The notes under the pieces: generated by a model
Databases searched by the model: none
Seen by the model: the letters and a program-made list of their open reading frames with translations, nothing else
Told to the model about the DNA's origin: nothing
Shown: positions 1 through 64,000 of the stretch, piece by piece
How the letters are laid out: the number at the start of each line of letters is the position of its first letter
How positions within the stretch are numbered: the stretch's first letter is position 1
Position numbers and translations under genes: made by a program
Assembly (NCBI RefSeq): GCF_055900595.2
Contig: NZ_CM148325.1
Length of the DNA stretch: 64,000 nucleotides
Strand: one strand, 5' to 3'

Positions 1-579
1 CGCGCGGTGCTTGGGCGCGTCTGGTTATACGGCATGGCGCTGGCGTTGGCTTCTGCCGGATTTGGCGTTATCGCCACCTTTATCACATTGTTTTATGACG
101 CTAAAGGCTGGGACGGTGCGGCTTTTGCGCTGACGCTGTTTAGCTGTGCATTTGTTGGAACGCGATTGTTATTCCCTAACGGCATAAATCGTATCGGCGG
201 CTTAAATGTGGCGATGATTTGCTTTAGCGTTGAGATAATCGGCCTGCTACTGGTTGGCGTGGCGACTATGCCGTGGATGGCGAAAATCGGCGTCTTACTC
301 GCGGGGGCGGGGTTTTCGCTGGTGTTCCCGGCATTGGGCGTAGTGGCGGTAAAAGCAGTGCCGCAGCAGAATCAGGGGGCGGCGCTGGCAACTTACACCG
401 TATTTATGGATTTATCGCTTGGCGTGACCGGACCACTGGCTGGGCTGGTGATGAGTTGGGCGGGCGTCCCGGTGATTTATCTGGCGGCGGCGGGACTGGT
501 CGCAATCGCGTTATTACTGACGTGGCGATTAAAAAAACGGCCTCCGGTGGAAGTACCTGAGGCCATCTCATCATCTTAA
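1..579 (+). CDS. yhhS: MFS transporter YhhS, C-terminal part (5' end lies outside the window)
   Basis: ORF in frame from base 1; hydrophobic multi-helix translation; position next to dcrB as in E. coli. Confidence 0.85.
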   Translation, partial: RAVLGRVWLYGMALALASAGFGVIATFITLFYDAKGWDGAAFALTLFSCAFVGTRLLFPNGINRIGGLNVAMICFSVEIIGLLLVGVATMPWMAKIGVLLAGAGFSLVFPALGVVAVKAVPQQNQGAALATYTVFMDLSLGVTGPLAGLVMSWAGVPVIYLAAAGLVAIALLLTWRLKKRPPVEVPEAISSS

Positions 580-582
580 AAC

Positions 583-1140
583 TTACTGAATAACCAGCGT
601 ATTAATGATGTTTTCTGCGGTGGTCTGTGCTTTTTGCTGATCGTCAGCTGGCAGCGTAATTTGCATGGTCAGCAGTTGATTACCCACGTTACCCAGAATA
701 ACGGAAGAGTACGCCGTCTGGCCTTTCGCGGAGATAATGCTGTCTAACTGCTGCATTTTGTGACCTTTCAGCTCAATGGCTTTATTGGTTACCACTTGCA
801 GCTGCGGATCGCGGCTACGTTGCTGATCTTCCAGGCGCTTCGCCAGCACCGCCAGATCTTCTTTCGGATCATCGCCCATGATGACGATGACTGCTTTTTG
901 CCCGGTGGCGTCGGACCAGACATGCATGTTATTAGCCTGCGTTCCCAGCTTACCGCTCTGGTCGGTCATATCCGCTGGCAGCGAGAAACTTAACTTGCCA
1001 TCAAGCAGGTTGACGGGATTCCCGGTAGCGTTACTTTCCGCGACCGAACCCTGCGCCGTAGCGTTAGTGTCTTTATCATCACAGGCCGTAAGCCCCATAA
1101 CCAGCAGGCCAATTCCGACATATTTAACCAGATTGCGCAT
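583..1140 (-). CDS. dcrB: Periplasmic lipoprotein DcrB
   Basis: Translation [22 protein letters not shown] (lipobox LTAC); ORF track start at 1194 is an upstream in-frame extension, start chosen at the internal Met. Confidence 0.88.
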
Positions 1141-1212
1141 TGACTTCTTCCTTTCGATAAACGGCCATAACGGCTCATTCATCCATCTTATCACAACTCT
1201 GATAACGAACCT

Positions 1213-1878
1213 TTAACTCGCCTGCAAAGCGTTGATTTCGGATTTATCTGCCAGTCTTTTCAACAGCATATTGAGTAATACGCCATACATTGGCAGGAAG
1301 AAAACGATACTGATTAACACTTTGAAACAGTAATCGACCAGCGCGATTTCCATCCAGTGTTCAGCCATAAAGGCATCTGGGCTGCGCCAGAAGGCAATGA
1401 AGAAGAAGGCCAGCGTGTCGCTGACGTTACCAAACAGGGTGGAAGCCGTCGGTGCCAGCCACCAGCGACGACTCTGACGCAGGCGGTTAAAAACGTGCAC
1501 GTCGAGGATTTGCCCCAGCGCGTAGGCCATGAAACTGGCGGTGGCGATACGGGCGACAAACAGGTTGAAGTGGGCGAGCGCGCCGAATCCCTGCCAGGAA
1601 CCCATATAGAACAGCGACGAGATGACGTAGGAGATCAGTAACGCCGGGATCATCACCGCAAAGATGATACGACGGGCCAGCGGTGCGCCAAAAATACGCA
1701 CAGTCAGGTCGGTAGCAAGGAAAATAAACGGAAAGCTAAACGCGCCCCAGGTGGTATGGAAACCAAAAATGGATACGGGAAGCTGAACCAGATAGTTACT
1801 GGAGGTGATCACCAACAGATGAAATAACGATAACCAGAACAACGCCTTATAGCGTTGAGTTTGCGAGAAAACGTTCAT
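1213..1878 (-). CDS. yhhQ: Queuosine precursor transporter YhhQ
   Basis: 221-aa polytopic membrane protein, recognised sequence and synteny. Confidence 0.9.
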   Translation of the reverse strand: MNVFSQTQRYKALFWLSLFHLLVITSSNYLVQLPVSIFGFHTTWGAFSFPFIFLATDLTVRIFGAPLARRIIFAVMIPALLISYVISSLFYMGSWQGFGALAHFNLFVARIATASFMAYALGQILDVHVFNRLRQSRRWWLAPTASTLFGNVSDTLAFFFIAFWRSPDAFMAEHWMEIALVDYCFKVLISIVFFLPMYGVLLNMLLKRLADKSEINALQAS

Positions 1879-2098
1879 ATTGTACCTTTTTGATTAACCA
1901 TTGGGGTGAGGGAACCCAATACGTACGACACGTCTGTTACCTTAACATAATAACGTGCTGACCCTTTTTTCGAGCCGCCGCATGATACTGCTTTACGTTG
2001 ACAATGCAATGGTTAATTTTCACGCAATCGTTAACCTGGTTTGCTTACGGACTCACAGGGCGTAAACTAGCGCCGTTTTTTTATGTGATGAGAAGAAA

Positions 2099-2344
2099 AT
2101 GACCGATCTCTTTTCCAGCCCTGACCACACACTCGACGCACTTGGCCTGCGCTGCCCGGAACCAGTAATGATGGTGCGCAAAACTGTGCGCAATATGCAG
2201 CCAGGTGAAACGTTGCTGATTATTGCTGACGATCCGGCGACGACACGCGATATTCCTGGGTTTTGTACCTTTATGGAACACGAACTGGTTGCGAAAGAGA
2301 CCGATGGACTGCCTTATCGTTATTTGATTCGCAAATCGGGGTAA
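2099..2344 (+). CDS. tusA: Sulfur carrier protein TusA
   Basis: 81 aa; conserved CPxP motif (LGLRCPEPV). Confidence 0.95.
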
Positions 2345-2397
2345 GGTGGATCAGGCTAGCGGACCGATCGCGCTCAATTTTGCGGCTTGCAACCGGT

Positions 2398-2534
2398 TTG
2401 TAGGACGGATAAAACGTTCAAGCTGCATCTGGCGATACGGTGCGCAAGGCCTGATGCGACGCTGTCGCGTCTTATCATGCCTACGAGTTCGATGCCCTGT
2501 GTAGGCCAGGTAAGGCGTTTACGCCGCATCCGGC
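2398..2534. repeat. Cluster of REP (repetitive extragenic palindromic) elements, BIME-like
   Basis: Three imperfect palindromic units of the gcc(g/t)gatgcg...tgtaggcc type between tusA and the next ORF. Confidence 0.75.
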
Positions 2535-2558
2535 ACGCAAACGTAATGGAATGCACAA

Positions 2559-2867
2559 ATGGATTATTTAATTCCAGTTTGTCTGGCATTGCTGGGATTG
2601 CTCGCGATCTTCACCCCCAATTGGCTGATCCCTGTTTTTATCGTCGTGGGGGGATGGCTGGGGGTACTTGCCTGGGGTTGGCTCTGGCTAATGATTTTTT
2701 TACCTTTACTTAACGGTGTCGGGCTTGCTTATGCCCTGTGGTTGATGTTCAAAAGGCCATCCATAGCATCCCGCCTGGTTGCTGCATGCTGTGTTATCTC
2801 CGTCATTCTGATGTTAGCGCTTTATTATGCTTTCCTGACTATGCCGCCGTTCCCGGCCCAGCACTAA
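2559..2867 (+). CDS. Hypothetical small hydrophobic membrane protein (102 aa)
   Basis: ORF with 3-4 predicted TM stretches (W/L/G-rich), sits in an otherwise intergenic gap, followed immediately by a perfect 11-bp stem hairpin; weak SD; not recognised as a named gene. Confidence 0.4.
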   Translation: MDYLIPVCLALLGLLAIFTPNWLIPVFIVVGGWLGVLAWGWLWLMIFLPLLNGVGLAYALWLMFKRPSIASRLVAACCVISVILMLALYYAFLTMPPFPAQH

Positions 2868-2892
2868 GCCTGATAGCCAGAGGCTATCAGGC
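2868..2892. terminator. Hairpin terminator between the convergent 102-aa ORF and zntA
   Basis: GCCTGATAGCC-aga-GGCTATCAGGC perfect 11-bp stem, followed by AACACTTTTACTT. Confidence 0.6.
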
Positions 2893-2899
2893 AACACTT

Positions 2900-5098
2900 T
2901 TACTTCCTGCGCAACAATCTTAACGCATTCGCCGTCACCAGCACCGTCGCACCCGTATCTGCCAGCACCGCCAGCCAAAGGCCAGTCATTCCTAACAGCG
3001 TTGTGACGAGGAAGATCCCTTTCAGCCCCAGCGCAATGGTGATGTTCTGGCGGATATTGGCGTGAGTGGCGCGTGCCAGTTCAATCATCTGCGCCAGGCC
3101 GCGCAGGTGGTTATGGGTTAATGCTGCGTCGGCGGTTTCCAGCGCCACGTCTGTGCCACTGCCCATTGCAATCCCTATGGCGGCAGCTTTCATGGCGGGC
3201 GCGTCGTTAATACCGTCGCCGACCATCGCCAGCGGCGCATGTTGATTCAGCTCGGTCACCGCTTTGACTTTATCTTCCGGCAACAGGCCCGCTTTAAACT
3301 CCAGCCCCAACTCCCCGGCAATTGCCGCCGCTGCGCGTGGATTATCGCCAGTGAGGATCACCCCTTTGACACCCAGGGCGCTCAGTTCGCTGATGGCAGT
3401 TGCGGCGTCGGCGCGCAGGGTATCCTGCAATGCAATTACGCCAAGCACGTCATCGTTACGCACCACCAGTACTACCGTTTGCCCGGCGCTTTCCAGTTCG
3501 TTAATTAAACCAGCAAATGCAACAGCCGGATGTTTTCCGGCAGCGCATATCAACACGCGCTCGCCGTTAATCAGTGCTTCAATACCAGACCCGACCAGCG
3601 CCCGCTGTGATTCGGCGGCGGGAATGGCGAGTTCAGCAACCTGTGCTTCGCGTACGATGGCTTGCGCCAATGGATGCGTCGCGCCTTGCTCGACCGCCGC
3701 TGCCAGTGTCAGCAGTTCAGATTCACTAATACCCGTTGCCGGATGAATCGCGGTAACGCGCGGTTTACCGACGGTCAGCGTACCGGTTTTATCAAACGCC
3801 ACCTGGGTAACACGACCTAGTTGTTCCAGCGCCGCACCGCCTTTAATCAACGCCCCACGACGCGCTGCTGCTGCCAGCCCGGAGGTGATCGCCGCAGGTG
3901 TTGAGATCACCAGCGCACACGGGCAGCCAATCAGCAGCAGCGTCAGCCCTTTATAAATCCACTCCTGCCAGCTTGCGGCAAACAGCAGCGGCGGCACCAG
4001 CGTCACCAGCAGGGCGACGGCCATAATCGCTGGCGTGTAAATACGGCTGAAACGGTCGATAAACCGCTCAATCGGTGCGCGGCGCTCTTCAGCTTCTTCG
4101 ATCAGTTTCAGAATCCGGTCAATGGCGCTGGCACCCGGTTCTGACAGCACTTCCAGCGTTACCAGACGGTCTACGCTGGTGGCGCCTGCAGGAACTTTAT
4201 CACCCGTCGCGCGTTCCACCGGAATGGATTCGCCGGTCAGGGCGCTTTCATCAAAACTGGCAAACGGTGAGAGCAGTTTACCGTCGGCAGGTAAACGCCC
4301 ACCCGCTGCGACTTCAATCACATCGCCCGGACGCAGGCTGTTAATTGCTACCTCTTCACGCTTGCCATTACGCAGGCGCGTGGCGGTTTCCGGTTTCAGC
4401 GCCATTAACGCGCTGACCCCTTGACGCGCGCGGCTGGCGGCCCAGCCTTCCAGTCGTTCACCAATCAAAAATAGCAGCAACACCATCGCAGCTTCGGCGG
4501 TTGCGCCAATAAACAGCGCGCCAATGGCGGCTACGCTCATTAACGTTTCAATGGCGAAGTAGCTGCCCGATTTGATCAGCCGTAATGCCTGGCGCACAAT
4601 CGGGTACAGCCCAACCAGCGTGGTCGCGATAAACGCCAGTTGCCCGAACGGATGATTAAACTGCTCCAGACCCCAGCTGATTGCCATCAACACGATTAGC
4701 GTAATCAGCGGCAGATTCTCTTTCAGGCGTGATTCTTGTTGTTCGTCGGCGGACTGTTCATCGCGCAGGGAATAGCCCGCTTTTTGCACCGCAGATTCAA
4801 CTTGTGCACGGATGTCATTGTCGGCATCAACCACCAGTTTTTCGGTGGCGAACAGCACCTGCACCTGATTCACGCCTGCAAGCTGGCGCACGGCATTTTC
4901 TACCTTGCGCGCGCAGGCGGCGCAGTCCATGCCGCTGACTTTCCAGCTATAGCGGGTGCCGGAGACGTTTTCAGAGAGCGTTGGCGTGCTGGAACATGCG
5001 CCGTCGCAGCAACAGTCGTTGGCGTTCTGTGCCGTGGTTAGCGGTTTGAACGCAGCAAAGTGAGGGGCTTTCTTGCCGTTATTGTCAGGAGTCGACAT
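2900..5098 (-). CDS. zntA: Zn(II)/Cd(II)/Pb(II)-translocating P-type ATPase
   Basis: 732 aa; N-terminal GMDCAAC metal-binding motif, CPC in membrane domain, DKTGT phosphorylation motif. Confidence 0.96.
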   Translation of the reverse strand: MSTPDNNGKKAPHFAAFKPLTTAQNANDCCCDGACSSTPTLSENVSGTRYSWKVSGMDCAACARKVENAVRQLAGVNQVQVLFATEKLVVDADNDIRAQVESAVQKAGYSLRDEQSADEQQESRLKENLPLITLIVLMAISWGLEQFNHPFGQLAFIATTLVGLYPIVRQALRLIKSGSYFAIETLMSVAAIGALFIGATAEAAMVLLLFLIGERLEGWAASRARQGVSALMALKPETATRLRNGKREEVAINSLRPGDVIEVAAGGRLPADGKLLSPFASFDESALTGESIPVERATGDKVPAGATSVDRLVTLEVLSEPGASAIDRILKLIEEAEERRAPIERFIDRFSRIYTPAIMAVALLVTLVPPLLFAASWQEWIYKGLTLLLIGCPCALVISTPAAITSGLAAAARRGALIKGGAALEQLGRVTQVAFDKTGTLTVGKPRVTAIHPATGISESELLTLAAAVEQGATHPLAQAIVREAQVAELAIPAAESQRALVGSGIEALINGERVLICAAGKHPAVAFAGLINELESAGQTVVLVVRNDDVLGVIALQDTLRADAATAISELSALGVKGVILTGDNPRAAAAIAGELGLEFKAGLLPEDKVKAVTELNQHAPLAMVGDGINDAPAMKAAAIGIAMGSGTDVALETADAALTHNHLRGLAQMIELARATHANIRQNITIALGLKGIFLVTTLLGMTGLWLAVLADTGATVLVTANALRLLRRK

Positions 5099-5139
5099 GG
5101 CATCCTCCGGTTAAGTTTTTCTCATTAACCGAAGGATAC

Positions 5140-5161
5140 ACTCTGGAGTCGACTCCAGAGT
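5140..5161 (-). promoter_or_regulatory. ZntR (MerR-family) operator in the zntA promoter
   Basis: Perfect 22-bp palindrome ACTCTGGAGTCGACTCCAGAGT about 40 bp upstream of the zntA start. Confidence 0.8.
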
Positions 5162-5170
5162 CAAGTTTTA

Positions 5171-5797
5171 TCAGAGATACAGCGAGCGGACGATGAGGAA
5201 ATGTCCGGCAAAATAACAAGCGGCGGCAATCGCGTTATCCGCACGGAAGCGTCGGCGATAGTGGCTACCCAGCCAGACAAAGTTACTGATAAACAGCAAC
5301 GAAGCGCCGACAAATGCAGAAAGTGCCGGAGCGGTTGGACGGAAGAACCACAGTTCACCTGCCAGCCATACCATCACCAGCGTCATGCCGATAAACGTGC
5401 AGATAGGCCAACGATACTCTTCCAGACGCGTCCAGATAATCGCCAGTAACAGCGCACCCAGCACCAGCAACACCAGCGGCAAAGGCCAGAAGAATGAGAG
5501 CGTCATCTGGCTGGCGAAATAGATGGTGTACAGCAGGTGTGAGAGGAAAAACGCGCCGATGGCGTACATCAGACGTTGACGTGGCAACAGGGTTAGCGCA
5601 TCGCCCAGCAGTGAGGCGCACAGTCCCGCCAGCACCAGATAACTAATGGCGTCGAACATCGGCGCTTGCCATGCCAGTAACAGCAGGAGAAGAAGGGTTA
5701 ACGGTTTAAACACCCAGCGTTGCCAGGTTGGCCCACGATACGATGCATCCACAGATAGCCATGCGGAAAGACAGACTGCGATAAACGACCAAAGCAT
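5171..5797 (-). CDS. yhhN: YhhN-family integral membrane protein
   Basis: 208-aa polytopic membrane ORF, synteny. Confidence 0.88.
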
Positions 5798-5937
5798 CTT
5801 AGTTCCTTGAATTCGTTATTTTTTCGTAAGCGGAATGCCTACGGTCTTGCTTCCAGTTTAGTGGCGAGGGTGGACGGATGACAACACCATAACTGGCAGG
5901 GTATGCTTATTTCCGCATTTTCCGATGAGGGATAAAG

Positions 5938-6297
5938 ATGAGCAAACCACCTCTTTTCTTTATTGTTATCATTGGCTTAATTATCGTCGCCGCATCGTTT
6001 CGTTTTATGCAACAGCGACGGGAAAAAGCTGATAATGATATAGCGCCACTCCAGCAAAAGTTGGTGGTGGTGAGCAATAAGCGGGAAAAACCGATTAACG
6101 ATCGCCGTTCGCGCCAGCAGGAAGTGACACCGGCAGGTACCAGCATGCGCTATGAGGCGAGCTTCAAACCGCAAAGCGGAGGAATGGAACAGACCTTTCG
6201 CCTCGACGCCCAGCAGTACCACGCCCTGACAGTGGGCGATAAAGGTACGCTGAGCTATAAAGGAACGCGCTTTGTCAGCTTTGTCAGCAAACAATAA
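5938..6297 (+). CDS. yhhM: DUF2500-type membrane-anchored protein YhhM
   Basis: 119 aa, single N-terminal TM segment, synteny. Confidence 0.85.
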   Translation: MSKPPLFFIVIIGLIIVAASFRFMQQRREKADNDIAPLQQKLVVVSNKREKPINDRRSRQQEVTPAGTSMRYEASFKPQSGGMEQTFRLDAQQYHALTVGDKGTLSYKGTRFVSFVSKQ

Positions 6298-6299
6298 GG

Positions 6300-6569
6300 T
6301 TATTTTTTAACGTTAAATTTCTTCTGCCAGACCAGCAGTTCAAATACGCCGAAAAGGAAAATGCGCACCTTTTCGGCGGTGGTCATCTGCGGGCCATCTT
6401 TCGGTAAAGTGGATTTCAACAGCGCCAGCTGCATACCATGCATCAGCACGGTGAAAATCAGCGCCACGTTAACGAAAATATTCAGCGGACGCGGGAAGGG
6501 ATGCACCAGGTTGAGGATTAAAAATCCCCAAACACAGAGCATTAACACACGACCAATATTAATCAGCAT
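6300..6569 (-). CDS. yhhL: Small membrane protein YhhL (DUF1145)
   Basis: 89-aa product from internal Met (MLINIGRVLML...); upstream part of the 130-aa ORF overlaps rsmD and is treated as non-coding. Confidence 0.75.
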   Translation of the reverse strand: MLINIGRVLMLCVWGFLILNLVHPFPRPLNIFVNVALIFTVLMHGMQLALLKSTLPKDGPQMTTAEKVRIFLFGVFELLVWQKKFNVKK

Positions 6570-7155
6570 CACTTTCTCCTTGTGCTTCGCGTTGATACAG
6601 GCGGTAAGCCACCTGACCTGCCACTTTTTCCCGATGTAATGACCAGTTCGCCGGAACGGTGGGGAGCCCGTTTTCGACTTCGCTTTCGACATAAATCAGG
6701 GCTTCGTCAGCCAGCCAGCCGTTATCTTCCAGTAAATTTATCGTCTCTTCTAACAAGCCACGGCGGAACGGTGGATCGACAAAAACGATATTATGCGGTG
6801 TGCCTTTTTGCGCCAGGAATGACATCGCGTTGCTGTTCACCACGCGTGCATTACCTGCTTTTAGTGTCGCCAGATTCTTAATTAACTGTTGAGAAACCGC
6901 GCGATCCATCTCAATCAACGTGGCCCCCGCAGCGTAGCGCGATAACGCTTCCAGCCCCAGCGCGCCGCTCCCGGCGAAGCAATCCAGACATTGGGCGTCA
7001 ACAATGACCGGAGCCAGCCAGTTAAACAACGTTTCGCGTACGCGGTCGGTGGTGGGGCGCAGGCCTGGGCTATCAGGAACCGGGAGTTTACGGCCTCGCC
7101 ACTGCCCGCCAATAATGCGGATTTGGCCGCTGCCGGAATGATTCGGTTTTTTCAT
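6559..7155 (-). CDS. rsmD: 16S rRNA (guanine966-N2)-methyltransferase RsmD
   Basis: 198 aa; SAM-methyltransferase motifs (LDCFAGSGALG, DPPF). Confidence 0.93.
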   Translation of the reverse strand: MKKPNHSGSGQIRIIGGQWRGRKLPVPDSPGLRPTTDRVRETLFNWLAPVIVDAQCLDCFAGSGALGLEALSRYAAGATLIEMDRAVSQQLIKNLATLKAGNARVVNSNAMSFLAQKGTPHNIVFVDPPFRRGLLEETINLLEDNGWLADEALIYVESEVENGLPTVPANWSLHREKVAGQVAYRLYQREAQGESDAD

Positions 7156-7304
7156 GATAAATTGCTCAATCCGCCAGATAACACATACTTGCAGGCGGTG
7201 ATGTGAATTAAGTTAAGTGATAGACTATTTCATCATTTTTTTAGCTGCTATGTACATAGCGTTAACGCTGTGCCATGAAGCAACAGCGAGGAGTGTAGTC
7301 GCAA

Positions 7305-8843
7305 ATGGCGAAAGAAAAAAAACGTGGCTTTTTTTCCTGGCTGGGCTTTGGTCAAAAAGAGCAGACCCCGGAAAAAGAGACAGAAGTCCAGAACGAACAA
7401 CCAGTTGTAGAAGAAATCGTTCAGGCGCAAGAGCCTGCGAAGGCTTCTGAACAAGCCGTTGAAGAGCAGCCGCAGGCGCATACTGAAGCCGAGGCGGAAA
7501 CTTTTGCTGCCGACGTTGTGGAAGTTACTGAACAGGTTGCTGAAAGTGAAAAAGCGCAGTCTGAAGTTGTTGCTGAACCGGAAGTTATTACTGAGCCGGA
7601 AACGATAGTTGAAGAAACGCCAGCGTCAGTCATTGAACCTGAAGTTACGCCAGAGCCTGTGGCTATCGAGCGTGAAGAGCTGCCGTTGCCGGAAGACGTC
7701 AAAGCCGAAGAGGTTTCGCCAGAAGAGTGGCAGGCCGAAGCGGAAACCGTAGAGATTGTCGAAGCGGCGGAAGAAGAAGCGGCTAAAGACGAAATCACCG
7801 ACGAAGAGCTGGAAGCACAGGCGCTGGCTGCCGAAGCGGCAGAAGAGGCGGTGATGGTGGTTCCTCCGGCAGAAGAAGAGCAGCCGGTGGAAGAAATCGC
7901 TCAGGAGCAGGAAAAACCGACCAAAGAAGGTTTCTTCGCGCGCCTGAAACGCAGTCTGTTAAAAACCAAAGAAAACCTCGGTTCCGGATTTATCAGCCTG
8001 TTCCGCGGTAAAAAAATCGACGATGATCTGTTTGAAGAATTGGAAGAGCAATTGCTCATCGCCGATGTGGGCGTGGAAACCACGCGTAAAATTATCACCA
8101 ATCTGACAGAAGGTGCGACCCGCAAGCAGCTTCGTGATGCCGAGGCGCTCTATGGCCTACTGAAAGAAGAGATGGGTGAGATTCTGGCGAAAGTCGATGA
8201 ACCGCTGAACGTTGAAGGTAAAACGCCGTTCGTGATCCTGATGGTGGGCGTCAACGGTGTGGGTAAAACCACGACGATCGGTAAGCTGGCGCGTCAGTTT
8301 GAGCAGCAGGGTAAATCAGTGATGCTGGCGGCGGGCGATACTTTCCGTGCAGCAGCGGTTGAACAGCTTCAGGTCTGGGGTCAGCGTAATAATATTCCGG
8401 TGATTGCCCAGCATACCGGTGCGGATTCCGCTTCTGTTATCTTCGACGCCATTCAGGCCGCTAAAGCGCGTAACATCGACGTTTTGATTGCCGATACCGC
8501 CGGACGCCTGCAGAACAAATCGCACTTGATGGAAGAGTTGAAGAAAATCGTCCGCGTGATGAAGAAACTCGACGTTGAAGCTCCGCATGAAGTTATGCTG
8601 ACTATCGACGCCAGTACCGGGCAGAATGCAGTAAGCCAGGCCAAACTGTTCCACGAAGCCGTTGGCTTAACCGGCATCACGCTAACGAAACTGGACGGCA
8701 CGGCGAAAGGCGGGGTAATTTTCTCGGTGGCTGACCAGTTTGGTATCCCTATCCGCTACATTGGTGTCGGCGAACGTATTGAGGATTTGCGTCCGTTTAA
8801 AGCGGACGACTTTATAGAGGCACTTTTTGCCCGAGAGGATTAA
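7305..8843 (+). CDS. ftsY: Signal recognition particle receptor FtsY
   Basis: 512 aa; acidic E/A-rich N-terminal domain then SRP-GTPase motifs (GVNGVGKTTT, DTAGR, TKLD). Confidence 0.97.
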   Translation: MAKEKKRGFFSWLGFGQKEQTPEKETEVQNEQPVVEEIVQAQEPAKASEQAVEEQPQAHTEAEAETFAADVVEVTEQVAESEKAQSEVVAEPEVITEPETIVEETPASVIEPEVTPEPVAIEREELPLPEDVKAEEVSPEEWQAEAETVEIVEAAEEEAAKDEITDEELEAQALAAEAAEEAVMVVPPAEEEQPVEEIAQEQEKPTKEGFFARLKRSLLKTKENLGSGFISLFRGKKIDDDLFEELEEQLLIADVGVETTRKIITNLTEGATRKQLRDAEALYGLLKEEMGEILAKVDEPLNVEGKTPFVILMVGVNGVGKTTTIGKLARQFEQQGKSVMLAAGDTFRAAAVEQLQVWGQRNNIPVIAQHTGADSASVIFDAIQAAKARNIDVLIADTAGRLQNKSHLMEELKKIVRVMKKLDVEAPHEVMLTIDASTGQNAVSQAKLFHEAVGLTGITLTKLDGTAKGGVIFSVADQFGIPIRYIGVGERIEDLRPFKADDFIEALFARED

Positions 8844-8845
8844 CA

Positions 8846-9514
8846 ATGATTCGCTTTGAACATGTCAGCAAGGCTTATCTCGGTGGGAGACAGGCGCTGC
8901 AGGGCGTTACGTTCCATATGCAGCCGGGTGAGATGGCGTTTCTGACCGGTCATTCCGGCGCAGGGAAAAGTACCCTCCTGAAGCTGATCTGTGGGATTGA
9001 GCGGCCCAGCGCCGGGAAAATCTGGTTTAGCGGCCATGACATCACGCGTCTGAAAAACCGTGAAGTTCCGTTTCTGCGCCGCCAGATTGGCATGATTTTC
9101 CAGGATCACCATCTACTGATGGACCGTACTGTCTACGATAACGTGGCGATACCCCTGATTATCGCCGGTGCCAGCGGTGACGATATTCGTCGTCGTGTAT
9201 CGGCGGCGCTGGATAAAGTCGGGCTACTGGACAAAGCGAAGAACTTCCCTATTCAGCTTTCCGGCGGTGAACAACAGCGTGTTGGCATTGCCCGCGCGGT
9301 GGTGAACAAGCCCGCGGTACTGCTGGCGGATGAACCGACCGGTAACCTTGACGACGCGTTGTCAGAAGGAATTCTACGTCTGTTTGAAGAATTTAACCGC
9401 GTTGGGGTAACCGTATTGATGGCAACGCACGACATCAACCTGATTTCGCGGCGTTCCTATCGCATGCTCACCCTGAGCGATGGTCACTTGCATGGAGGCG
9501 TGGGCCATGAATAA
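8846..9514 (+). CDS. ftsE: Cell-division ABC ATPase FtsE
   Basis: Walker [13 protein letters not shown] signature LSGGEQQR, Walker [12 protein letters not shown]. Confidence 0.97.
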
Positions 9515-10565
9515 GCGCGATGCAATCAATCATATCCGGCAGTTTGGCGGGCGTCTGGATCGCTTCCGTAAATCGGTCGGCGGCTCTGGCGACGGCGGTC
9601 GTAACGCGCCGAAACGCGCGAAATCCTCGCCAAAACCGGTAAATCGCAAAACTAACGTTTTCAACGAACAGGTGCGCTATGCTTTCCACGGCGCTTTGCA
9701 GGATCTGAAAAGCAAACCGTTCGCCACGTTTTTAACGGTGATGGTTATCGCCATCTCCCTGACGCTGCCCAGCGTCTGTTATATGGTGTACAAAAACGTT
9801 AATCAGGCGGCGACGCAGTATTATCCGTCACCGCAAATCACCGTTTATCTGCAAAAAACGCTGGACGATGACGCCGCTGCGGGCGTGGTGGCACAGTTGC
9901 AGGCCGAGCAAGGCGTAGAGAAAGTGAATTATCTTTCTCGTGAAGACGCACTGGGGGAGTTCCGTAACTGGTCTGGTTTTGGTGGTGCGCTGGATATGCT
10001 GGAAGAAAACCCGCTTCCGGCAGTGGCGGTGGTAATCCCGAAACTCGATTTTCAGGGGACCGAGTCACTGAATACCTTGCGCGATCGTATCACCCAGATC
10101 AACGGCATTGACGAAGTGCGAATGGATGACAGCTGGTTTGCCCGTCTGGCGGCGTTGACCGGGCTGGTTGGGCGCGTTTCGGCAATGATCGGCGTATTGA
10201 TGGTGGCGGCAGTGTTCCTCGTCATCGGTAACAGTGTGCGTCTGAGCATCTTTGCTCGCCGTGACTCCATTAACGTACAGAAACTGATTGGTGCGACAGA
10301 TGGTTTCATCCTGCGCCCATTCCTGTACGGTGGCGCATTGCTGGGATTTTCTGGCGCATTGCTGTCATTAATTTTGTCGGAAATTCTGGTCCTGCGTTTG
10401 TCTTCGGCGGTTGCGGAAGTGGCGCAGGTTTTCGGAACGAGGTTTGATATCAATGGCTTATCTTTTGATGAATGCCTGCTATTGCTGCTGGTATGCTCGA
10501 TGATTGGCTGGGTGGCAGCCTGGCTTGCCACGGTACAACATTTACGCCACTTTACGCCTGAATAA
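9507..10565 (+). CDS. ftsX: Cell-division ABC permease-like protein FtsX
   Basis: Start at internal Met (MNKRDAINH), 8-nt overlap with ftsE; 4 TM C-terminal domain. Confidence 0.93.
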
Positions 10566-10582
10566 TAAAAGCGTGTTATACT

Positions 10583-10615
10583 CTTTCCCTGCAATGGGTT
10601 CCGTAGCAGGGAAAG
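10583..10615. other. Inverted repeat (10-bp perfect stem, 13-nt loop) downstream of ftsX, no U-tract
   Basis: CTTTCCCTGC ... GCAGGGAAAG. Confidence 0.4.
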
Positions 10616-10689
10616 AGACCCCGTTGTCTCTTCCCGGTATTTCATCTCTATGTCACATTTTGTGCGTAATTTATTCACAGCGTTGCATT

Positions 10690-10716
10690 GAACTTGTGGA
10701 TAAAATCACGGTCTGA
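10690..10716 (+). promoter_or_regulatory. sigma-E dependent rpoH promoter (P3-type)
   Basis: GAACTT -35, 16-bp spacer, TCTGA -10, about 95 bp upstream of the rpoH ATG. Confidence 0.8.
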
Positions 10717-10809
10717 TAAAACAGTGAATGATAACCTCGTTGCTCTTAAGCTCTGGCACAGTTGTTGCTACCACTGAAACGCCAGAAGATATCGATTGAG
10801 AGGATTTGA

Positions 10810-11664
10810 ATGACTGACAAAATGCAAAGTTTAGCTTTAGCCCCAGTTGGCAACCTGGATTCCTACATCCGGGCAGCTAACGCGTGGCCGATGTTGTCGG
10901 CTGACGAGGAGCGGGCGCTGGCTGAAAAGCTGCATTACCATGGCGATCTGGAAGCAGCTAAAACGCTGATCCTGTCTCACCTGCGGTTTGTTGTTCATAT
11001 TGCTCGTAATTATGCGGGCTATGGCCTGCCACAGGCGGATTTGATTCAGGAAGGTAACATCGGCCTGATGAAAGCAGTGCGCCGTTTTAACCCGGAAGTG
11101 GGTGTGCGCCTGGTCTCCTTCGCCGTTCACTGGATCAAAGCAGAGATCCACGAATACGTTCTGCGCAACTGGCGTATCGTCAAAGTTGCGACCACCAAAG
11201 CGCAGCGCAAACTGTTCTTCAACCTGCGTAAAACCAAGCAGCGTCTGGGCTGGTTTAATCAGGATGAAGTCGAAATGGTGGCCCGTGAACTGGGCGTAAC
11301 CAGTAAAGACGTACGTGAGATGGAATCGCGTATGGCGGCACAGGACATGACCTTTGACCTGTCTTCCGATGACGATTCCGACAGCCAGCCGATGGCTCCG
11401 GTGCTCTATCTGCAGGATAAATCGTCCAACTTTGCCGACGGCATTGAAGATGATAACTGGGAAGAGCAGGCGGCAAACCGTCTGACCGACGCGATGCAGG
11501 GCCTGGATGAGCGTAGCCAGGACATTATCCGCGCACGCTGGTTGGACGAAGACAACAAGTCCACGTTGCAGGAACTGGCTGACCGTTACGGTGTTTCCGC
11601 TGAGCGTGTGCGCCAGCTGGAAAAGAACGCGATGAAAAAACTTCGCGCTGCTATTGAAGCGTAA
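10810..11664 (+). CDS. rpoH: RNA polymerase sigma-32 heat-shock sigma factor
   Basis: 284 aa; sigma-70 family regions 2 and 4 (e.g. [19 protein letters not shown]). Confidence 0.97.
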
Positions 11665-11684
11665 TTACCGCTGTTAAGCAGAGA

Positions 11685-11717
11685 ACCCTGGATGAGAGTC
11701 CGGGGTTTTTATTTTTT
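11685..11717 (+). terminator. rpoH intrinsic terminator
   Basis: GC-rich hairpin (ACCCTGGA ... TCCGGGG) followed by TTTTTATTTTTT. Confidence 0.8.
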
Positions 11718-11935
11718 GGGCCTCTGCAATAATCAATGACCCCCTCCGGCAAAACGCCAATCTCCACGCAGATTGTTAATAAACTGTCAAAATAGCTATT
11801 CCAATATCATAAAAATCGGGTATGTTTTAGCAGAGTATGCTGCTAAAGCACGGGTAGTCATGCATAAAACGAAATAAAGTGCTGAACAACAACATCACAA
11901 CACACGTAATAACCAGATGAATGGGGATTCTCAGG

Positions 11936-13039
11936 ATGAATATAAAGGGTAAAGCGTTACTGGCAGGATGTATCGCGCTGGCATTCAGCAATATGGCTCT
12001 GGCAGAAGATATTAAAGTCGCGGTCGTGGGCGCAATGTCCGGTCCGGTGGCCCAGTATGGCGACCAGGAGTTTACTGGCGCAGAGCAGGCAGTTGCGGAT
12101 ATTAACGCTAAAGGCGGTGTGAAAGGCAACAAACTGCAAATCGTAAAATATGACGATGCCTGTGACCCGAAACAGGCGGTTGCGGTGGCGAACAAAGTCG
12201 TTAACGACGGCATTAAATACGTGATTGGTCACCTCTGCTCTTCATCAACGCAGCCTGCGTCTGACATCTACGAAGACGAAGGCATTTTAATGATCACCCC
12301 AGCAGCAACCGCACCAGAGCTGACCGCCCGTGGCTATCAGCTGATCCTGCGCACCACCGGCCTGGATTCCGACCAGGGGCCGACGGCGGCGAAATATATT
12401 CTTGAGAAAGTGAAACCGCAGCGTATTGCTATCGTTCACGACAAACAGCAGTACGGCGAAGGTCTGGCGCGTGCGGTGCAGGACGGCCTTAAGAAAGGCA
12501 ATGCTAACGTGGTGTTCTTTGACGGCATCACCGCCGGGGAAAAAGATTTCTCAACGCTGGTGGCGCGTTTGAAGAAAGAGAATATCGACTTCGTTTACTA
12601 CGGTGGTTACCACCCGGAAATGGGGCAAATCCTGCGTCAGGCACGCGCGGCAGGGCTGAAAACTCAGTTTATGGGGCCGGAAGGCGTGGCTAACGTCTCG
12701 CTGTCTAACATTGCGGGCGAATCAGCGGAAGGGCTGCTGGTAACCAAGCCGAAGAACTACGATCAGGTTCCGGCGAACAAACCAATTGTTGACGCGATCA
12801 AAGCGAAAAAACAGGACCCAAGCGGCGCGTTCGTCTGGACCACCTACGCCGCGCTGCAATCTTTGCAGGCGGGCCTGAATCAGTCTGACGATCCGGCTGA
12901 AATCGCCAAATACCTGAAAGCGAACTCCGTGGATACCGTGATGGGGCCGCTGACCTGGGATGAGAAAGGCGATCTGAAAGGCTTTGAGTTCGGCGTATTT
13001 GACTGGCACGCCAACGGCACGGCGACTGATGCGAAGTAA
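11936..13039 (+). CDS. livJ: Leu/Ile/Val-binding periplasmic protein
   Basis: Signal peptide [23 protein letters not shown]; about 80% identical to the downstream livK product. Confidence 0.95.
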
Positions 13040-13097
13040 TCATTAATCGGCAATTTGGGTTGCCGCCAAATTGCTAATATCGAGTACGCATGCTTCA

Positions 13098-13198
<101 letters not shown>

Positions 13199-13238
13199 AT
13201 TTCTCGTTGGTCATCACTTTTGAAATCAAACTTGACGA

Positions 13239-13622
13239 TTAACGCTTCTCCCAGCCGCCCTGTTGTGCCGTAAACCCCAGCGTCTGCATAAACGCCGTCA
13301 TCACGCCGCGATCTTCCACGCCTGCATCCGCCATCCACCAGCCTGAAACGCCAGGATTGTTACGCAAAACCTCTTCCAGCAAATATTGCCCCACACCGCG
13401 ACGTCGGGTGACTTCCCGCACGCGCAGGGAATCCAGTGCCCCCTCGGTGCCGTTTAAGGTTACCCGCACGGCCGCGAGCAGGCGCTCGTTAAAACGCGCG
13501 GCGTAGATACGGTGGTTATCGTCAACCTGTAAAGAGGAAGGGGAGTACTCCGGCCAGATCTTTTGCAGGTCAATCCGGTCCTGGTCGCTAAAGTGTTCTA
13601 AACGAATGATGGTCAGCTTCAT
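13239..13622 (-). CDS. panM: PanD maturation factor PanM (GNAT fold)
   Basis: 127-aa ORF, synteny between livJ and livK. Confidence 0.88.
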   Translation of the reverse strand: MKLTIIRLEHFSDQDRIDLQKIWPEYSPSSLQVDDNHRIYAARFNERLLAAVRVTLNGTEGALDSLRVREVTRRRGVGQYLLEEVLRNNPGVSGWWMADAGVEDRGVMTAFMQTLGFTAQQGGWEKR

Positions 13623-14045
13623 GGGAAACCCGTGTAAATCACAAAAGTGGAACCAGTGTAGCGAAATAATTTAATCGGAGGCTTTCTCTTTTTTATTTCT
13701 TTTGGCAGGTGATTAATTTTTTAACAGCAATAATTACAAATTAAAAACATTAGAGAATGAAAAATGTCCAGCATAATCCCCTGAATGGTAGTGAATTATT
13801 CCGCCCTTTGTACCGTTATTTTATGCTGACAACGGCGCTTTTTTCTGTTTATCTATCAACAAATTCAGAATATTATCTGTTCTTAATCGACTGAAAAATA
13901 GGGATTTTAATCGCTATTATCACAAAACACTGCGCTAAACCCTTAATCAGACAGGCAAAAACAGTGCAGTATAAAAAAAGTACAGTCTGATTTGTTAACA
14001 CATAAAAACAAAGCAACACAACATCACGAATGGGGATTTTTGACT

Positions 14046-15155
14046 ATGAAACGGAATGCGAAAACTATCATCGCAGGGATGATTGCACTGACAATTTCAC
14101 ACACCGCTATGGCCGACGATATTAAAGTTGCCGTTGTCGGCGCGATGTCCGGTCCGATTGCCCAGTGGGGCGATATGGAATTTAACGGCGCGCGTCAGGC
14201 GATTAAAGACATTAATGCCAAAGGGGGAATTAAAGGCGATAAGCTGGTGGGCGTGGAATATGACGACGCCTGCGACCCGAAACAAGCCGTTGCGGTCGCC
14301 AACAAAATCGTTAACGACGGCATTAAATACGTTATTGGTCATCTGTGTTCTTCTTCTACCCAACCTGCATCAGATATCTACGAAGATGAAGGTATTTTGA
14401 TGATCTCGCCGGGGGCGACCAACCCGGAGCTGACTCAACGCGGTTATCAACACATCATGCGTACTGCCGGGCTGGACTCTTCCCAGGGACCAACAGCGGC
14501 AAAATACATTCTTGAGACGGTGAAGCCCCAGCGCATCGCCATCATTCACGACAAACAACAGTATGGCGAAGGGCTGGCGCGTTCGGTGCAGGACGGATTG
14601 AAAGCAGCCAATGCCAACGTCGTCTTCTTCGACGGCATTACCGCTGGTGAGAAAGATTTCTCCGCACTGATCGCCCGCCTGAAAAAAGAAAACATCGACT
14701 TCGTTTACTACGGCGGTTACTACCCGGAAATGGGGCAGATGCTGCGCCAGGCCCGTTCCGTTGGCCTGAAAACTCAGTTTATGGGGCCGGAAGGGGTGGG
14801 TAATGCGTCGCTGTCGAACATTGCTGGTGATGCCGCCGAAGGTATGTTGGTCACTATGCCAAAACGCTATGACCAGGACCCGGCAAACAAAGGCATCGTT
14901 GATGCGCTGAAAGCAGACAAGAAAGATCCGTCCGGGCCATATGTCTGGATCACCTACGCGGCGGTGCAATCTCTGGCGACTGCCCTTGAGCGTACCGGCA
15001 GCGATGAGCCGCTGGCGCTGGTGAAAGATTTAAAAGCTAACGGTGCAAACACCGTGATTGGGCCGCTGAACTGGGATGAAAAAGGCGATCTTAAGGGATT
15101 TGATTTTGGTGTCTTCCAGTGGCACGCCGACGGTTCATCCACGGCAGCCAAGTGA
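14046..15155 (+). CDS. livK: Leucine-specific binding periplasmic protein
   Basis: Start at internal Met ([23 protein letters not shown] signal peptide); paralogue of livJ. Confidence 0.95.
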
Positions 15156-15202
15156 TCATCCCACTGCCCGTAAAATGCGGGCGGGTTTAGAAAGGTTACC
15201 TT

Positions 15203-16129
15203 ATGTCTGAGCAGTTTTTGTATTTCTTGCAGCAGATGTTTAACGGCGTCACGCTGGGCAGTACCTACGCGCTGATAGCCATCGGCTACACCATGGTTTA
15301 CGGCATTATCGGCATGATCAACTTCGCCCACGGTGAGGTTTATATGATTGGCAGCTACGTCTCTTTTATGATCATCGCCGCACTGATGATGCTGGGCATT
15401 GATACCGGCTGGCTGCTGGTGGCGGCGGGATTCGTCGGCGCAATCGTCATTGCCAGCGCCTACGGCTGGAGTATCGAACGGGTGGCCTATCGCCCGGTGC
15501 GTAACTCTAAGCGCCTGATTGCGCTCATCTCGGCAATCGGCATGTCCATCTTCCTGCAAAACTACGTCAGCCTGACCGAAGGTTCGCGCGACGTGGCGCT
15601 ACCCAGCCTGTTTAACGGTCAGTGGGTTGTGGGCCATAGTGAAAACTTCTCTGCCTCTATTACCACCATGCAGGCGGTGATCTGGATTGTTACCTTCCTC
15701 GCCATGTTGGCGCTGACAATTTTCATCCGCTATTCCCGCATGGGGCGCGCCTGTCGTGCTTGCGCGGAAGACCTGAAAATGGCGAGCCTGCTTGGCATCA
15801 ACACTGACCGGGTGATTGCGCTGACCTTTGTGATTGGCGCGGCGATGGCGGCGGTGGCAGGTGTGCTGCTCGGTCAGTTCTATGGCGTAATTAACCCCTA
15901 CATCGGCTTTATGGCCGGGATGAAAGCCTTTACCGCTGCGGTGCTCGGTGGGATTGGCAGTATTCCGGGGGCAATGATTGGTGGCCTGATCCTGGGGATT
16001 GCGGAAGCGCTCTCTTCTGCCTATCTGAGTACGGAATATAAGGATGTGGTTTCATTTGCCCTGCTGATTCTGGTACTGCTGGTGATGCCGACCGGTATTC
16101 TGGGTCGCCTGGAGGTAGAGAAAGTATGA
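15203..16129 (+). CDS. livH: Branched-chain amino acid ABC permease
   Basis: 308-aa polytopic membrane protein. Confidence 0.95.
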
Positions 16130-17403
16130 AACCGATGCATATTGCAATGGCGCTGCTCTCTGCCGCCATGTTCTTTGTTCTCGCGGGCGTCTTTATGGGT
16201 GTGCAACTGGAGCTGGACGGCACCAAACTGGTGGTCGATACGGCTTCAGACATCCGATGGCAGTGGGTGTTTATTGGCACTGCGGTGGTCTTTTTCTTCC
16301 AGCTTGTGCGACCTGCATTTCAGAAAGGATTGAAAAGCGTTTCCGGGCCGAAGTTTATTCTGCCCGCGATTGATGGCTCCACGGTGAAGCAAAAGCTGTT
16401 CCTCGTCGCACTGTTGGTGCTTGCGGTGGCGTGGCCGTTTATGGTGTCGCGCGGGACGGTGGATATCGCCACCCTGACCATGATCTACATTATCCTCGGC
16501 CTCGGGCTGAACGTGGTGGTTGGGCTGTCTGGCTTACTGGTACTGGGTTACGGTGGTTTTTACGCCATCGGCGCTTACACCTTTGCCTTGCTCAATCACT
16601 ATTACGGTCTCGGCTTCTGGACCTGTTTGCCGATTGCCGGACTGATGGCAGCGGCGGCGGGCTTCCTGCTCGGCTTCCCGGTGTTGCGTTTACGTGGCGA
16701 CTATCTGGCGATCGTTACTCTCGGTTTCGGCGAAATTGTGCGCATATTGCTGCTCAATAACACGGAAATCACCGGCGGTCCGAACGGAATTAGTCAGATC
16801 CCGAAACCGACACTCTTCGGACTCGAGTTCAGCCGCACCGCCCGCGAAGGCGGCTGGGATACGTTCAGCAATTTCTTTGGCCTGAAATACGACCCGTCCG
16901 ATCGCGTCATCTTCCTCTACCTGGTGGCGTTACTGCTGGTGGTACTAAGCCTGTTTGTCATTAATCGCTTACTGCGGATGCCGCTGGGCCGCGCCTGGGA
17001 AGCGTTGCGTGAAGATGAAATCGCCTGTCGTTCGCTGGGCTTAAGTCCGCGTCGTATCAAGCTGACCGCTTTTACCATCAGTGCCGCGTTTGCCGGTTTT
17101 GCCGGAACGCTGTTCGCGGCGCGTCAGGGCTTTGTCAGCCCGGAATCTTTCACCTTTGCCGAATCGGCGTTTGTGCTGGCGATAGTGGTGCTCGGTGGTA
17201 TGGGTTCGCAATTTGCGGTGATTCTGGCGGCAATTTTGCTGGTGGTGTCGCGAGAGTTGATGCGTGATTTCAACGAATACAGCATGTTAATGCTCGGTGG
17301 TTTGATGGTGCTGATGATGATCTGGCGTCCGCAGGGCTTGCTGCCCATGACGCGCCCGCAACTCAAGCTGAAAAACGGCGCAGCGAAAGGAGAGCAGGCA
17401 TGA
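16126..17403 (+). CDS. livM: Branched-chain amino acid ABC permease
   Basis: 425 aa; 4-nt overlap with livH. Confidence 0.95.
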
Positions 17404-18167
17404 GTCAGCCATTATTATCTGTTAACGGCCTGATGATGCGCTTCGGTGGCCTGCTGGCGGTGAACAACGTCAATCTTGAACTGTACCCGCAGGAAATCGT
17501 CTCGTTAATCGGTCCTAACGGTGCCGGAAAAACCACGGTCTTTAACTGCCTGACCGGATTCTATAAACCCACCGGCGGCACCATTTTACTGCGCGATCAG
17601 CATCTGGAAGGTTTACCGGGGCAGCAAATCGCCCGCATGGGCGTGGTGCGCACCTTCCAGCATGTGCGTCTGTTTCGTGAAATGACGGTGATTGAAAACC
17701 TGCTGGTGGCGCAGCATCAGCAACTGAAAACCGGGCTGTTCTCCGGCCTGTTGAAAACGCCTTCTTTCCGCCGCGCCCAGAGCGAAGCCCTCGACCGCGC
17801 CGCAACCTGGCTTGAGCGCATTGGTTTGCTCGAACACGCTAACCGTCAGGCGAGTAACCTGGCCTACGGTGACCAGCGCCGTCTGGAGATCGCCCGCTGC
17901 ATGGTAACGCAGCCGGAGATTTTAATGCTCGACGAACCGGCAGCAGGTCTTAACCCGAAAGAGACGAAAGAGCTGGATGAGCTGATTGCCGAACTGCGTA
18001 ACCATCACAACACCACTATCTTGTTGATTGAACACGATATGAAGCTGGTGATGGGGATTTCAGACAGAATTTACGTGGTCAATCAGGGGACGCCACTGGC
18101 AAATGGTACGCCGGAGCAAATCCGTAATAACCCGGACGTGATCCGTGCCTATTTAGGTGAGGCATAA
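17400..18167 (+). CDS. livG: Branched-chain amino acid ABC ATPase
   Basis: Walker [10 protein letters not shown]; overlaps livM by 4 nt. Confidence 0.95.
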
Positions 18168-18168
18168 G

Positions 18169-18882
18169 ATGGAAAAAGTCATGTTGTCCTTTGACAAAGT
18201 CAGCGCCCACTACGGCAAAATCCAGGCGCTGCATGAGGTGAGCCTGCATATCAATCAGGGCGAGATTGTCACCCTCATTGGCGCGAACGGCGCGGGGAAA
18301 ACCACCTTGCTCGGCACATTATGCGGCGACCCGCGCGCCACCAGCGGGCGAATTGTGTTTGATGATAAAGACATTACCGACTGGCAGACAGCGAAAATCA
18401 TGCGCGAAGCGGTGGCGATTGTTCCGGAAGGGCGTCGTGTTTTCTCGCGGATGACGGTGGAAGAGAACCTGGCGATGGGCGGCTTTTTTGCCGAACGCGA
18501 CCAGTTCCAGGAACGCATAAAGTGGGTCTATGAACTGTTTCCACGTCTGCATGAGCGCCGTGTTCAGCGGGCAGGCACCATGTCCGGCGGTGAACAGCAG
18601 ATGCTGGCGATTGGTCGCGCTTTGATGAGTAACCCACGTTTGCTATTGCTTGATGAACCCTCGCTCGGACTGGCACCGATTATCATCCAGCAAATTTTCG
18701 ACACCATCGAGCAACTGCGCGAGCAGGGGATGACTATCTTCCTCGTCGAGCAGAACGCCAACCAGGCGCTAAAGCTGGCGGATCGCGGCTACGTGCTGGA
18801 AAATGGTCATGTCGTGCTTTCCGATACTGGCGACGCGCTGCTGGCAAACGAAGCGGTGAGAAGTGCGTATTTAGGCGGGTAA
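18169..18882 (+). CDS. livF: Branched-chain amino acid ABC ATPase
   Basis: Start at internal Met MEKVMLSF; Walker A GANGAGKTT, signature MSGGEQQM. Confidence 0.95.
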   Translation: MEKVMLSFDKVSAHYGKIQALHEVSLHINQGEIVTLIGANGAGKTTLLGTLCGDPRATSGRIVFDDKDITDWQTAKIMREAVAIVPEGRRVFSRMTVEENLAMGGFFAERDQFQERIKWVYELFPRLHERRVQRAGTMSGGEQQMLAIGRALMSNPRLLLLDEPSLGLAPIIIQQIFDTIEQLREQGMTIFLVEQNANQALKLADRGYVLENGHVVLSDTGDALLANEAVRSAYLGG

Positions 18883-18893
18883 ATTATCGAATA

Positions 18894-18924
18894 CCCGGCA
18901 GCCAGCTTCTGCCGGGTTCTTCGT
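18894..18924 (+). terminator. liv operon terminator
   Basis: CCCGGCAG-ccagcttc-CTGCCGGG hairpin followed by TTCTTCG. Confidence 0.7.
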
Positions 18925-19000
18925 CCGTATACAGACTTGTTTCAACTGACCGGGAGGATTAAAACCAGACCACTTATTTGCCACGGAAAGGTTCCCTCCC

Positions 19001-19747
19001 ATGCATTATGCCGTTGTCGTCATGCTTGAACTGCTTTGCTGTATTCACGCTTATCGCTCCGGACAAGAGCGATACTGGATTTTTATTATCTTCTGTTTTC
19101 CGGTGATTGGCTGCGTGGCGTATTTCGTCATGGTTATGCTGCCTGAAACGGGCGCTGACCGTCACGGGCGTACTTTGCTGATGCGCCTGCAGGACAAAAT
19201 CAGCCCGGAACGCCACCTGCACAAATTAACCGAAGAGCTGGCGATTGCCGAGACCAATCAAAACCATTATGCGTTAGCTAACGAACTGGCGCGCCTTGGG
19301 CGTTATCACGAAGCCGTTCCCCATTATCAGCAGGCGTTAAGCGGAATTTTCGCCCATGAAGCGGTAATGATGTTAAGCCTGGCGCAGGCGCAATTTGCTA
19401 TTCAGGAGTTCGCCGCCTGTCAGCAGATGCTGGAAGATGTGATGCGTTATAACCCCGATTTTCAGTCGGCAGACGGGCATTTGTTATTTGCCAGAGCGTT
19501 AGCCGCACAAGAAAAATACGCTGATGCGGAAAGCGAGTTTGAGGTGCTTGTTTCTTATTACCCCGGCCCGCAGGCACGTATTTACTATGCGGAAATGTTG
19601 GCGAAAATGAGTCGGTTACGTGAAGCCAACGAGCAGTATGTTGCTGTAGTTGATACGGCTAAACGCTCAAGACCTCATTATAGAAAACACCACCGGGAAT
19701 GGATTAAGACCGCCAATGAACGGCTGAAGCAGAGTGTGGTGCAATGA
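19001..19747 (+). CDS. Hypothetical protein: N-terminal PLDc_N-like two-helix membrane anchor plus TPR-like helical domain (248 aa)
   Basis: Long ORF with E. coli-like codon usage; N-terminus YWIFIIFCFPVIGCVAYFV resembles the N-terminal membrane motif of cardiolipin synthase; the rest is helical-repeat (TPR-like); SD-like GGAAAGG about 10 nt upstream; two hairpin terminators downstream. Confidence 0.7.
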   Translation: MHYAVVVMLELLCCIHAYRSGQERYWIFIIFCFPVIGCVAYFVMVMLPETGADRHGRTLLMRLQDKISPERHLHKLTEELAIAETNQNHYALANELARLGRYHEAVPHYQQALSGIFAHEAVMMLSLAQAQFAIQEFAACQQMLEDVMRYNPDFQSADGHLLFARALAAQEKYADAESEFEVLVSYYPGPQARIYYAEMLAKMSRLREANEQYVAVVDTAKRSRPHYRKHHREWIKTANERLKQSVVQ

Positions 19748-19816
19748 AAATCTTCTTTGCCGTTAGACCAGTGTCGCGGCAATCTTTTGTTAAAATTGAA
19801 AAATGTAGCTCTCATC

Positions 19817-19856
19817 GGGCAGCAAAACTGGACGCAGAATTTGCTGCCATTTTTGC
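19817..19856 (+). terminator. Hairpin plus T-tract downstream of the 248-aa ORF
   Basis: GGCAGCAAA ... TTTGCTGCC then ATTTTTG. Confidence 0.6.
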
Positions 19857-19876
19857 TCTTCATGGTAAGGAGTTCT

Positions 19877-19907
19877 GGCGATTAGCTGACCGTTAATCGC
19901 CTCTTTT
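19877..19907 (+). terminator. Second hairpin plus T-tract upstream of the ugpB promoter
   Basis: GGCGATTA-gctgaccg-TAATCGCC then TCTTTTC. Confidence 0.6.
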
Positions 19908-19970
19908 CAGTGCATTCTCGGGATATCCGTGCCCCATCTCCCAATTTCCCTCACCCACGCCGTCACCGCC

Positions 19971-19988
19971 TTGTCATCTTTCTGACAC
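19971..19988 (+). promoter_or_regulatory. Pho box (PhoB site) of the ugpB promoter
   Basis: TTGTCATctttCTGACAC matches the CTGTCAT-N4-CTGTCAC consensus, about 120 bp upstream of ugpB. Confidence 0.7.
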
Positions 19989-20106
19989 CTTACTATCTTA
20001 CAAATGTAACAAAAAAGTTATTTTTCTGTAATTCGAGCATGTCATGTTACCCCGCGAGCATAAAACGCGTGAATTCGCGCATTCGGTACAACAAGAGAGA
20101 TAAACG

Positions 20107-21423
20107 ATGAAACCGTTACATTATACAGCTTCAGCACTGGCGCTCGGACTGGCGTTAATGGGGAATGCACAGGCAGTGACGACCATTCCGTTCTGGCATT
20201 CTATGGAAGGGGAACTGGGTAAAGAGGTGGATTCTCTTGCCCAACGTTTTAACGCCGAAAACCCGGATTACAAAATTGTACCGACCTATAAAGGCAACTA
20301 CGAACAGAATTTAAGCGCGGGGATTGCCGCATTTCGTACCGGCAACGCGCCGGCTATTTTGCAGGTTTATGAAGTTGGCACCGCCACCATGATGGCGTCG
20401 AAAGCCATTAAACCGGTATATGACGTGTTTAAAGAGGCGGGGATTCAATTCGATGAGTCGCAGTTTGTGCCGACGGTTTCAGGCTACTACTCCGACAGCA
20501 AAACCGGACATTTACTCTCCCAGCCGTTCAACAGCTCGACTCCTGTTCTCTATTACAACAAAGATGCTTTCAAGAAAGCGGGATTAGACCCGGAACAGCC
20601 GCCGAAAACCTGGCAGGATCTGGCAGACTATGCCGCGAAACTGAAAGCCTCTGGTATGAAGTGCGGCTACGCCAGCGGCTGGCAGGGCTGGATCCAACTG
20701 GAAAACTTTAGCGCCTGGAACGGTCTGCCGTTTGCCAGCAAAAACAACGGCTTTGACGGCACGGACGCGGTGCTTGAGTTCAACAAGCCGGAGCAGGTGA
20801 AACACATCGCCATGCTCGAAGAGATGAACAAGAAGGGCGATTTCAGTTACGTAGGGCGTAAGGATGAATCTACCGAGAAGTTCTATAACGGTGATTGCGC
20901 GATGACGACCGCCTCTTCGGGTTCTCTTGCCAACATTCGCGAGTACGCCAAATTCAACTACGGCGTAGGTATGATGCCTTACGACGCCGATGCGAAAGAT
21001 GCGCCACAAAACGCCATTATCGGCGGAGCCAGCCTGTGGGTGATGCAGGGCAAAGATAAAGAAACTTACACCGGCGTGGCGAAGTTTCTCGACTTCCTCG
21101 CGAAGCCAGAAAACGCTGCCGAGTGGCATCAGAAAACCGGTTATCTGCCAATTACCAAAGCGGCGTATGACCTGACCCGTGAGCAGGGCTTTTATGAGAA
21201 AAACCCAGGGGCGGATACTGCGACGCGTCAGATGCTGAACAAGCCGCCGTTGCCGTTCACCAAAGGGCTGCGTCTGGGCAACATGCCGCAGATCCGCGTG
21301 ATTGTGGATGAAGAGCTGGAAAGCGTGTGGACCGGTAAGAAGACGCCACAGCAGGCGCTGGATACCGCTGTTGAGCGTGGGAACCAGTTACTGCGCCGCT
21401 TTGAGAAATCTACGAAGTCTTAA
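20107..21423 (+). CDS. ugpB: sn-Glycerol-3-phosphate-binding periplasmic protein
   Basis: 438 aa with signal peptide, synteny. Confidence 0.96.
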
Positions 21424-21432
21424 CCAGTGAAA

Positions 21433-21500
21433 TGTCGGATGCGTTTCGCTTATCTGACCTGGCATCGCGTGTAGGCCGGATAAGCGAAGCGCATCCGGCA
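21433..21500. repeat. REP elements between ugpB and ugpA
   Basis: gtaggccggataagcgaagcgcatccggca plus an imperfect upstream unit. Confidence 0.8.
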
Positions 21501-21520
21501 CAGTTCAGGAATTAACCGTA

Positions 21521-22408
21521 ATGTCATCATCCCGTCCGGTGTTCCGCTCGCGCTGGCTGCCTTATTTGCTGGTCGCGCCGCAGCTTATCATCACCGTTAT
21601 CTTTTTTATCTGGCCTGCGGGCGAAGCGTTGTGGTACTCGCTACAAAGCGTCGATCCATTTGGCTTTTCCAGCCAGTTTGTCGGCCTGGATAACTTCGTC
21701 ACGCTGTTTCATGACAGCTACTATCTCGACTCCTTCTGGACGACGATAAAATTCAGCACCTTTGTCACCGTCAGCGGTTTGCTGGTGTCGCTGTTCTTCG
21801 CGGCGCTGGTGGAGTACATCGTGCGCGGCAGCCGTTTCTATCAAACCTTAATGCTGCTGCCGTATGCCGTGGCTCCCGCCGTTGCCGCCGTATTGTGGAT
21901 CTTCCTGTTTAACCCTGGTCGCGGGCTGATCACTCATTTTCTCGCTGAGTTCGGCTACGACTGGAACCATGCGCAAAACAGCGGTCAGGCAATGTTCCTG
22001 GTGGTGTTTGCCTCAGTATGGAAGCAAATCAGCTACAACTTTCTGTTCTTCTATGCCGCGCTGCAATCCATTCCCCGTTCGTTGATTGAAGCCGCAGCCA
22101 TCGACGGTGCAGGCCCGATTCGCCGCTTCTTTAAGATTGCGCTGCCGCTGATTGCGCCGGTGAGCTTCTTCCTGCTGGTGGTGAACCTGGTGTACGCCTT
22201 CTTCGACACCTTCCCGGTGATCGATGCCGCCACGTCCGGCGGACCAGTACAGGCCACCACGACGCTGATTTATAAGATCTACCGCGAAGGCTTTACCGGA
22301 CTGGATCTGGCTTCGTCTGCCGCGCAGTCGGTGGTGTTGATGTTCCTCGTCATCGTGCTGACGGTGGTGCAGTTCCGCTATGTTGAAAGCAAGGTGCGTT
22401 ACCAATGA
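21521..22408 (+). CDS. ugpA: sn-Glycerol-3-phosphate ABC permease
   Basis: 295-aa membrane protein. Confidence 0.95.
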
Positions 22409-23250
22409 TTGAGAACCGTCCGTGGCTGACAATATTCAGCCATACCATGCTGATCCTCGGGATCGCGGTGATCCTCTTCCCGTTGTACGTGGCGTTTGTC
22501 GCGGCGACGCTGGATAAACAGGCCGTCTACGCCGCGCCGATGACGCTCATCCCCGGCACGCATCTGTTGGAAAACATCCACAACATCTGGGTGAACGGGG
22601 TAGGCACAAATAGCGCGCCGTTCTGGCGGATGTTGCTTAACAGCTTCGTGATGGCGTTCAGCATTACGCTCGGCAAAATTACCGTCTCGATGCTCTCGGC
22701 ATTTGCCATTGTCTGGTTTCGTTTTCCGCTGCGTAACCTCTTCTTCTGGATGATTTTTATCACCCTGATGCTGCCAGTTGAAGTGCGTATCTTCCCGACA
22801 GTAGAAGTCATCGCCAATCTGAATATGCTCGACAGCTACGCTGGTTTAACGCTGCCGCTGATGGCCTCGGCAACCGCTACCTTCCTGTTCCGCCAGTTCT
22901 TTATGACGCTACCGGATGAGCTGGTGGAAGCGGCGCGGATCGACGGTGCGTCACCAATGCGTTTCTTTTGCGACATCGTTTTCCCGCTGTCGAAAACCAA
23001 TCTGGCGGCGCTGTTTGTGATCACTTTTATTTACGGCTGGAACCAGTATTTGTGGCCGTTGTTGATTATTACCGACGTTGATCTCGGCACCACCGTGGCA
23101 GGAATCAAAGGGATGATCGCTACAGGCGAAGGCACCACGGAATGGAATTCGGTGATGGCGGCGATGTTGTTAACGCTTATCCCTCCGGTGGTGATTGTTT
23201 TAGTGATGCAGCGTGCCTTCGTGCGCGGCCTGGTCGATAGTGAGAAATAA
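22405..23250 (+). CDS. ugpE: sn-Glycerol-3-phosphate ABC permease
   Basis: 281 aa; 4-nt overlap with ugpA. Confidence 0.95.
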
Positions 23251-23251
23251 G

Positions 23252-24322
23252 ATGGCAGGACTGAAATTACAGGCAGTAACCAAAAGCTGGGATGGCAAAA
23301 CCCAGGTCATTAAACCGCTGACCCTTGATGTGGCGGATGGCGAATTTATCGTGATGGTCGGGCCGTCTGGCTGCGGGAAATCCACGCTGCTGCGCATGGT
23401 TGCCGGGCTGGAGCGGGTCACCGAAGGCGATATCTGGATTAACGACCAACGCGTGACCGAAATGGAGCCGAAAGATCGCGGGATTGCGATGGTGTTCCAG
23501 AACTACGCTCTTTATCCGCATATGAGTGTCGAAGAAAACATGGCGTGGGGGCTGAAAATTCGCGGCATGGGCAAGCAACAAATTGCCGAACGTGTTAAAG
23601 AAGCGGCGCGTATTCTGGAGCTGGATGGCCTGCTCAAGCGTCGTCCGCGTGAGCTTTCTGGCGGTCAGCGTCAGCGTGTAGCGATGGGCCGTGCGATTGT
23701 GCGCGATCCGGCGGTGTTCCTGTTTGATGAGCCGCTCTCTAACCTCGATGCCAAGCTGCGCGTGCAGATGCGCCTTGAGCTGCAACAACTGCACCGTCGC
23801 CTGAAAACGACTTCACTCTACGTTACTCACGATCAGGTTGAGGCGATGACGCTCGCTCAGCGGGTAATGGTGATGAACGGCGGCATTGCTGAACAGATTG
23901 GCACACCAGTTGAAGTCTACGAAAAGCCCGCCAGCCTGTTTGTGGCGAGTTTTATCGGTAGTCCGGCGATGAATCTGCTGACAGGCCGCGTGAATAACGA
24001 TGGCACGCATTTCGAACTGGATGGGGGGATGGCGCTACCGCTAAACGGTGGCTACCGTCAGTATGCCGGACGTAAAATGACTCTTGGCATTCGCCCGGAA
24101 CATATTGCGTTAAGCTCGCAGGCAGAAGGTGGCATACCGCTGGTGATGGACACGCTGGAGATCCTCGGCGCAGATAACCTGGCGCACGGACGCTGGGGCG
24201 AACAGAAGCTGGTGGTGCGACTGGCGCATCAGGAGCGCCCGACGGCAGGCAGCACGCTGTGGCTGCATCTGCCGGAAAATCAGCTGCATCTTTTTGATGG
24301 TGAAACAGGACAACGAGTATGA
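23252..24322 (+). CDS. ugpC: sn-Glycerol-3-phosphate ABC ATPase
   Basis: Start at internal Met MAGLKLQAV; Walker [10 protein letters not shown]; MalK-like C-terminal domain. Confidence 0.95.
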
Positions 24323-25062
24323 GTAACTGGCCTTATCCCCGCATCGTCGCCCACCGTGGCGGCGGTAAACTGGCCCCGGAAAACACCCTGGCGGCAATCG
24401 ACGTTGGGGCAAAATACGGTCATAAGATGATCGAATTTGACGCGAAGTTATCGAAAGATGGTGAGATCTTCCTGCTGCATGACGATAATCTCGAGCGTAC
24501 CAGCAATGGTTGGGGCGTCGCGGGCGAACTGAACTGGCAGGATTTACTGCGCGTGGATGCAGGCAGTTGGTACAGCAAAGCGTTTAAAGGTGAGCCGCTG
24601 CCGTTGCTTTCTCAGGTGGCGGAACGCTGTCGCGAACACGGGATGATGGCGAATATCGAAATCAAACCCACCACTGGCACAGGTCCATTAACGGGCAAAA
24701 TGGTATCGCTGGCGGCGCGCGAACTGTGGGCTGGTATGACGCCGCCGCTGCTGTCATCGTTTGAGATTGATGCTTTAGAAGCCGCGCAACAGGCTGCACC
24801 GGAACTGCCGCGCGGTTTGTTGCTGGATGAGTGGCGCGACGACTGGCGCGAACTGACCACGCGGCTGGGCTGCGTCTCTATTCATCTCAATCATAAGTTG
24901 CTCGATAAAGCGCGAGTGATGCAGTTGAAAGACGCTGGATTACGGATTCTGGTTTATACCGTCAACAAACCCCAGCGCGCGGCAGAGTTGCTGCGCTGGG
25001 GCGTGGATTGCATCTGTACCGATGCGATTGATGTGATTGGCCCGAACTTTACGGCCCAATAG
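24319..25062 (+). CDS. ugpQ: Glycerophosphodiester phosphodiesterase
   Basis: 247 aa; HRG motif (IVAHRGGG). Confidence 0.95.
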
Positions 25063-25489
25063 TTTTCAACGGAATATCAGGCTGCGGCGTGCTGGGCTGA
25101 TTCAGCATGTCGCCGTTTCTCCTCTCCGGCAACATATGCTGCTGATTCAACGAACTATCCGGATTACGGTTGCTGTTTAACATCCCGCCGTTGGTGTTGG
25201 GCAGCATTTGCTGCCGGGCGGGATTTAGCTCCCCCGGCTGTGACTGCAATACCCGCTGCGAGTTGCTATTAAGCTGATTTTCTAAATGCTGCTGTTGCAA
25301 CTGCGTTTGCGTTTTCAGTTGCTGATTCAGCATCCCTTTTTGCTGGATTTGCTGCGTTTGCATTTGAGTTTGCATTCGCTGCTGGCTGGGGATCTGATAC
25401 CCCGGCTGGTTAGGGTTGTTCAGAGTATTAATGGGCTGTGCAAAGCCGACAAAAGGCAGGAGTGCCGTCAAAAGCAGAAGTCGTTTCAT
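25049..25489 (-). CDS. yhhA: Secreted Gln/Asn-rich protein YhhA (DUF2756)
   Basis: 146 aa, signal peptide, low-complexity Q-rich body. Confidence 0.85.
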
Positions 25490-25608
25490 CGCGTATCCTT
25501 CTCTGAAGATATTCTTTAAGTTTACTCCTTTCCTGCAATCATCAGGATTAATTCAGAGTTATATACCAGGCTTAGCTGGGGTTGCCCCTTAATCTCTGGA
25601 GTATAACG

Positions 25609-27354
25609 ATGATAAAACCGACGTTTTTACGCCGGGTGGCTATTGCTGCTCTGCTCACAGGAAGTTGTTTTAGTGCTGTCGCCGCGCCACCTGCGCCGCC
25701 GCCAGTCTCGTATGGCGTGGAGGAGGATGTCTTCCATCCGGTACGCGCGAAGCAGGGGATGGTAGCATCTGTGGACGCCACTGCCACTCAGGTGGGGGTA
25801 GATATCCTTAAGCAGGGCGGGAATGCCGTTGATGCTGCCGTGGCAGTGGGCTACGCGCTGGCGGTAACGCATCCGCAGGCAGGGAATCTGGGCGGCGGCG
25901 GTTTTATGCTGATCCGCACTAAAGATGGCAATACCACCGCCATCGATTTCCGCGAAATGGCACCCGCCAAAGCGACCCGCGATATGTTCCTTGATGATCA
26001 GGGCAACCCGGACAGCAAAAAATCTCTCACTTCGCATCTTGCTTCTGGCACACCCGGTACGGTAGCGGGCTTCTCGTTGGCGCTGGAGAAATACGGCACC
26101 ATGCCGCTGAACAAAGTTGTGCAGCCCGCGTTTAAACTGGCACGCGATGGTTTTATCGTTAACGATGCGCTGGCAGACGATCTCAAAACCTACGGCAGTG
26201 AAGTGCTACCAAATCACGAAAACAGCAAAGCTATCTTCTGGAAAGAGGGCGAACCGCTGAAAAAGGGCGACAAGCTGGCACAGACGAATCTGGCAAAGAG
26301 TCTGGAGATGATTGCCGAAAACGGCCCGGATGAATTCTACAAAGGCACGATAGCGGAACAGATCGCCCTGGAGATGCAGAAAAACGGTGGCTTGATCACT
26401 AAAGAAGATTTAGCGGCCTATAAAGCGGTCGAACGTACACCAATAAGTGGCGATTATCGCGGGTATCAGGTTTACTCCATGCCACCGCCATCCTCCGGCG
26501 GGATTCATATCGTGCAGATCCTCAATATTCTGGAAAACTTCGATATGCAGAAATACGGCTTTGGCAGCGCCGACGCGATGCAAATCATGGCAGAAGCGGA
26601 GAAACATGCCTACGCCGATCGCTCGGAATATCTTGGCGACCCGGATTTTGTCAAAGTACCGTGGCAGGCGCTGACCAATAAAGCCTATGCCAAATCTATT
26701 GCCGATCAAATCGATATCAATAAAGCGAAGCCATCCAGCGAAATTCGTCCTGGCAAGCTTGCGCCTTATGAGAGTAATCAAACTACCCATTACTCAGTGG
26801 TGGATAAAGACGGTAACGCCGTGGCGGTGACCTATACGCTGAACACCACCTTCGGTACGGGCATTGTCGCGGGCGAGAGCGGTATTTTGCTCAATAACCA
26901 GATGGATGATTTCTCCGCCAAACCGGGCGTACCGAACGTTTACGGGCTGGTGGGCGGCGATGCCAACGCCGTCGGGCCGAATAAACGCCCGCTGTCGTCG
27001 ATGTCACCAACCATTGTGGTCAAGGATGGTAAAACCTGGCTGGTCACCGGAAGCCCAGGCGGTAGCCGGATTATCACCACTGTGCTGCAAATGGTGGTGA
27101 ACAGCATCGATTATGGCATGAATGTCGCCGAAGCGACCAATGCGCCGCGTTTCCACCATCAGTGGTTGCCGGACGAGCTGCGTGTCGAGAAAGGATTTAG
27201 CCCGGATACGCTCAAGCTGCTGGAAGCAAAAGGTCAGAAAGTGGCGCTAAAAGAGGCGATGGGCAGTACGCAAAGTATTATGGTTGGGCCGGACGGTGAG
27301 TTATACGGCGCTTCCGACCCACGTTCGGTAGATGATTTAACGGCCGGGTATTAA
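25609..27354 (+). CDS. ggt: Gamma-glutamyltranspeptidase
   Basis: Start at internal Met MIKPTFLRR (signal peptide); autoprocessing-site region TTHYSVVDKDGNAV. Confidence 0.96.
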   Translation: MIKPTFLRRVAIAALLTGSCFSAVAAPPAPPPVSYGVEEDVFHPVRAKQGMVASVDATATQVGVDILKQGGNAVDAAVAVGYALAVTHPQAGNLGGGGFMLIRTKDGNTTAIDFREMAPAKATRDMFLDDQGNPDSKKSLTSHLASGTPGTVAGFSLALEKYGTMPLNKVVQPAFKLARDGFIVNDALADDLKTYGSEVLPNHENSKAIFWKEGEPLKKGDKLAQTNLAKSLEMIAENGPDEFYKGTIAEQIALEMQKNGGLITKEDLAAYKAVERTPISGDYRGYQVYSMPPPSSGGIHIVQILNILENFDMQKYGFGSADAMQIMAEAEKHAYADRSEYLGDPDFVKVPWQALTNKAYAKSIADQIDINKAKPSSEIRPGKLAPYESNQTTHYSVVDKDGNAVAVTYTLNTTFGTGIVAGESGILLNNQMDDFSAKPGVPNVYGLVGGDANAVGPNKRPLSSMSPTIVVKDGKTWLVTGSPGGSRIITTVLQMVVNSIDYGMNVAEATNAPRFHHQWLPDELRVEKGFSPDTLKLLEAKGQKVALKEAMGSTQSIMVGPDGELYGASDPRSVDDLTAGY

Positions 27355-27361
27355 TATCTTA

Positions 27362-27390
27362 AGCCCTCTCCCGGTAGGTGAGGGCTTTTA
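27362..27390. terminator. Hairpin terminator between convergent ggt and yhhY
   Basis: AGCCCTC ... GAGGGCT followed by TTTTAG. Confidence 0.7.
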
Positions 27391-27403
27391 GATTACAAAT
27401 TCT

Positions 27404-27892
27404 CTATTTCACCCGCGCCATATAATACGCATCGACATATTCACCGTTTCGTAATGCGTACTTCTTGCCAGTCCCTTCAATTTCAAAGCCGAATTTTTTA
27501 TAGACCTTAATTGCTGGCGCGTTATCAACGAACACCGTTAGTTCAATACGATCTACCCGCAACCAGTTGTCGCACATTTCAATCATCTCTCGCATCAGGG
27601 CGCTGGCGACGCCGCGGTTCTTCCAGCGGGAGTCGACACAGATACCAAAGTCGGCAACATGACTGCGGCGTGGGCGTTGCTGTACGTCAATAGTGAGATG
27701 ACCCACGACGTCTCCATCAATACAGGCGACGAGTTGCTTGATGCCGGGACGATCGGCGAGTCGCTCCTGCCACATTGGCTCTGACGGATGAGGCACCTGT
27801 AGCGTGTTGTAATACACCTCCGGTTGGGCGTGAATTTGCCTGATGGCCTCGTAATCCCGTGTTTCTGCGTGGCGTATTACTATCTCACTCAT
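27404..27892 (-). CDS. yhhY: GNAT-family N-acetyltransferase
   Basis: Start at internal Met MSEIVIRHAETRDYEAIRQIH; upstream part of the 188-aa ORF treated as non-coding. Confidence 0.88.
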   Translation of the reverse strand: MSEIVIRHAETRDYEAIRQIHAQPEVYYNTLQVPHPSEPMWQERLADRPGIKQLVACIDGDVVGHLTIDVQQRPRRSHVADFGICVDSRWKNRGVASALMREMIEMCDNWLRVDRIELTVFVDNAPAIKVYKKFGFEIEGTGKKYALRNGEYVDAYYMARVK

Positions 27893-27990
27893 TCCTTTGT
27901 CCTCTTTGGGGTAAATGTCCCTTTCAACATCATTGACTTTCAAATGCGAGTCAAATGCATTTTTTTGCAAAAAGTGTTGGACAAGTGCGA

Positions 27991-28009
27991 ATGAGAATGA
28001 TTATTATTG
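27991..28009 (+). promoter_or_regulatory. Fur box overlapping the ryhB promoter
   Basis: atgagaatgattattattg resembles the GATAATGATAATCATTATC consensus, immediately 5' of RyhB. Confidence 0.7.
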
Positions 28010-28013
28010 TCTC

Positions 28014-28104
28014 GCGATCAGGAAGACCCTCGCGGAGAACCTGAAAGCACGACATTGCTCACATTGCTTCCAGTATTACTTAGCCAGCCGGGTGCTGGCT
28101 TTTT
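28014..28104 (+). ncRNA. ryhB: RyhB small regulatory RNA (iron-sparing, Fur-repressed)
   Basis: Sequence GCGATCAGGAAGACCCTCGCGGAGAACCTGAAAGCACGACATTGCTCACATTGCTTCCAGTATTACTTAGCCAGCCGGGTGCTGGCTTTT recognised; ends in hairpin plus T8 terminator. Confidence 0.93.
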
Positions 28105-28225
28105 TTTTGACCTTTCGTTCTCAATTTATCCACGGGAAGTGCTTGTGTTTGTTATGCGCACTCCTGTAGGAACCACGTCCGCTTTGCGCTAAGGTGTAAC
28201 TAACCACCTTAAAAAGGACGAAATC

Positions 28226-29263
28226 ATGGTCATCAACTGCGCCTTTATTGGCTTTGGTAAAAGCACGACCCGTTACCATTTACCGTATGTACTTAACCGC
28301 AAGGATAGCTGGCATGTCGCGCATATTTTTCGCCGCCATGCGAAGCCGGAAGAACAGGCTCCCATTTATTCCCATATTCATTTCACCAGCGATCTCGACG
28401 AAGTGCTAAACGATCCTGACGTTAAGTTGATTGTCGTCTGCACCCACGCGGACAGCCACTTCGAGTACGCGAAGCGCGCGCTGGAAGCCGGGAAAAATGT
28501 GCTGGTCGAAAAACCGTTCACCCCGACACTTGCGCAGGCGAAAGAGCTGTTTGCGCTGGCGAAAAGTAAAGGGCTGACCGTCACGCCGTATCAGAATCGT
28601 CGCTTTGATTCCTGTTTTCTGACGGCGAAAAAAGCGATTGAAAGCGGCAAGCTGGGAGAGATTGTTGAAGTGGAAAGCCATTTTGACTATTACCGCCCAG
28701 TGGCAGAAACCAAACCTGGACTGCCGCAGGATGGCGCGTTCTATGGCCTTGGTGTGCATACGATGGACCAGATTATCTCGCTGTTCGGTCGCCCGGATCA
28801 CGTCGCTTATGACATCCGCAGCCTGCGTAATAAAGCCAATCCTGACGACACCTTTGAAGCGCAGCTATTTTATGGCGATCTAAAAGCCATCGTCAAAACC
28901 AGCCATCTGGTGAAAATCGATTATCCGAAATTTATCGTTCATGGGAAGAAAGGTTCGTTTATTAAATACGGTATCGACCAGCAGGAAACCAGCCTGAAGG
29001 CTAACATTATGCCCGGCGAACCGGGATTCGCAGCGGATGATTCGGTCGGTGTGCTGGAGTATGTCAATGACGAGGGCGTTACGGTCAGAGAAGAGATGAA
29101 GCCGGAGATGGGCGATTACGGACGCGTTTATGATGCGTTGTACCAAACCATCACCAACGGTGCACCAAATTACGTCAAGGAATCTGAAGTTCTTACCAAT
29201 CTGGAAATCCTTGAACGCGGTTTTGAGCAAGCCTCTCCCTCCACAGTGACTCTTGCGAAGTAA
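28226..29263 (+). CDS. yhhX: Gfo/Idh/MocA-family oxidoreductase
   Basis: 345 aa, N-terminal Rossmann motif, synteny. Confidence 0.9.
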   Translation: MVINCAFIGFGKSTTRYHLPYVLNRKDSWHVAHIFRRHAKPEEQAPIYSHIHFTSDLDEVLNDPDVKLIVVCTHADSHFEYAKRALEAGKNVLVEKPFTPTLAQAKELFALAKSKGLTVTPYQNRRFDSCFLTAKKAIESGKLGEIVEVESHFDYYRPVAETKPGLPQDGAFYGLGVHTMDQIISLFGRPDHVAYDIRSLRNKANPDDTFEAQLFYGDLKAIVKTSHLVKIDYPKFIVHGKKGSFIKYGIDQQETSLKANIMPGEPGFAADDSVGVLEYVNDEGVTVREEMKPEMGDYGRVYDALYQTITNGAPNYVKESEVLTNLEILERGFEQASPSTVTLAK

Positions 29264-29385
29264 GTTTGATGACCTCTCGAATAGTTCAATTTTTTTGAAC
29301 AGAGGGGTCAATTTTCACCCTCTATCATCCCAGGCGGATCGGGTCCACACTAAGCCCATCGAAATCATTCAGGGGGCGAATACAA

Positions 29386-30081
29386 ATGATCTACTTACGC
29401 AAAGCAAATGAACGTGGTCATGCAAATCATGGCTGGCTGGACTCCTGGCATACTTTCTCTTTTGCCAACTATTACGACCCGAACTTTATGGGCTTCTCCG
29501 CGCTGCGCGTGATTAACGACGACGTGATTGAAGCAGGGCAGGGCTTCGGCACTCACCCGCATAAAGATATGGAAATTTTGACCTACGTGCTGGAAGGTAC
29601 TGTTGAGCACCAGGACAGCATGGGCAATAAAGAGCAGGTTCCGGCGGGCGAGTTCCAGATTATGAGTGCGGGTACGGGTATTCGTCACTCAGAGTACAAC
29701 CCAAGCAGCACTGAGCGTCTGCACCTGTATCAGATCTGGATCATGCCAGAAGAAAATGGTATTACGCCGCGTTATGAACAGCGTCGCTTTGATGCCGTAC
29801 AGGGTAAACAGCTGGTGCTCTCGCCGGATGCGCGAGATGGTTCATTGAAAGTGTATCAGGATATGGAACTGTACCGCTGGGCGCTGCTGAAAGATGAGCA
29901 GTCGGTGCATCAGATTGCCGCTGAACGCCGCGTCTGGATCCAGGTGGTGAAAGGTAATGTCACCATTAACGGCGTAAAAGCTTCGATCAGCGATGGTCTG
30001 GCAATCTGGGATGAGCAGGCAATCTCCATCCACGCTGACAGCGACAGCGAAGTGTTACTGTTCGATCTGCCTCCGGTTTAA
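29386..30081 (+). CDS. yhhW: Pirin-like quercetin 2,3-dioxygenase
   Basis: 231 aa, cupin His motif (GFGTHPHKDMEI). Confidence 0.9.
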   Translation: MIYLRKANERGHANHGWLDSWHTFSFANYYDPNFMGFSALRVINDDVIEAGQGFGTHPHKDMEILTYVLEGTVEHQDSMGNKEQVPAGEFQIMSAGTGIRHSEYNPSSTERLHLYQIWIMPEENGITPRYEQRRFDAVQGKQLVLSPDARDGSLKVYQDMELYRWALLKDEQSVHQIAAERRVWIQVVKGNVTINGVKASISDGLAIWDEQAISIHADSDSEVLLFDLPPV

Positions 30082-30304
30082 AACTTAACGGCATTTTTGA
30101 AGCCTGCCTTTTTGCGGGCTTCATCGCTCGCCCCGGTCTCGTGCTAATGTACGCGACCGGGGTTTTGTCGCGTCTTTAGCACAATGCGATGCAATTGATT
30201 TAGTGTATATCTAATAATTATAAACAAGCACTGTTTTCTCCGGGAAGGTTCTGATGCGTCCGTGTTAAACTAAGAGAATCTATCTCTTTTGTACCTTCAG
30301 GACG

Positions 30305-31300
30305 ATGAAAAAGAAAAGACCCGTACTTCAGGATGTGGCTGACCGTGTTGGCGTGACCAAAATGACGGTCAGCCGTTTTTTACGCAACCCGGAGCAGGTT
30401 TCCGTCGCTCTACGTGGCAAGATTGCCGCCGCTCTTGATGAACTGGGTTATATTCCCAATCGCGCACCCGATATCCTCTCTAACGCCACCAGCCGGGCGA
30501 TTGGCGTCCTGTTACCTTCACTCACTAACCAGGTTTTCGCTGAAGTATTACGCGGTATCGAAAGCGTCACCGACGCACACGGTTATCAGACGATGCTGGC
30601 GCACTACGGTTATAAACCGGAAATGGAGCAAGAACGCCTCGAATCAATGCTTTCCTGGAATATCGACGGACTTATTCTCACCGAACGTACCCACACGCCC
30701 CGCACCTTAAAAATGATTGAAGTAGCGGGTATTCCGGTGGTGGAGCTGATGGACAGTAAGTCGCCGTGTCTCGATATCGCCGTCGGTTTTGATAACTTTG
30801 AAGCGGCACGCCAGATGACCACCGCCATTATTGCTCGCGGGCATCGTCACATTGCCTATCTCGGCGCACGCCTCGACGAACGTACTATCATCAAACAGAA
30901 GGGATATGAGCAGGCGATGCTGGATGCAGGCCTGGTGCCGTATAGCGTGATGGTCGAGCAATCTTCTTCTTACTCTTCCGGTATTGAACTGATTCGCCAG
31001 GCGCGGCGGGAATATCCGCAGCTGGATGGCGTATTTTGTACTAATGATGACCTGGCGGTCGGCGCGGCGTTTGAATGTCAGCGTCTGGGGCTGAAAGTTC
31101 CTGACGATATGGCGATTGCCGGTTTCCACGGTCATGACATTGGTCAGGTGATGGAGCCACGGCTGGCGAGCGTGCTGACGCCGCGTGAGCGGATGGGCAG
31201 CATTGGCGCTGAGCGCCTGCTGGCGCGTATTCGTGGCGAATCTGTGACACCGAAAATGTTAGATTTAGGTTTCACCTTGTCACCAGGCGGATCTATTTAA
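30305..31300 (+). CDS. gntR: Gluconate repressor (LacI family)
   Basis: N-terminal HTH (LQDVADRVGVTKMTVSRFL). Confidence 0.95.
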   Translation: MKKKRPVLQDVADRVGVTKMTVSRFLRNPEQVSVALRGKIAAALDELGYIPNRAPDILSNATSRAIGVLLPSLTNQVFAEVLRGIESVTDAHGYQTMLAHYGYKPEMEQERLESMLSWNIDGLILTERTHTPRTLKMIEVAGIPVVELMDSKSPCLDIAVGFDNFEAARQMTTAIIARGHRHIAYLGARLDERTIIKQKGYEQAMLDAGLVPYSVMVEQSSSYSSGIELIRQARREYPQLDGVFCTNDDLAVGAAFECQRLGLKVPDDMAIAGFHGHDIGQVMEPRLASVLTPRERMGSIGAERLLARIRGESVTPKMLDLGFTLSPGGSI

Positions 31301-31378
31301 GCTCACAAATTTGAAGTAGCTCACACTTATACACTTAAGGCACGGATGGATATTGCTTCTGTTTTTGTCCGGCTGGAC

Positions 31379-31408
31379 AATGTTACCGATAACAGTTACC
31401 CGTAACAT
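31379..31408 (+). promoter_or_regulatory. GntR operator region in the gntK promoter
   Basis: Tandem palindromic ATGTTACCGATAACA / GTTACCCGTAACAT motifs about 30 bp upstream of the gntK start. Confidence 0.7.
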
Positions 31409-31439
31409 TTTCTGATTCTTGTATTGTGGGGGCACCACT

Positions 31440-31967
31440 TTGAGCACGACTAACCATGATCACCACATTTACGTCTTGATGGGCGTATCGGGCAGCGGCA
31501 AATCTGCAGTCGCCAGTGAAGTGGCGCATCAACTTCATGCCGCGTTTCTTGATGGCGATTTCCTCCATCCGCGCTGCAATATCGAAAAAATGGCGTCTGG
31601 CGAACCGCTGAACGACGACGATCGCAAACCGTGGTTACAGGCGCTTAACGACGCCGCGTTTGCCATGCAGCGCACCAATAAAGTGTCGCTGATCGTCTGT
31701 TCTGCACTGAAAAAGCACTATCGCGACCTGCTGCGTGAAGGTAATCCGAATCTCTCTTTCATCTACCTGAAAGGCGATTTTGATGTAATTGAAAGCCGTC
31801 TGAAAGCGCGCAAAGGCCATTTCTTTAAAACCCAAATGCTGGTGACGCAGTTTGAAACGCTGCAGGAGCCGGGTGCGGACGAAACCGATGTACTGGTGGT
31901 GGATATCGATCAACCGCTGGAAGGTGTTGTGGCAAGCACCATTGAGGTTATTAATAAAGGCAAATAA
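31440..31967 (+). CDS. gntK: Gluconokinase (thermoresistant)
   Basis: TTG start giving MSTTNHDHHIYVLMGVSGSGKS (P-loop). Confidence 0.93.
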   Translation: MSTTNHDHHIYVLMGVSGSGKSAVASEVAHQLHAAFLDGDFLHPRCNIEKMASGEPLNDDDRKPWLQALNDAAFAMQRTNKVSLIVCSALKKHYRDLLREGNPNLSFIYLKGDFDVIESRLKARKGHFFKTQMLVTQFETLQEPGADETDVLVVDIDQPLEGVVASTIEVINKGK

Positions 31968-31970
31968 GTA

Positions 31971-33311
31971 GTGACTACATTAACGCTTGTTTTAACAGCA
32001 GTAGGGTCTGTTTTACTGCTGCTGTTTTTAGTCATGAAGGCGCGTATGCACGCTTTCCTGGCTTTGATGGTGGTGTCTATGGGGGCTGGCCTTTTTTCCG
32101 GCATGCCGCTCGATAAAATCGCAGCGACGATGGAAAAAGGGATGGGAGGCACCCTCGGCTTCCTGGCGGTAGTTGTCGCCCTGGGAGCCATGTTTGGCAA
32201 GATCTTACATGAAACCGGCGCAGTCGATCAGATTGCCGTCAAAATGCTCAAATCCTTCGGTCACAGTCGTGCGCATTATGCCATTGGCCTTGCGGGTCTG
32301 GTCTGTGCGCTACCGCTGTTCTTTGAAGTGGCGATTGTCCTGTTGATTAGCGTTGCTTTCTCAATGGCGCGCCACACCGGTACGAACCTGGTGAAACTGG
32401 TAATCCCATTATTCGCAGGCGTGGCGGCAGCGGCGGCGTTCCTGGTGCCGGGGCCTGCGCCAATGCTATTGGCATCGCAGATGAACGCTGACTTTGGCTG
32501 GATGATCCTGATTGGCCTGTGTGCGGCAATCCCGGGAATGATTATTGCCGGGCCGCTGTGGGGTAATTTCATCAGCCGCTACGTGGAGCTGCATATTCCT
32601 GACGATATCAGCGAACCGCATCTCGGCGAAGGCAAAATGCCGTCCTTCGGATTCAGCCTGTCGCTGATCCTGCTGCCGCTGGTGCTGGTGGGGCTGAAAA
32701 CCATTGCCGCGCGTTTTGTGCCGGAAGGCTCTACCGCTTACGAATGGTTCGAGTTTATCGGTCATCCGTTTACCGCAATTCTGGTCGCTTGCCTGGTAGC
32801 AATTTACGGCCTGGCGATGCGTCAGGGTATGCCGAAAGACAAAGTGATGGAGATTTGTGGTCACGCGCTGCAACCGGCGGGGATCATTCTGCTGGTGATT
32901 GGTGCAGGCGGCGTGTTCAAACAGGTGCTGGTTGACTCTGGCGTAGGTCCGGCACTGGGCGAAGCGTTAACCGGCATGGGCCTGCCGATTGCCATCACCT
33001 GCTTTGTGCTGGCTGCGGCGGTGCGTATCATTCAGGGTTCTGCCACCGTTGCCTGTTTAACGGCGGTGGGACTGGTGATGCCGGTTATTGAACAACTGAA
33101 CTACTCCGGTGCGCAAATGGCGGCGCTGTCGATTTGTATCGCCGGTGGTTCGATTGTTGTCAGCCACGTTAACGACGCCGGTTTCTGGTTGTTCGGTAAA
33201 TTTACCGGCGCGACCGAAGCCGAAACGCTGAAAACCTGGACCATGATGGAAACCATCCTCGGCACCGTTGGTGCCATCGTCGGGATGATTGCGTTCCAGC
33301 TGTTGAGTTAA
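31971..33311 (+). CDS. gntU: Low-affinity gluconate transporter
   Basis: GTG start, 446-aa GntP-family permease. Confidence 0.94.
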   Translation: MTTLTLVLTAVGSVLLLLFLVMKARMHAFLALMVVSMGAGLFSGMPLDKIAATMEKGMGGTLGFLAVVVALGAMFGKILHETGAVDQIAVKMLKSFGHSRAHYAIGLAGLVCALPLFFEVAIVLLISVAFSMARHTGTNLVKLVIPLFAGVAAAAAFLVPGPAPMLLASQMNADFGWMILIGLCAAIPGMIIAGPLWGNFISRYVELHIPDDISEPHLGEGKMPSFGFSLSLILLPLVLVGLKTIAARFVPEGSTAYEWFEFIGHPFTAILVACLVAIYGLAMRQGMPKDKVMEICGHALQPAGIILLVIGAGGVFKQVLVDSGVGPALGEALTGMGLPIAITCFVLAAAVRIIQGSATVACLTAVGLVMPVIEQLNYSGAQMAALSICIAGGSIVVSHVNDAGFWLFGKFTGATEAETLKTWTMMETILGTVGAIVGMIAFQLLS

Positions 33312-33319
33312 GTTTGTTC

Positions 33320-33353
33320 GCCCGGTAGTTGTGACGCTACCGGGCTCTTTTCG
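33320..33353. terminator. Hairpin terminator between convergent gntU and yhgN
   Basis: GCCCGGTAG-ttgtgacg-CTACCGGGC followed by TCTTTTCG. Confidence 0.75.
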
Positions 33354-33367
33354 AAAAACTCTCCTCG

Positions 33368-33961
33368 TTACCCCTTCATCCACATTCGAATGCCGTCGAG
33401 GAACATCTGAGTTGCCATCATCACCAGAATCAATCCCATCAGGCGTTCCAGCGCGTTCACCCCTTTCTCTCCCAGCAGACGCAAGAACAGCGAAGACTGT
33501 AGCAGGATGACAAAGGTGCCGCCCCAGGCCAGCAGCAGGGCAATCACCAGATGCCCCATCTGATTCGGGTACTGATGAGACAACAACATCAGCGTGGCGA
33601 GAATAGTCGGCCCGGCGACTAACGGAATTGCCAACGGCACGATAAACGGCTCTTCACCTGCCGGAAGCCCACTGCTATTTCCTGAAGCACTGGGGAAAAT
33701 CATCTTAATGGCGATCAGAAACAGAATGATGCCGCCAGAAATGGAGACGGTTTCTGCCCGCAGGCTAAGAAATGCCAGAATTTTCTCACCCGCAAACAGG
33801 AACACCAGCATCACCAGGAGAGCAATAAGCAACTCTCGCACCATGATTGCCCGCCGTCTTTTCGGTTCAGTATGTTTCAGTACGGACATGAAAATAGGTA
33901 GGTTTCCGAGCGGATCCATAATCAGGATCAATAAAACTGCTGCAGAAATGATTTCATTCAT
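33368..33961 (-). CDS. yhgN: MarC-family membrane protein
   Basis: 197-aa polytopic membrane ORF, synteny. Confidence 0.9.
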   Translation of the reverse strand: MNEIISAAVLLILIMDPLGNLPIFMSVLKHTEPKRRRAIMVRELLIALLVMLVFLFAGEKILAFLSLRAETVSISGGIILFLIAIKMIFPSASGNSSGLPAGEEPFIVPLAIPLVAGPTILATLMLLSHQYPNQMGHLVIALLLAWGGTFVILLQSSLFLRLLGEKGVNALERLMGLILVMMATQMFLDGIRMWMKG

Positions 33962-34153
33962 AACTCAAATTCCCTGATAATTGCCGCGGACTTTCTGCGT
34001 GCTAACAAAGCAGGATAAGTCGCATTACTGATGGCTTCGCTATCATTGATTAATTTCACTTGCGACTTTGGCTGCTTTTTGTATGGTGAAAGATGTGCCA
34101 CGAGGAGACCGGCACATTTATACAGCACACATCTTTGCAGGAAAAAAACGCTT

Positions 34154-35257
34154 ATGAAAAATGTTGGTTTTATCGGCTGGCGCGGTATGGTCGGCTCCGT
34201 TCTCATGCAACGCATGGTTGAAGAGCGCGACTTCGACGCCATTCGCCCTGTCTTCTTTTCTACTTCTCAGCTTGGCCAGGCTGCGCCGTCTTTTGGCGGA
34301 ACCACTGGCACACTTCAGGATGCCTTTGATCTGGAGGCGCTAAAGGCCCTCGATATCATTGTGACCTGTCAGGGCGGCGATTATACCAACGAAATCTATC
34401 CAAAGCTTCGTGAAAGCGGATGGCAAGGTTACTGGATTGACGCAGCATCATCTCTGCGCATGAAAGATGACGCCATCATCATTCTTGACCCCGTCAATCA
34501 GGACGTCATTACCGACGGATTAAATAATGGCATCAGGACTTTTGTTGGCGGTAACTGTACCGTAAGCCTGATGTTGATGTCGTTGGGGGGTTTATTCGCC
34601 AATGATCTTGTTGATTGGGTGTCCGTTGCAACCTACCAGGCCGCTTCCGGCGGTGGTGCGCGACATATGCGTGAGTTATTAACCCAGATGGGCCATCTGT
34701 ATGGCCATGTGGCAGATGAACTCGCGACCCCGTCCTCTGCTATTCTCGATATCGAACGCAAAGTCACAACTTTAACCCGTAGCGGTGAGCTGCCGGTGGA
34801 TAACTTTGGCGTGCCGCTGGCGGGTAGCCTGATTCCGTGGATCGACAAACAGCTCGATAACGGTCAGAGCCGCGAAGAGTGGAAAGGGCAGGCGGAAACC
34901 AACAAGATCCTCAACACATCTTCCGTAATTCCGGTAGATGGTTTATGTGTGCGTGTCGGGGCATTGCGCTGCCACAGCCAGGCATTCACTATTAAATTGA
35001 AAAAAGATGTGTCTATTCCGACCGTGGAAGAACTACTGGCTGCGCACAATCCGTGGGCGAAAGTCGTTCCGAACGATCGGGAAATCACTATGCGTGAGCT
35101 AACCCCAGCTGCCGTTACCGGCACGCTGACCACGCCGGTAGGCCGTCTGCGTAAGCTGAATATGGGGCCGGAGTTCCTGTCAGCCTTTACCGTGGGCGAC
35201 CAGCTGCTGTGGGGGGCCGCGGAGCCGCTGCGTCGGATGCTTCGTCAACTGGCGTAA
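34154..35257 (+). CDS. asd: Aspartate-semialdehyde dehydrogenase
   Basis: Start at internal Met [16 protein letters not shown]; active-site region GGNCTVS. Confidence 0.96.
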
Positions 35258-35529
35258 TCTTTATTCATTAAATCTGGGGCGCGTTGCCGCCCCTGTTAGT
35301 GCGTAATACAGGAGTAAGCGCAGATGTTTCATGATTTACCGGGAGTTAAATAGAGCATTGGCTATTCTTTAAGGGTGGCGGAATACAAGAGTATTTACAG
35401 CCTTACCTGAAGTGAGGACGACGCAGAGAGGATGCACAGAGTGCTGCGCCGTTCAGGTCAAAAAAATGTCACAACCAGAAGTCAAAAATTCAGTTGGATG
35501 GGGTGACACAATAAAACAGGAAGACAAGC

Positions 35530-37716
35530 ATGTCCGATCGTATCGATAGAGACGTGATTAACGCGCTAATTGCAGGCCATTTTGCGGATCCTTTTTCTGT
35601 ACTGGGAATGCATAAAACCACCGCGGGACTGGAAGTCCGTGCCCTTTTACCCGACGCTACCGATGTGTGGGTGATTGAACCGAAAACCGGGCGCAAACTC
35701 GCAAAACTGGAGTGTCTCGACTCCCGTGGATTCTTTAGCGGTGTCATTCCGCGACGTAAGAATTTTTTCCGCTATCAGTTGGCTGTTGTCTGGCATGGTC
35801 AGCAAAACCTGATAGATGATCCTTACCGTTTTGGTCCGCTAATCCAGGAAATGGATGCCTGGCTATTATCTGAAGGTACGCATCTGCGCCCATATGAAAC
35901 CTTAGGCGCGCATGCAGATACTATGGATGGCGTCACGGGTACGCGTTTTTCTGTCTGGGCTCCAAACGCCCGCCGGGTCTCGGTAGTCGGTCAATTCAAC
36001 TACTGGGACGGTCGCCGTCACCCGATGCGCCTGCGTAAAGAGAGCGGCATCTGGGAACTGTTTATCCCTGGGGCGCACAACGGTCAGCTCTATAAATACG
36101 AGATGATTGATGCCAATGGCAACTTGCGTCTGAAGTCCGACCCTTATGCCTTCGAAGCGCAAATGCGCCCGGAAACCGCGTCTCTTATTTGCGGGCTGCC
36201 GGAAAAGGTTGTGCAGACTGAAGAGCGCAAAAAGGCGAATCAGTTTGATGCGCCAATCTCTATTTATGAAGTTCACCTGGGCTCCTGGCGTCGCCACACC
36301 GACAACAATTTCTGGTTGAGCTACCGCGAGCTGGCCGATCAACTGGTGCCTTATGCTAAATGGATGGGCTTTACCCACCTCGAACTGCTGCCCATTAACG
36401 AGCATCCGTTCGATGGCAGTTGGGGTTATCAGCCAACCGGCCTGTATGCACCGACCCGCCGTTTTGGTACCCGCGACGACTTCCGTTATTTCATTGATGC
36501 CGCACACGCAGCTGGTCTGAACGTGATTCTCGACTGGGTACCAGGCCACTTCCCGACCGATGACTTTGCGCTTGCCGAATTTGATGGCACGAACTTGTAT
36601 GAACACAGCGATCCGCGCGAAGGCTACCATCAGGACTGGAATACGCTGATCTACAACTATGGTCGCCGTGAAGTCAGTAACTTCCTTGTCGGTAATGCGC
36701 TTTACTGGATCGAACGTTTTGGTATTGATGCGCTGCGCGTCGATGCTGTGGCATCAATGATTTATCGCGACTACAGCCGCAAAGAGGGGGAGTGGATCCC
36801 GAACGAATTTGGCGGGCGCGAGAATCTTGAAGCGATTGAATTCTTGCGTAATACCAACCGTATTCTTGGTGAGCAGGTTTCCGGTGCGGTGACAATGGCG
36901 GAAGAGTCTACCGATTTCCCTGGCGTTTCTCGTCCGCAGGACATGGGGGGTCTGGGCTTCTGGTACAAGTGGAATCTCGGCTGGATGCATGACACCCTGG
37001 ACTATATGAAGCTCGACCCGATTTATCGTCAGTATCATCACGGTAAGCTCACCTTCGGGATGCTCTATAACTACACTGAAAACTTCGTCCTGCCGTTGTC
37101 GCATGATGAAGTGGTCCACGGTAAAAAATCGATTCTCGACCGGATGCCGGGCGACGCATGGCAGAAATTCGCTAACTTGCGCGCCTACTATGGCTGGATG
37201 TGGGCATTCCCGGGCAAGAAACTGCTGTTCATGGGGAACGAATTTGCCCAGGGCCGTGAGTGGAACCATGACGCCAGCCTCGACTGGCATCTGTTGGAAG
37301 GCGGCGATAACTGGCACCACGGTGTCCAGCGTCTGGTGCGCGATCTGAACCTCACCTACCGCCACCATAAAGCGATGCATGAACTGGATTTTGACCCGTA
37401 CGGTTTTGAATGGCTGGTGGTGGATGACAAAGAACGCTCGGTGCTGATCTTTGTGCGTCGCGATAAAGAGGGTAACGAAATCATCGTTGCCAGTAACTTT
37501 ACTCCAGTGCCGCGTCATGATTATCGCTTCGGCATTAACCAGCCGGGTAAATGGCGTGAGATCCTCAATACCGATTCCATGCACTATCACGGCAGTAATG
37601 CAGGCAATGGCGGCACGGTTCACAGCGATGAGATTGCCAGCCATGGTCGTCAGCATTCACTGAGCCTGACGCTACCACCGCTGGCCACTATCTGGCTGGT
37701 TCGGGAGGCAGAATGA
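35530..37716 (+). CDS. glgB: 1,4-alpha-glucan branching enzyme
   Basis: 728 aa, GH13 catalytic motifs. Confidence 0.97.
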
Positions 37717-39686
37717 CACAACTCGCCATTGGCAAACCCGCACCCCTCGGCGCGCATTACGACGGTCAGGGCGTCAACTTCACACTTTTCTCCGCTCATG
37801 CCGAGCGGGTAGAACTGTGTATCTTTGACGCCAATGGCCAGGAACATCGCTATGACTTGCCAGGGCACAGTGGCGACATTTGGCACGGTTATCTGCCGGA
37901 TGCGCGCCCGGGTTTGCGTTATGGTTATCGCGTTCATGGCCCCTGGCGACCCGCCGAGGGACATCGCTTTAACCCAGCGAAGTTGTTGATTGATCCTTGC
38001 GCGCGGCAAATTGACGGGGAGTTTAAAGATAACCCGCTGCTGCACGCAGGTCATAATGAACCTGACTATCGCGACAACGCCGCCATTGCGCCGAAATGTG
38101 TAGTGGTGGTTGATCACTATGACTGGGAGGATGATGCCCCGCCGCGCACGCCGTGGGGCAGCACTATCATTTATGAAGCCCATGTCAAAGGATTAACGTA
38201 TCTGCACCCGGAGATCCCCGTCGATATCCGCGGCACTTATAAAGCCCTGGGGCATCCGGTGATGATCAACTATTTGAAACAGTTGGGCATTACTGCGCTG
38301 GAGTTGCTGCCGGTGGCACAATTTGCCAGCGAACCACGCCTGCAACGTATGGGGTTAAGTAACTACTGGGGCTATAACCCGGTAGCGATGTTTGCGCTGC
38401 ATCCGGCGTATGCCTGCTCGCCAGAAACGGCGCTGAATGAGTTTCGCGATGCAATCAAAGCACTGCATAAAGCGGGTATCGAAGTCATTCTTGATATCGT
38501 GCTTAACCATAGTGCGGAACTGGACCTCGACGGTCCGTTATTCTCTCTGCGTGGGATCGACAACCGTAGCTATTATTGGATAAGAGAAGACGGTGATTAT
38601 CACAATTGGACAGGCTGTGGCAACACGCTCAATTTGAGTCATCCGGCGGTGGTGGATTATGCCAGCGCCTGCCTGCGTTATTGGGTAGAAACCTGCCACG
38701 TCGATGGTTTCCGTTTTGATCTGGCGGCAGTCATGGGCCGTACGCCTGAGTTCCGTCAGGATGCGCCGTTGTTTACCGCAATTCAGAACTGCCCGGTGCT
38801 CTCGCAGGTGAAGTTAATTGCCGAACCGTGGGATATTGCGCCTGGTGGTTATCAGGTGGGAAATTTCCCGCCATTGTTTGCTGAGTGGAACGATCATTTC
38901 CGTGATGCTGCCCGTCGTTTCTGGCTGCATTATGATTTGCCTCTGGGGGCGTTTGCCGGGCGTTTTGCTGCCTCCAGCGATGTTTTTAAACGTAATGGTC
39001 GTCTGCCGAGTGCCGCGATTAATCTCGTCACCGCGCATGACGGTTTTACGCTTCGCGACTGCGTTTGCTTCAACCATAAACACAATGAAGCAAACGGAGA
39101 AGAAAATCGCGACGGGACCAACAACAATCACAGTAACAATCATGGTAAAGAAGGATTAGGCGGTACTCTTGACCTGGTTGAACGGCGGCGCGACAGCATT
39201 CACGCCCTGTTAACAACGTTGTTGCTCTCCCAGGGTACGCCGATGTTACTGGCCGGTGACGAACATGGTCATAGCCAGCATGGCAATAACAATGCCTACT
39301 GTCAGGATAATCAATTAACCTGGTTGGACTGGTCGCAGGCAAGCAGTGGTTTAACCGCATTTACCGCCGCGTTAATCCATCTGCGCAAGCGCATTCCCGC
39401 TTTGGTGGAGAATCGCTGGTGGGAAGAAGGCGACGGCAATGTCCGTTGGCTAAATCGATATGCTCAACCTTTAAGCACGGATGAGTGGCAAAACGGGCCG
39501 AAACAGCTGCAAATTCTGCTCTCGGATCGCTTTTTGATCGCAATTAACGCCACGCTTGAGGTAACAGAGATTGTTTTACCTGCTGGGGAGTGGCACGCCA
39601 TTCCCCCATTCGCTGGAGAGGATAACCCAGTGATTACGGCTGTCTGGCAGGGACCTGCACACGGATTGTGTGTGTTCCAGAGATGA
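37713..39686 (+). CDS. glgX: Glycogen debranching enzyme
   Basis: 657 aa; overlaps glgB by 4 nt. Confidence 0.97.
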
Positions 39687-39703
39687 TAAAAAAGGAGTTA
39701 GTC

Positions 39704-40999
39704 ATGGTTAGTTTAGAGAAGAACGATCACTTAATGTTGGCGCGCCAGCTGCCATTGAAATCTGTTGCCCTGATACTGGCGGGAGGACGTGGTACCCGCC
39801 TGAAGGATTTAACCAATAAGCGAGCAAAACCGGCCGTACACTTCGGCGGTAAGTTCCGCATTATCGACTTTGCACTGTCTAACTGCATCAACTCCGGGAT
39901 CCGTCGTATGGGCGTGATCACCCAGTACCAGTCCCATACTCTGGTGCAGCACATTCAGCGCGGCTGGTCATTCTTCAATGAAGAAATGAACGAGTTTGTC
40001 GATCTGTTGCCAGCGCAGCAGAGAATGAAAGGGGAAAACTGGTATCGCGGCACCGCAGATGCGGTCACGCAAAACCTCGACATTATTCGCCGTTACAAAG
40101 CGGAATATGTGGTGATCCTGGCGGGCGACCATATCTACAAGCAAGACTACTCGCGTATGCTTATCGACCACGTCGAAAAAGGCGCACGTTGCACCGTCGC
40201 TTGTATGCCTGTACCGATTGAAGAAGCCTCCGCATTTGGCGTTATGGCGGTTGATGAGAACGATAAAATTATCGAATTCGTTGAAAAACCCGCTAACCCG
40301 CCGTCAATGCCGAACGATCCGAGCAAATCTCTGGCGAGCATGGGTATCTACGTCTTTGACGCCGACTATCTGTATGAACTGCTGGAAGAAGACGATCGCG
40401 ATGAGAACTCCAGCCACGACTTTGGTAAAGATTTGATTCCCAAAATCACCGAAGCCGGTCTGGCCTATGCGCACCCGTTCCCGCTCTCTTGCGTACAATC
40501 CGACCCGGATGCCGAGCCGTACTGGCGCGATGTGGGTACGCTTGAAGCTTACTGGAAAGCGAACCTCGATCTGGCATCAGTGGTGCCGGAACTGGATATG
40601 TACGATCGCAATTGGCCAATTCGCACCTACAATGAATCATTACCGCCAGCGAAATTCGTGCAAGATCGCTCCGGTAGCCACGGGATGACCCTTAACTCAC
40701 TGGTTTCCGGCGGTTGTGTGATCTCCGGTTCGGTGGTGGTGCAGTCCGTTCTGTTCTCGCGCGTTCGCGTGAATTCATTCTGCAACATTGATTCCGCCGT
40801 ATTGTTACCGGAAGTATGGGTAGGTCGCTCGTGCCGTCTGCGCCGCTGCGTCATTGATCGTGCTTGTGTTATTCCGGAAGGCATGGTGATTGGTGAAAAC
40901 GCAGAGGAAGATGCACGTCGTTTCTATCGTTCAGAAGAAGGCATCGTGCTGGTAACGCGCGAAATGCTACGGAAGTTAGGGCATAAACAGGAGCGATAA
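39704..40999 (+). CDS. glgC: Glucose-1-phosphate adenylyltransferase
   Basis: Start at internal Met [16 protein letters not shown]; GGRGTRL motif. Confidence 0.96.
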
Positions 41000-42432
41000 T
41001 GCAGGTTTTACATGTATGTTCAGAGATGTTCCCGCTGCTTAAAACCGGCGGTCTGGCTGATGTTATTGGGGCATTACCCGCAGCACAAATCGCAGACGGC
41101 GTTGACGCTCGCGTACTGTTGCCTGCATTTCCCGATATTCGCCGTGGCGTAACCGATGCGCAGGTGGTATCTCGCCGTGATACCTTCGCAGGGCATATCA
41201 CGCTGTTGTTCGGCCATTACAACGGGGTTGGCATTTACCTGATTGACGCGCCGCATCTCTATGATCGTCCGGGAAGCCCGTATCACGATACCAACTTATT
41301 TGCCTACACTGACAACGTATTGCGTTTTGCGCTGTTGGGGTGGGTTGGGGCAGAAATGGCCAGCGGGCTTGACCCATTCTGGCGCCCTGATGTGGTGCAT
41401 GCGCACGACTGGCATGCGGGCCTTGCGCCTGCGTATCTGGCGGCGCGCGGGCGTCCGGCGAAGTCGGTGTTTACTGTGCACAACCTGGCCTATCAAGGCA
41501 TGTTTTATGCACATCACATGAATGACATCCAATTGCCATGGTCATTCTTTAATATTCATGGGCTGGAATTCAACGGACAAATCTCTTTCCTGAAGGCTGG
41601 TCTGTACTATGCCGATCATATTACGGCGGTCAGCCCGACCTACGCTCGCGAGATCACCGAACCGCAGTTTGCCTACGGTATGGAAGGTCTGTTGCAACAG
41701 CGTCACCGTGAAGGGCGTCTTTCCGGCGTACTAAACGGCGTGGATGAAAAAATCTGGAGTCCAGAGACGGACTTACTGTTGGCCTCGCGTTACACCCGCG
41801 ATACGTTGGAAGATAAAGCGGAGAATAAGCGCCAGTTACAAATCGCAATGGGGCTTAAGGTTGACGATAAAGTGCCGCTTTTTGCAGTGGTGAGCCGTCT
41901 GACCAGCCAGAAAGGTCTCGACCTGGTGCTGGAAGCCTTACCAGGCCTTCTGGAGCAGGGCGGACAGCTGGCGCTACTCGGCGCGGGTGATCCGGTGTTG
42001 CAGGAAGGTTTCCTTGCCGCGGCCGCGGAATATCCCGGACAAGTGGGCGTTCAGATTGGCTATCACGAAGCATTTTCGCATCGCATTATGGGCGGCGCGG
42101 ACGTCATTCTGGTGCCCAGCCGTTTTGAACCGTGCGGCTTAACGCAACTTTATGGATTGAAGTACGGTACGCTGCCGTTAGTGCGGCGCACCGGTGGGCT
42201 TGCTGATACGGTTTCTGACTGTTCTCTTGAGAACCTTGCAGATGGCGTCGCCAGTGGGTTTGTCTTTGAAGATAGTAATGCCTGGTCGCTGTTACGGGCT
42301 ATTCGACGTGCTTTTGTACTGTGGTCCCGTCCTTCACTGTGGCGGTTTGTGCAACGTCAGGCTATGGCAATGGATTTTAGCTGGCAGGTCGCGGCGAAGT
42401 CGTACCGTGAGCTTTACTATCGCTTGAAATAG
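40999..42432 (+). CDS. glgA: Glycogen synthase
   Basis: 477 aa; KTGGL motif; 1-nt overlap with glgC (TAATG). Confidence 0.97.
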
Positions 42433-44898
<2,466 letters not shown>

Positions 44899-44914
44899 GT
44901 TCACTAAAAAATAG

Positions 44915-44944
44915 AACGGGGCCAAATCGGTCCCGTTTTTTTTT
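44915..44944 (+). terminator. glgP intrinsic terminator
   Basis: CGGGGCC-aaat-GGTCCCG hairpin followed by T9. Confidence 0.85.
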
Positions 44945-44992
44945 GCCTTTATTTCGGAGAAGTGTCCAGAGGGGCAAGGGGACTCGGGGGAG

Positions 44993-44998
44993 TATAAT
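44993..44998 (+). promoter_or_regulatory. Candidate -10 hexamer (TATAAT) for the accessory operon; no good -35
   Basis: Exact TATAAT 18 bp upstream of the first ATG of the 505-aa ORF. Confidence 0.3.
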
Positions 44999-45015
44999 TT
45001 CGCCATTCAGAAAGA

Positions 45016-46533
45016 ATGGAAAGAATAATGCAAAACAGAAAATGGATTTTGACCTCGCTGATAATGACTTTTTTCGGCATCCCCATACTGACGCAATTTT
45101 TGGCAGCGGTTATTGCCATGCTGGGGGCCGGGCTTGCCGCTATTCTTGAGGTTTGCAATTTTCTCTTTACGCCAACAATTTATCTTCTACTCAACGTCTT
45201 TATGCTGACGCTGGGGGCGATAATTCTATTTTTCTCTGGTCGCGTGTGGGCCGGTGATAGCGCACCAGAAAACAGAGAAATAGCCGTCTGGCGGCAATGC
45301 TTTTTTCTTTTACCTGCACTGTTAACTCTGGTTGGCTGGATAATCACGCTACATCTGGCAGATTATCAATTTCGCCAAATGGGAGCAGGTTGGTTGGCAG
45401 AGCTTATGCTCCCCTGGCTGGGAGTTTTGTTAGTCTCATTAGTCGGAGGTGAGTTCTGGTGGATAGTCATTATACCCGTTGGTGCGCATATTAGTTTTTC
45501 GCTGGGGTATGGCTGGCCGACCAGATATCCTTTAACCGGCACGTACGGGTTACGTTGCCGTAATTCCCTCCTGTTTATCCTTCTTATGCTTGGTTTTATC
45601 GCTGGTTATCAGGCTTATTTATATAAACAGCTTAATCCCGGCGTCGGTGTGCGTGAAAATATTGATACCTGGGCCTGGCGACCCGATAAACTCAATAATC
45701 AACTGACGCCACTGCGTGGTAAACCGCAAATTCAGTTTACACAAAACTGGCTGCGACTCGATGGTGCTACGGCGGCGTACCCAATTTATGCTTCTGCCTT
45801 TTATGCGTTGAGCGTTATACCGGAAGATTTCCACACCTGGGAATATCTGGAGAACTCTCGTACCCCCGATGCATATAACAGGATTGTTAAAGGTGATGCC
45901 GATATTATTTTTGTGGCGCAACCTTCCGGTGGGCAGAAAAAACGCGCAGAGGAATCGGGCGTCACTTTGAACTACACTCCTTTCGCCCGTGAAGCATTCG
46001 TTTTCATCGTCAATGCGGATAACCCGGTTAATTCCCTGACTGACCAACAGGTGCGTGACATCTTCAGTGGCGCAATTACCAACTGGCGTACTGTTGGCGG
46101 TAACGATCAGGAGATCCAGACCTGGCAACGCCCGGAAGACTCTGGCAGCCAGACAGTGATGCAATCGCAGGTCATGAAAAATGTCCGCATGATCTCGCCG
46201 CAGGAAACCGAAGTGGCAAGCATGATGGAGGGAATGATTAAAGTTGTTGCCGAATACCGTAATACAAACAACTCAATAGGCTACACCTTCCGCTATTACG
46301 CAACACAAATGAACGCTGACAAGAATATCAAATTAGTAGCGATTAACGGTATTGCACCGACTGCGGAAAATATTCGTAACGGCAAATATCCGTATATCGT
46401 CGATGCCTTTATGGTAACGCGGGAAAATACTACGTCAGAAACACAAAAACTGGTCGAATGGTTTTTAACGCCGCAGGGGCAGAGTCTGGTGGAAGATGTG
46501 GGTTATGTACCGTTGCATACAACAATGAAATAA
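45016..46533 (+). CDS. Hypothetical fusion protein: N-terminal polytopic membrane domain (about 215 aa) plus C-terminal substrate-binding-like domain (PstS-like)
   Basis: 505-aa ORF (alternative start at Met5, 45028, with better SD); 6 or more hydrophobic helices; C-terminal domain about 60% identical to the next ORF (IIFVAQPSGGQKKRAEE..., WQRPEDSGSQTVM). Confidence 0.8.
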   Translation: MERIMQNRKWILTSLIMTFFGIPILTQFLAAVIAMLGAGLAAILEVCNFLFTPTIYLLLNVFMLTLGAIILFFSGRVWAGDSAPENREIAVWRQCFFLLPALLTLVGWIITLHLADYQFRQMGAGWLAELMLPWLGVLLVSLVGGEFWWIVIIPVGAHISFSLGYGWPTRYPLTGTYGLRCRNSLLFILLMLGFIAGYQAYLYKQLNPGVGVRENIDTWAWRPDKLNNQLTPLRGKPQIQFTQNWLRLDGATAAYPIYASAFYALSVIPEDFHTWEYLENSRTPDAYNRIVKGDADIIFVAQPSGGQKKRAEESGVTLNYTPFAREAFVFIVNADNPVNSLTDQQVRDIFSGAITNWRTVGGNDQEIQTWQRPEDSGSQTVMQSQVMKNVRMISPQETEVASMMEGMIKVVAEYRNTNNSIGYTFRYYATQMNADKNIKLVAINGIAPTAENIRNGKYPYIVDAFMVTRENTTSETQKLVEWFLTPQGQSLVEDVGYVPLHTTMK

Positions 46534-46558
46534 CTTTTGAGAGAACGGAATCAGCGCG

Positions 46559-47551
46559 ATGAATAAATTCATAGGCGTTTTACTGCTAGGTGCGGTTTTA
46601 CTGGCGGGATGTGTCGACCGGGAAGGGTACTATAACAGCGTCAGGGAAGAAGAGAGTCATGGACTGACGTCTCTGCGGGGGCAACCTGAATTACGTTACA
46701 ACGATGATTGGTCAAGATGGCCGAGAGTGTACGGCGCTACAGCCTTATACCCGCTGTATGCCTCCGCGTATTATGAATTAGTACCCGAGCCAAAAGATAA
46801 GGATCGAACCTCGCTGGCCTGGCAGGCGTATGGTTTGCAACAAACCCGAACAGCTGAAGCCTACGATAGTCTGATCAAGGGTACCGCGACGGTTATTTTT
46901 GTTGCACAACCGTCGGAAGGACAGAAAAAACGTGCAGAAGAAGCAGGCGTTAAACTGAAATATACCGCGTTTGCCCGCGAAGCCTTTGTCTTTATCGTTG
47001 ATATCAAAAACCCGGTTAATTCACTTAGCGAACAGCAGGTCAAAGACATTTTTAGCGGTAAAGTGAGTCGCTGGAATAAAGTGGGCGGCGGTGACGAAAG
47101 TATAAAAGTCTGGCAGCGGCCAGAAGATTCTGGAAGCCAAACGGTTATGAAGGGACTGGTTATGCAAGATACTCCAATGCTGCCAGCCAAAAAATCCACT
47201 GTTATCGATCTTATGGGCGGTTTAATTACCGAAGTCGCCGACTACAAAAATACACCATCTTCTATTGGATACACTTTCCACTATTACGTCACACGTATGA
47301 ATGACAATATGCTCAAAATGCGCAAACAGATCAAACTGCTGGCTATAAATGGCGTTGCACCTACAGAGGAAAATATCCGTAACGGCACTTATCCGTACAT
47401 GATTGATGCTTATATGGTGACGCACGAAACCCCTACGCTGGAAACGCAGAAATTCGTCGACTGGTTTTTAAGCCCGCAGGGACAGCAATTGGTAGAGGAT
47501 GTGGGGTATGTGCCGATTCATGACGCATCATACGAATCATCAGTGCAATAA
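46559..47551 (+). CDS. Hypothetical lipoprotein with substrate-binding-like domain (paralogue of the preceding C-terminal domain)
   Basis: 330 aa; signal peptide with lipobox LLAGC (Cys18); VIFVAQPSEGQKKRAEE and WQRPEDSGSQTVM motifs shared with the 505-aa ORF. Confidence 0.85.
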   Translation: MNKFIGVLLLGAVLLAGCVDREGYYNSVREEESHGLTSLRGQPELRYNDDWSRWPRVYGATALYPLYASAYYELVPEPKDKDRTSLAWQAYGLQQTRTAEAYDSLIKGTATVIFVAQPSEGQKKRAEEAGVKLKYTAFAREAFVFIVDIKNPVNSLSEQQVKDIFSGKVSRWNKVGGGDESIKVWQRPEDSGSQTVMKGLVMQDTPMLPAKKSTVIDLMGGLITEVADYKNTPSSIGYTFHYYVTRMNDNMLKMRKQIKLLAINGVAPTEENIRNGTYPYMIDAYMVTHETPTLETQKFVDWFLSPQGQQLVEDVGYVPIHDASYESSVQ

Positions 47552-48153
47552 TGATGAATAAAATCAGACTTTATATTCCTCCGTTAATTCTTGGTTTTGT
47601 TATTGTGCCGTTGTTGGTGTGGCCGACGGTGGTTGCGCTGGCTGCTTCTGTTATCACGCTGAGTTTTCTGGGAGAGATACTGTTCTCTATCCCGCTCATG
47701 ATCAGGCGTATTTCACTTCTGCAATTACAACTATGGTTATCGGCTGAATATGCGCTTTTCTGCTGTGCAATGGTGGGCGTTGGTTGGCAATTTGCTCGTA
47801 TAACTCAATCTGAATTGAAAAGCAGACTGCATTGTTGGCTGGTATTTGCACCAGTTTATTTCTGGTTGCTCCTGTGGAATATCATTTTCTATGTCGCGCC
47901 AGCGAATATTGCGTTGCTGGAGAATATGCGCAGTTTCTTTCTGACAGTTGTCTGGCTCCCACTAAATTTTTCGCCATTTTGGTCTCAACCGTGGATTGAC
48001 TTTGTCGGTCCAATAAGCGCACAGCTTGGTTTTGCGTTGGGATATTATTGCCAGTGGCGTAGCAAAAATAGAAGCCAGATACGGAAGTGGAGTGAGTGGG
48101 GAACGTGCCTGAGTTTTGTTACGTTGGGTATGATGGCGTGGGCTTTGCGGTAA
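47551..48153 (+). CDS. Hypothetical polytopic membrane protein (200 aa)
   Basis: Start overlaps the preceding stop (TAATG); 5-6 hydrophobic helices; loosely resembles the N-terminal domain of the 505-aa ORF. Confidence 0.7.
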   Translation: MMNKIRLYIPPLILGFVIVPLLVWPTVVALAASVITLSFLGEILFSIPLMIRRISLLQLQLWLSAEYALFCCAMVGVGWQFARITQSELKSRLHCWLVFAPVYFWLLLWNIIFYVAPANIALLENMRSFFLTVVWLPLNFSPFWSQPWIDFVGPISAQLGFALGYYCQWRSKNRSQIRKWSEWGTCLSFVTLGMMAWALR

Positions 48154-48202
48154 TTCCCTGACTCAAAAAGTAGGTCAGATTGTTGACAAAGTGCGCTTTG
48201 TT

Positions 48203-48301
48203 CATGCCGGATGCGACATGAACGTCTTATTGGCCTACAAGACCATGCAAATTCAATATATTGCATAAGCCACGTAGGCCTGATAAGCGTAGCGCATCAG
48301 G
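48203..48301. repeat. Pair of REP elements (BIME) followed by a T-tract
   Basis: tgccggatgcgacatgaacgtcttattggcctaca and cgtaggcctgataagcgtagcgcatcaggca then GTTTTTTG. Confidence 0.85.
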
Positions 48302-48323
48302 CAGTTTTTTGTTTATCATCAGT

Positions 48324-48347
48324 CTCAGGTCAGATTGAAATCTGACC
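48324..48347. other. Near-perfect 24-bp palindrome downstream of glpD, no U-tract on either strand
   Basis: CAGGTCAGATT-ga-AATCTGACCTG. Confidence 0.5.
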
Positions 48348-48365
48348 TGGCCACCTTACGTTAAT

Positions 48366-49871
48366 TTACGACGCCAGCGACAACCTCTGCTGCGTATATT
48401 CCCCTAGCCACTGACTCACACGGGATTGTTGCTGCGCATTCAGCCACATGCCTTGTTTTGTGCGACGCCACAGGGCATCGTCGGCGCGGCGGACCCATTC
48501 GTGGTCGACCAGATATTTCAGCTCCGCTTCGTAGAACTCATGACCGAAATCCTCCCCGAGGTCGCTTACCGCCCCCGCGTTGCCGAGCAGCAGCTCGCTA
48601 TTGCTGCCGTAAGTGCGTGCGTAATGACGTGCCAGCGATTCAGTCAGGAACGGGTAACGGCGGCGCAGGCGGGCGGCATAATCGTCGCGATCGCCTTCAA
48701 TGGCACCACCCGGCAGCACGCTCTCTTTCGTCCACGCCGGGCCAATGCCCTGATAATACGGCGTCAGTTTTTCCAGCGCGTGCTCCGCCAGTTTGCGGTA
48801 GGTGGTCAGCTTACCGCCGAATACTGATAACAGCGGAGCTTTGCCGTTTTCATCATGGATATCAAGGGTGTAATCACGGGTAATGGCCTGCGGCGAATCG
48901 GACTCATCATCACACAGTGGACGCACGCCGGAGTAGGTCCAGACGATATCATCCCGGCTTAGCTGCTTTTTAAAGTGCGCGTTATACACTTTCAGCAGGT
49001 AATTGATTTCACTCTCTTCAATCTTCACCGCTTTCGGATCGCCTTTATACTCCACATCGGTGGTACCGATAATGGAAAACTCGTCCATCCACGGGATCAC
49101 GAACACAATACGCTTATCTTCGTTTTGCAGAATGTAGGCCTGCTTTTGGGTATGCACGCGCGGCACCACAATATGGCTGCCTTTGATCAGGCGAATGCCA
49201 TAAGGCGAAGGCAGATGCATCCCGTCGTCGAAGAACTGTTTCACCCACGGGCCGGTGGCATTCACCAGACCGCGTGCCTGCCAGCTGTATTTTTTACCGG
49301 TATCAATATCTTCTGCTTCTACAATCCACAGGCCGTTTTCGCGGCGAGCAGAAGTGGCGCGAGTCCGGGTAAGCACTTCACCGCCTTTACGCACCACCAT
49401 CTGGGCGTTGGCGAGTACCAGACGCGCATCGTCTACCCAACAGTCGGAATATTCGAATCCGCGCTTAATTTCCGGTTTTAACACTGAATTTGCGCCAAAA
49501 CGCAAACCGGTAGATCCCGGCAGGCTGGTACGCTTACCCAGATGATCGTACATAAACAGACCAATACGGATCATCCACGCCGGACGCAGATGCGGGCGAT
49601 GCGGCAGGCGAAAACGCATCGGGAAAGCGATATGGGGAGCCATTTTCAGCAACACTTCACGTTCAGCCAGCGCCTCGCTGACCAGGCGGAATTCATAGTG
49701 CTCAAGGTAGCGAAGGCCACCATGAATGAGTTTTGAACTGGCGGAAGAGGTCGCACAAGCGAGATCCTGCGCCTCCAGCATCAGCACGGATAAACCGCGT
49801 CCAGCGGCGTCTGCCGCGATACCAGCACCATTGATGCCGCCACCTATCACAATCAGATCTTTGGTTTCCAT
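48366..49871 (-). CDS. glpD: Aerobic glycerol-3-phosphate dehydrogenase
   Basis: Start at internal Met METKDLIVIGGGINGAGIA (FAD-binding). Confidence 0.96.
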   Translation of the reverse strand: METKDLIVIGGGINGAGIAADAAGRGLSVLMLEAQDLACATSSASSKLIHGGLRYLEHYEFRLVSEALAEREVLLKMAPHIAFPMRFRLPHRPHLRPAWMIRIGLFMYDHLGKRTSLPGSTGLRFGANSVLKPEIKRGFEYSDCWVDDARLVLANAQMVVRKGGEVLTRTRATSARRENGLWIVEAEDIDTGKKYSWQARGLVNATGPWVKQFFDDGMHLPSPYGIRLIKGSHIVVPRVHTQKQAYILQNEDKRIVFVIPWMDEFSIIGTTDVEYKGDPKAVKIEESEINYLLKVYNAHFKKQLSRDDIVWTYSGVRPLCDDESDSPQAITRDYTLDIHDENGKAPLLSVFGGKLTTYRKLAEHALEKLTPYYQGIGPAWTKESVLPGGAIEGDRDDYAARLRRRYPFLTESLARHYARTYGSNSELLLGNAGAVSDLGEDFGHEFYEAELKYLVDHEWVRRADDALWRRTKQGMWLNAQQQSRVSQWLGEYTQQRLSLAS

Positions 49872-49904
49872 GCTGCCCTCATTCACTTTCGTTAAAGCTC
49901 ATAA

Positions 49905-49922
49905 ATGTTCGTTATCGAACAT
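49905..49922. promoter_or_regulatory. GlpR operator palindrome in the glpD / glpE divergent region
   Basis: ATGTTCGTTATCGAACAT, about 35 bp upstream of the glpD start. Confidence 0.7.
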
Positions 49923-49982
49923 ATTAGCAAAGAATCGCGCTTTAGGTAACATTGAAAAAACATTTTAGAGTGATATGTATAA

Positions 49983-50387
<405 letters not shown>

Positions 50388-50419
50388 CGCTTTATACTGT
50401 CCCCTTTTGTGTGGAATAA

Positions 50420-51262
<843 letters not shown>

Positions 51263-51278
51263 TTCCAGGGATTTATAA

Positions 51279-52037
51279 ATGAAACAAACACAACGTCACA
51301 ACGGTATTATTGAACTGGTTAAACAGCAGGGTTATGTCAGCACCGAAGAACTGGTGGAACACTTCTCCGTCAGTCCGCAGACTATTCGTCGTGACCTCAA
51401 CGAGCTGGCGGAGCAAAACCTGATCCTGCGTCACCATGGCGGCGCGGCACTGCCTTCCAGTTCGGTTAACACGCCGTGGCACGATCGTAAGGCCACCCAG
51501 ACCGAAGAAAAAGAGCGTATTGCCCGCAAAGTGGCGGAGCAAATTCCTAACGGCTCGACGCTATTTATTGATATCGGCACCACGCCGGAAGCGGTGGCGC
51601 ACGCGCTGCTTAATCACAGCAATTTGCGCATTGTGACCAACAATCTCAACGTCGCTAACACGCTGATGGTAAAAGAAGATTTTCGCATCATTCTTGCAGG
51701 TGGCGAATTACGCAGCCGCGATGGTGGGATCATTGGCGAAGCGACGCTCGATTTTATCTCCCAGTTCCGCCTTGATTTCGGGATTCTGGGGATCAGCGGC
51801 ATCGATAGCGACGGCTCGCTGCTGGAGTTCGATTACCACGAAGTTCGCACCAAACGCGCTATTATTGAGAACTCGCGCCACGTTATGCTGGTTGTCGATC
51901 ACTCGAAATTTGGCCGTAATGCGATGGTCAATATGGGCAGCATCAGCATGGTCGATGCCGTCTACACCGACGCCCCGCCACCAGCGAGCGTGATGCAGGT
52001 GCTGACAGACCATCATATTCAGCTGGAGCTGTGCTGA
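51279..52037 (+). CDS. glpR: Glycerol-3-phosphate regulon repressor (DeoR family)
   Basis: 252 aa, N-terminal HTH. Confidence 0.95.
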   Translation: MKQTQRHNGIIELVKQQGYVSTEELVEHFSVSPQTIRRDLNELAEQNLILRHHGGAALPSSSVNTPWHDRKATQTEEKERIARKVAEQIPNGSTLFIDIGTTPEAVAHALLNHSNLRIVTNNLNVANTLMVKEDFRIILAGGELRSRDGGIIGEATLDFISQFRLDFGILGISGIDSDGSLLEFDYHEVRTKRAIIENSRHVMLVVDHSKFGRNAMVNMGSISMVDAVYTDAPPPASVMQVLTDHHIQLELC

Positions 52038-53617
52038 TCCTGCACGGCTTCCCACGTCAGACCAAAACGCGCCAGGTATTTGCGTAGCCGATCCGCGTCG
52101 TTGACGCTGGCTTTGCCCTGGCGCGAAACATCAAAGAGTTCACGCCCGGCAGCGGAAAGCGATTTTGCCTGACGGCAGATAGCGATAACGTGTTCCAGTT
52201 GCAGCCGATCAAAGAGGTCGATGTTTTCCGCTTCAGCGCCCAGTAGCTGCTTAAGCGCAGAAGAGCGGCTATCCTGCCAGTTGTAGCGTAGACGGTTTAT
52301 CTCATCTTCTACGGTTTCAAGGGTGATACGCCCACTATCGGCAAACGTCGCCATGCGTGTGACGCTGGCAGAAAGCTCGCGAAAGTTACCGCGCCATGTT
52401 GCCTGGGGAGATGTCGCAAAGGCCAGCCAGGCGCGCCTCGCTTCGGTGTTAAAACGTACGCTGTCGCCGGTGAGTGAGGCGTGGCGCTCCACTTCATAAT
52501 CCAGGTTCGGTTCAATATCTTCCTGGCGCTGGCGTAGACCCGGCAGGGTGAAGGTCCAGAGATTGATCCGCGCGTACAGGTCTTCGCGAAATTTGCCTTC
52601 GGCAACCAGCTGACGCAAATCGCGCACCGTTCCGGCGATCAGCTGAAAATCACTGCTCACCTGGCGATCGCTACCAAACGGGTAAAAGGTTTTCTCTTCA
52701 ATGGCTTTCAGCAACATCGCCTGTTCGTCTGCGCCCAGTTCGCCAATCTCATCAAGAAACAACATGCCACCGTTGGCGCTGCGTAATAATCCTTCACGAG
52801 ATTCCCGCGCCCCGGTGAACGCGCCTTTCACATGACCAAACAGCGCGGACATGGCGGTATCGCCACGCAGAGTGGCGCAGTTCACTTCCACAAACTCGCC
52901 GCTAAACTGATGCCTCGCCTGTTTTAACTCGAAGATGCGTCGTGCCAGAAACGACTTTCCCGCACCAGTTGGGCCGTTGAGCAGGATCGGCGCGCGGGAT
53001 CTAATCGCCACTTTTTCGATCTGCTCAATCATGCGGTTGAAATGGGAGTTACGCGTGGCAATGCCGGATTTGAGGAAATCGAGGGTTTGCTGGCGTTCTT
53101 CGGCAAAGCGGCTGGCAATAGCGTTATAACGGCTTAAATCGAGATCGATAATCGTCACCGCACCAGGGCTGTTGGGCTGTTCTTTTTTACGCGGTGGCGA
53201 AGATTGTATTAACCTGGCGGGCAGGTAACGCGCTTCCGCCAGCAGAAACCAGCAAATCTGCGCGACGTGGGTACCGGTGGTGATGTGAATTAAATAGTCT
53301 TCTTTATCAGGTTCGAACGCGTAACCACGGGCGAAATCATGCAGGCAGGCGTAAACCTCCTCGAAATCCCACGGGTTATGCAGTTCAATCTCAACGCTCA
53401 CCACTTCTGTTTCTGGCGAAACATTGGCGATATCGCGTTTAAGCGTTTCAAACAGCGAGCGTGAGCGGGCGTCGTGCAACAATTCCAGTCGATTGATGAC
53501 TAACGATTCTTGCTGGCATAGACAGAGTGACGGACGCCATTTCGACCATCGCTGACTGCCGCGCCCGGCATAATCCAGTACGGTGCCGACAAAGCCAAAA
53601 GCCACTGTTTTACGCAT
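52019..53617 (-). CDS. rtcR: sigma-54-dependent transcriptional activator RtcR
   Basis: 532 aa; AAA+ Walker A GPTGAGKS and GAFTGA loop. Confidence 0.95.
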   Translation of the reverse strand: MRKTVAFGFVGTVLDYAGRGSQRWSKWRPSLCLCQQESLVINRLELLHDARSRSLFETLKRDIANVSPETEVVSVEIELHNPWDFEEVYACLHDFARGYAFEPDKEDYLIHITTGTHVAQICWFLLAEARYLPARLIQSSPPRKKEQPNSPGAVTIIDLDLSRYNAIASRFAEERQQTLDFLKSGIATRNSHFNRMIEQIEKVAIRSRAPILLNGPTGAGKSFLARRIFELKQARHQFSGEFVEVNCATLRGDTAMSALFGHVKGAFTGARESREGLLRSANGGMLFLDEIGELGADEQAMLLKAIEEKTFYPFGSDRQVSSDFQLIAGTVRDLRQLVAEGKFREDLYARINLWTFTLPGLRQRQEDIEPNLDYEVERHASLTGDSVRFNTEARRAWLAFATSPQATWRGNFRELSASVTRMATFADSGRITLETVEDEINRLRYNWQDSRSSALKQLLGAEAENIDLFDRLQLEHVIAICRQAKSLSAAGRELFDVSRQGKASVNDADRLRKYLARFGLTWEAVQDQHSSS

Positions 53618-53750
53618 CTTAGATATCCTTATAAAAGACGATATTTCATTATCGGCGAATTGGCTTTGCGGGAAATCTCCGCTTACGGACGTAAAGATTT
53701 AATCTATTAAAAACAATGAATTAAAAAATTAAGCTGCTTATTTAATTTTC

Positions 53751-53766
53751 TGGCACGACGGTTGCA
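53751..53766 (+). promoter_or_regulatory. sigma-54 (-24/-12) promoter of rtcBA
   Basis: TGGCAC-gacgg-TTGCA, about 40 bp upstream of rtcB. Confidence 0.85.
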
Positions 53767-53804
53767 ATTATCTGGACAGCAAACAACGAAAAGAGAAAAA
53801 CAAA

Positions 53805-55031
53805 ATGAATTACGAATTACTGACCACTGAAAATGCCCCGGTAAAAATGTGGACCAAAGGCGTGCCGGTAGAGGCCGATGCGCGTCAGCAACTTATTAAT
53901 ACGGCGAAGATGCCGTTTATTTTCAAACATATTGCGGTAATGCCGGATGTACACCTGGGTAAAGGTTCCACCATTGGTAGCGTGATCCCAACCAAAGGAG
54001 CGATTATTCCGGCGGCGGTGGGGGTAGATATCGGTTGTGGAATGAACGCACTGCGAACTGCGTTAACGGCGGCTGACCTGCCTGAAAACCTGGCGGAGCT
54101 GCGTCAGGCGATTGAAACTGCCGTGCCGCACGGACGTTCCAATAATCGTAGCCGTCGTGATAAAGGCGCATGGGAGCATCCGCCTGTTAACGTCGATGCG
54201 AAATGGGCTGAGCTTGAAGCCGGTTATCAGTGGTTAACGCAAAAATATCCGCGTTTCCTTAACACTAATAACTATAAATATCTGGGAACGCTGGGAACGG
54301 GTAACCACTTTATTGAAATCTGCCTTGATGAGTCGGACCAGGTGTGGATTATGCTGCACTCCGGTTCACGCGGAATTGGTAATGCCATCGGGACTTACTT
54401 TATCGATCTGGCACAAAAAGAGATGCAGGAAACGCTTGAAACGTTGCCATCGCGTGACCTGGCGTACTTTATGGAAGGTACGGAATACTTTGATGATTAC
54501 CTGAAAGCGGTGGCCTGGGCGCAGCTTTTTGCCAGCCTTAACCGCGATGCGATGATGGAAAACGTGGTAACGGCGTTGCAGAGCGTTACGCAGAAAACGG
54601 TAAGACAGCCACAAACACTGGCGATGGAAGAGATCAACTGTCACCACAACTATGTGCAAAAAGAACAGCACTTTGGCGAAGAGATCTATGTGACGCGTAA
54701 AGGCGCGGTGTCTGCGTGTGCTGGTCAATATGGAATTATTCCCGGTTCGATGGGGGCGAAAAGCTTTATTGTCCGTGGGCTGGGAAATGAAGAGTCGTTC
54801 TGTTCGTGCAGCCACGGTGCCGGGCGGGTAATGAGCCGTACTAAAGCGAAAAAACTGTTCAGCGTGGAAGATCAAATTCGTGCTACCGCGCATGTGGAAT
54901 GCCGTAAAGATGCCGAAGTGATCGACGAAATCCCGATGGCGTATAAAGATATCGACGCGGTGATGGCGGCACAAAGCGATCTGGTGGAAGTAATCTACAC
55001 CCTGCGTCAGGTGGTGTGTGTAAAAGGATAA
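53805..55031 (+). CDS. rtcB: RNA-splicing ligase RtcB
   Basis: 408 aa, conserved His/Cys metal-ligand pattern. Confidence 0.95.
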   Translation: MNYELLTTENAPVKMWTKGVPVEADARQQLINTAKMPFIFKHIAVMPDVHLGKGSTIGSVIPTKGAIIPAAVGVDIGCGMNALRTALTAADLPENLAELRQAIETAVPHGRSNNRSRRDKGAWEHPPVNVDAKWAELEAGYQWLTQKYPRFLNTNNYKYLGTLGTGNHFIEICLDESDQVWIMLHSGSRGIGNAIGTYFIDLAQKEMQETLETLPSRDLAYFMEGTEYFDDYLKAVAWAQLFASLNRDAMMENVVTALQSVTQKTVRQPQTLAMEEINCHHNYVQKEQHFGEEIYVTRKGAVSACAGQYGIIPGSMGAKSFIVRGLGNEESFCSCSHGAGRVMSRTKAKKLFSVEDQIRATAHVECRKDAEVIDEIPMAYKDIDAVMAAQSDLVEVIYTLRQVVCVKG

Positions 55032-56051
<1,020 letters not shown>

Positions 56052-56093
56052 TGCAGAGATGTAAGCCGGATCCGACGTATTATCCGGCTAAAC

Positions 56094-58805
<2,712 letters not shown>

Positions 58806-58911
58806 TCACTTCACTGTGGAAAATGAGGAAATATTATTTTTTTTGCGCTTCGTAATTAATGGTTATAAGGTCGGCCAGAAACCCTTCTAATGCAAGCGAT
58901 GACGTTTTTTT

Positions 58912-58942
58912 ATGTGTCTGAATTTGCACTGTGTCACAATTC
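58912..58942. promoter_or_regulatory. Possible CRP-like site in the malT upstream region
   Basis: tgtgtctgaatttgcactgtgtcacaattc contains TCACA and TGTGT half-site-like motifs; weak match. Confidence 0.3.
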
Positions 58943-59308
58943 CAAATGTTTATTAACAACTCACCTAATAACGACGCTGATGCAGCGTGAATACTGGGTT
59001 TTACGGTATTTTCCTCATGTTCATCAGTTTCATTTAAGCAAGGGAGTCTTCTCAATTCCTGATGAAAGAGCCATCTAAAAAGAGGATCTTAATAAACCTA
59101 TTAAGAATGAGATGGAGCAAACTGGATGTTTTACTTATGAAACTGTTTCACTCCTTTACTTAATTTATAGAGTTACCTTCCGCCTTTTGAAAATACACAA
59201 CGGCCATTTTTTGCACTTAGATACAGATTTTCTGCGCTGTATGGCATTGATTTGCTGCTAATCCTGTGGATTGCACTAGGTTTAAGTGGTCGAGATCACA
59301 TTTCCTTG

Positions 59309-59351
59309 CTCATCCCCGCAACTCCTCCCTGCCTAATCCCCCGCAGGATGA
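59309..59351 (+). promoter_or_regulatory. MalT boxes of the malPQ promoter
   Basis: GGATGA / GGAGGA hexamers in both orientations (ctcatcc, ctcctcc, ggatgagg), 70-115 bp upstream of malP. Confidence 0.7.
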
Positions 59352-59398
59352 GGAAGGTCAACATCGAGCCTGGCAAACTAGCGATAACGTTGTGTTGA

Positions 59399-61816
<2,418 letters not shown>

Positions 61817-61825
61817 GGAAGCTCG

Positions 61826-63910
61826 ATGGAAAGCAAACGTCTGGATAATGCCGCGCTGGCGGCGGGGATCAGCCCCAATTACATCAATGCCCACGGTAAA
61901 CCGCAGTCGATTAGCGCCGAAACCAAACGGCGTTTGCTTGACGCGATGCATCAACGTACCGCCACGAAAGTGGCGGTAACGCCAGTCCCGAATGTCATGG
62001 TCTATACCAGCGGCAAAAAAATGCCGATGGCGGTGGAGGGCAGCGGCGAATATAGCTGGCTGCTGACCACCGAAGAAGGAACGCAGTACAAAGGCCATGT
62101 AACGGGGGGCAAAGCGTTCAATTTACCGACGAAGTTGCCGGAAGGTTATCACACGTTGACACTCACCCAGGACGACCAGCGCGCGCATTGTCGGGTGATT
62201 GTCGCCCCGAAACGCTGTTACGAACCGCAGGCGTTGCTGAATAAACAAAAGCTGTGGGGCGCCTGCGTCCAGCTTTATACGCTGCGATCGGAAAAAAACT
62301 GGGGTATTGGGGATTTTGGCGATCTCAAAGTGATGCTGGTGGATGTGGCAAAACGTGGCGGGGCTTTCATCGGTCTGAACCCGATTCATGCGCTCTATCC
62401 GGCAAATCCGGAAAGTGCCAGCCCGTATAGCCCGTCTTCTCGTCGCTGGCTAAATGTGGTTTATATCGACGTTAACGCCGTCGAAGATTTCCATCTTAGC
62501 GAAGAGGCTCAGACCTGGTGGCAGTTACCGACCACGCAACAGACGCTGCAACAGGCACGGGATGCCGACTGGGTCGATTACTCCACCGTCACTGCGCTGA
62601 AAATGACAGCATTGCGGATGGCGTGGAAAGGTTTTGCGCAACGTGATGATGAGCAGATGGCCGCGTTTCGCCAGTTTGTTGCAGAGCAGGGCGACAGCCT
62701 GTTCTGGCAGGCGGCGTTTGACGCGTTACATGCCCAGCAAGTGAAAGAAGACGAAATGCGCTGGGGCTGGCCTGCATGGCCAGAGATGTATCAGAACGTG
62801 GATTCACCAGAAGTGCGTCAGTTCTGCGAAGAACATCGTGATGACGTCGATTTTTATCTCTGGTTGCAGTGGCTGGCTTACAGCCAGTTTGCCGCCTGCT
62901 GGGAGATAAGCCAGGGCCATGAAATGCCGATTGGCTTGTACCGTGATCTGGCGGTTGGCGTAGCAGAGGGTGGAGCAGAAACCTGGTGCGACCGGGAGTT
63001 GTATTGCCTGAAAGCGTCGGTGGGCGCGCCGCCGGATATCCTCGGCCCGTTGGGGCAGAACTGGGGATTGCCGCCGATGGATCCGCATATCATCACCGCG
63101 CGTGCCTATGAACCGTTTATCGAGCTGTTGCGTGCCAATATGCAAAACTGCGGCGCGTTGCGAATTGACCATGTGATGTCGATGCTGCGTTTGTGGTGGA
63201 TACCGTATGGCGAGACGGCAGATCAGGGCGCGTATGTTCACTATCCGGTAGATGATCTGCTCTCGATTCTGGCACTCGAAAGTAAGCGCCATCGCTGCAT
63301 GGTGATTGGTGAAGACCTCGGCACTGTACCGGTAGAGATTGTCGGTAAACTGCGCAGCAGCGGTGTGTACTCCTACAAAGTGCTCTATTTCGAAAGCGAC
63401 CACGAGAAGACATTCCGCGCGCCGAAAGCGTATCCGGAGCAGTCGATGGCGGTTGCGGCGACACACGACCTGCCTACACTGCGTGGCTACTGGGAGAGCG
63501 GGGATTTAACACTGGGCAAAACGCTGGGGCTGTACCCGGATGAAGTGGTATTGCGCGGTCTGTATCAGGATCGCGAACTGGCGAAGCAAGGGTTACTGGA
63601 TGCACTGCATAAACATGGTTGCCTGCCAAAACGTGCGGGGCATAAGGCATCGTTAATGTCGATGACGCCGATGCTTAATCGTGGTTTGCAACGTTATATC
63701 GCTGATAGTAACAGTGCTCTGTTAGGGCTTCAGCCAGAAGACTGGCTGGATATGGCCGAACCGGTAAATATTCCCGGAACCAGTTACCAGTATAAAAACT
63801 GGCGACGTAAGCTTTCTGCAACGCTTGAGTCGATGTTTGCCGATGATGGCGTGAACAAGTTGCTGAAGGATTTGGACAGACGGCGCAGAGCGGCTGCGAA
63901 GAAGCAGTAG
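61826..63910 (+). CDS. malQ: 4-alpha-glucanotransferase (amylomaltase)
   Basis: 694 aa, GH77. Confidence 0.97.
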   Translation: MESKRLDNAALAAGISPNYINAHGKPQSISAETKRRLLDAMHQRTATKVAVTPVPNVMVYTSGKKMPMAVEGSGEYSWLLTTEEGTQYKGHVTGGKAFNLPTKLPEGYHTLTLTQDDQRAHCRVIVAPKRCYEPQALLNKQKLWGACVQLYTLRSEKNWGIGDFGDLKVMLVDVAKRGGAFIGLNPIHALYPANPESASPYSPSSRRWLNVVYIDVNAVEDFHLSEEAQTWWQLPTTQQTLQQARDADWVDYSTVTALKMTALRMAWKGFAQRDDEQMAAFRQFVAEQGDSLFWQAAFDALHAQQVKEDEMRWGWPAWPEMYQNVDSPEVRQFCEEHRDDVDFYLWLQWLAYSQFAACWEISQGHEMPIGLYRDLAVGVAEGGAETWCDRELYCLKASVGAPPDILGPLGQNWGLPPMDPHIITARAYEPFIELLRANMQNCGALRIDHVMSMLRLWWIPYGETADQGAYVHYPVDDLLSILALESKRHRCMVIGEDLGTVPVEIVGKLRSSGVYSYKVLYFESDHEKTFRAPKAYPEQSMAVAATHDLPTLRGYWESGDLTLGKTLGLYPDEVVLRGLYQDRELAKQGLLDALHKHGCLPKRAGHKASLMSMTPMLNRGLQRYIADSNSALLGLQPEDWLDMAEPVNIPGTSYQYKNWRRKLSATLESMFADDGVNKLLKDLDRRRRAAAKKQ

Positions 63911-63921
63911 AGAGCGGTTGA

Positions 63922-63944
63922 TGCCGGATGCGATGCATCCGGCA
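63922..63944. repeat. REP-like palindromic hairpin downstream of malQ
   Basis: TGCCGGATGC-gat-GCATCCGGCA. Confidence 0.7.
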
Positions 63945-64000
63945 GTCAGTATTATCAAATCACCATATTCAGCAGCAGACAGCCTACCAGACCGCACACC

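What the first reader, a model, noticed from the sequence alone, without database searches (positions are those of the whole stretch)
45016..48153. Compositional shift: the accessory cluster looks AT-richer with rarer codons than the flanking glg and glp genes
By eye, ORF A and especially ORF C use many ATA, TTA, CTA and AAT codons and contain T-runs, whereas glgP and glpD are GC-richer with typical E. coli codon usage. This is consistent with horizontally acquired or low-expression accessory DNA at a BIME-bounded junction.
Basis: seen in the sequence. Interest (0 to 1): 0.4.

Follow-up and report, generated by a model that had tools for sequence, protein, structure and literature searches.

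The report
Old low-GC gene cluster, not imported
The three genes between glgP and glpD are measurably AT-richer and use poorer codons than their neighbours, but they look like an old, fast-evolving, often-deleted resident of this chromosomal junction rather than recently imported DNA.

Summary
ORFs A (45016-46533), B (46559-47551) and C (47551-48153) have GC 0.45-0.47 and GC3 0.47-0.49. These are the three lowest GC3 values among 48 ORFs in the window (z -2.7 to -3.1), and CAI is low. Against 155 genes sampled from the same genome the dip is modest, at about the 10th-20th percentile for GC and GC3.

The recent-horizontal-transfer reading is not supported:
- ORF A orthologues lie between glgP and glpD in E. 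albertii, Salmonella and Klebsiella oxytoca.
- Their GC3 tracks each host.
- The dinucleotide signature is host-typical.
- No tRNA, integrase or IS gene is present, and there are no plasmid or phage copies.
- A REP/BIME flanks only the glpD side.

K-12's pseudogene yzgL is a microhomology deletion scar of this cluster.

The locus is structurally polymorphic in E. coli: A in 62%, B in 16%, and C or its 77%-identical variant in 71% of 5,426 genomes. Alleles are deep (dS 0.30-0.41) but under purifying selection (dN/dS 0.11-0.37).

ORF A fuses an unclassified polytopic membrane module to a PstS-like periplasmic binding domain. B (a lipoprotein binding domain) and C (a free membrane module, HHalign 98%) form a split copy. 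No ABC partner is encoded nearby, and the function is unknown.

The parts
44913..44939 (+). Intrinsic terminator of glgP: an 11-bp stem followed by a T-run. It is the left boundary of the cluster. No REP element lies here.
   Evidence: terminator scan; sequence.
44991..44996 (+). Perfect TATAAT hexamer upstream of ORF A with no convincing -35. It is a candidate promoter only.
   Evidence: Sequence. The consensus scan found no better site upstream. Inference, not tested.
45016..46533 (+). ORF A, 505 aa from the first ATG. The RefSeq start is 45025 (502 aa), which fits the homologues' MKNxKW N-termini better.

Residues about 1-205 form a polytopic membrane module with no Pfam or NCBIfam family. 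Residues about 246-502 form a PstS-like periplasmic binding domain.
   Evidence: - Pfam PBP_like_2, E 2.9e-30, at residues 246-485.
- TIGR02136 scores 119 bits, below its 206.6 cut-off.
- AF2 model: pLDDT 88.9, pTM 0.79.
- Foldseek best hits are all phosphate-binding proteins, TM 0.76-0.78.
- The RefSeq start is shown.
- GC 0.470, GC3 0.490.
46559..47551 (+). ORF B, 330 aa. It is a PstS-like binding protein with a lipoprotein signal (LLAGC lipobox, Cys18). It is a paralogue of the ORF A C-terminal domain.
   Evidence: - 57% aa identity to ORF A residues 224-501, E 3e-118.
- Pfam PBP_like_2, E 1.4e-29.
- PDB sequence hits are PstS proteins, with RPEDSGSQ aligned to their R..SGS/T anion-binding motif.
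- The lipobox was read from the translation.
- GC 0.468, GC3 0.471.
47551..48153 (+). ORF C, 200 aa. It is a free-standing copy of the membrane module found at the N-terminus of ORF A. Its start overlaps the ORF B stop (TAATG), which suggests translational coupling.
   Evidence: - HHalign of the ORF A N-terminal family against the ORF C family: probability 98.2%, E 4e-14, 167 columns.
- HMMER profile A3 hits ORF C at 2.7e-14.
- No Pfam, NCBIfam or PADLOC hit.
- Junction sequence.
- GC 0.453, GC3 0.483, CAI 0.199.
45250..48093 (.). Interval missing in K-12-type E. coli. The K-12 pseudogene yzgL is the first 74 codons of ORF A, joined at a short GTGGG-type microhomology to the last roughly 60 nt of ORF C.
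   Evidence: - BLAST of the window against ESY002: 40881-45249 and 48094-52380 align, with an 8-bp overlap.
- yzgL annotation.
- Junction sequences.
- A 60-nt remnant at 100% identity lies under yzgL (H53).
48206..48302 (.). REP/BIME-like element between ORF C and glpD. It has an exact Z-type REP on the minus strand at 48274-48302 and a degenerate inverted Y-type REP at about 48206-48239.
   Evidence: -: 0 mismatches to the consensus, 3 copies in the window, 0 expected by chance.
- The Y-type partner exceeds 3 mismatches and was read by eye.
- This stretch is what matches at a median of 18 places per E. coli genome and in transduced segments.
- It is absent from the alternative '201-aa' haplotype.
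48366..49871 (-). glpD, the right-hand core flank (GC 0.553, GC3 0.61). It shows raised synonymous diversity next to the cluster.
   Evidence: Annotation; composition; dS 0.08-0.29 among E. coli.

Best explanation
The compositional dip is real. It marks a three-gene operon that is an old, vertically inherited and fast-evolving resident of the glgP-glpD junction in Enterobacteriaceae. It does not mark recently imported DNA.

The lower GC, GC3 and CAI most likely arise from three things:
- Weak translational selection on a poorly expressed operon.
- Relaxed purifying selection, which lets AT-biased mutation show at silent and first codon positions.
- The T-rich codons of its membrane segments.

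The locus decays and rearranges repeatedly. K-12 keeps only a deletion scar (yzgL). Other E. coli carry A alone with other small genes, or the auf fimbrial operon instead of A.

How the products probably work (inferred, low confidence):
- ORF A is a polytopic inner-membrane module, N-terminus in and C-terminus out, carrying a periplasmic PstS-like oxyanion-binding domain.
- ORF B (lipoprotein binding domain) plus ORF C (free membrane module) are a split second copy of the same two-module unit.
- The unit acts without a dedicated ABC permease or ATPase. It may capture or sense phosphate or a phosphorylated ligand at the inner membrane.
For: Shown:
- The dip is significant within the window.
- ORF A orthologues sit at the same junction in E. 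albertii (88% aa), K. oxytoca (54%) and Salmonella (49%).
- Their GC3 tracks the host. In K. oxytoca it is 0.649 against flanks of 0.64-0.71. In Salmonella it is 0.558 against 0.63-0.67. In E. coli it is 0.49 against 0.57-0.63. In E. albertii it is 0.449 against 0.54-0.56.
- Dinucleotide signature distance is 0.052. That equals the median of 404 same-size host windows, and 87% of windows in a true island region exceed it.
- dS of ORF A to E. albertii is 0.46-0.55, in line with flanking glgA at 0.33 and glgP at 0.63-0.71.
- The cluster is chromosomal and essentially single-copy (median one place per genome) in 3,349 (A), 884 (B) and 3,828 (C or its variant) of 5,426 genomes, with no plasmid places.
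- The only 'plasmid' protein hit is a 4.8-Mb mislabelled chromosome. Phage hits are confined to the REP/BIME stretch, apart from a mislabelled Salmonella chromosomal contig and one weak 168-nt match.
- No tRNA and no Rfam element.
- Selection is relaxed but the genes are functional. dN/dS is 0.12-0.16 (A), 0.11-0.26 (B) and 0.19-0.37 (C), against 0.00-0.08 for most flank comparisons (one near-identical glpG pair gives 0.30).
- All six A alleles examined are intact at 1,509 nt, and no 40-codon window exceeds 0.5.
- GC1 is also depressed (0.46-0.55), and AT skew is negative in the membrane-coding parts.

Architecture:
- A and B binding domains are paralogous.
- C is homologous to the A N-terminus.
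- The binding domain has a PstS fold.
- 90 of the best 150 representative proteins carrying the membrane module also carry the binding domain, and 23 are free-standing.
- K+R counts in the loops fit N-in, C-out.
- No pstCAB-like genes lie next to any of seven homologue loci.
Against: - In E. coli and E. albertii the GC3 deficit against the flanks (about 0.10) is larger than in K. oxytoca (about 0). An Escherichia-specific replacement by a lower-GC xenologue at the same site is therefore not strictly excluded.
- ORF A is only about 50% identical between E. coli and Salmonella. That is far below typical core orthologues, and E. coli is not closer to Salmonella than to Klebsiella.
- Within-E. coli dS (0.30-0.41) approaches the E. 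albertii distance. This could reflect imports of alleles from other Escherichia lineages, which would be horizontal transfer by homologous recombination.
- Low expression is inferred from codon usage only. No expression data were found.
- The functional model is inference. The ligand, the partner proteins and the B-C interaction are untested.
- The membrane helix count is ambiguous: AF2 shows 6-7 helices, while charge bias requires an odd number of crossings.
Confidence: 0.72

Rival explanations
1. Recent horizontal acquisition. The cluster would be foreign DNA from a lower-GC donor, inserted between glgP and glpD and not yet ameliorated.
For: - Lowest GC and GC3 in the window, with rare codons enriched.
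- Presence or absence varies among E. coli.
- The same junction holds the auf fimbrial island in B2 strains (PMC12928451, read).
Against: - Syntenic orthologues in three other species of the family.
- GC3 tracks the host.
- Host-typical dinucleotide signature.
- dS to E. albertii equals that of the flanks.
- No mobility genes, tRNA or flanking direct repeats.
- No copies on plasmids or phages.
- Absence in K-12 is a deletion with a scar, not an empty site.
- Only the 10th-20th percentile for GC and GC3 genome-wide.
Confidence: 0.05
2. An old resident locus whose alleles are repeatedly replaced by homologous recombination from divergent Escherichia lineages, or kept as ancient balanced haplotypes. 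The odd composition and deep divergence would then be partly inherited from those lineages. The locus would be a local 'bastion of polymorphism' maintained by selection on an envelope-exposed product.
For: - dS among E. coli A alleles is 0.30-0.41 against 0.006-0.21 in glgA and glgP. C and the 201-aa variant differ by dS 0.8-1.0.
- Divergence peaks at the cluster: 10.8% in A and 15.7% in C, against 0.5-5% in flanks, for 07-4299 versus JCH8249.
- Identity along the cluster is mosaic, 86-98% in 300-bp bins.
- E. albertii C is closer to the window's C (80%) than to the E. coli 201-aa variant (68%).
Against: - No segment shows dN/dS above 0.5, so there is no direct sign of diversifying selection.
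- Only five or six alleles were compared, and no formal recombination or coalescent test was run.
- The window strain is 3-6% diverged across most of the compared part of the window (16-64 kb), which inflates comparisons that involve it.
- This rival explains the diversity better than it explains the GC dip. It is compatible with the best explanation rather than exclusive of it.
Confidence: 0.18
3. Pure amino-acid-composition artefact. The AT-richness would come only from hydrophobic membrane segments encoded by T-rich codons, with no difference in silent-site composition.
For: - ORF C and the first 40% of ORF A are polytopic membrane segments with strongly negative AT skew.
- GC1 is depressed, at 0.46-0.52.
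Against: - GC3, which is largely independent of amino-acid content, is the most deviant measure (z about -3).
- GC3 is equally low in the soluble ORF B (0.471).
- GC2 is normal, at 0.39-0.42.
Confidence: 0.05

Closest known systems
E. coli K-12 pseudogene yzgL (between glgP and glpD)
   Same: Same locus. yzgL corresponds to the first 74 codons of ORF A, with the same upstream region and glgP terminator.
   Different: K-12 has lost window positions 45250-48093 by a microhomology deletion. The window carries the intact three-gene form. A full-text search for yzgL found no functional study.
PstS-family phosphate-binding proteins (Pfam PF12849 PBP_like_2; NCBIfam TIGR02136; for example PDB 4gd5, 4q8r, 1twy, 9l8j)
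   Same: - Class II periplasmic-binding fold, Foldseek TM 0.76-0.78.
- A significant Pfam match.
- A conserved R-x3-S-G-S motif aligned to the PstS anion-binding loop, and an invariant GAT...P N-terminal motif.
- ORF B is a lipoprotein, as many PstS proteins are.
   Different: - Scores 119-121 bits against the TIGR02136 cut-off of 206.6, and only about 20% identity to solved PstS structures.
- No pstC, pstA or pstB at this locus or at seven homologue loci.
- The ligand is untested.
auf fimbrial island (GR 24, glpD..glgP) of B2/ExPEC E. coli
   Same: It occupies the same glgP-glpD junction, which shows that the junction is a recognised variable region (PMC12928451, read). It keeps a 201-aa homologue of ORF C next to glpD.
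   Different: It is a chaperone-usher fimbrial operon unrelated to A and B. In those strains it takes the place of ORF A.
Binding-protein-dependent secondary transporters with small membrane subunits (TRAP DctPQM, TTT TctABC), and ABC permeases fused to a binding domain
   Same: A periplasmic binding domain is paired, fused or split, with a small polytopic membrane protein. This is resemblance by architecture only.
   Different: No large 12-TM subunit and no ABC domains are encoded nearby. There is no sequence or fold similarity to DctQ, TctB or ABC permeases. This is an analogy recalled from general knowledge, not a tested relationship.

Membership tests
Recently acquired genomic island | Base composition and codon usage atypical for the host genome | tested here: inconclusive
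   The cluster is the lowest in the 64-kb window. It is only at the 10th-20th percentile for GC and GC3 among 155 genes sampled from the same genome.
Recently acquired genomic island | Oligonucleotide signature different from the host | tested here: not met
   Karlin delta* is 0.052, equal to the median of 404 host windows. Island-rich region L016 has a median of 0.078.
Recently acquired genomic island | Mobility hallmarks at the borders (tRNA, integrase or transposase, flanking direct repeats) | tested here: not met
   No tRNA. No such ORF or annotation. Only short chance-level repeats.
Recently acquired genomic island | Absent from the same site in sister species; copies on mobile elements | tested here: not met
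   ORF A orthologues lie between glgP and glpD in E. albertii, Salmonella and K. oxytoca. None of the E. coli places is on a plasmid. No plasmid or phage copies.
PstS phosphate ABC-transporter substrate-binding protein | PBP_like_2 / PstS fold | tested here: met
   Pfam E 1e-29 to 3e-30. The top 30 Foldseek hits are all phosphate-binding proteins.
PstS phosphate ABC-transporter substrate-binding protein | Reaches the curated family score (TIGR02136 / TIGR00975) | tested here: not met
   119.0 and 121.1 bits against a cut-off of 206.6. TIGR00975 scores 17 bits against 205.
PstS phosphate ABC-transporter substrate-binding protein | Encoded with the pstC/pstA permease and pstB ATPase genes | tested here: not met
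   The neighbours are glgP and glpD. No ABC genes are present here or at seven homologue loci.
PstS phosphate ABC-transporter substrate-binding protein | Binds orthophosphate | not testable with these tools
   Only motif conservation is available: RPEDSGSQ aligned to the R..SGS/T loop, and an invariant GAT..P motif.
REP/BIME-bounded intergenic junction | REP palindromes on both sides of the insert | tested here: not met
   There is an exact REP at 48274-48302 plus a degenerate inverted partner on the glpD side only. The glgP side has a terminator hairpin only.
yzgL locus of E. coli | Colinear with K-12 yzgL and its flanks | tested here: met
   ESY002 (K-12-type) aligns up to 45249 and from 48094. 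yzgL corresponds to 45025-45246.

The most novel reading that the evidence does not exclude
A-B-C may encode an undescribed, self-contained envelope system. Its core would be a rare polytopic membrane module: 182 representative clusters among 1.84 billion proteins, no Pfam family and no PDB fold relative. That module is almost always paired, fused or split, with a PstS-like binding domain, and it works without an ABC transporter.

The system has sat at the glgP-glpD junction since before Escherichia, Salmonella and Klebsiella diverged. In E. coli it is kept as very deep allelic lineages, together with a changing set of small downstream genes. That pattern would fit long-term balancing selection on an envelope-exposed target, for example a receptor or exclusion factor for phage or bacteriocins, or a new class of binding-protein-dependent uptake or sensing.
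Probability: 0.15. Interest if true: 0.6.

Novelty: new variant of a known kind. Interest (0 to 1): 0.3.

Why it matters
For genome scanning, this is a cautionary case. A local GC and codon dip next to a REP element looks like an island. Synteny, host-tracking GC3 and a native dinucleotide signature instead show an old, weakly constrained resident whose absence in K-12 is a deletion.

Three further points are new here:
- It explains what the K-12 pseudogene yzgL once was.
- It shows that the 'hypothetical' ORF C is a free copy of the ORF A membrane module.
- It flags a small, uncharacterised family, PstS-like domain plus polytopic module with no ABC partner, that carries unusually deep alleles in E. 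coli. That family could be tested experimentally in strains such as O157:H7 or ATCC 8739.

Tried and rejected
- **Family libraries.** Pfam, NCBIfam and PADLOC gave nothing for ORF C. The small neighbouring genes seen in other strains matched only ankyrin repeats (350-aa E. albertii protein) and uninformative 'hypothetical protein' NCBIfam families.
- **RNA elements.** Rfam and tRNA scans of the region found nothing.
- **Literature.** A search for yzgL found no functional study.
- **Direct comparison of C and the A N-terminus.** BLASTP was only suggestive (E 0.035). It was accepted after profile methods.
- **Positive selection.** Sliding dN/dS across ORF A gave no window above 0.5.
- **Promoter.** The consensus scan was at chance level, 4 found against 5.5 expected. 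Its one plus-strand hit near ORF A overlaps the start codon. A perfect -10 at 44991-44996 lacks a -35. A Pho-box reading of the upstream region, by eye, was not convincing and was dropped.
- **Polymorphic-toxin or immunity-island idea.** This was considered for the variable downstream genes. No toxin, immunity or defence family was detected, so it was not pursued.
- **Elevated flank diversity.** It first looked striking. Part of it proved to be the window strain's general 3-6% divergence. The peak was confirmed only in a comparison that excludes that strain.
Full report

The local gene order is glgA, glgP (42451-44898, +), ORF A (45016-46533, +), ORF B (46559-47551, +), ORF C (47551-48153, +), a REP/BIME-like stretch, then glpD (48366-49871, -), glpE, glpG, glpR and rtcR. 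RefSeq starts ORF A at 45025. RefSeq names A and B 'PstS family phosphate ABC transporter substrate-binding protein' and C 'hypothetical protein'.

**Observation.** The compositional shift is real.
- GC is 0.470, 0.468 and 0.453 for A, B and C, against 0.505-0.554 for glgP, glgA and glpD.
- GC3 is 0.490, 0.471 and 0.483. These are the three lowest values among 48 long ORFs in the window. The other ORFs have mean 0.608 and sd 0.044, which gives z -2.7 to -3.1 and Mann-Whitney p 1e-4.
- The block is the lowest-GC 3.1-kb window in the 64 kb.
- ATA+TTA+CTA+AAT codons are about twice as frequent as elsewhere.

On a genome scale the shift is modest. I compared the three ORFs with 155 ORFs from the same genome: the window plus three 50-kb regions, one of them island-rich. 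They fall at the 10th-16th percentile for GC and the 18th-20th for GC3. For CAI they fall at the 17th, 37th and 2nd percentile. Real island genes in that genome have GC3 of 0.29-0.45.

**Origin.** The recent-transfer reading fails on every independent test I could run.
- *Synteny.* ORF A orthologues lie directly downstream of glgP and upstream of glpD in E. albertii (88% aa) and K. oxytoca (54%). In Salmonella enterica (49%) the orthologue lies between glgP and glpD, with extra genes on the glgP side.
- *Host tracking.* The orthologues' GC3 follows the host. In K. oxytoca it is 0.649 and indistinguishable from the flanks. In Salmonella it is 0.558, and in E. albertii 0.449.
- *Signature.* The Karlin dinucleotide distance of the cluster to host DNA is 0.052. 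That is the median for same-size host windows, and 87% of windows in a bona fide island region exceed it.
- *Divergence.* dS of ORF A between E. coli and E. albertii is 0.46-0.55. That is in line with the flanking core genes, glgA at 0.33 and glgP at 0.63-0.71.
- *Mobility.* There is no tRNA, integrase, IS element or meaningful flanking repeat. None of the E. coli places is on a plasmid. The one 'plasmid' protein hit is a 4.8-Mb record, which is a mislabelled chromosome. Phage-collection hits are essentially confined to the REP stretch.
- *Scar.* The K-12-type 'empty' site is a deletion. ESY002 aligns up to 45249 and resumes at 48094 with an overlapping GTGGG-type microhomology. Its yzgL pseudogene is the first 74 codons of ORF A.

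**Boundaries.** 'BIME-bounded' is half right. An exact REP lies at 48274-48302 with a degenerate inverted partner about 35 bp away, on the glpD side. The glgP side has only the glgP terminator. The alternative right-hand haplotype, with a 201-aa gene ending 54 bp from glpD, has no BIME at all.

**Population structure.** The junction is a structural hot spot. Among 5,426 complete E. coli genomes:
- ORF A is present in 3,349 (62%) and ORF B in 884 (16%).
- ORF C or its 77-78%-identical 201-aa variant is present in 3,828 (71%).
- The full A-B-C form is present in 881.

Other forms are A+255+201 aa, A+236+255+201 aa, the K-12 scar, and, in B2 strains, the auf fimbrial operon followed by 236+255+201 aa. 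The auf region is listed as genomic region GR 24 'glpD..glgP' in PMC12928451. E. albertii carries the longest array: A, B, a 375-aa protein whose N-terminus is another copy of the membrane module, then 236, 262, 255, C and an ankyrin protein.

Alleles are deep. dS among E. coli ORF A alleles is 0.30-0.41, and C differs from the 201-aa variant by dS 0.8-1.0. For comparison, glgA and glgP show dS 0.006-0.21.

The window strain is itself 3-6% diverged across most of the compared part of the window, 16-64 kb. I therefore checked a pair that excludes it. Divergence between 07-4299 and JCH8249 peaks at 10.8% in A and 15.7% in C, against 0.5-5% in flanks.

Selection is purifying but relaxed. dN/dS is 0.12-0.16 for A, 0.11-0.26 for B and 0.19-0.37 for C. 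Most flank comparisons give 0.00-0.08, and one near-identical glpG pair gives 0.30. No 40-codon window exceeds 0.5, and all A alleles examined are intact and of equal length. The genes are therefore functional, weakly constrained and old.

**Why the composition differs (inference).** Three causes fit the data.
- Weak codon selection, shown by low CAI and high Nc (51-57).
- Relaxed constraint, which exposes AT-biased mutation at third and first positions. GC1 is also low, while GC2 is normal.
- T-rich hydrophobic codons in A's N-terminus and in C.

The soluble ORF B is as GC3-poor as the membrane ORFs. Amino-acid content alone therefore cannot be the cause.

**What the genes are.**
- *Binding domains.* ORF A residues 246-502 and ORF B are 57%-identical paralogous PstS-like domains. 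They match Pfam PBP_like_2 at E about 1e-30 but stay below the TIGR02136 cut-off. Their closest solved structures are phosphate-binding proteins, with the R-x3-SGS loop conserved. B carries a lipobox (LLAGC).
- *ORF C.* It is homologous to that module. HHalign gives 98.2% probability and E 4e-14 over 167 columns, and an HMMER profile gives E 2.7e-14.

The operon therefore encodes the same two-module unit twice: once fused (A) and once split (B plus C, with overlapping stop and start codons, TAATG).

A profile of the module finds only 182 representative clusters among 1.84 billion proteins. Of the best 150, 90 carry the PstS-like domain and 23 are free-standing proteins of about 200 aa.

K+R counts in the loops across the family are 1.9, 0.2, 3.4, 0.7, 0.0 and 4.3. 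They fit an N-in, C-out topology with the binding domain in the periplasm. This requires one of the AF2 helices not to span the membrane, and I could not resolve that.

None of seven homologue loci has adjacent ABC permease or ATPase genes. The contexts differ between taxa, for example between ruvC and ruvA in a second Salmonella paralogue.

My best functional guess, at low confidence (about 0.3), is a membrane-tethered capture or sensing device for phosphate or a phosphorylated ligand that works independently of a dedicated ABC importer.

The finding itself is ordinary. The by-products are modestly interesting. They are the origin of yzgL, the homology of C to the A N-terminus, a rare uncharacterised module always paired with a PstS-like domain, and deep allelic lineages at a structurally unstable junction.

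Noticed in passing
window 27355-27404: The window strain lacks the ~2.7-kb yrhB-yrhD-yrhA-tssD (yhhZ, Hcp-family T6SS effector) segment. K-12-like ESY002, JCH8249 and 07-4299 carry it between ggt and yhhY. Only about 50 bp separate the two genes here.
   Followed up: partly
window 16000-64000: The window strain is 3-6% diverged from three other E. coli genomes over most of this span. Short stretches under 1% lie at 34-35 kb (asd) and 39-40 kb (glgX/glgC). This suggests a divergent lineage with recombination mosaics.
   Followed up: partly
window 48117-48365, versus L005 8756-8808: There are two very different right-hand haplotypes next to glpD. One is 'ORF C + REP/BIME', found in the window and in O157-lineage strains such as CV261 (L003), and in K-12 as a remnant. 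The other is a '201-aa gene, no BIME, 54 bp to glpD'. C and the 201-aa protein are 69-71% identical with dS 0.8-1.0. E. albertii's copy is closer to the window's C.
   Followed up: partly
L009 9524-14682 (E. albertii): E. albertii carries five further genes between B and glpD besides its ORF C homologue. They are a 375-aa protein with a third copy of the membrane module (GC 0.346), soluble proteins of 236, 262 and 255 aa with no family, and a 350-aa ankyrin-repeat protein. The 236-aa protein has homologues at the same junction in K. oxytoca (234 aa). Salmonella has a truncated fusion of it (181 aa).
   Followed up: partly
L021 6001-7497 (Salmonella); L022 6001-7503 (Brachymonas): A second, 37%-identical ORF A paralogue in Salmonella lies between ruvC and ruvA, with a Peptidase_C92 gene. 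A Brachymonas homologue lies immediately after ruvB. The shared ruv neighbourhood may be coincidence.
   Followed up: no
L014 31522-34820 (JCH8249); L003 1175-2388 (CV261): JCH8249 has a DprA gene plus a RecQ-family helicase gene inserted between yhgN and gntU. The window lacks this insert. In CV261, glgP is split by an IS3-family element.
   Followed up: no
window 44991-44996: A perfect TATAAT lies about 20-30 nt upstream of the ORF A start, with no recognisable -35. It might indicate an activator-dependent promoter. K-12 retains it upstream of yzgL.
   Followed up: no

What the first reader, a model, noticed from the sequence alone, without database searches (positions are those of the whole stretch)
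48324..48347. Near-perfect 24-bp palindrome immediately downstream of glpD without a U-tract
CAGGTCAGATT-ga-AATCTGACCTG sits 18 bp from the glpD stop and next to the BIME. No U-run follows on either strand, so it is not a canonical intrinsic terminator. It could be a protein-binding site, an RNase III or stability hairpin, or a remnant boundary of the accessory insertion.
Basis: seen in the sequence. Interest (0 to 1): 0.3.

Follow-up and report, generated by a model that had tools for sequence, protein, structure and literature searches.

The report
glpD mRNA 3'-end hairpin beside BIME
The palindrome is the stem-loop at the 3' end of the glpD messenger RNA, most likely the stem of an old terminator whose run of U's was pushed about 150 bases away when a repeat element (BIME) inserted at its foot; it is real and explainable but ordinary.

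Summary
The palindrome is real but lies at window 48326-48349, 2 bp from the stated coordinates and 16 nt from the glpD stop. It occurs once per genome, in 44% of 5,426 complete E. coli genomes, including K-12. It is not a REP variant.

Across six distinct Escherichia variants all 10 stem pairs are kept on the glpD-sense strand. Two pairs changed on both sides. Three changed on one side to G·U, which would be A·C on the other strand. This points to an RNA hairpin in the glpD transcript rather than a DNA operator.

Published Term-seq for K-12 puts the "primary" glpD 3' end 4 nt past this stem.

A 151-bp BIME-1 (K-12 REP256) with 15-bp terminal inverted repeats abuts the stem. Beyond the element lie a second copy of the stem's 3' arm and ACUUUUUGAG. 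One Escherichia lineage has no BIME, and there the stem is followed directly by a U-rich tail. In Intestinirhabdus alba a related element sits between two copies of the glpD terminator.

Best reading: a former intrinsic-terminator stem, cut off from its U-tract by the BIME, that now marks or protects the mRNA 3' end. Interest is low.

The parts
48366..49871 (-). glpD coding sequence (aerobic glycerol-3-phosphate dehydrogenase, 501 aa); stop codon TAA at 48366-48368
   Evidence: ORF list. RefSeq annotation of the 100%-identical strain and of K-12.
48350..48365 (-). 16-nt spacer of the glpD 3' UTR between the stop codon and the hairpin (AUUAACGUAAGGUGGC)
   Evidence: Sequence. Conserved in K-12 and other Escherichia.
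48326..48349 (-). The palindrome. In the glpD transcript it forms a 10-bp stem with a UUCA loop (CAGGUCAGAU-UUCA-AUCUGACCUG), -14.4 kcal/mol. It is the hairpin at the 3' end of glpD mRNA. Base 48326 also belongs to the BIME.
   Evidence: structure. (single copy, 2374 of 5426 genomes). (10 of 10 pairs kept, 2 compensatory pairs, 3 G·U changes valid only on this strand). (K-12 Term-seq 3' end 4 nt past the stem).
48176..48326 (.). 151-bp BIME-1-type element (K-12 REP256), framed by imperfect 15-bp terminal inverted repeats: CAGATTGTTGACAAA at 48176-48190, and the reverse complement of GAGACTGATGATAAA at 48312-48326
   Evidence: Multi-copy match of window 48174-48326. Closest copy lies between fepA and entD. 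The same frame occurs in I. alba. Coordinates. The name REP256 comes from PMC10100675.
48206..48238 (+). Y-type REP (palindromic unit) of the BIME
   Evidence: Sequence and alignment with the fepA-entD BIME. In K-12 a second Term-seq 3' end lies 6 nt past this REP on the glpD-sense strand.
48239..48273 (.). Long linker (L motif) of the BIME-1, with an IHF-site-like AATTCAATATATTG
   Evidence: Sequence. BIME-1 definition in PMC3333891. Sub-threshold Rfam ES036 match at 48239-48281.
48274..48311 (+). Z-type REP (48274-48302) followed by AGTTTTTTG. On the plus strand this looks like a terminator for the converging accessory genes.
   Evidence: Sequence. Inference only; the simple scan did not call it because the stem has a bulge.
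48172..48182 (-). Second copy of the hairpin's 3' arm (CAAUCUGACCU on the glpD-sense strand). It is an exact 11-nt direct repeat of 48327-48337 and consists of 4 nt of flank (AGGT) plus the 7-nt tip of the element.
   Evidence: 3 matches against 0.74 expected; no shuffle reached 3..
48162..48171 (-). ACUUUUUGAG on the glpD-sense strand: the displaced U-tract. If 48183-48337 is removed, it follows the stem directly.
   Evidence: Sequence. Fold of the reconstructed sequence. BIME-free lineages L011 and L089 have the stem followed directly by CUCUUUAGCAUU.
47551..48153 (+). Converging 200-aa ORF, last gene of the accessory cluster between glgP and glpD. Its stop codon lies 18 nt before the distal arm copy.
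   Evidence: No Pfam family.

Best explanation
The palindrome acts as RNA, not DNA. It is the stem-loop at the 3' end of the glpD transcript, 16 nt after the stop codon.

It was most likely the stem of a glpD intrinsic terminator (stem followed by ACUUUUUGAG). A 151-bp BIME-1 element framed by terminal inverted repeats then inserted at the 3' foot of the stem. That left the whole stem next to glpD and moved a second copy of the 3' arm, together with the U-run, about 155 nt downstream.

Today RNA polymerase probably reads through the U-less hairpin at least part of the time. Transcripts end at or beyond the BIME. The hairpin and the REPs then set stable 3' ends, either by weak termination or, more likely, by blocking 3'-to-5' exonucleases.

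Shown here: the structure, its conservation on one strand only, the single-copy status, the mapped 3' ends in K-12, the BIME-free lineage and the parallel case in I. alba.

Inferred: the order of events (insertion rather than later loss of the BIME), and whether the 3' end arises by termination or by trimming.
For: 1. The palindrome is exact and single copy: one site per genome in 2374 of 5426 E. coli genomes.

2. The same region is in K-12 at 94.8% identity.

3. Six distinct variants keep 10 of 10 pairs (100% of cells). Two pairs changed on both sides (C-G to U-A, A-U to G-C). Three changed on one side to G·U.

4. On the opposite strand the K-12, SCU-102 and L011 variants lose 4.5, 2.6 and 4.0 kcal/mol.

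5. Term-seq of MG1655 (Adams et al. 2021, PMC7815308, supplementary file 1) lists a 'primary' glpD 3' end at 3563562. That is 4 nt past the stem at 3563535-3563558. A second 3' end at 3563685 lies 6 nt past the distal REP.

6. An 11-nt exact direct repeat of the 3' arm flanks the BIME, and the distal copy runs into ACTTTTTGAG.

7. L011 (strain SCPM-O-B-8794) and metagenome contig L089 have no BIME. There the stem is followed directly by CUCUUUAGCAUU and then the same downstream flank.

8. In I. alba (L076) an element with the same ends (GAGACTGATGACAAAC ... TTTGTCATCAACCTGA) lies between two copies of the glpD terminator CCGGGCACCGCCCGGCTTT. Only the distal copy keeps the full T-run.

9. The other E. 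coli allele has a different hairpin, followed by UAUUUGG, at the same place after the glpD stop.

10. U-less stable stem-loops at steady-state mRNA 3' ends are a described class in E. coli (Dar & Sorek 2018, PMC6061677, abstract).
Against: - Only one independent lineage shows the BIME-free state. Deletion between the 11-bp direct repeats would produce the same sequence, so the order of events is not proven.
- The tail in that lineage (CUCUUUAG) has only 4 U in 8 and would not pass a strict terminator rule.
- Seven of the 11 repeated bases are identical to the tip of the element's inverted repeat, which is also present in the fepA-entD copy. Either the repeat is a 4-bp duplication beside a target that already resembled the tip, or the hairpin arm derives from the element.
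- E. whittamii keeps the BIME but has lost the palindrome, so the hairpin is dispensable at least there.
- The Term-seq row appears once in the file, and I did not confirm the growth condition.
- A 3' end 4 nt past a stem does not tell termination from trimming.
- The covariation rests on six sequences from closely related lineages.
Confidence: 0.68

Rival explanations
1. The hairpin is still a working transcription terminator by itself, without a U-tract. RNA polymerase releases the glpD transcript a few nucleotides past the stem, so the 3' end at +4 is a true termination point rather than a trimmed end.
For: The K-12 Term-seq 'primary' 3' end lies 4 nt after the stem. The stem is stable at -13.8 to -14.4 kcal/mol. 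No Rho termination region is listed near glpD in supplementary file 2 of PMC7815308.
Against: No U-run follows. A second 3' end on the same strand, with a higher score (3299.91 against 2103.81), lies 123 nt further on, after the distal REP; this implies substantial read-through. Established knowledge of intrinsic termination requires a U-rich tract next to the stem. Ends immediately after U-less stems are the signature of exonuclease-trimmed transcripts (PMC6061677).
Confidence: 0.15
2. The palindrome is a by-product of the repeat element. It would be an inverted duplication of the element's terminal tip plus a few flanking bases, made during insertion or rearrangement. It would have no selected function, and the BIME-free lineage would have lost the element later by deletion between the direct repeats.
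For: The 3' arm CAATCTGA is identical to the tip of the element's terminal repeat, which is also present in the fepA-entD copy and, as CAACCTGA, in I. alba. The palindrome directly abuts the element and shares its last base. E. whittamii has the element without the palindrome.
Against: The fepA-entD copy has no such palindrome beside it. The BIME-free lineage differs from E. coli at 6 of the 24 palindrome positions (5 in the stem, 1 in the loop), yet every pair is kept; two changes are compensatory and one gives G·U. Three independent G·U states are tolerated only on the glpD-sense strand, which argues for constraint on the RNA. A mapped mRNA 3' end sits at the stem. The alternative allele has an unrelated hairpin at the same position.
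Confidence: 0.1
3. The palindrome is a DNA binding site for a dimeric regulator, either an operator acting on glpD or on the converging accessory genes, or a nucleoid or recombination protein site.
For: It is a 24-bp near-perfect dyad with 11-nt arms. It lies next to an IHF-site-bearing BIME-1.
Against: It lies downstream of two converging genes, not at a promoter. Most genomes that carry it, including K-12, O157 and two other Escherichia species, have an asymmetric version; SCU-102 has two asymmetric changes. All of these keep RNA pairing on one strand only. It is absent from 56% of E. coli genomes. No second copy exists anywhere in the genomes searched. It does not match the GlpR operator consensus as I recall it; that comparison is from memory and was not tested.
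Confidence: 0.04
4. The palindrome is an RNase III processing site, or the attachment or boundary scar of the accessory gene cluster between glgP and glpD.
For: It is a double-stranded RNA element in a 3' UTR. It lies within the segment that differs between the two E. coli alleles of this region.
Against: The stem has only 10-11 bp, whereas by established knowledge RNase III substrates need roughly two helical turns. The allele break is at the glpD stop codon, not at the palindrome. K-12, which has lost most of the cluster, keeps the palindrome, and its deletion ends about 240 bp away. No integrase or matching repeat at the far end of the cluster was seen.
Confidence: 0.03

Closest known systems
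U-less protective stem-loops at steady-state 3' ends of E. coli mRNAs (Dar & Sorek 2018, NAR 46:6797, PMC6061677)
   Same: A stable stem-loop lies immediately upstream of a precisely mapped steady-state 3' end and is not followed by a U-rich stretch. It sits a few nucleotides after the end of a coding region.
   Different: Rho dependence and exonuclease trimming of the glpD transcript were not tested here. No Rho region is listed at this site in the Adams et al. data. This hairpin appears to have begun as the stem of an intrinsic terminator.
Canonical intrinsic (Rho-independent) terminator
   Same: A 10-bp stem with a 4-nt loop lies 16 nt after a stop codon. After removing the BIME, the stem is followed by ACUUUUUGAG, which has 5 U in 8.
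   Different: In the present sequence the stem is followed by AGACUGAUGAU and the U-run is 155 nt away. The mapped 3' end is 4 nt past the stem, not inside a U-tract.
REP/BIME elements as mRNA 3' stabilisers and attenuators (BIME-1: y and z1 REPs with an IHF-binding long linker; Ton-Hoang et al. 2012, PMC3333891)
   Same: The neighbouring 151-bp element is a BIME-1 (K-12 REP256). A second glpD-strand 3' end maps 6 nt past its distal REP, as expected for a REP-stabilised end.
   Different: The palindrome itself is not a REP. It has no REP consensus, occurs once per genome, and is absent from other BIME-1 copies such as the one between fepA and entD.
Miniature inverted-repeat elements that insert beside or into hairpins and terminators (for example Correia/NEMIS and ERIC; review PMC2229807)
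   Same: The BIME-1 here is framed by 15-bp imperfect terminal inverted repeats. It is flanked by a short direct repeat, and filled and empty sites can be compared between lineages.
   Different: REP/BIME spread is attributed to TnpA-REP (RAYT) enzymes, whose relatives make no target duplications (PMC3333891). Here the flanking repeat is 11 bp in E. coli and 19 bp or more, covering a whole terminator hairpin, in I. alba. Part of the repeat coincides with the element's own tip. No known mechanism was matched.

Membership tests
Canonical intrinsic terminator | Stable G+C-containing stem-loop shortly after the gene | tested here: met
   10-bp stem, UUCA loop, -14.4 kcal/mol, 16 nt after the glpD stop.
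Canonical intrinsic terminator | U-rich tract immediately 3' of the stem | tested here: not met
   The stem is followed by AGACUGAUGAUAAAC, and the terminator scan found nothing. The feature is met only in the reconstruction without the BIME (ACUUUUUGAG). In lineage L011 it is weak (CUCUUUAG).
Canonical intrinsic terminator | RNA 3' end within the U-tract, about 7-9 nt after the stem | tested here: not met
   The K-12 Term-seq 3' end is 4 nt after the stem, at ...CCUGAGAC. No 3' end is listed at the displaced U-run, 3563716-3563720.
REP / palindromic unit | Many copies per genome sharing a consensus | tested here: not met
   One site per genome and none on plasmids. Where two places are reported, both strands of the perfect palindrome match the same site.
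REP / palindromic unit | REP consensus with GTAG/CTAC at the foot of the stem | tested here: not met
   The palindrome contains no GTAG/CTAC and does not resemble the adjacent Y and Z REPs. Definition from PMC3333891.
U-less protective 3' stem-loop (Dar & Sorek class) | Steady-state mRNA 3' end immediately downstream of a stable stem-loop without a U-stretch | tested here: met
   Published Term-seq for K-12 has the primary glpD 3' end at 3563562, 4 nt past the stem. There is no U-run. This was measured on the K-12 allele, not on the strain of the window.
U-less protective 3' stem-loop (Dar & Sorek class) | Transcript terminated downstream (Rho) and trimmed back by PNPase or RNase II | not testable with these tools
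   No Rho termination region is listed near glpD in supplementary file 2 of PMC7815308. That absence is not evidence against Rho termination, since the authors themselves say Rho sites may be under-counted.
Structured RNA element under selection | Base pairs maintained through compensatory and wobble changes on the transcribed strand | tested here: met
   100% of 60 cells are paired, with 2 pairs changed on both sides and 3 changed on one side to G·U. 16 of 500 shuffles reach the observed values. The sample is small: 6 distinct sequences from close relatives.
BIME-1 (the neighbouring element, not the palindrome) | One y and one z1 REP in inverted orientation, separated by a conserved long linker with an IHF site, present as a single unit | tested here: met
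   Y REP at 48206-48238, linker at 48239-48273, Z REP at 48274-48302. It is 87-88% identical to the fepA-entD BIME. Definition. IHF binding itself was not tested.
RNase III substrate | About 20 bp or more of double-stranded RNA | tested here: not met
   The stem has 10-11 bp.
Palindromic operator for a dimeric DNA-binding protein | Dyad symmetry conserved on the DNA, and position at a regulated promoter | tested here: not met
   Common variants break the dyad on the DNA but not the RNA pairing. The site lies between two converging stop codons. Protein binding itself is not testable here.

The most novel reading that the evidence does not exclude
BIME-1 elements framed by the inverted repeats GAGACTGATGACAAA ... 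TTTGTCAWCAAYCTGA would be a small mobile family that targets the 3' foot of terminator hairpins. They would choose sites that resemble their own tip and duplicate part or all of the hairpin: 11 bp in E. coli, 19 bp or more in Intestinirhabdus alba. That would give a sequence-level handle on how REP/BIME elements insert, which is still unresolved, and would show that they can rewire termination by separating stems from U-tracts.
Probability: 0.15. Interest if true: 0.5.

Novelty: new member of a known kind. Interest (0 to 1): 0.2.

Why it matters
For glpD itself the finding matters little. It explains why the gene ends in a strong hairpin with no U-run, and it matches a 3' end already listed in public Term-seq tables.

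The wider point is modest. This is a clean, reconstructible case in which a REP/BIME insertion split an intrinsic terminator. The stem was left as a U-less 3'-end hairpin, and REP-stabilised ends were added downstream. Such events could be one source of the many U-less 3' stem-loops seen in E. coli.

The flanking repeats here and in I. alba are a small clue to how these elements insert.

Tried and rejected
1. Multi-copy REP variant: rejected. A 30-nt query centred on the palindrome finds one site per genome.

2. Boundary of the accessory insertion: rejected. K-12 shares the palindrome, its deletion ends near window 48086, and the allele break is at the glpD stop.

3. Empty sites within E. coli. 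An 86-nt reconstructed empty-site query gave only two-piece (filled) matches among the rows shown. A megablast with the L011 empty site found nothing among the complete E. coli genomes. So the empty state was seen only in L011 and in one metagenome contig, L089, of the same lineage.

4. Treating the 11-bp repeat as a plain target-site duplication: weakened. The fepA-entD copy also starts GTCAGATTG, so 7-9 of the bases belong to the element's tip.

5. Polymorphism of the fepA-entD BIME, to define the element's ends: none found. At least 80% of the 381-nt fepA-entD query, which includes the element, is matched in 5345 of 5426 genomes, and no empty site was seen among the rows shown.

6. More copies of the framed element. 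Scans of viral contigs for GAGACTGATGACAAAC and TTGACAAAGTGCGC returned only the fepA-entD copy plus unrelated chance matches. Nothing else turned up in the window or in the 80 glpD loci except I. alba.

7. Rfam: no family at the palindrome. The only hit is a sub-threshold ES036 match inside the BIME linker.

8. Terminator duplication as a general feature downstream of glpD. Across 76 of the glpD loci only I. alba shows it. The Leclercia case (L077) is a simple tandem duplication.

9. Supplementary tables of Dar & Sorek 2018 and of PMC9023263 are not held, so glpD could not be looked up there.

Full report
**Observation**

- The sequence CAGGTCAGATT-GA-AATCTGACCTG is present once in the window, at 48326-48349. 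This is 2 bp to the right of the coordinates given.
- glpD lies on the minus strand at 48366-49871. Sixteen nucleotides, not 18, separate its stop codon from the palindrome.
- No shuffle of the window produced a match. It is one of three perfect short-spacer inverted repeats with arms of 11 nt or more among the 25 longest pairs shown for the 64-kb window.
- No U-run follows on either strand, and a simple terminator scan finds nothing between 47900 and 48600.
- The neighbouring repeat element ends at 48326, so it directly abuts the palindrome.

**Distribution**

- The region 48100-48500 matches K-12 MG1655 over its whole length at 94.8% identity.
- A 30-nt query centred on the palindrome finds one site per genome in 2374 of 5426 complete E. 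coli genomes, and none on plasmids. It is therefore not a REP variant.
- In the remaining genomes, about 56%, similarity to the window stops exactly at the glpD stop codon.
- Those genomes carry a different version of the accessory genes between glgP and glpD. At the same place after the stop they have an unrelated hairpin, GCCCGGUUG-AAGUG-CAACCGGGC, followed by UAUUUGG.
- In K-12 the accessory genes are mostly deleted (yzgL is the remnant). The deletion ends near window 48086, well away from the palindrome.

**Which strand matters**

Six distinct versions of the stem were collected: the window, K-12, strain SCU-102, O169:H41, Escherichia sp. MOD1-EC7003, and strain SCPM-O-B-8794 (L011). On the glpD-sense strand:

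- All ten pairs are kept in every sequence.
- Two pairs changed on both sides (C-G to U-A, A-U to G-C).
- Three pairs changed on one side to G·U.
- On the opposite strand those three changes give A·C mismatches, and the predicted stability drops by 2.6 to 4.5 kcal/mol.

The sample is small and the lineages are close. Even so, the pattern is what an RNA hairpin in the glpD transcript would show, and not what a symmetric DNA operator would show.

**Published 3' ends**

- Supplementary file 1 of Adams et al. 2021 (eLife 10:e62438, PMC7815308) lists for MG1655 a 'primary' glpD 3' end at 3563562 on the plus strand.
- The K-12 stem is at 3563535-3563558, so this end lies 4 nt past the stem (...CCUGAGAC).
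- A second 3' end on the same strand, at 3563685, lies 6 nt past the distal REP of the BIME (3563650-3563679) and has the higher score.
- No end is listed at the U-run further on (3563716-3563720). No Rho termination region is listed nearby in supplementary file 2.
- The hairpin therefore marks a real mRNA 3' end, but many transcripts extend past it.
- Ends that sit just after stable stem-loops lacking U's are a described class in E. coli, attributed to protection from 3' exonucleases (Dar & Sorek 2018, PMC6061677).

**The neighbouring element**

- Window 48174-48326 matches many places per genome. Its closest relative is the element between fepA and entD.
- Its parts are a Y REP (48206-48238), a long linker with an IHF-site-like sequence (48239-48273), and a Z REP (48274-48302) followed by T6. 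This is the BIME-1 layout (PMC3333891).
- K-12 literature names it REP256 (PMC10100675).
- Its ends are imperfect 15-bp inverted repeats, matching at 12 of 15 positions: CAGATTGTTGACAAA at 48176-48190 and, on the other strand, GAGACTGATGATAAA at 48312-48326.

**The split terminator**

- The 11-mer AGGTCAGATTG occurs at 48172-48182 and again at 48327-48337, one copy on each side of the element.
- Read on the glpD strand, the far copy is CAAUCUGACCU followed by ACUUUUUGAG.
- Removing 48183-48337 gives CAGGUCAGAUUUCAAUCUGACCU-ACUUUUUGAG, a stem followed by five U's.
- One Escherichia lineage has exactly this layout without any BIME. It is represented by strain SCPM-O-B-8794 (L011), a separate species representative in the genome collection, and by metagenome contig L089.
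- In that lineage the order is: glpD stop, 16 nt, UGGGUCGGAUUUCGAUCUGACCCA, CUCUUUAGCAUU, and then the same flank as in E. coli.
- In Intestinirhabdus alba (L076), an element with the same ends but different internal hairpins sits between two direct copies of the glpD terminator CCGGGCACCGCCCGGCTTT. The copy next to glpD is followed by GAGACUG. Only the far copy keeps the full run of U's.
- E. whittamii keeps the BIME but has lost the palindrome through a 23-nt deletion.

**Conclusion**

- The simplest account is that the palindrome was the stem of the glpD intrinsic terminator. A BIME-1 inserted at its 3' foot and separated it from its U-tract. The stem has since been kept as the hairpin at the 3' end of the glpD mRNA.
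- I put 0.68 on this whole account. The RNA-hairpin part is more secure than the order of events.

**What remains open**

- Seven of the eleven repeated bases equal the tip of the element's own inverted repeat, which is also present in the fepA-entD copy. The repeat may therefore be a 4-bp duplication (AGGT) next to a target that already resembled the tip. Alternatively, the arm may derive from the element.
- Deletion between the direct repeats could also create the BIME-free state.
- Whether the +4 end arises by termination or by trimming cannot be told from sequence.

**Alternatives considered**

- A protein operator, an RNase III site (the stem has only 10-11 bp) and an insertion boundary are all poorly supported, for the reasons given under the rival explanations.
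- Rfam has no family at the palindrome.

**Verdict**

This is a real feature with a good explanation: an ordinary 3'-end hairpin with a small evolutionary twist. Interest is 0.2.

Noticed in passing
window 45016-48365; loci L003, L004 5860-6003: E. coli has at least two alleles of the segment between glgP and glpD. The window and K-12 type carries two PstS-like binding-protein genes plus a 200-aa ORF. The other type (O111, APEC O1) carries different genes, sometimes with a fimbrial operon. Similarity between the two types resumes exactly at the glpD stop codon, and each type has its own hairpin after glpD.
   Followed up: partly
L001 2778-3000 (K-12) versus window 45016-48090: K-12 yzgL is the remnant of a deletion that removed most of the PstS-like cluster. 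The deletion joins the start of the first gene to about window 48086.
   Followed up: partly
L076 4006-4200 (Intestinirhabdus alba): The glpD terminator CCGGGCACCGCCCGGCTTT is present twice in direct orientation, on either side of a 145-nt element. That element has the same terminal repeats as the E. coli BIME-1 but different internal hairpins and an IHF-like AATCAATTCATTGATT. The duplication may extend to about 27 bp, including bases that resemble the element's tip.
   Followed up: partly
L009 4004-4040 (Escherichia whittamii): The BIME downstream of glpD is present, but the 23 nt that form the palindrome are missing (GGGCTG|GACTGATGAC). The hairpin is therefore dispensable, or was lost, in that species.
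   Followed up: no
window 48239-48281 (+): There is a sub-threshold Rfam match to ES036 (CssrF) sRNA (35.4 bits against a gathering score of 37.6, E = 3e-05) inside the BIME-1 linker. That family may simply model this repeat.
   Followed up: no
window 48274-48311 (+): The Z REP followed by AGTTTTTTG looks like a REP-based terminator for the converging plus-strand accessory genes. The simple scan misses it because the stem has a bulge.
   Followed up: no
window 47551-48153 (+): The 200-aa ORF at the end of the accessory cluster has no Pfam family. RefSeq calls it a hypothetical protein. The two upstream proteins carry PBP_like_2 domains (E = 3e-30 and 1e-29).
   Followed up: partly
window 5140-5161 and 2868-2892: Two other perfect inverted repeats are present in the window: a 22-bp palindrome ACTCTGGAGTCGACTCCAGAGT, and 11-nt arms GCCTGATAGCC/GGCTATCAGGC with a 3-nt spacer.
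   Followed up: no
L077 3515-3730 (Leclercia sp. UBA7405): Downstream of glpD, an 81-nt unit made of a CCCTCTCC...GAGAGGG repeat plus the terminator AAAAAAGACAACTGGCGTTGTCTTTTTGCTTTT is tandemly duplicated. A third partial copy of the U-rich tail follows.
   Followed up: no
K-12 NC_000913.3 3562029-3563081 (equivalent to window glpD 5' region and body): The same Term-seq table lists four 3' ends internal to glpD, at 3562029, 3562232, 3562574 and 3563081. The first is only 16 nt into the ORF.
   Followed up: no
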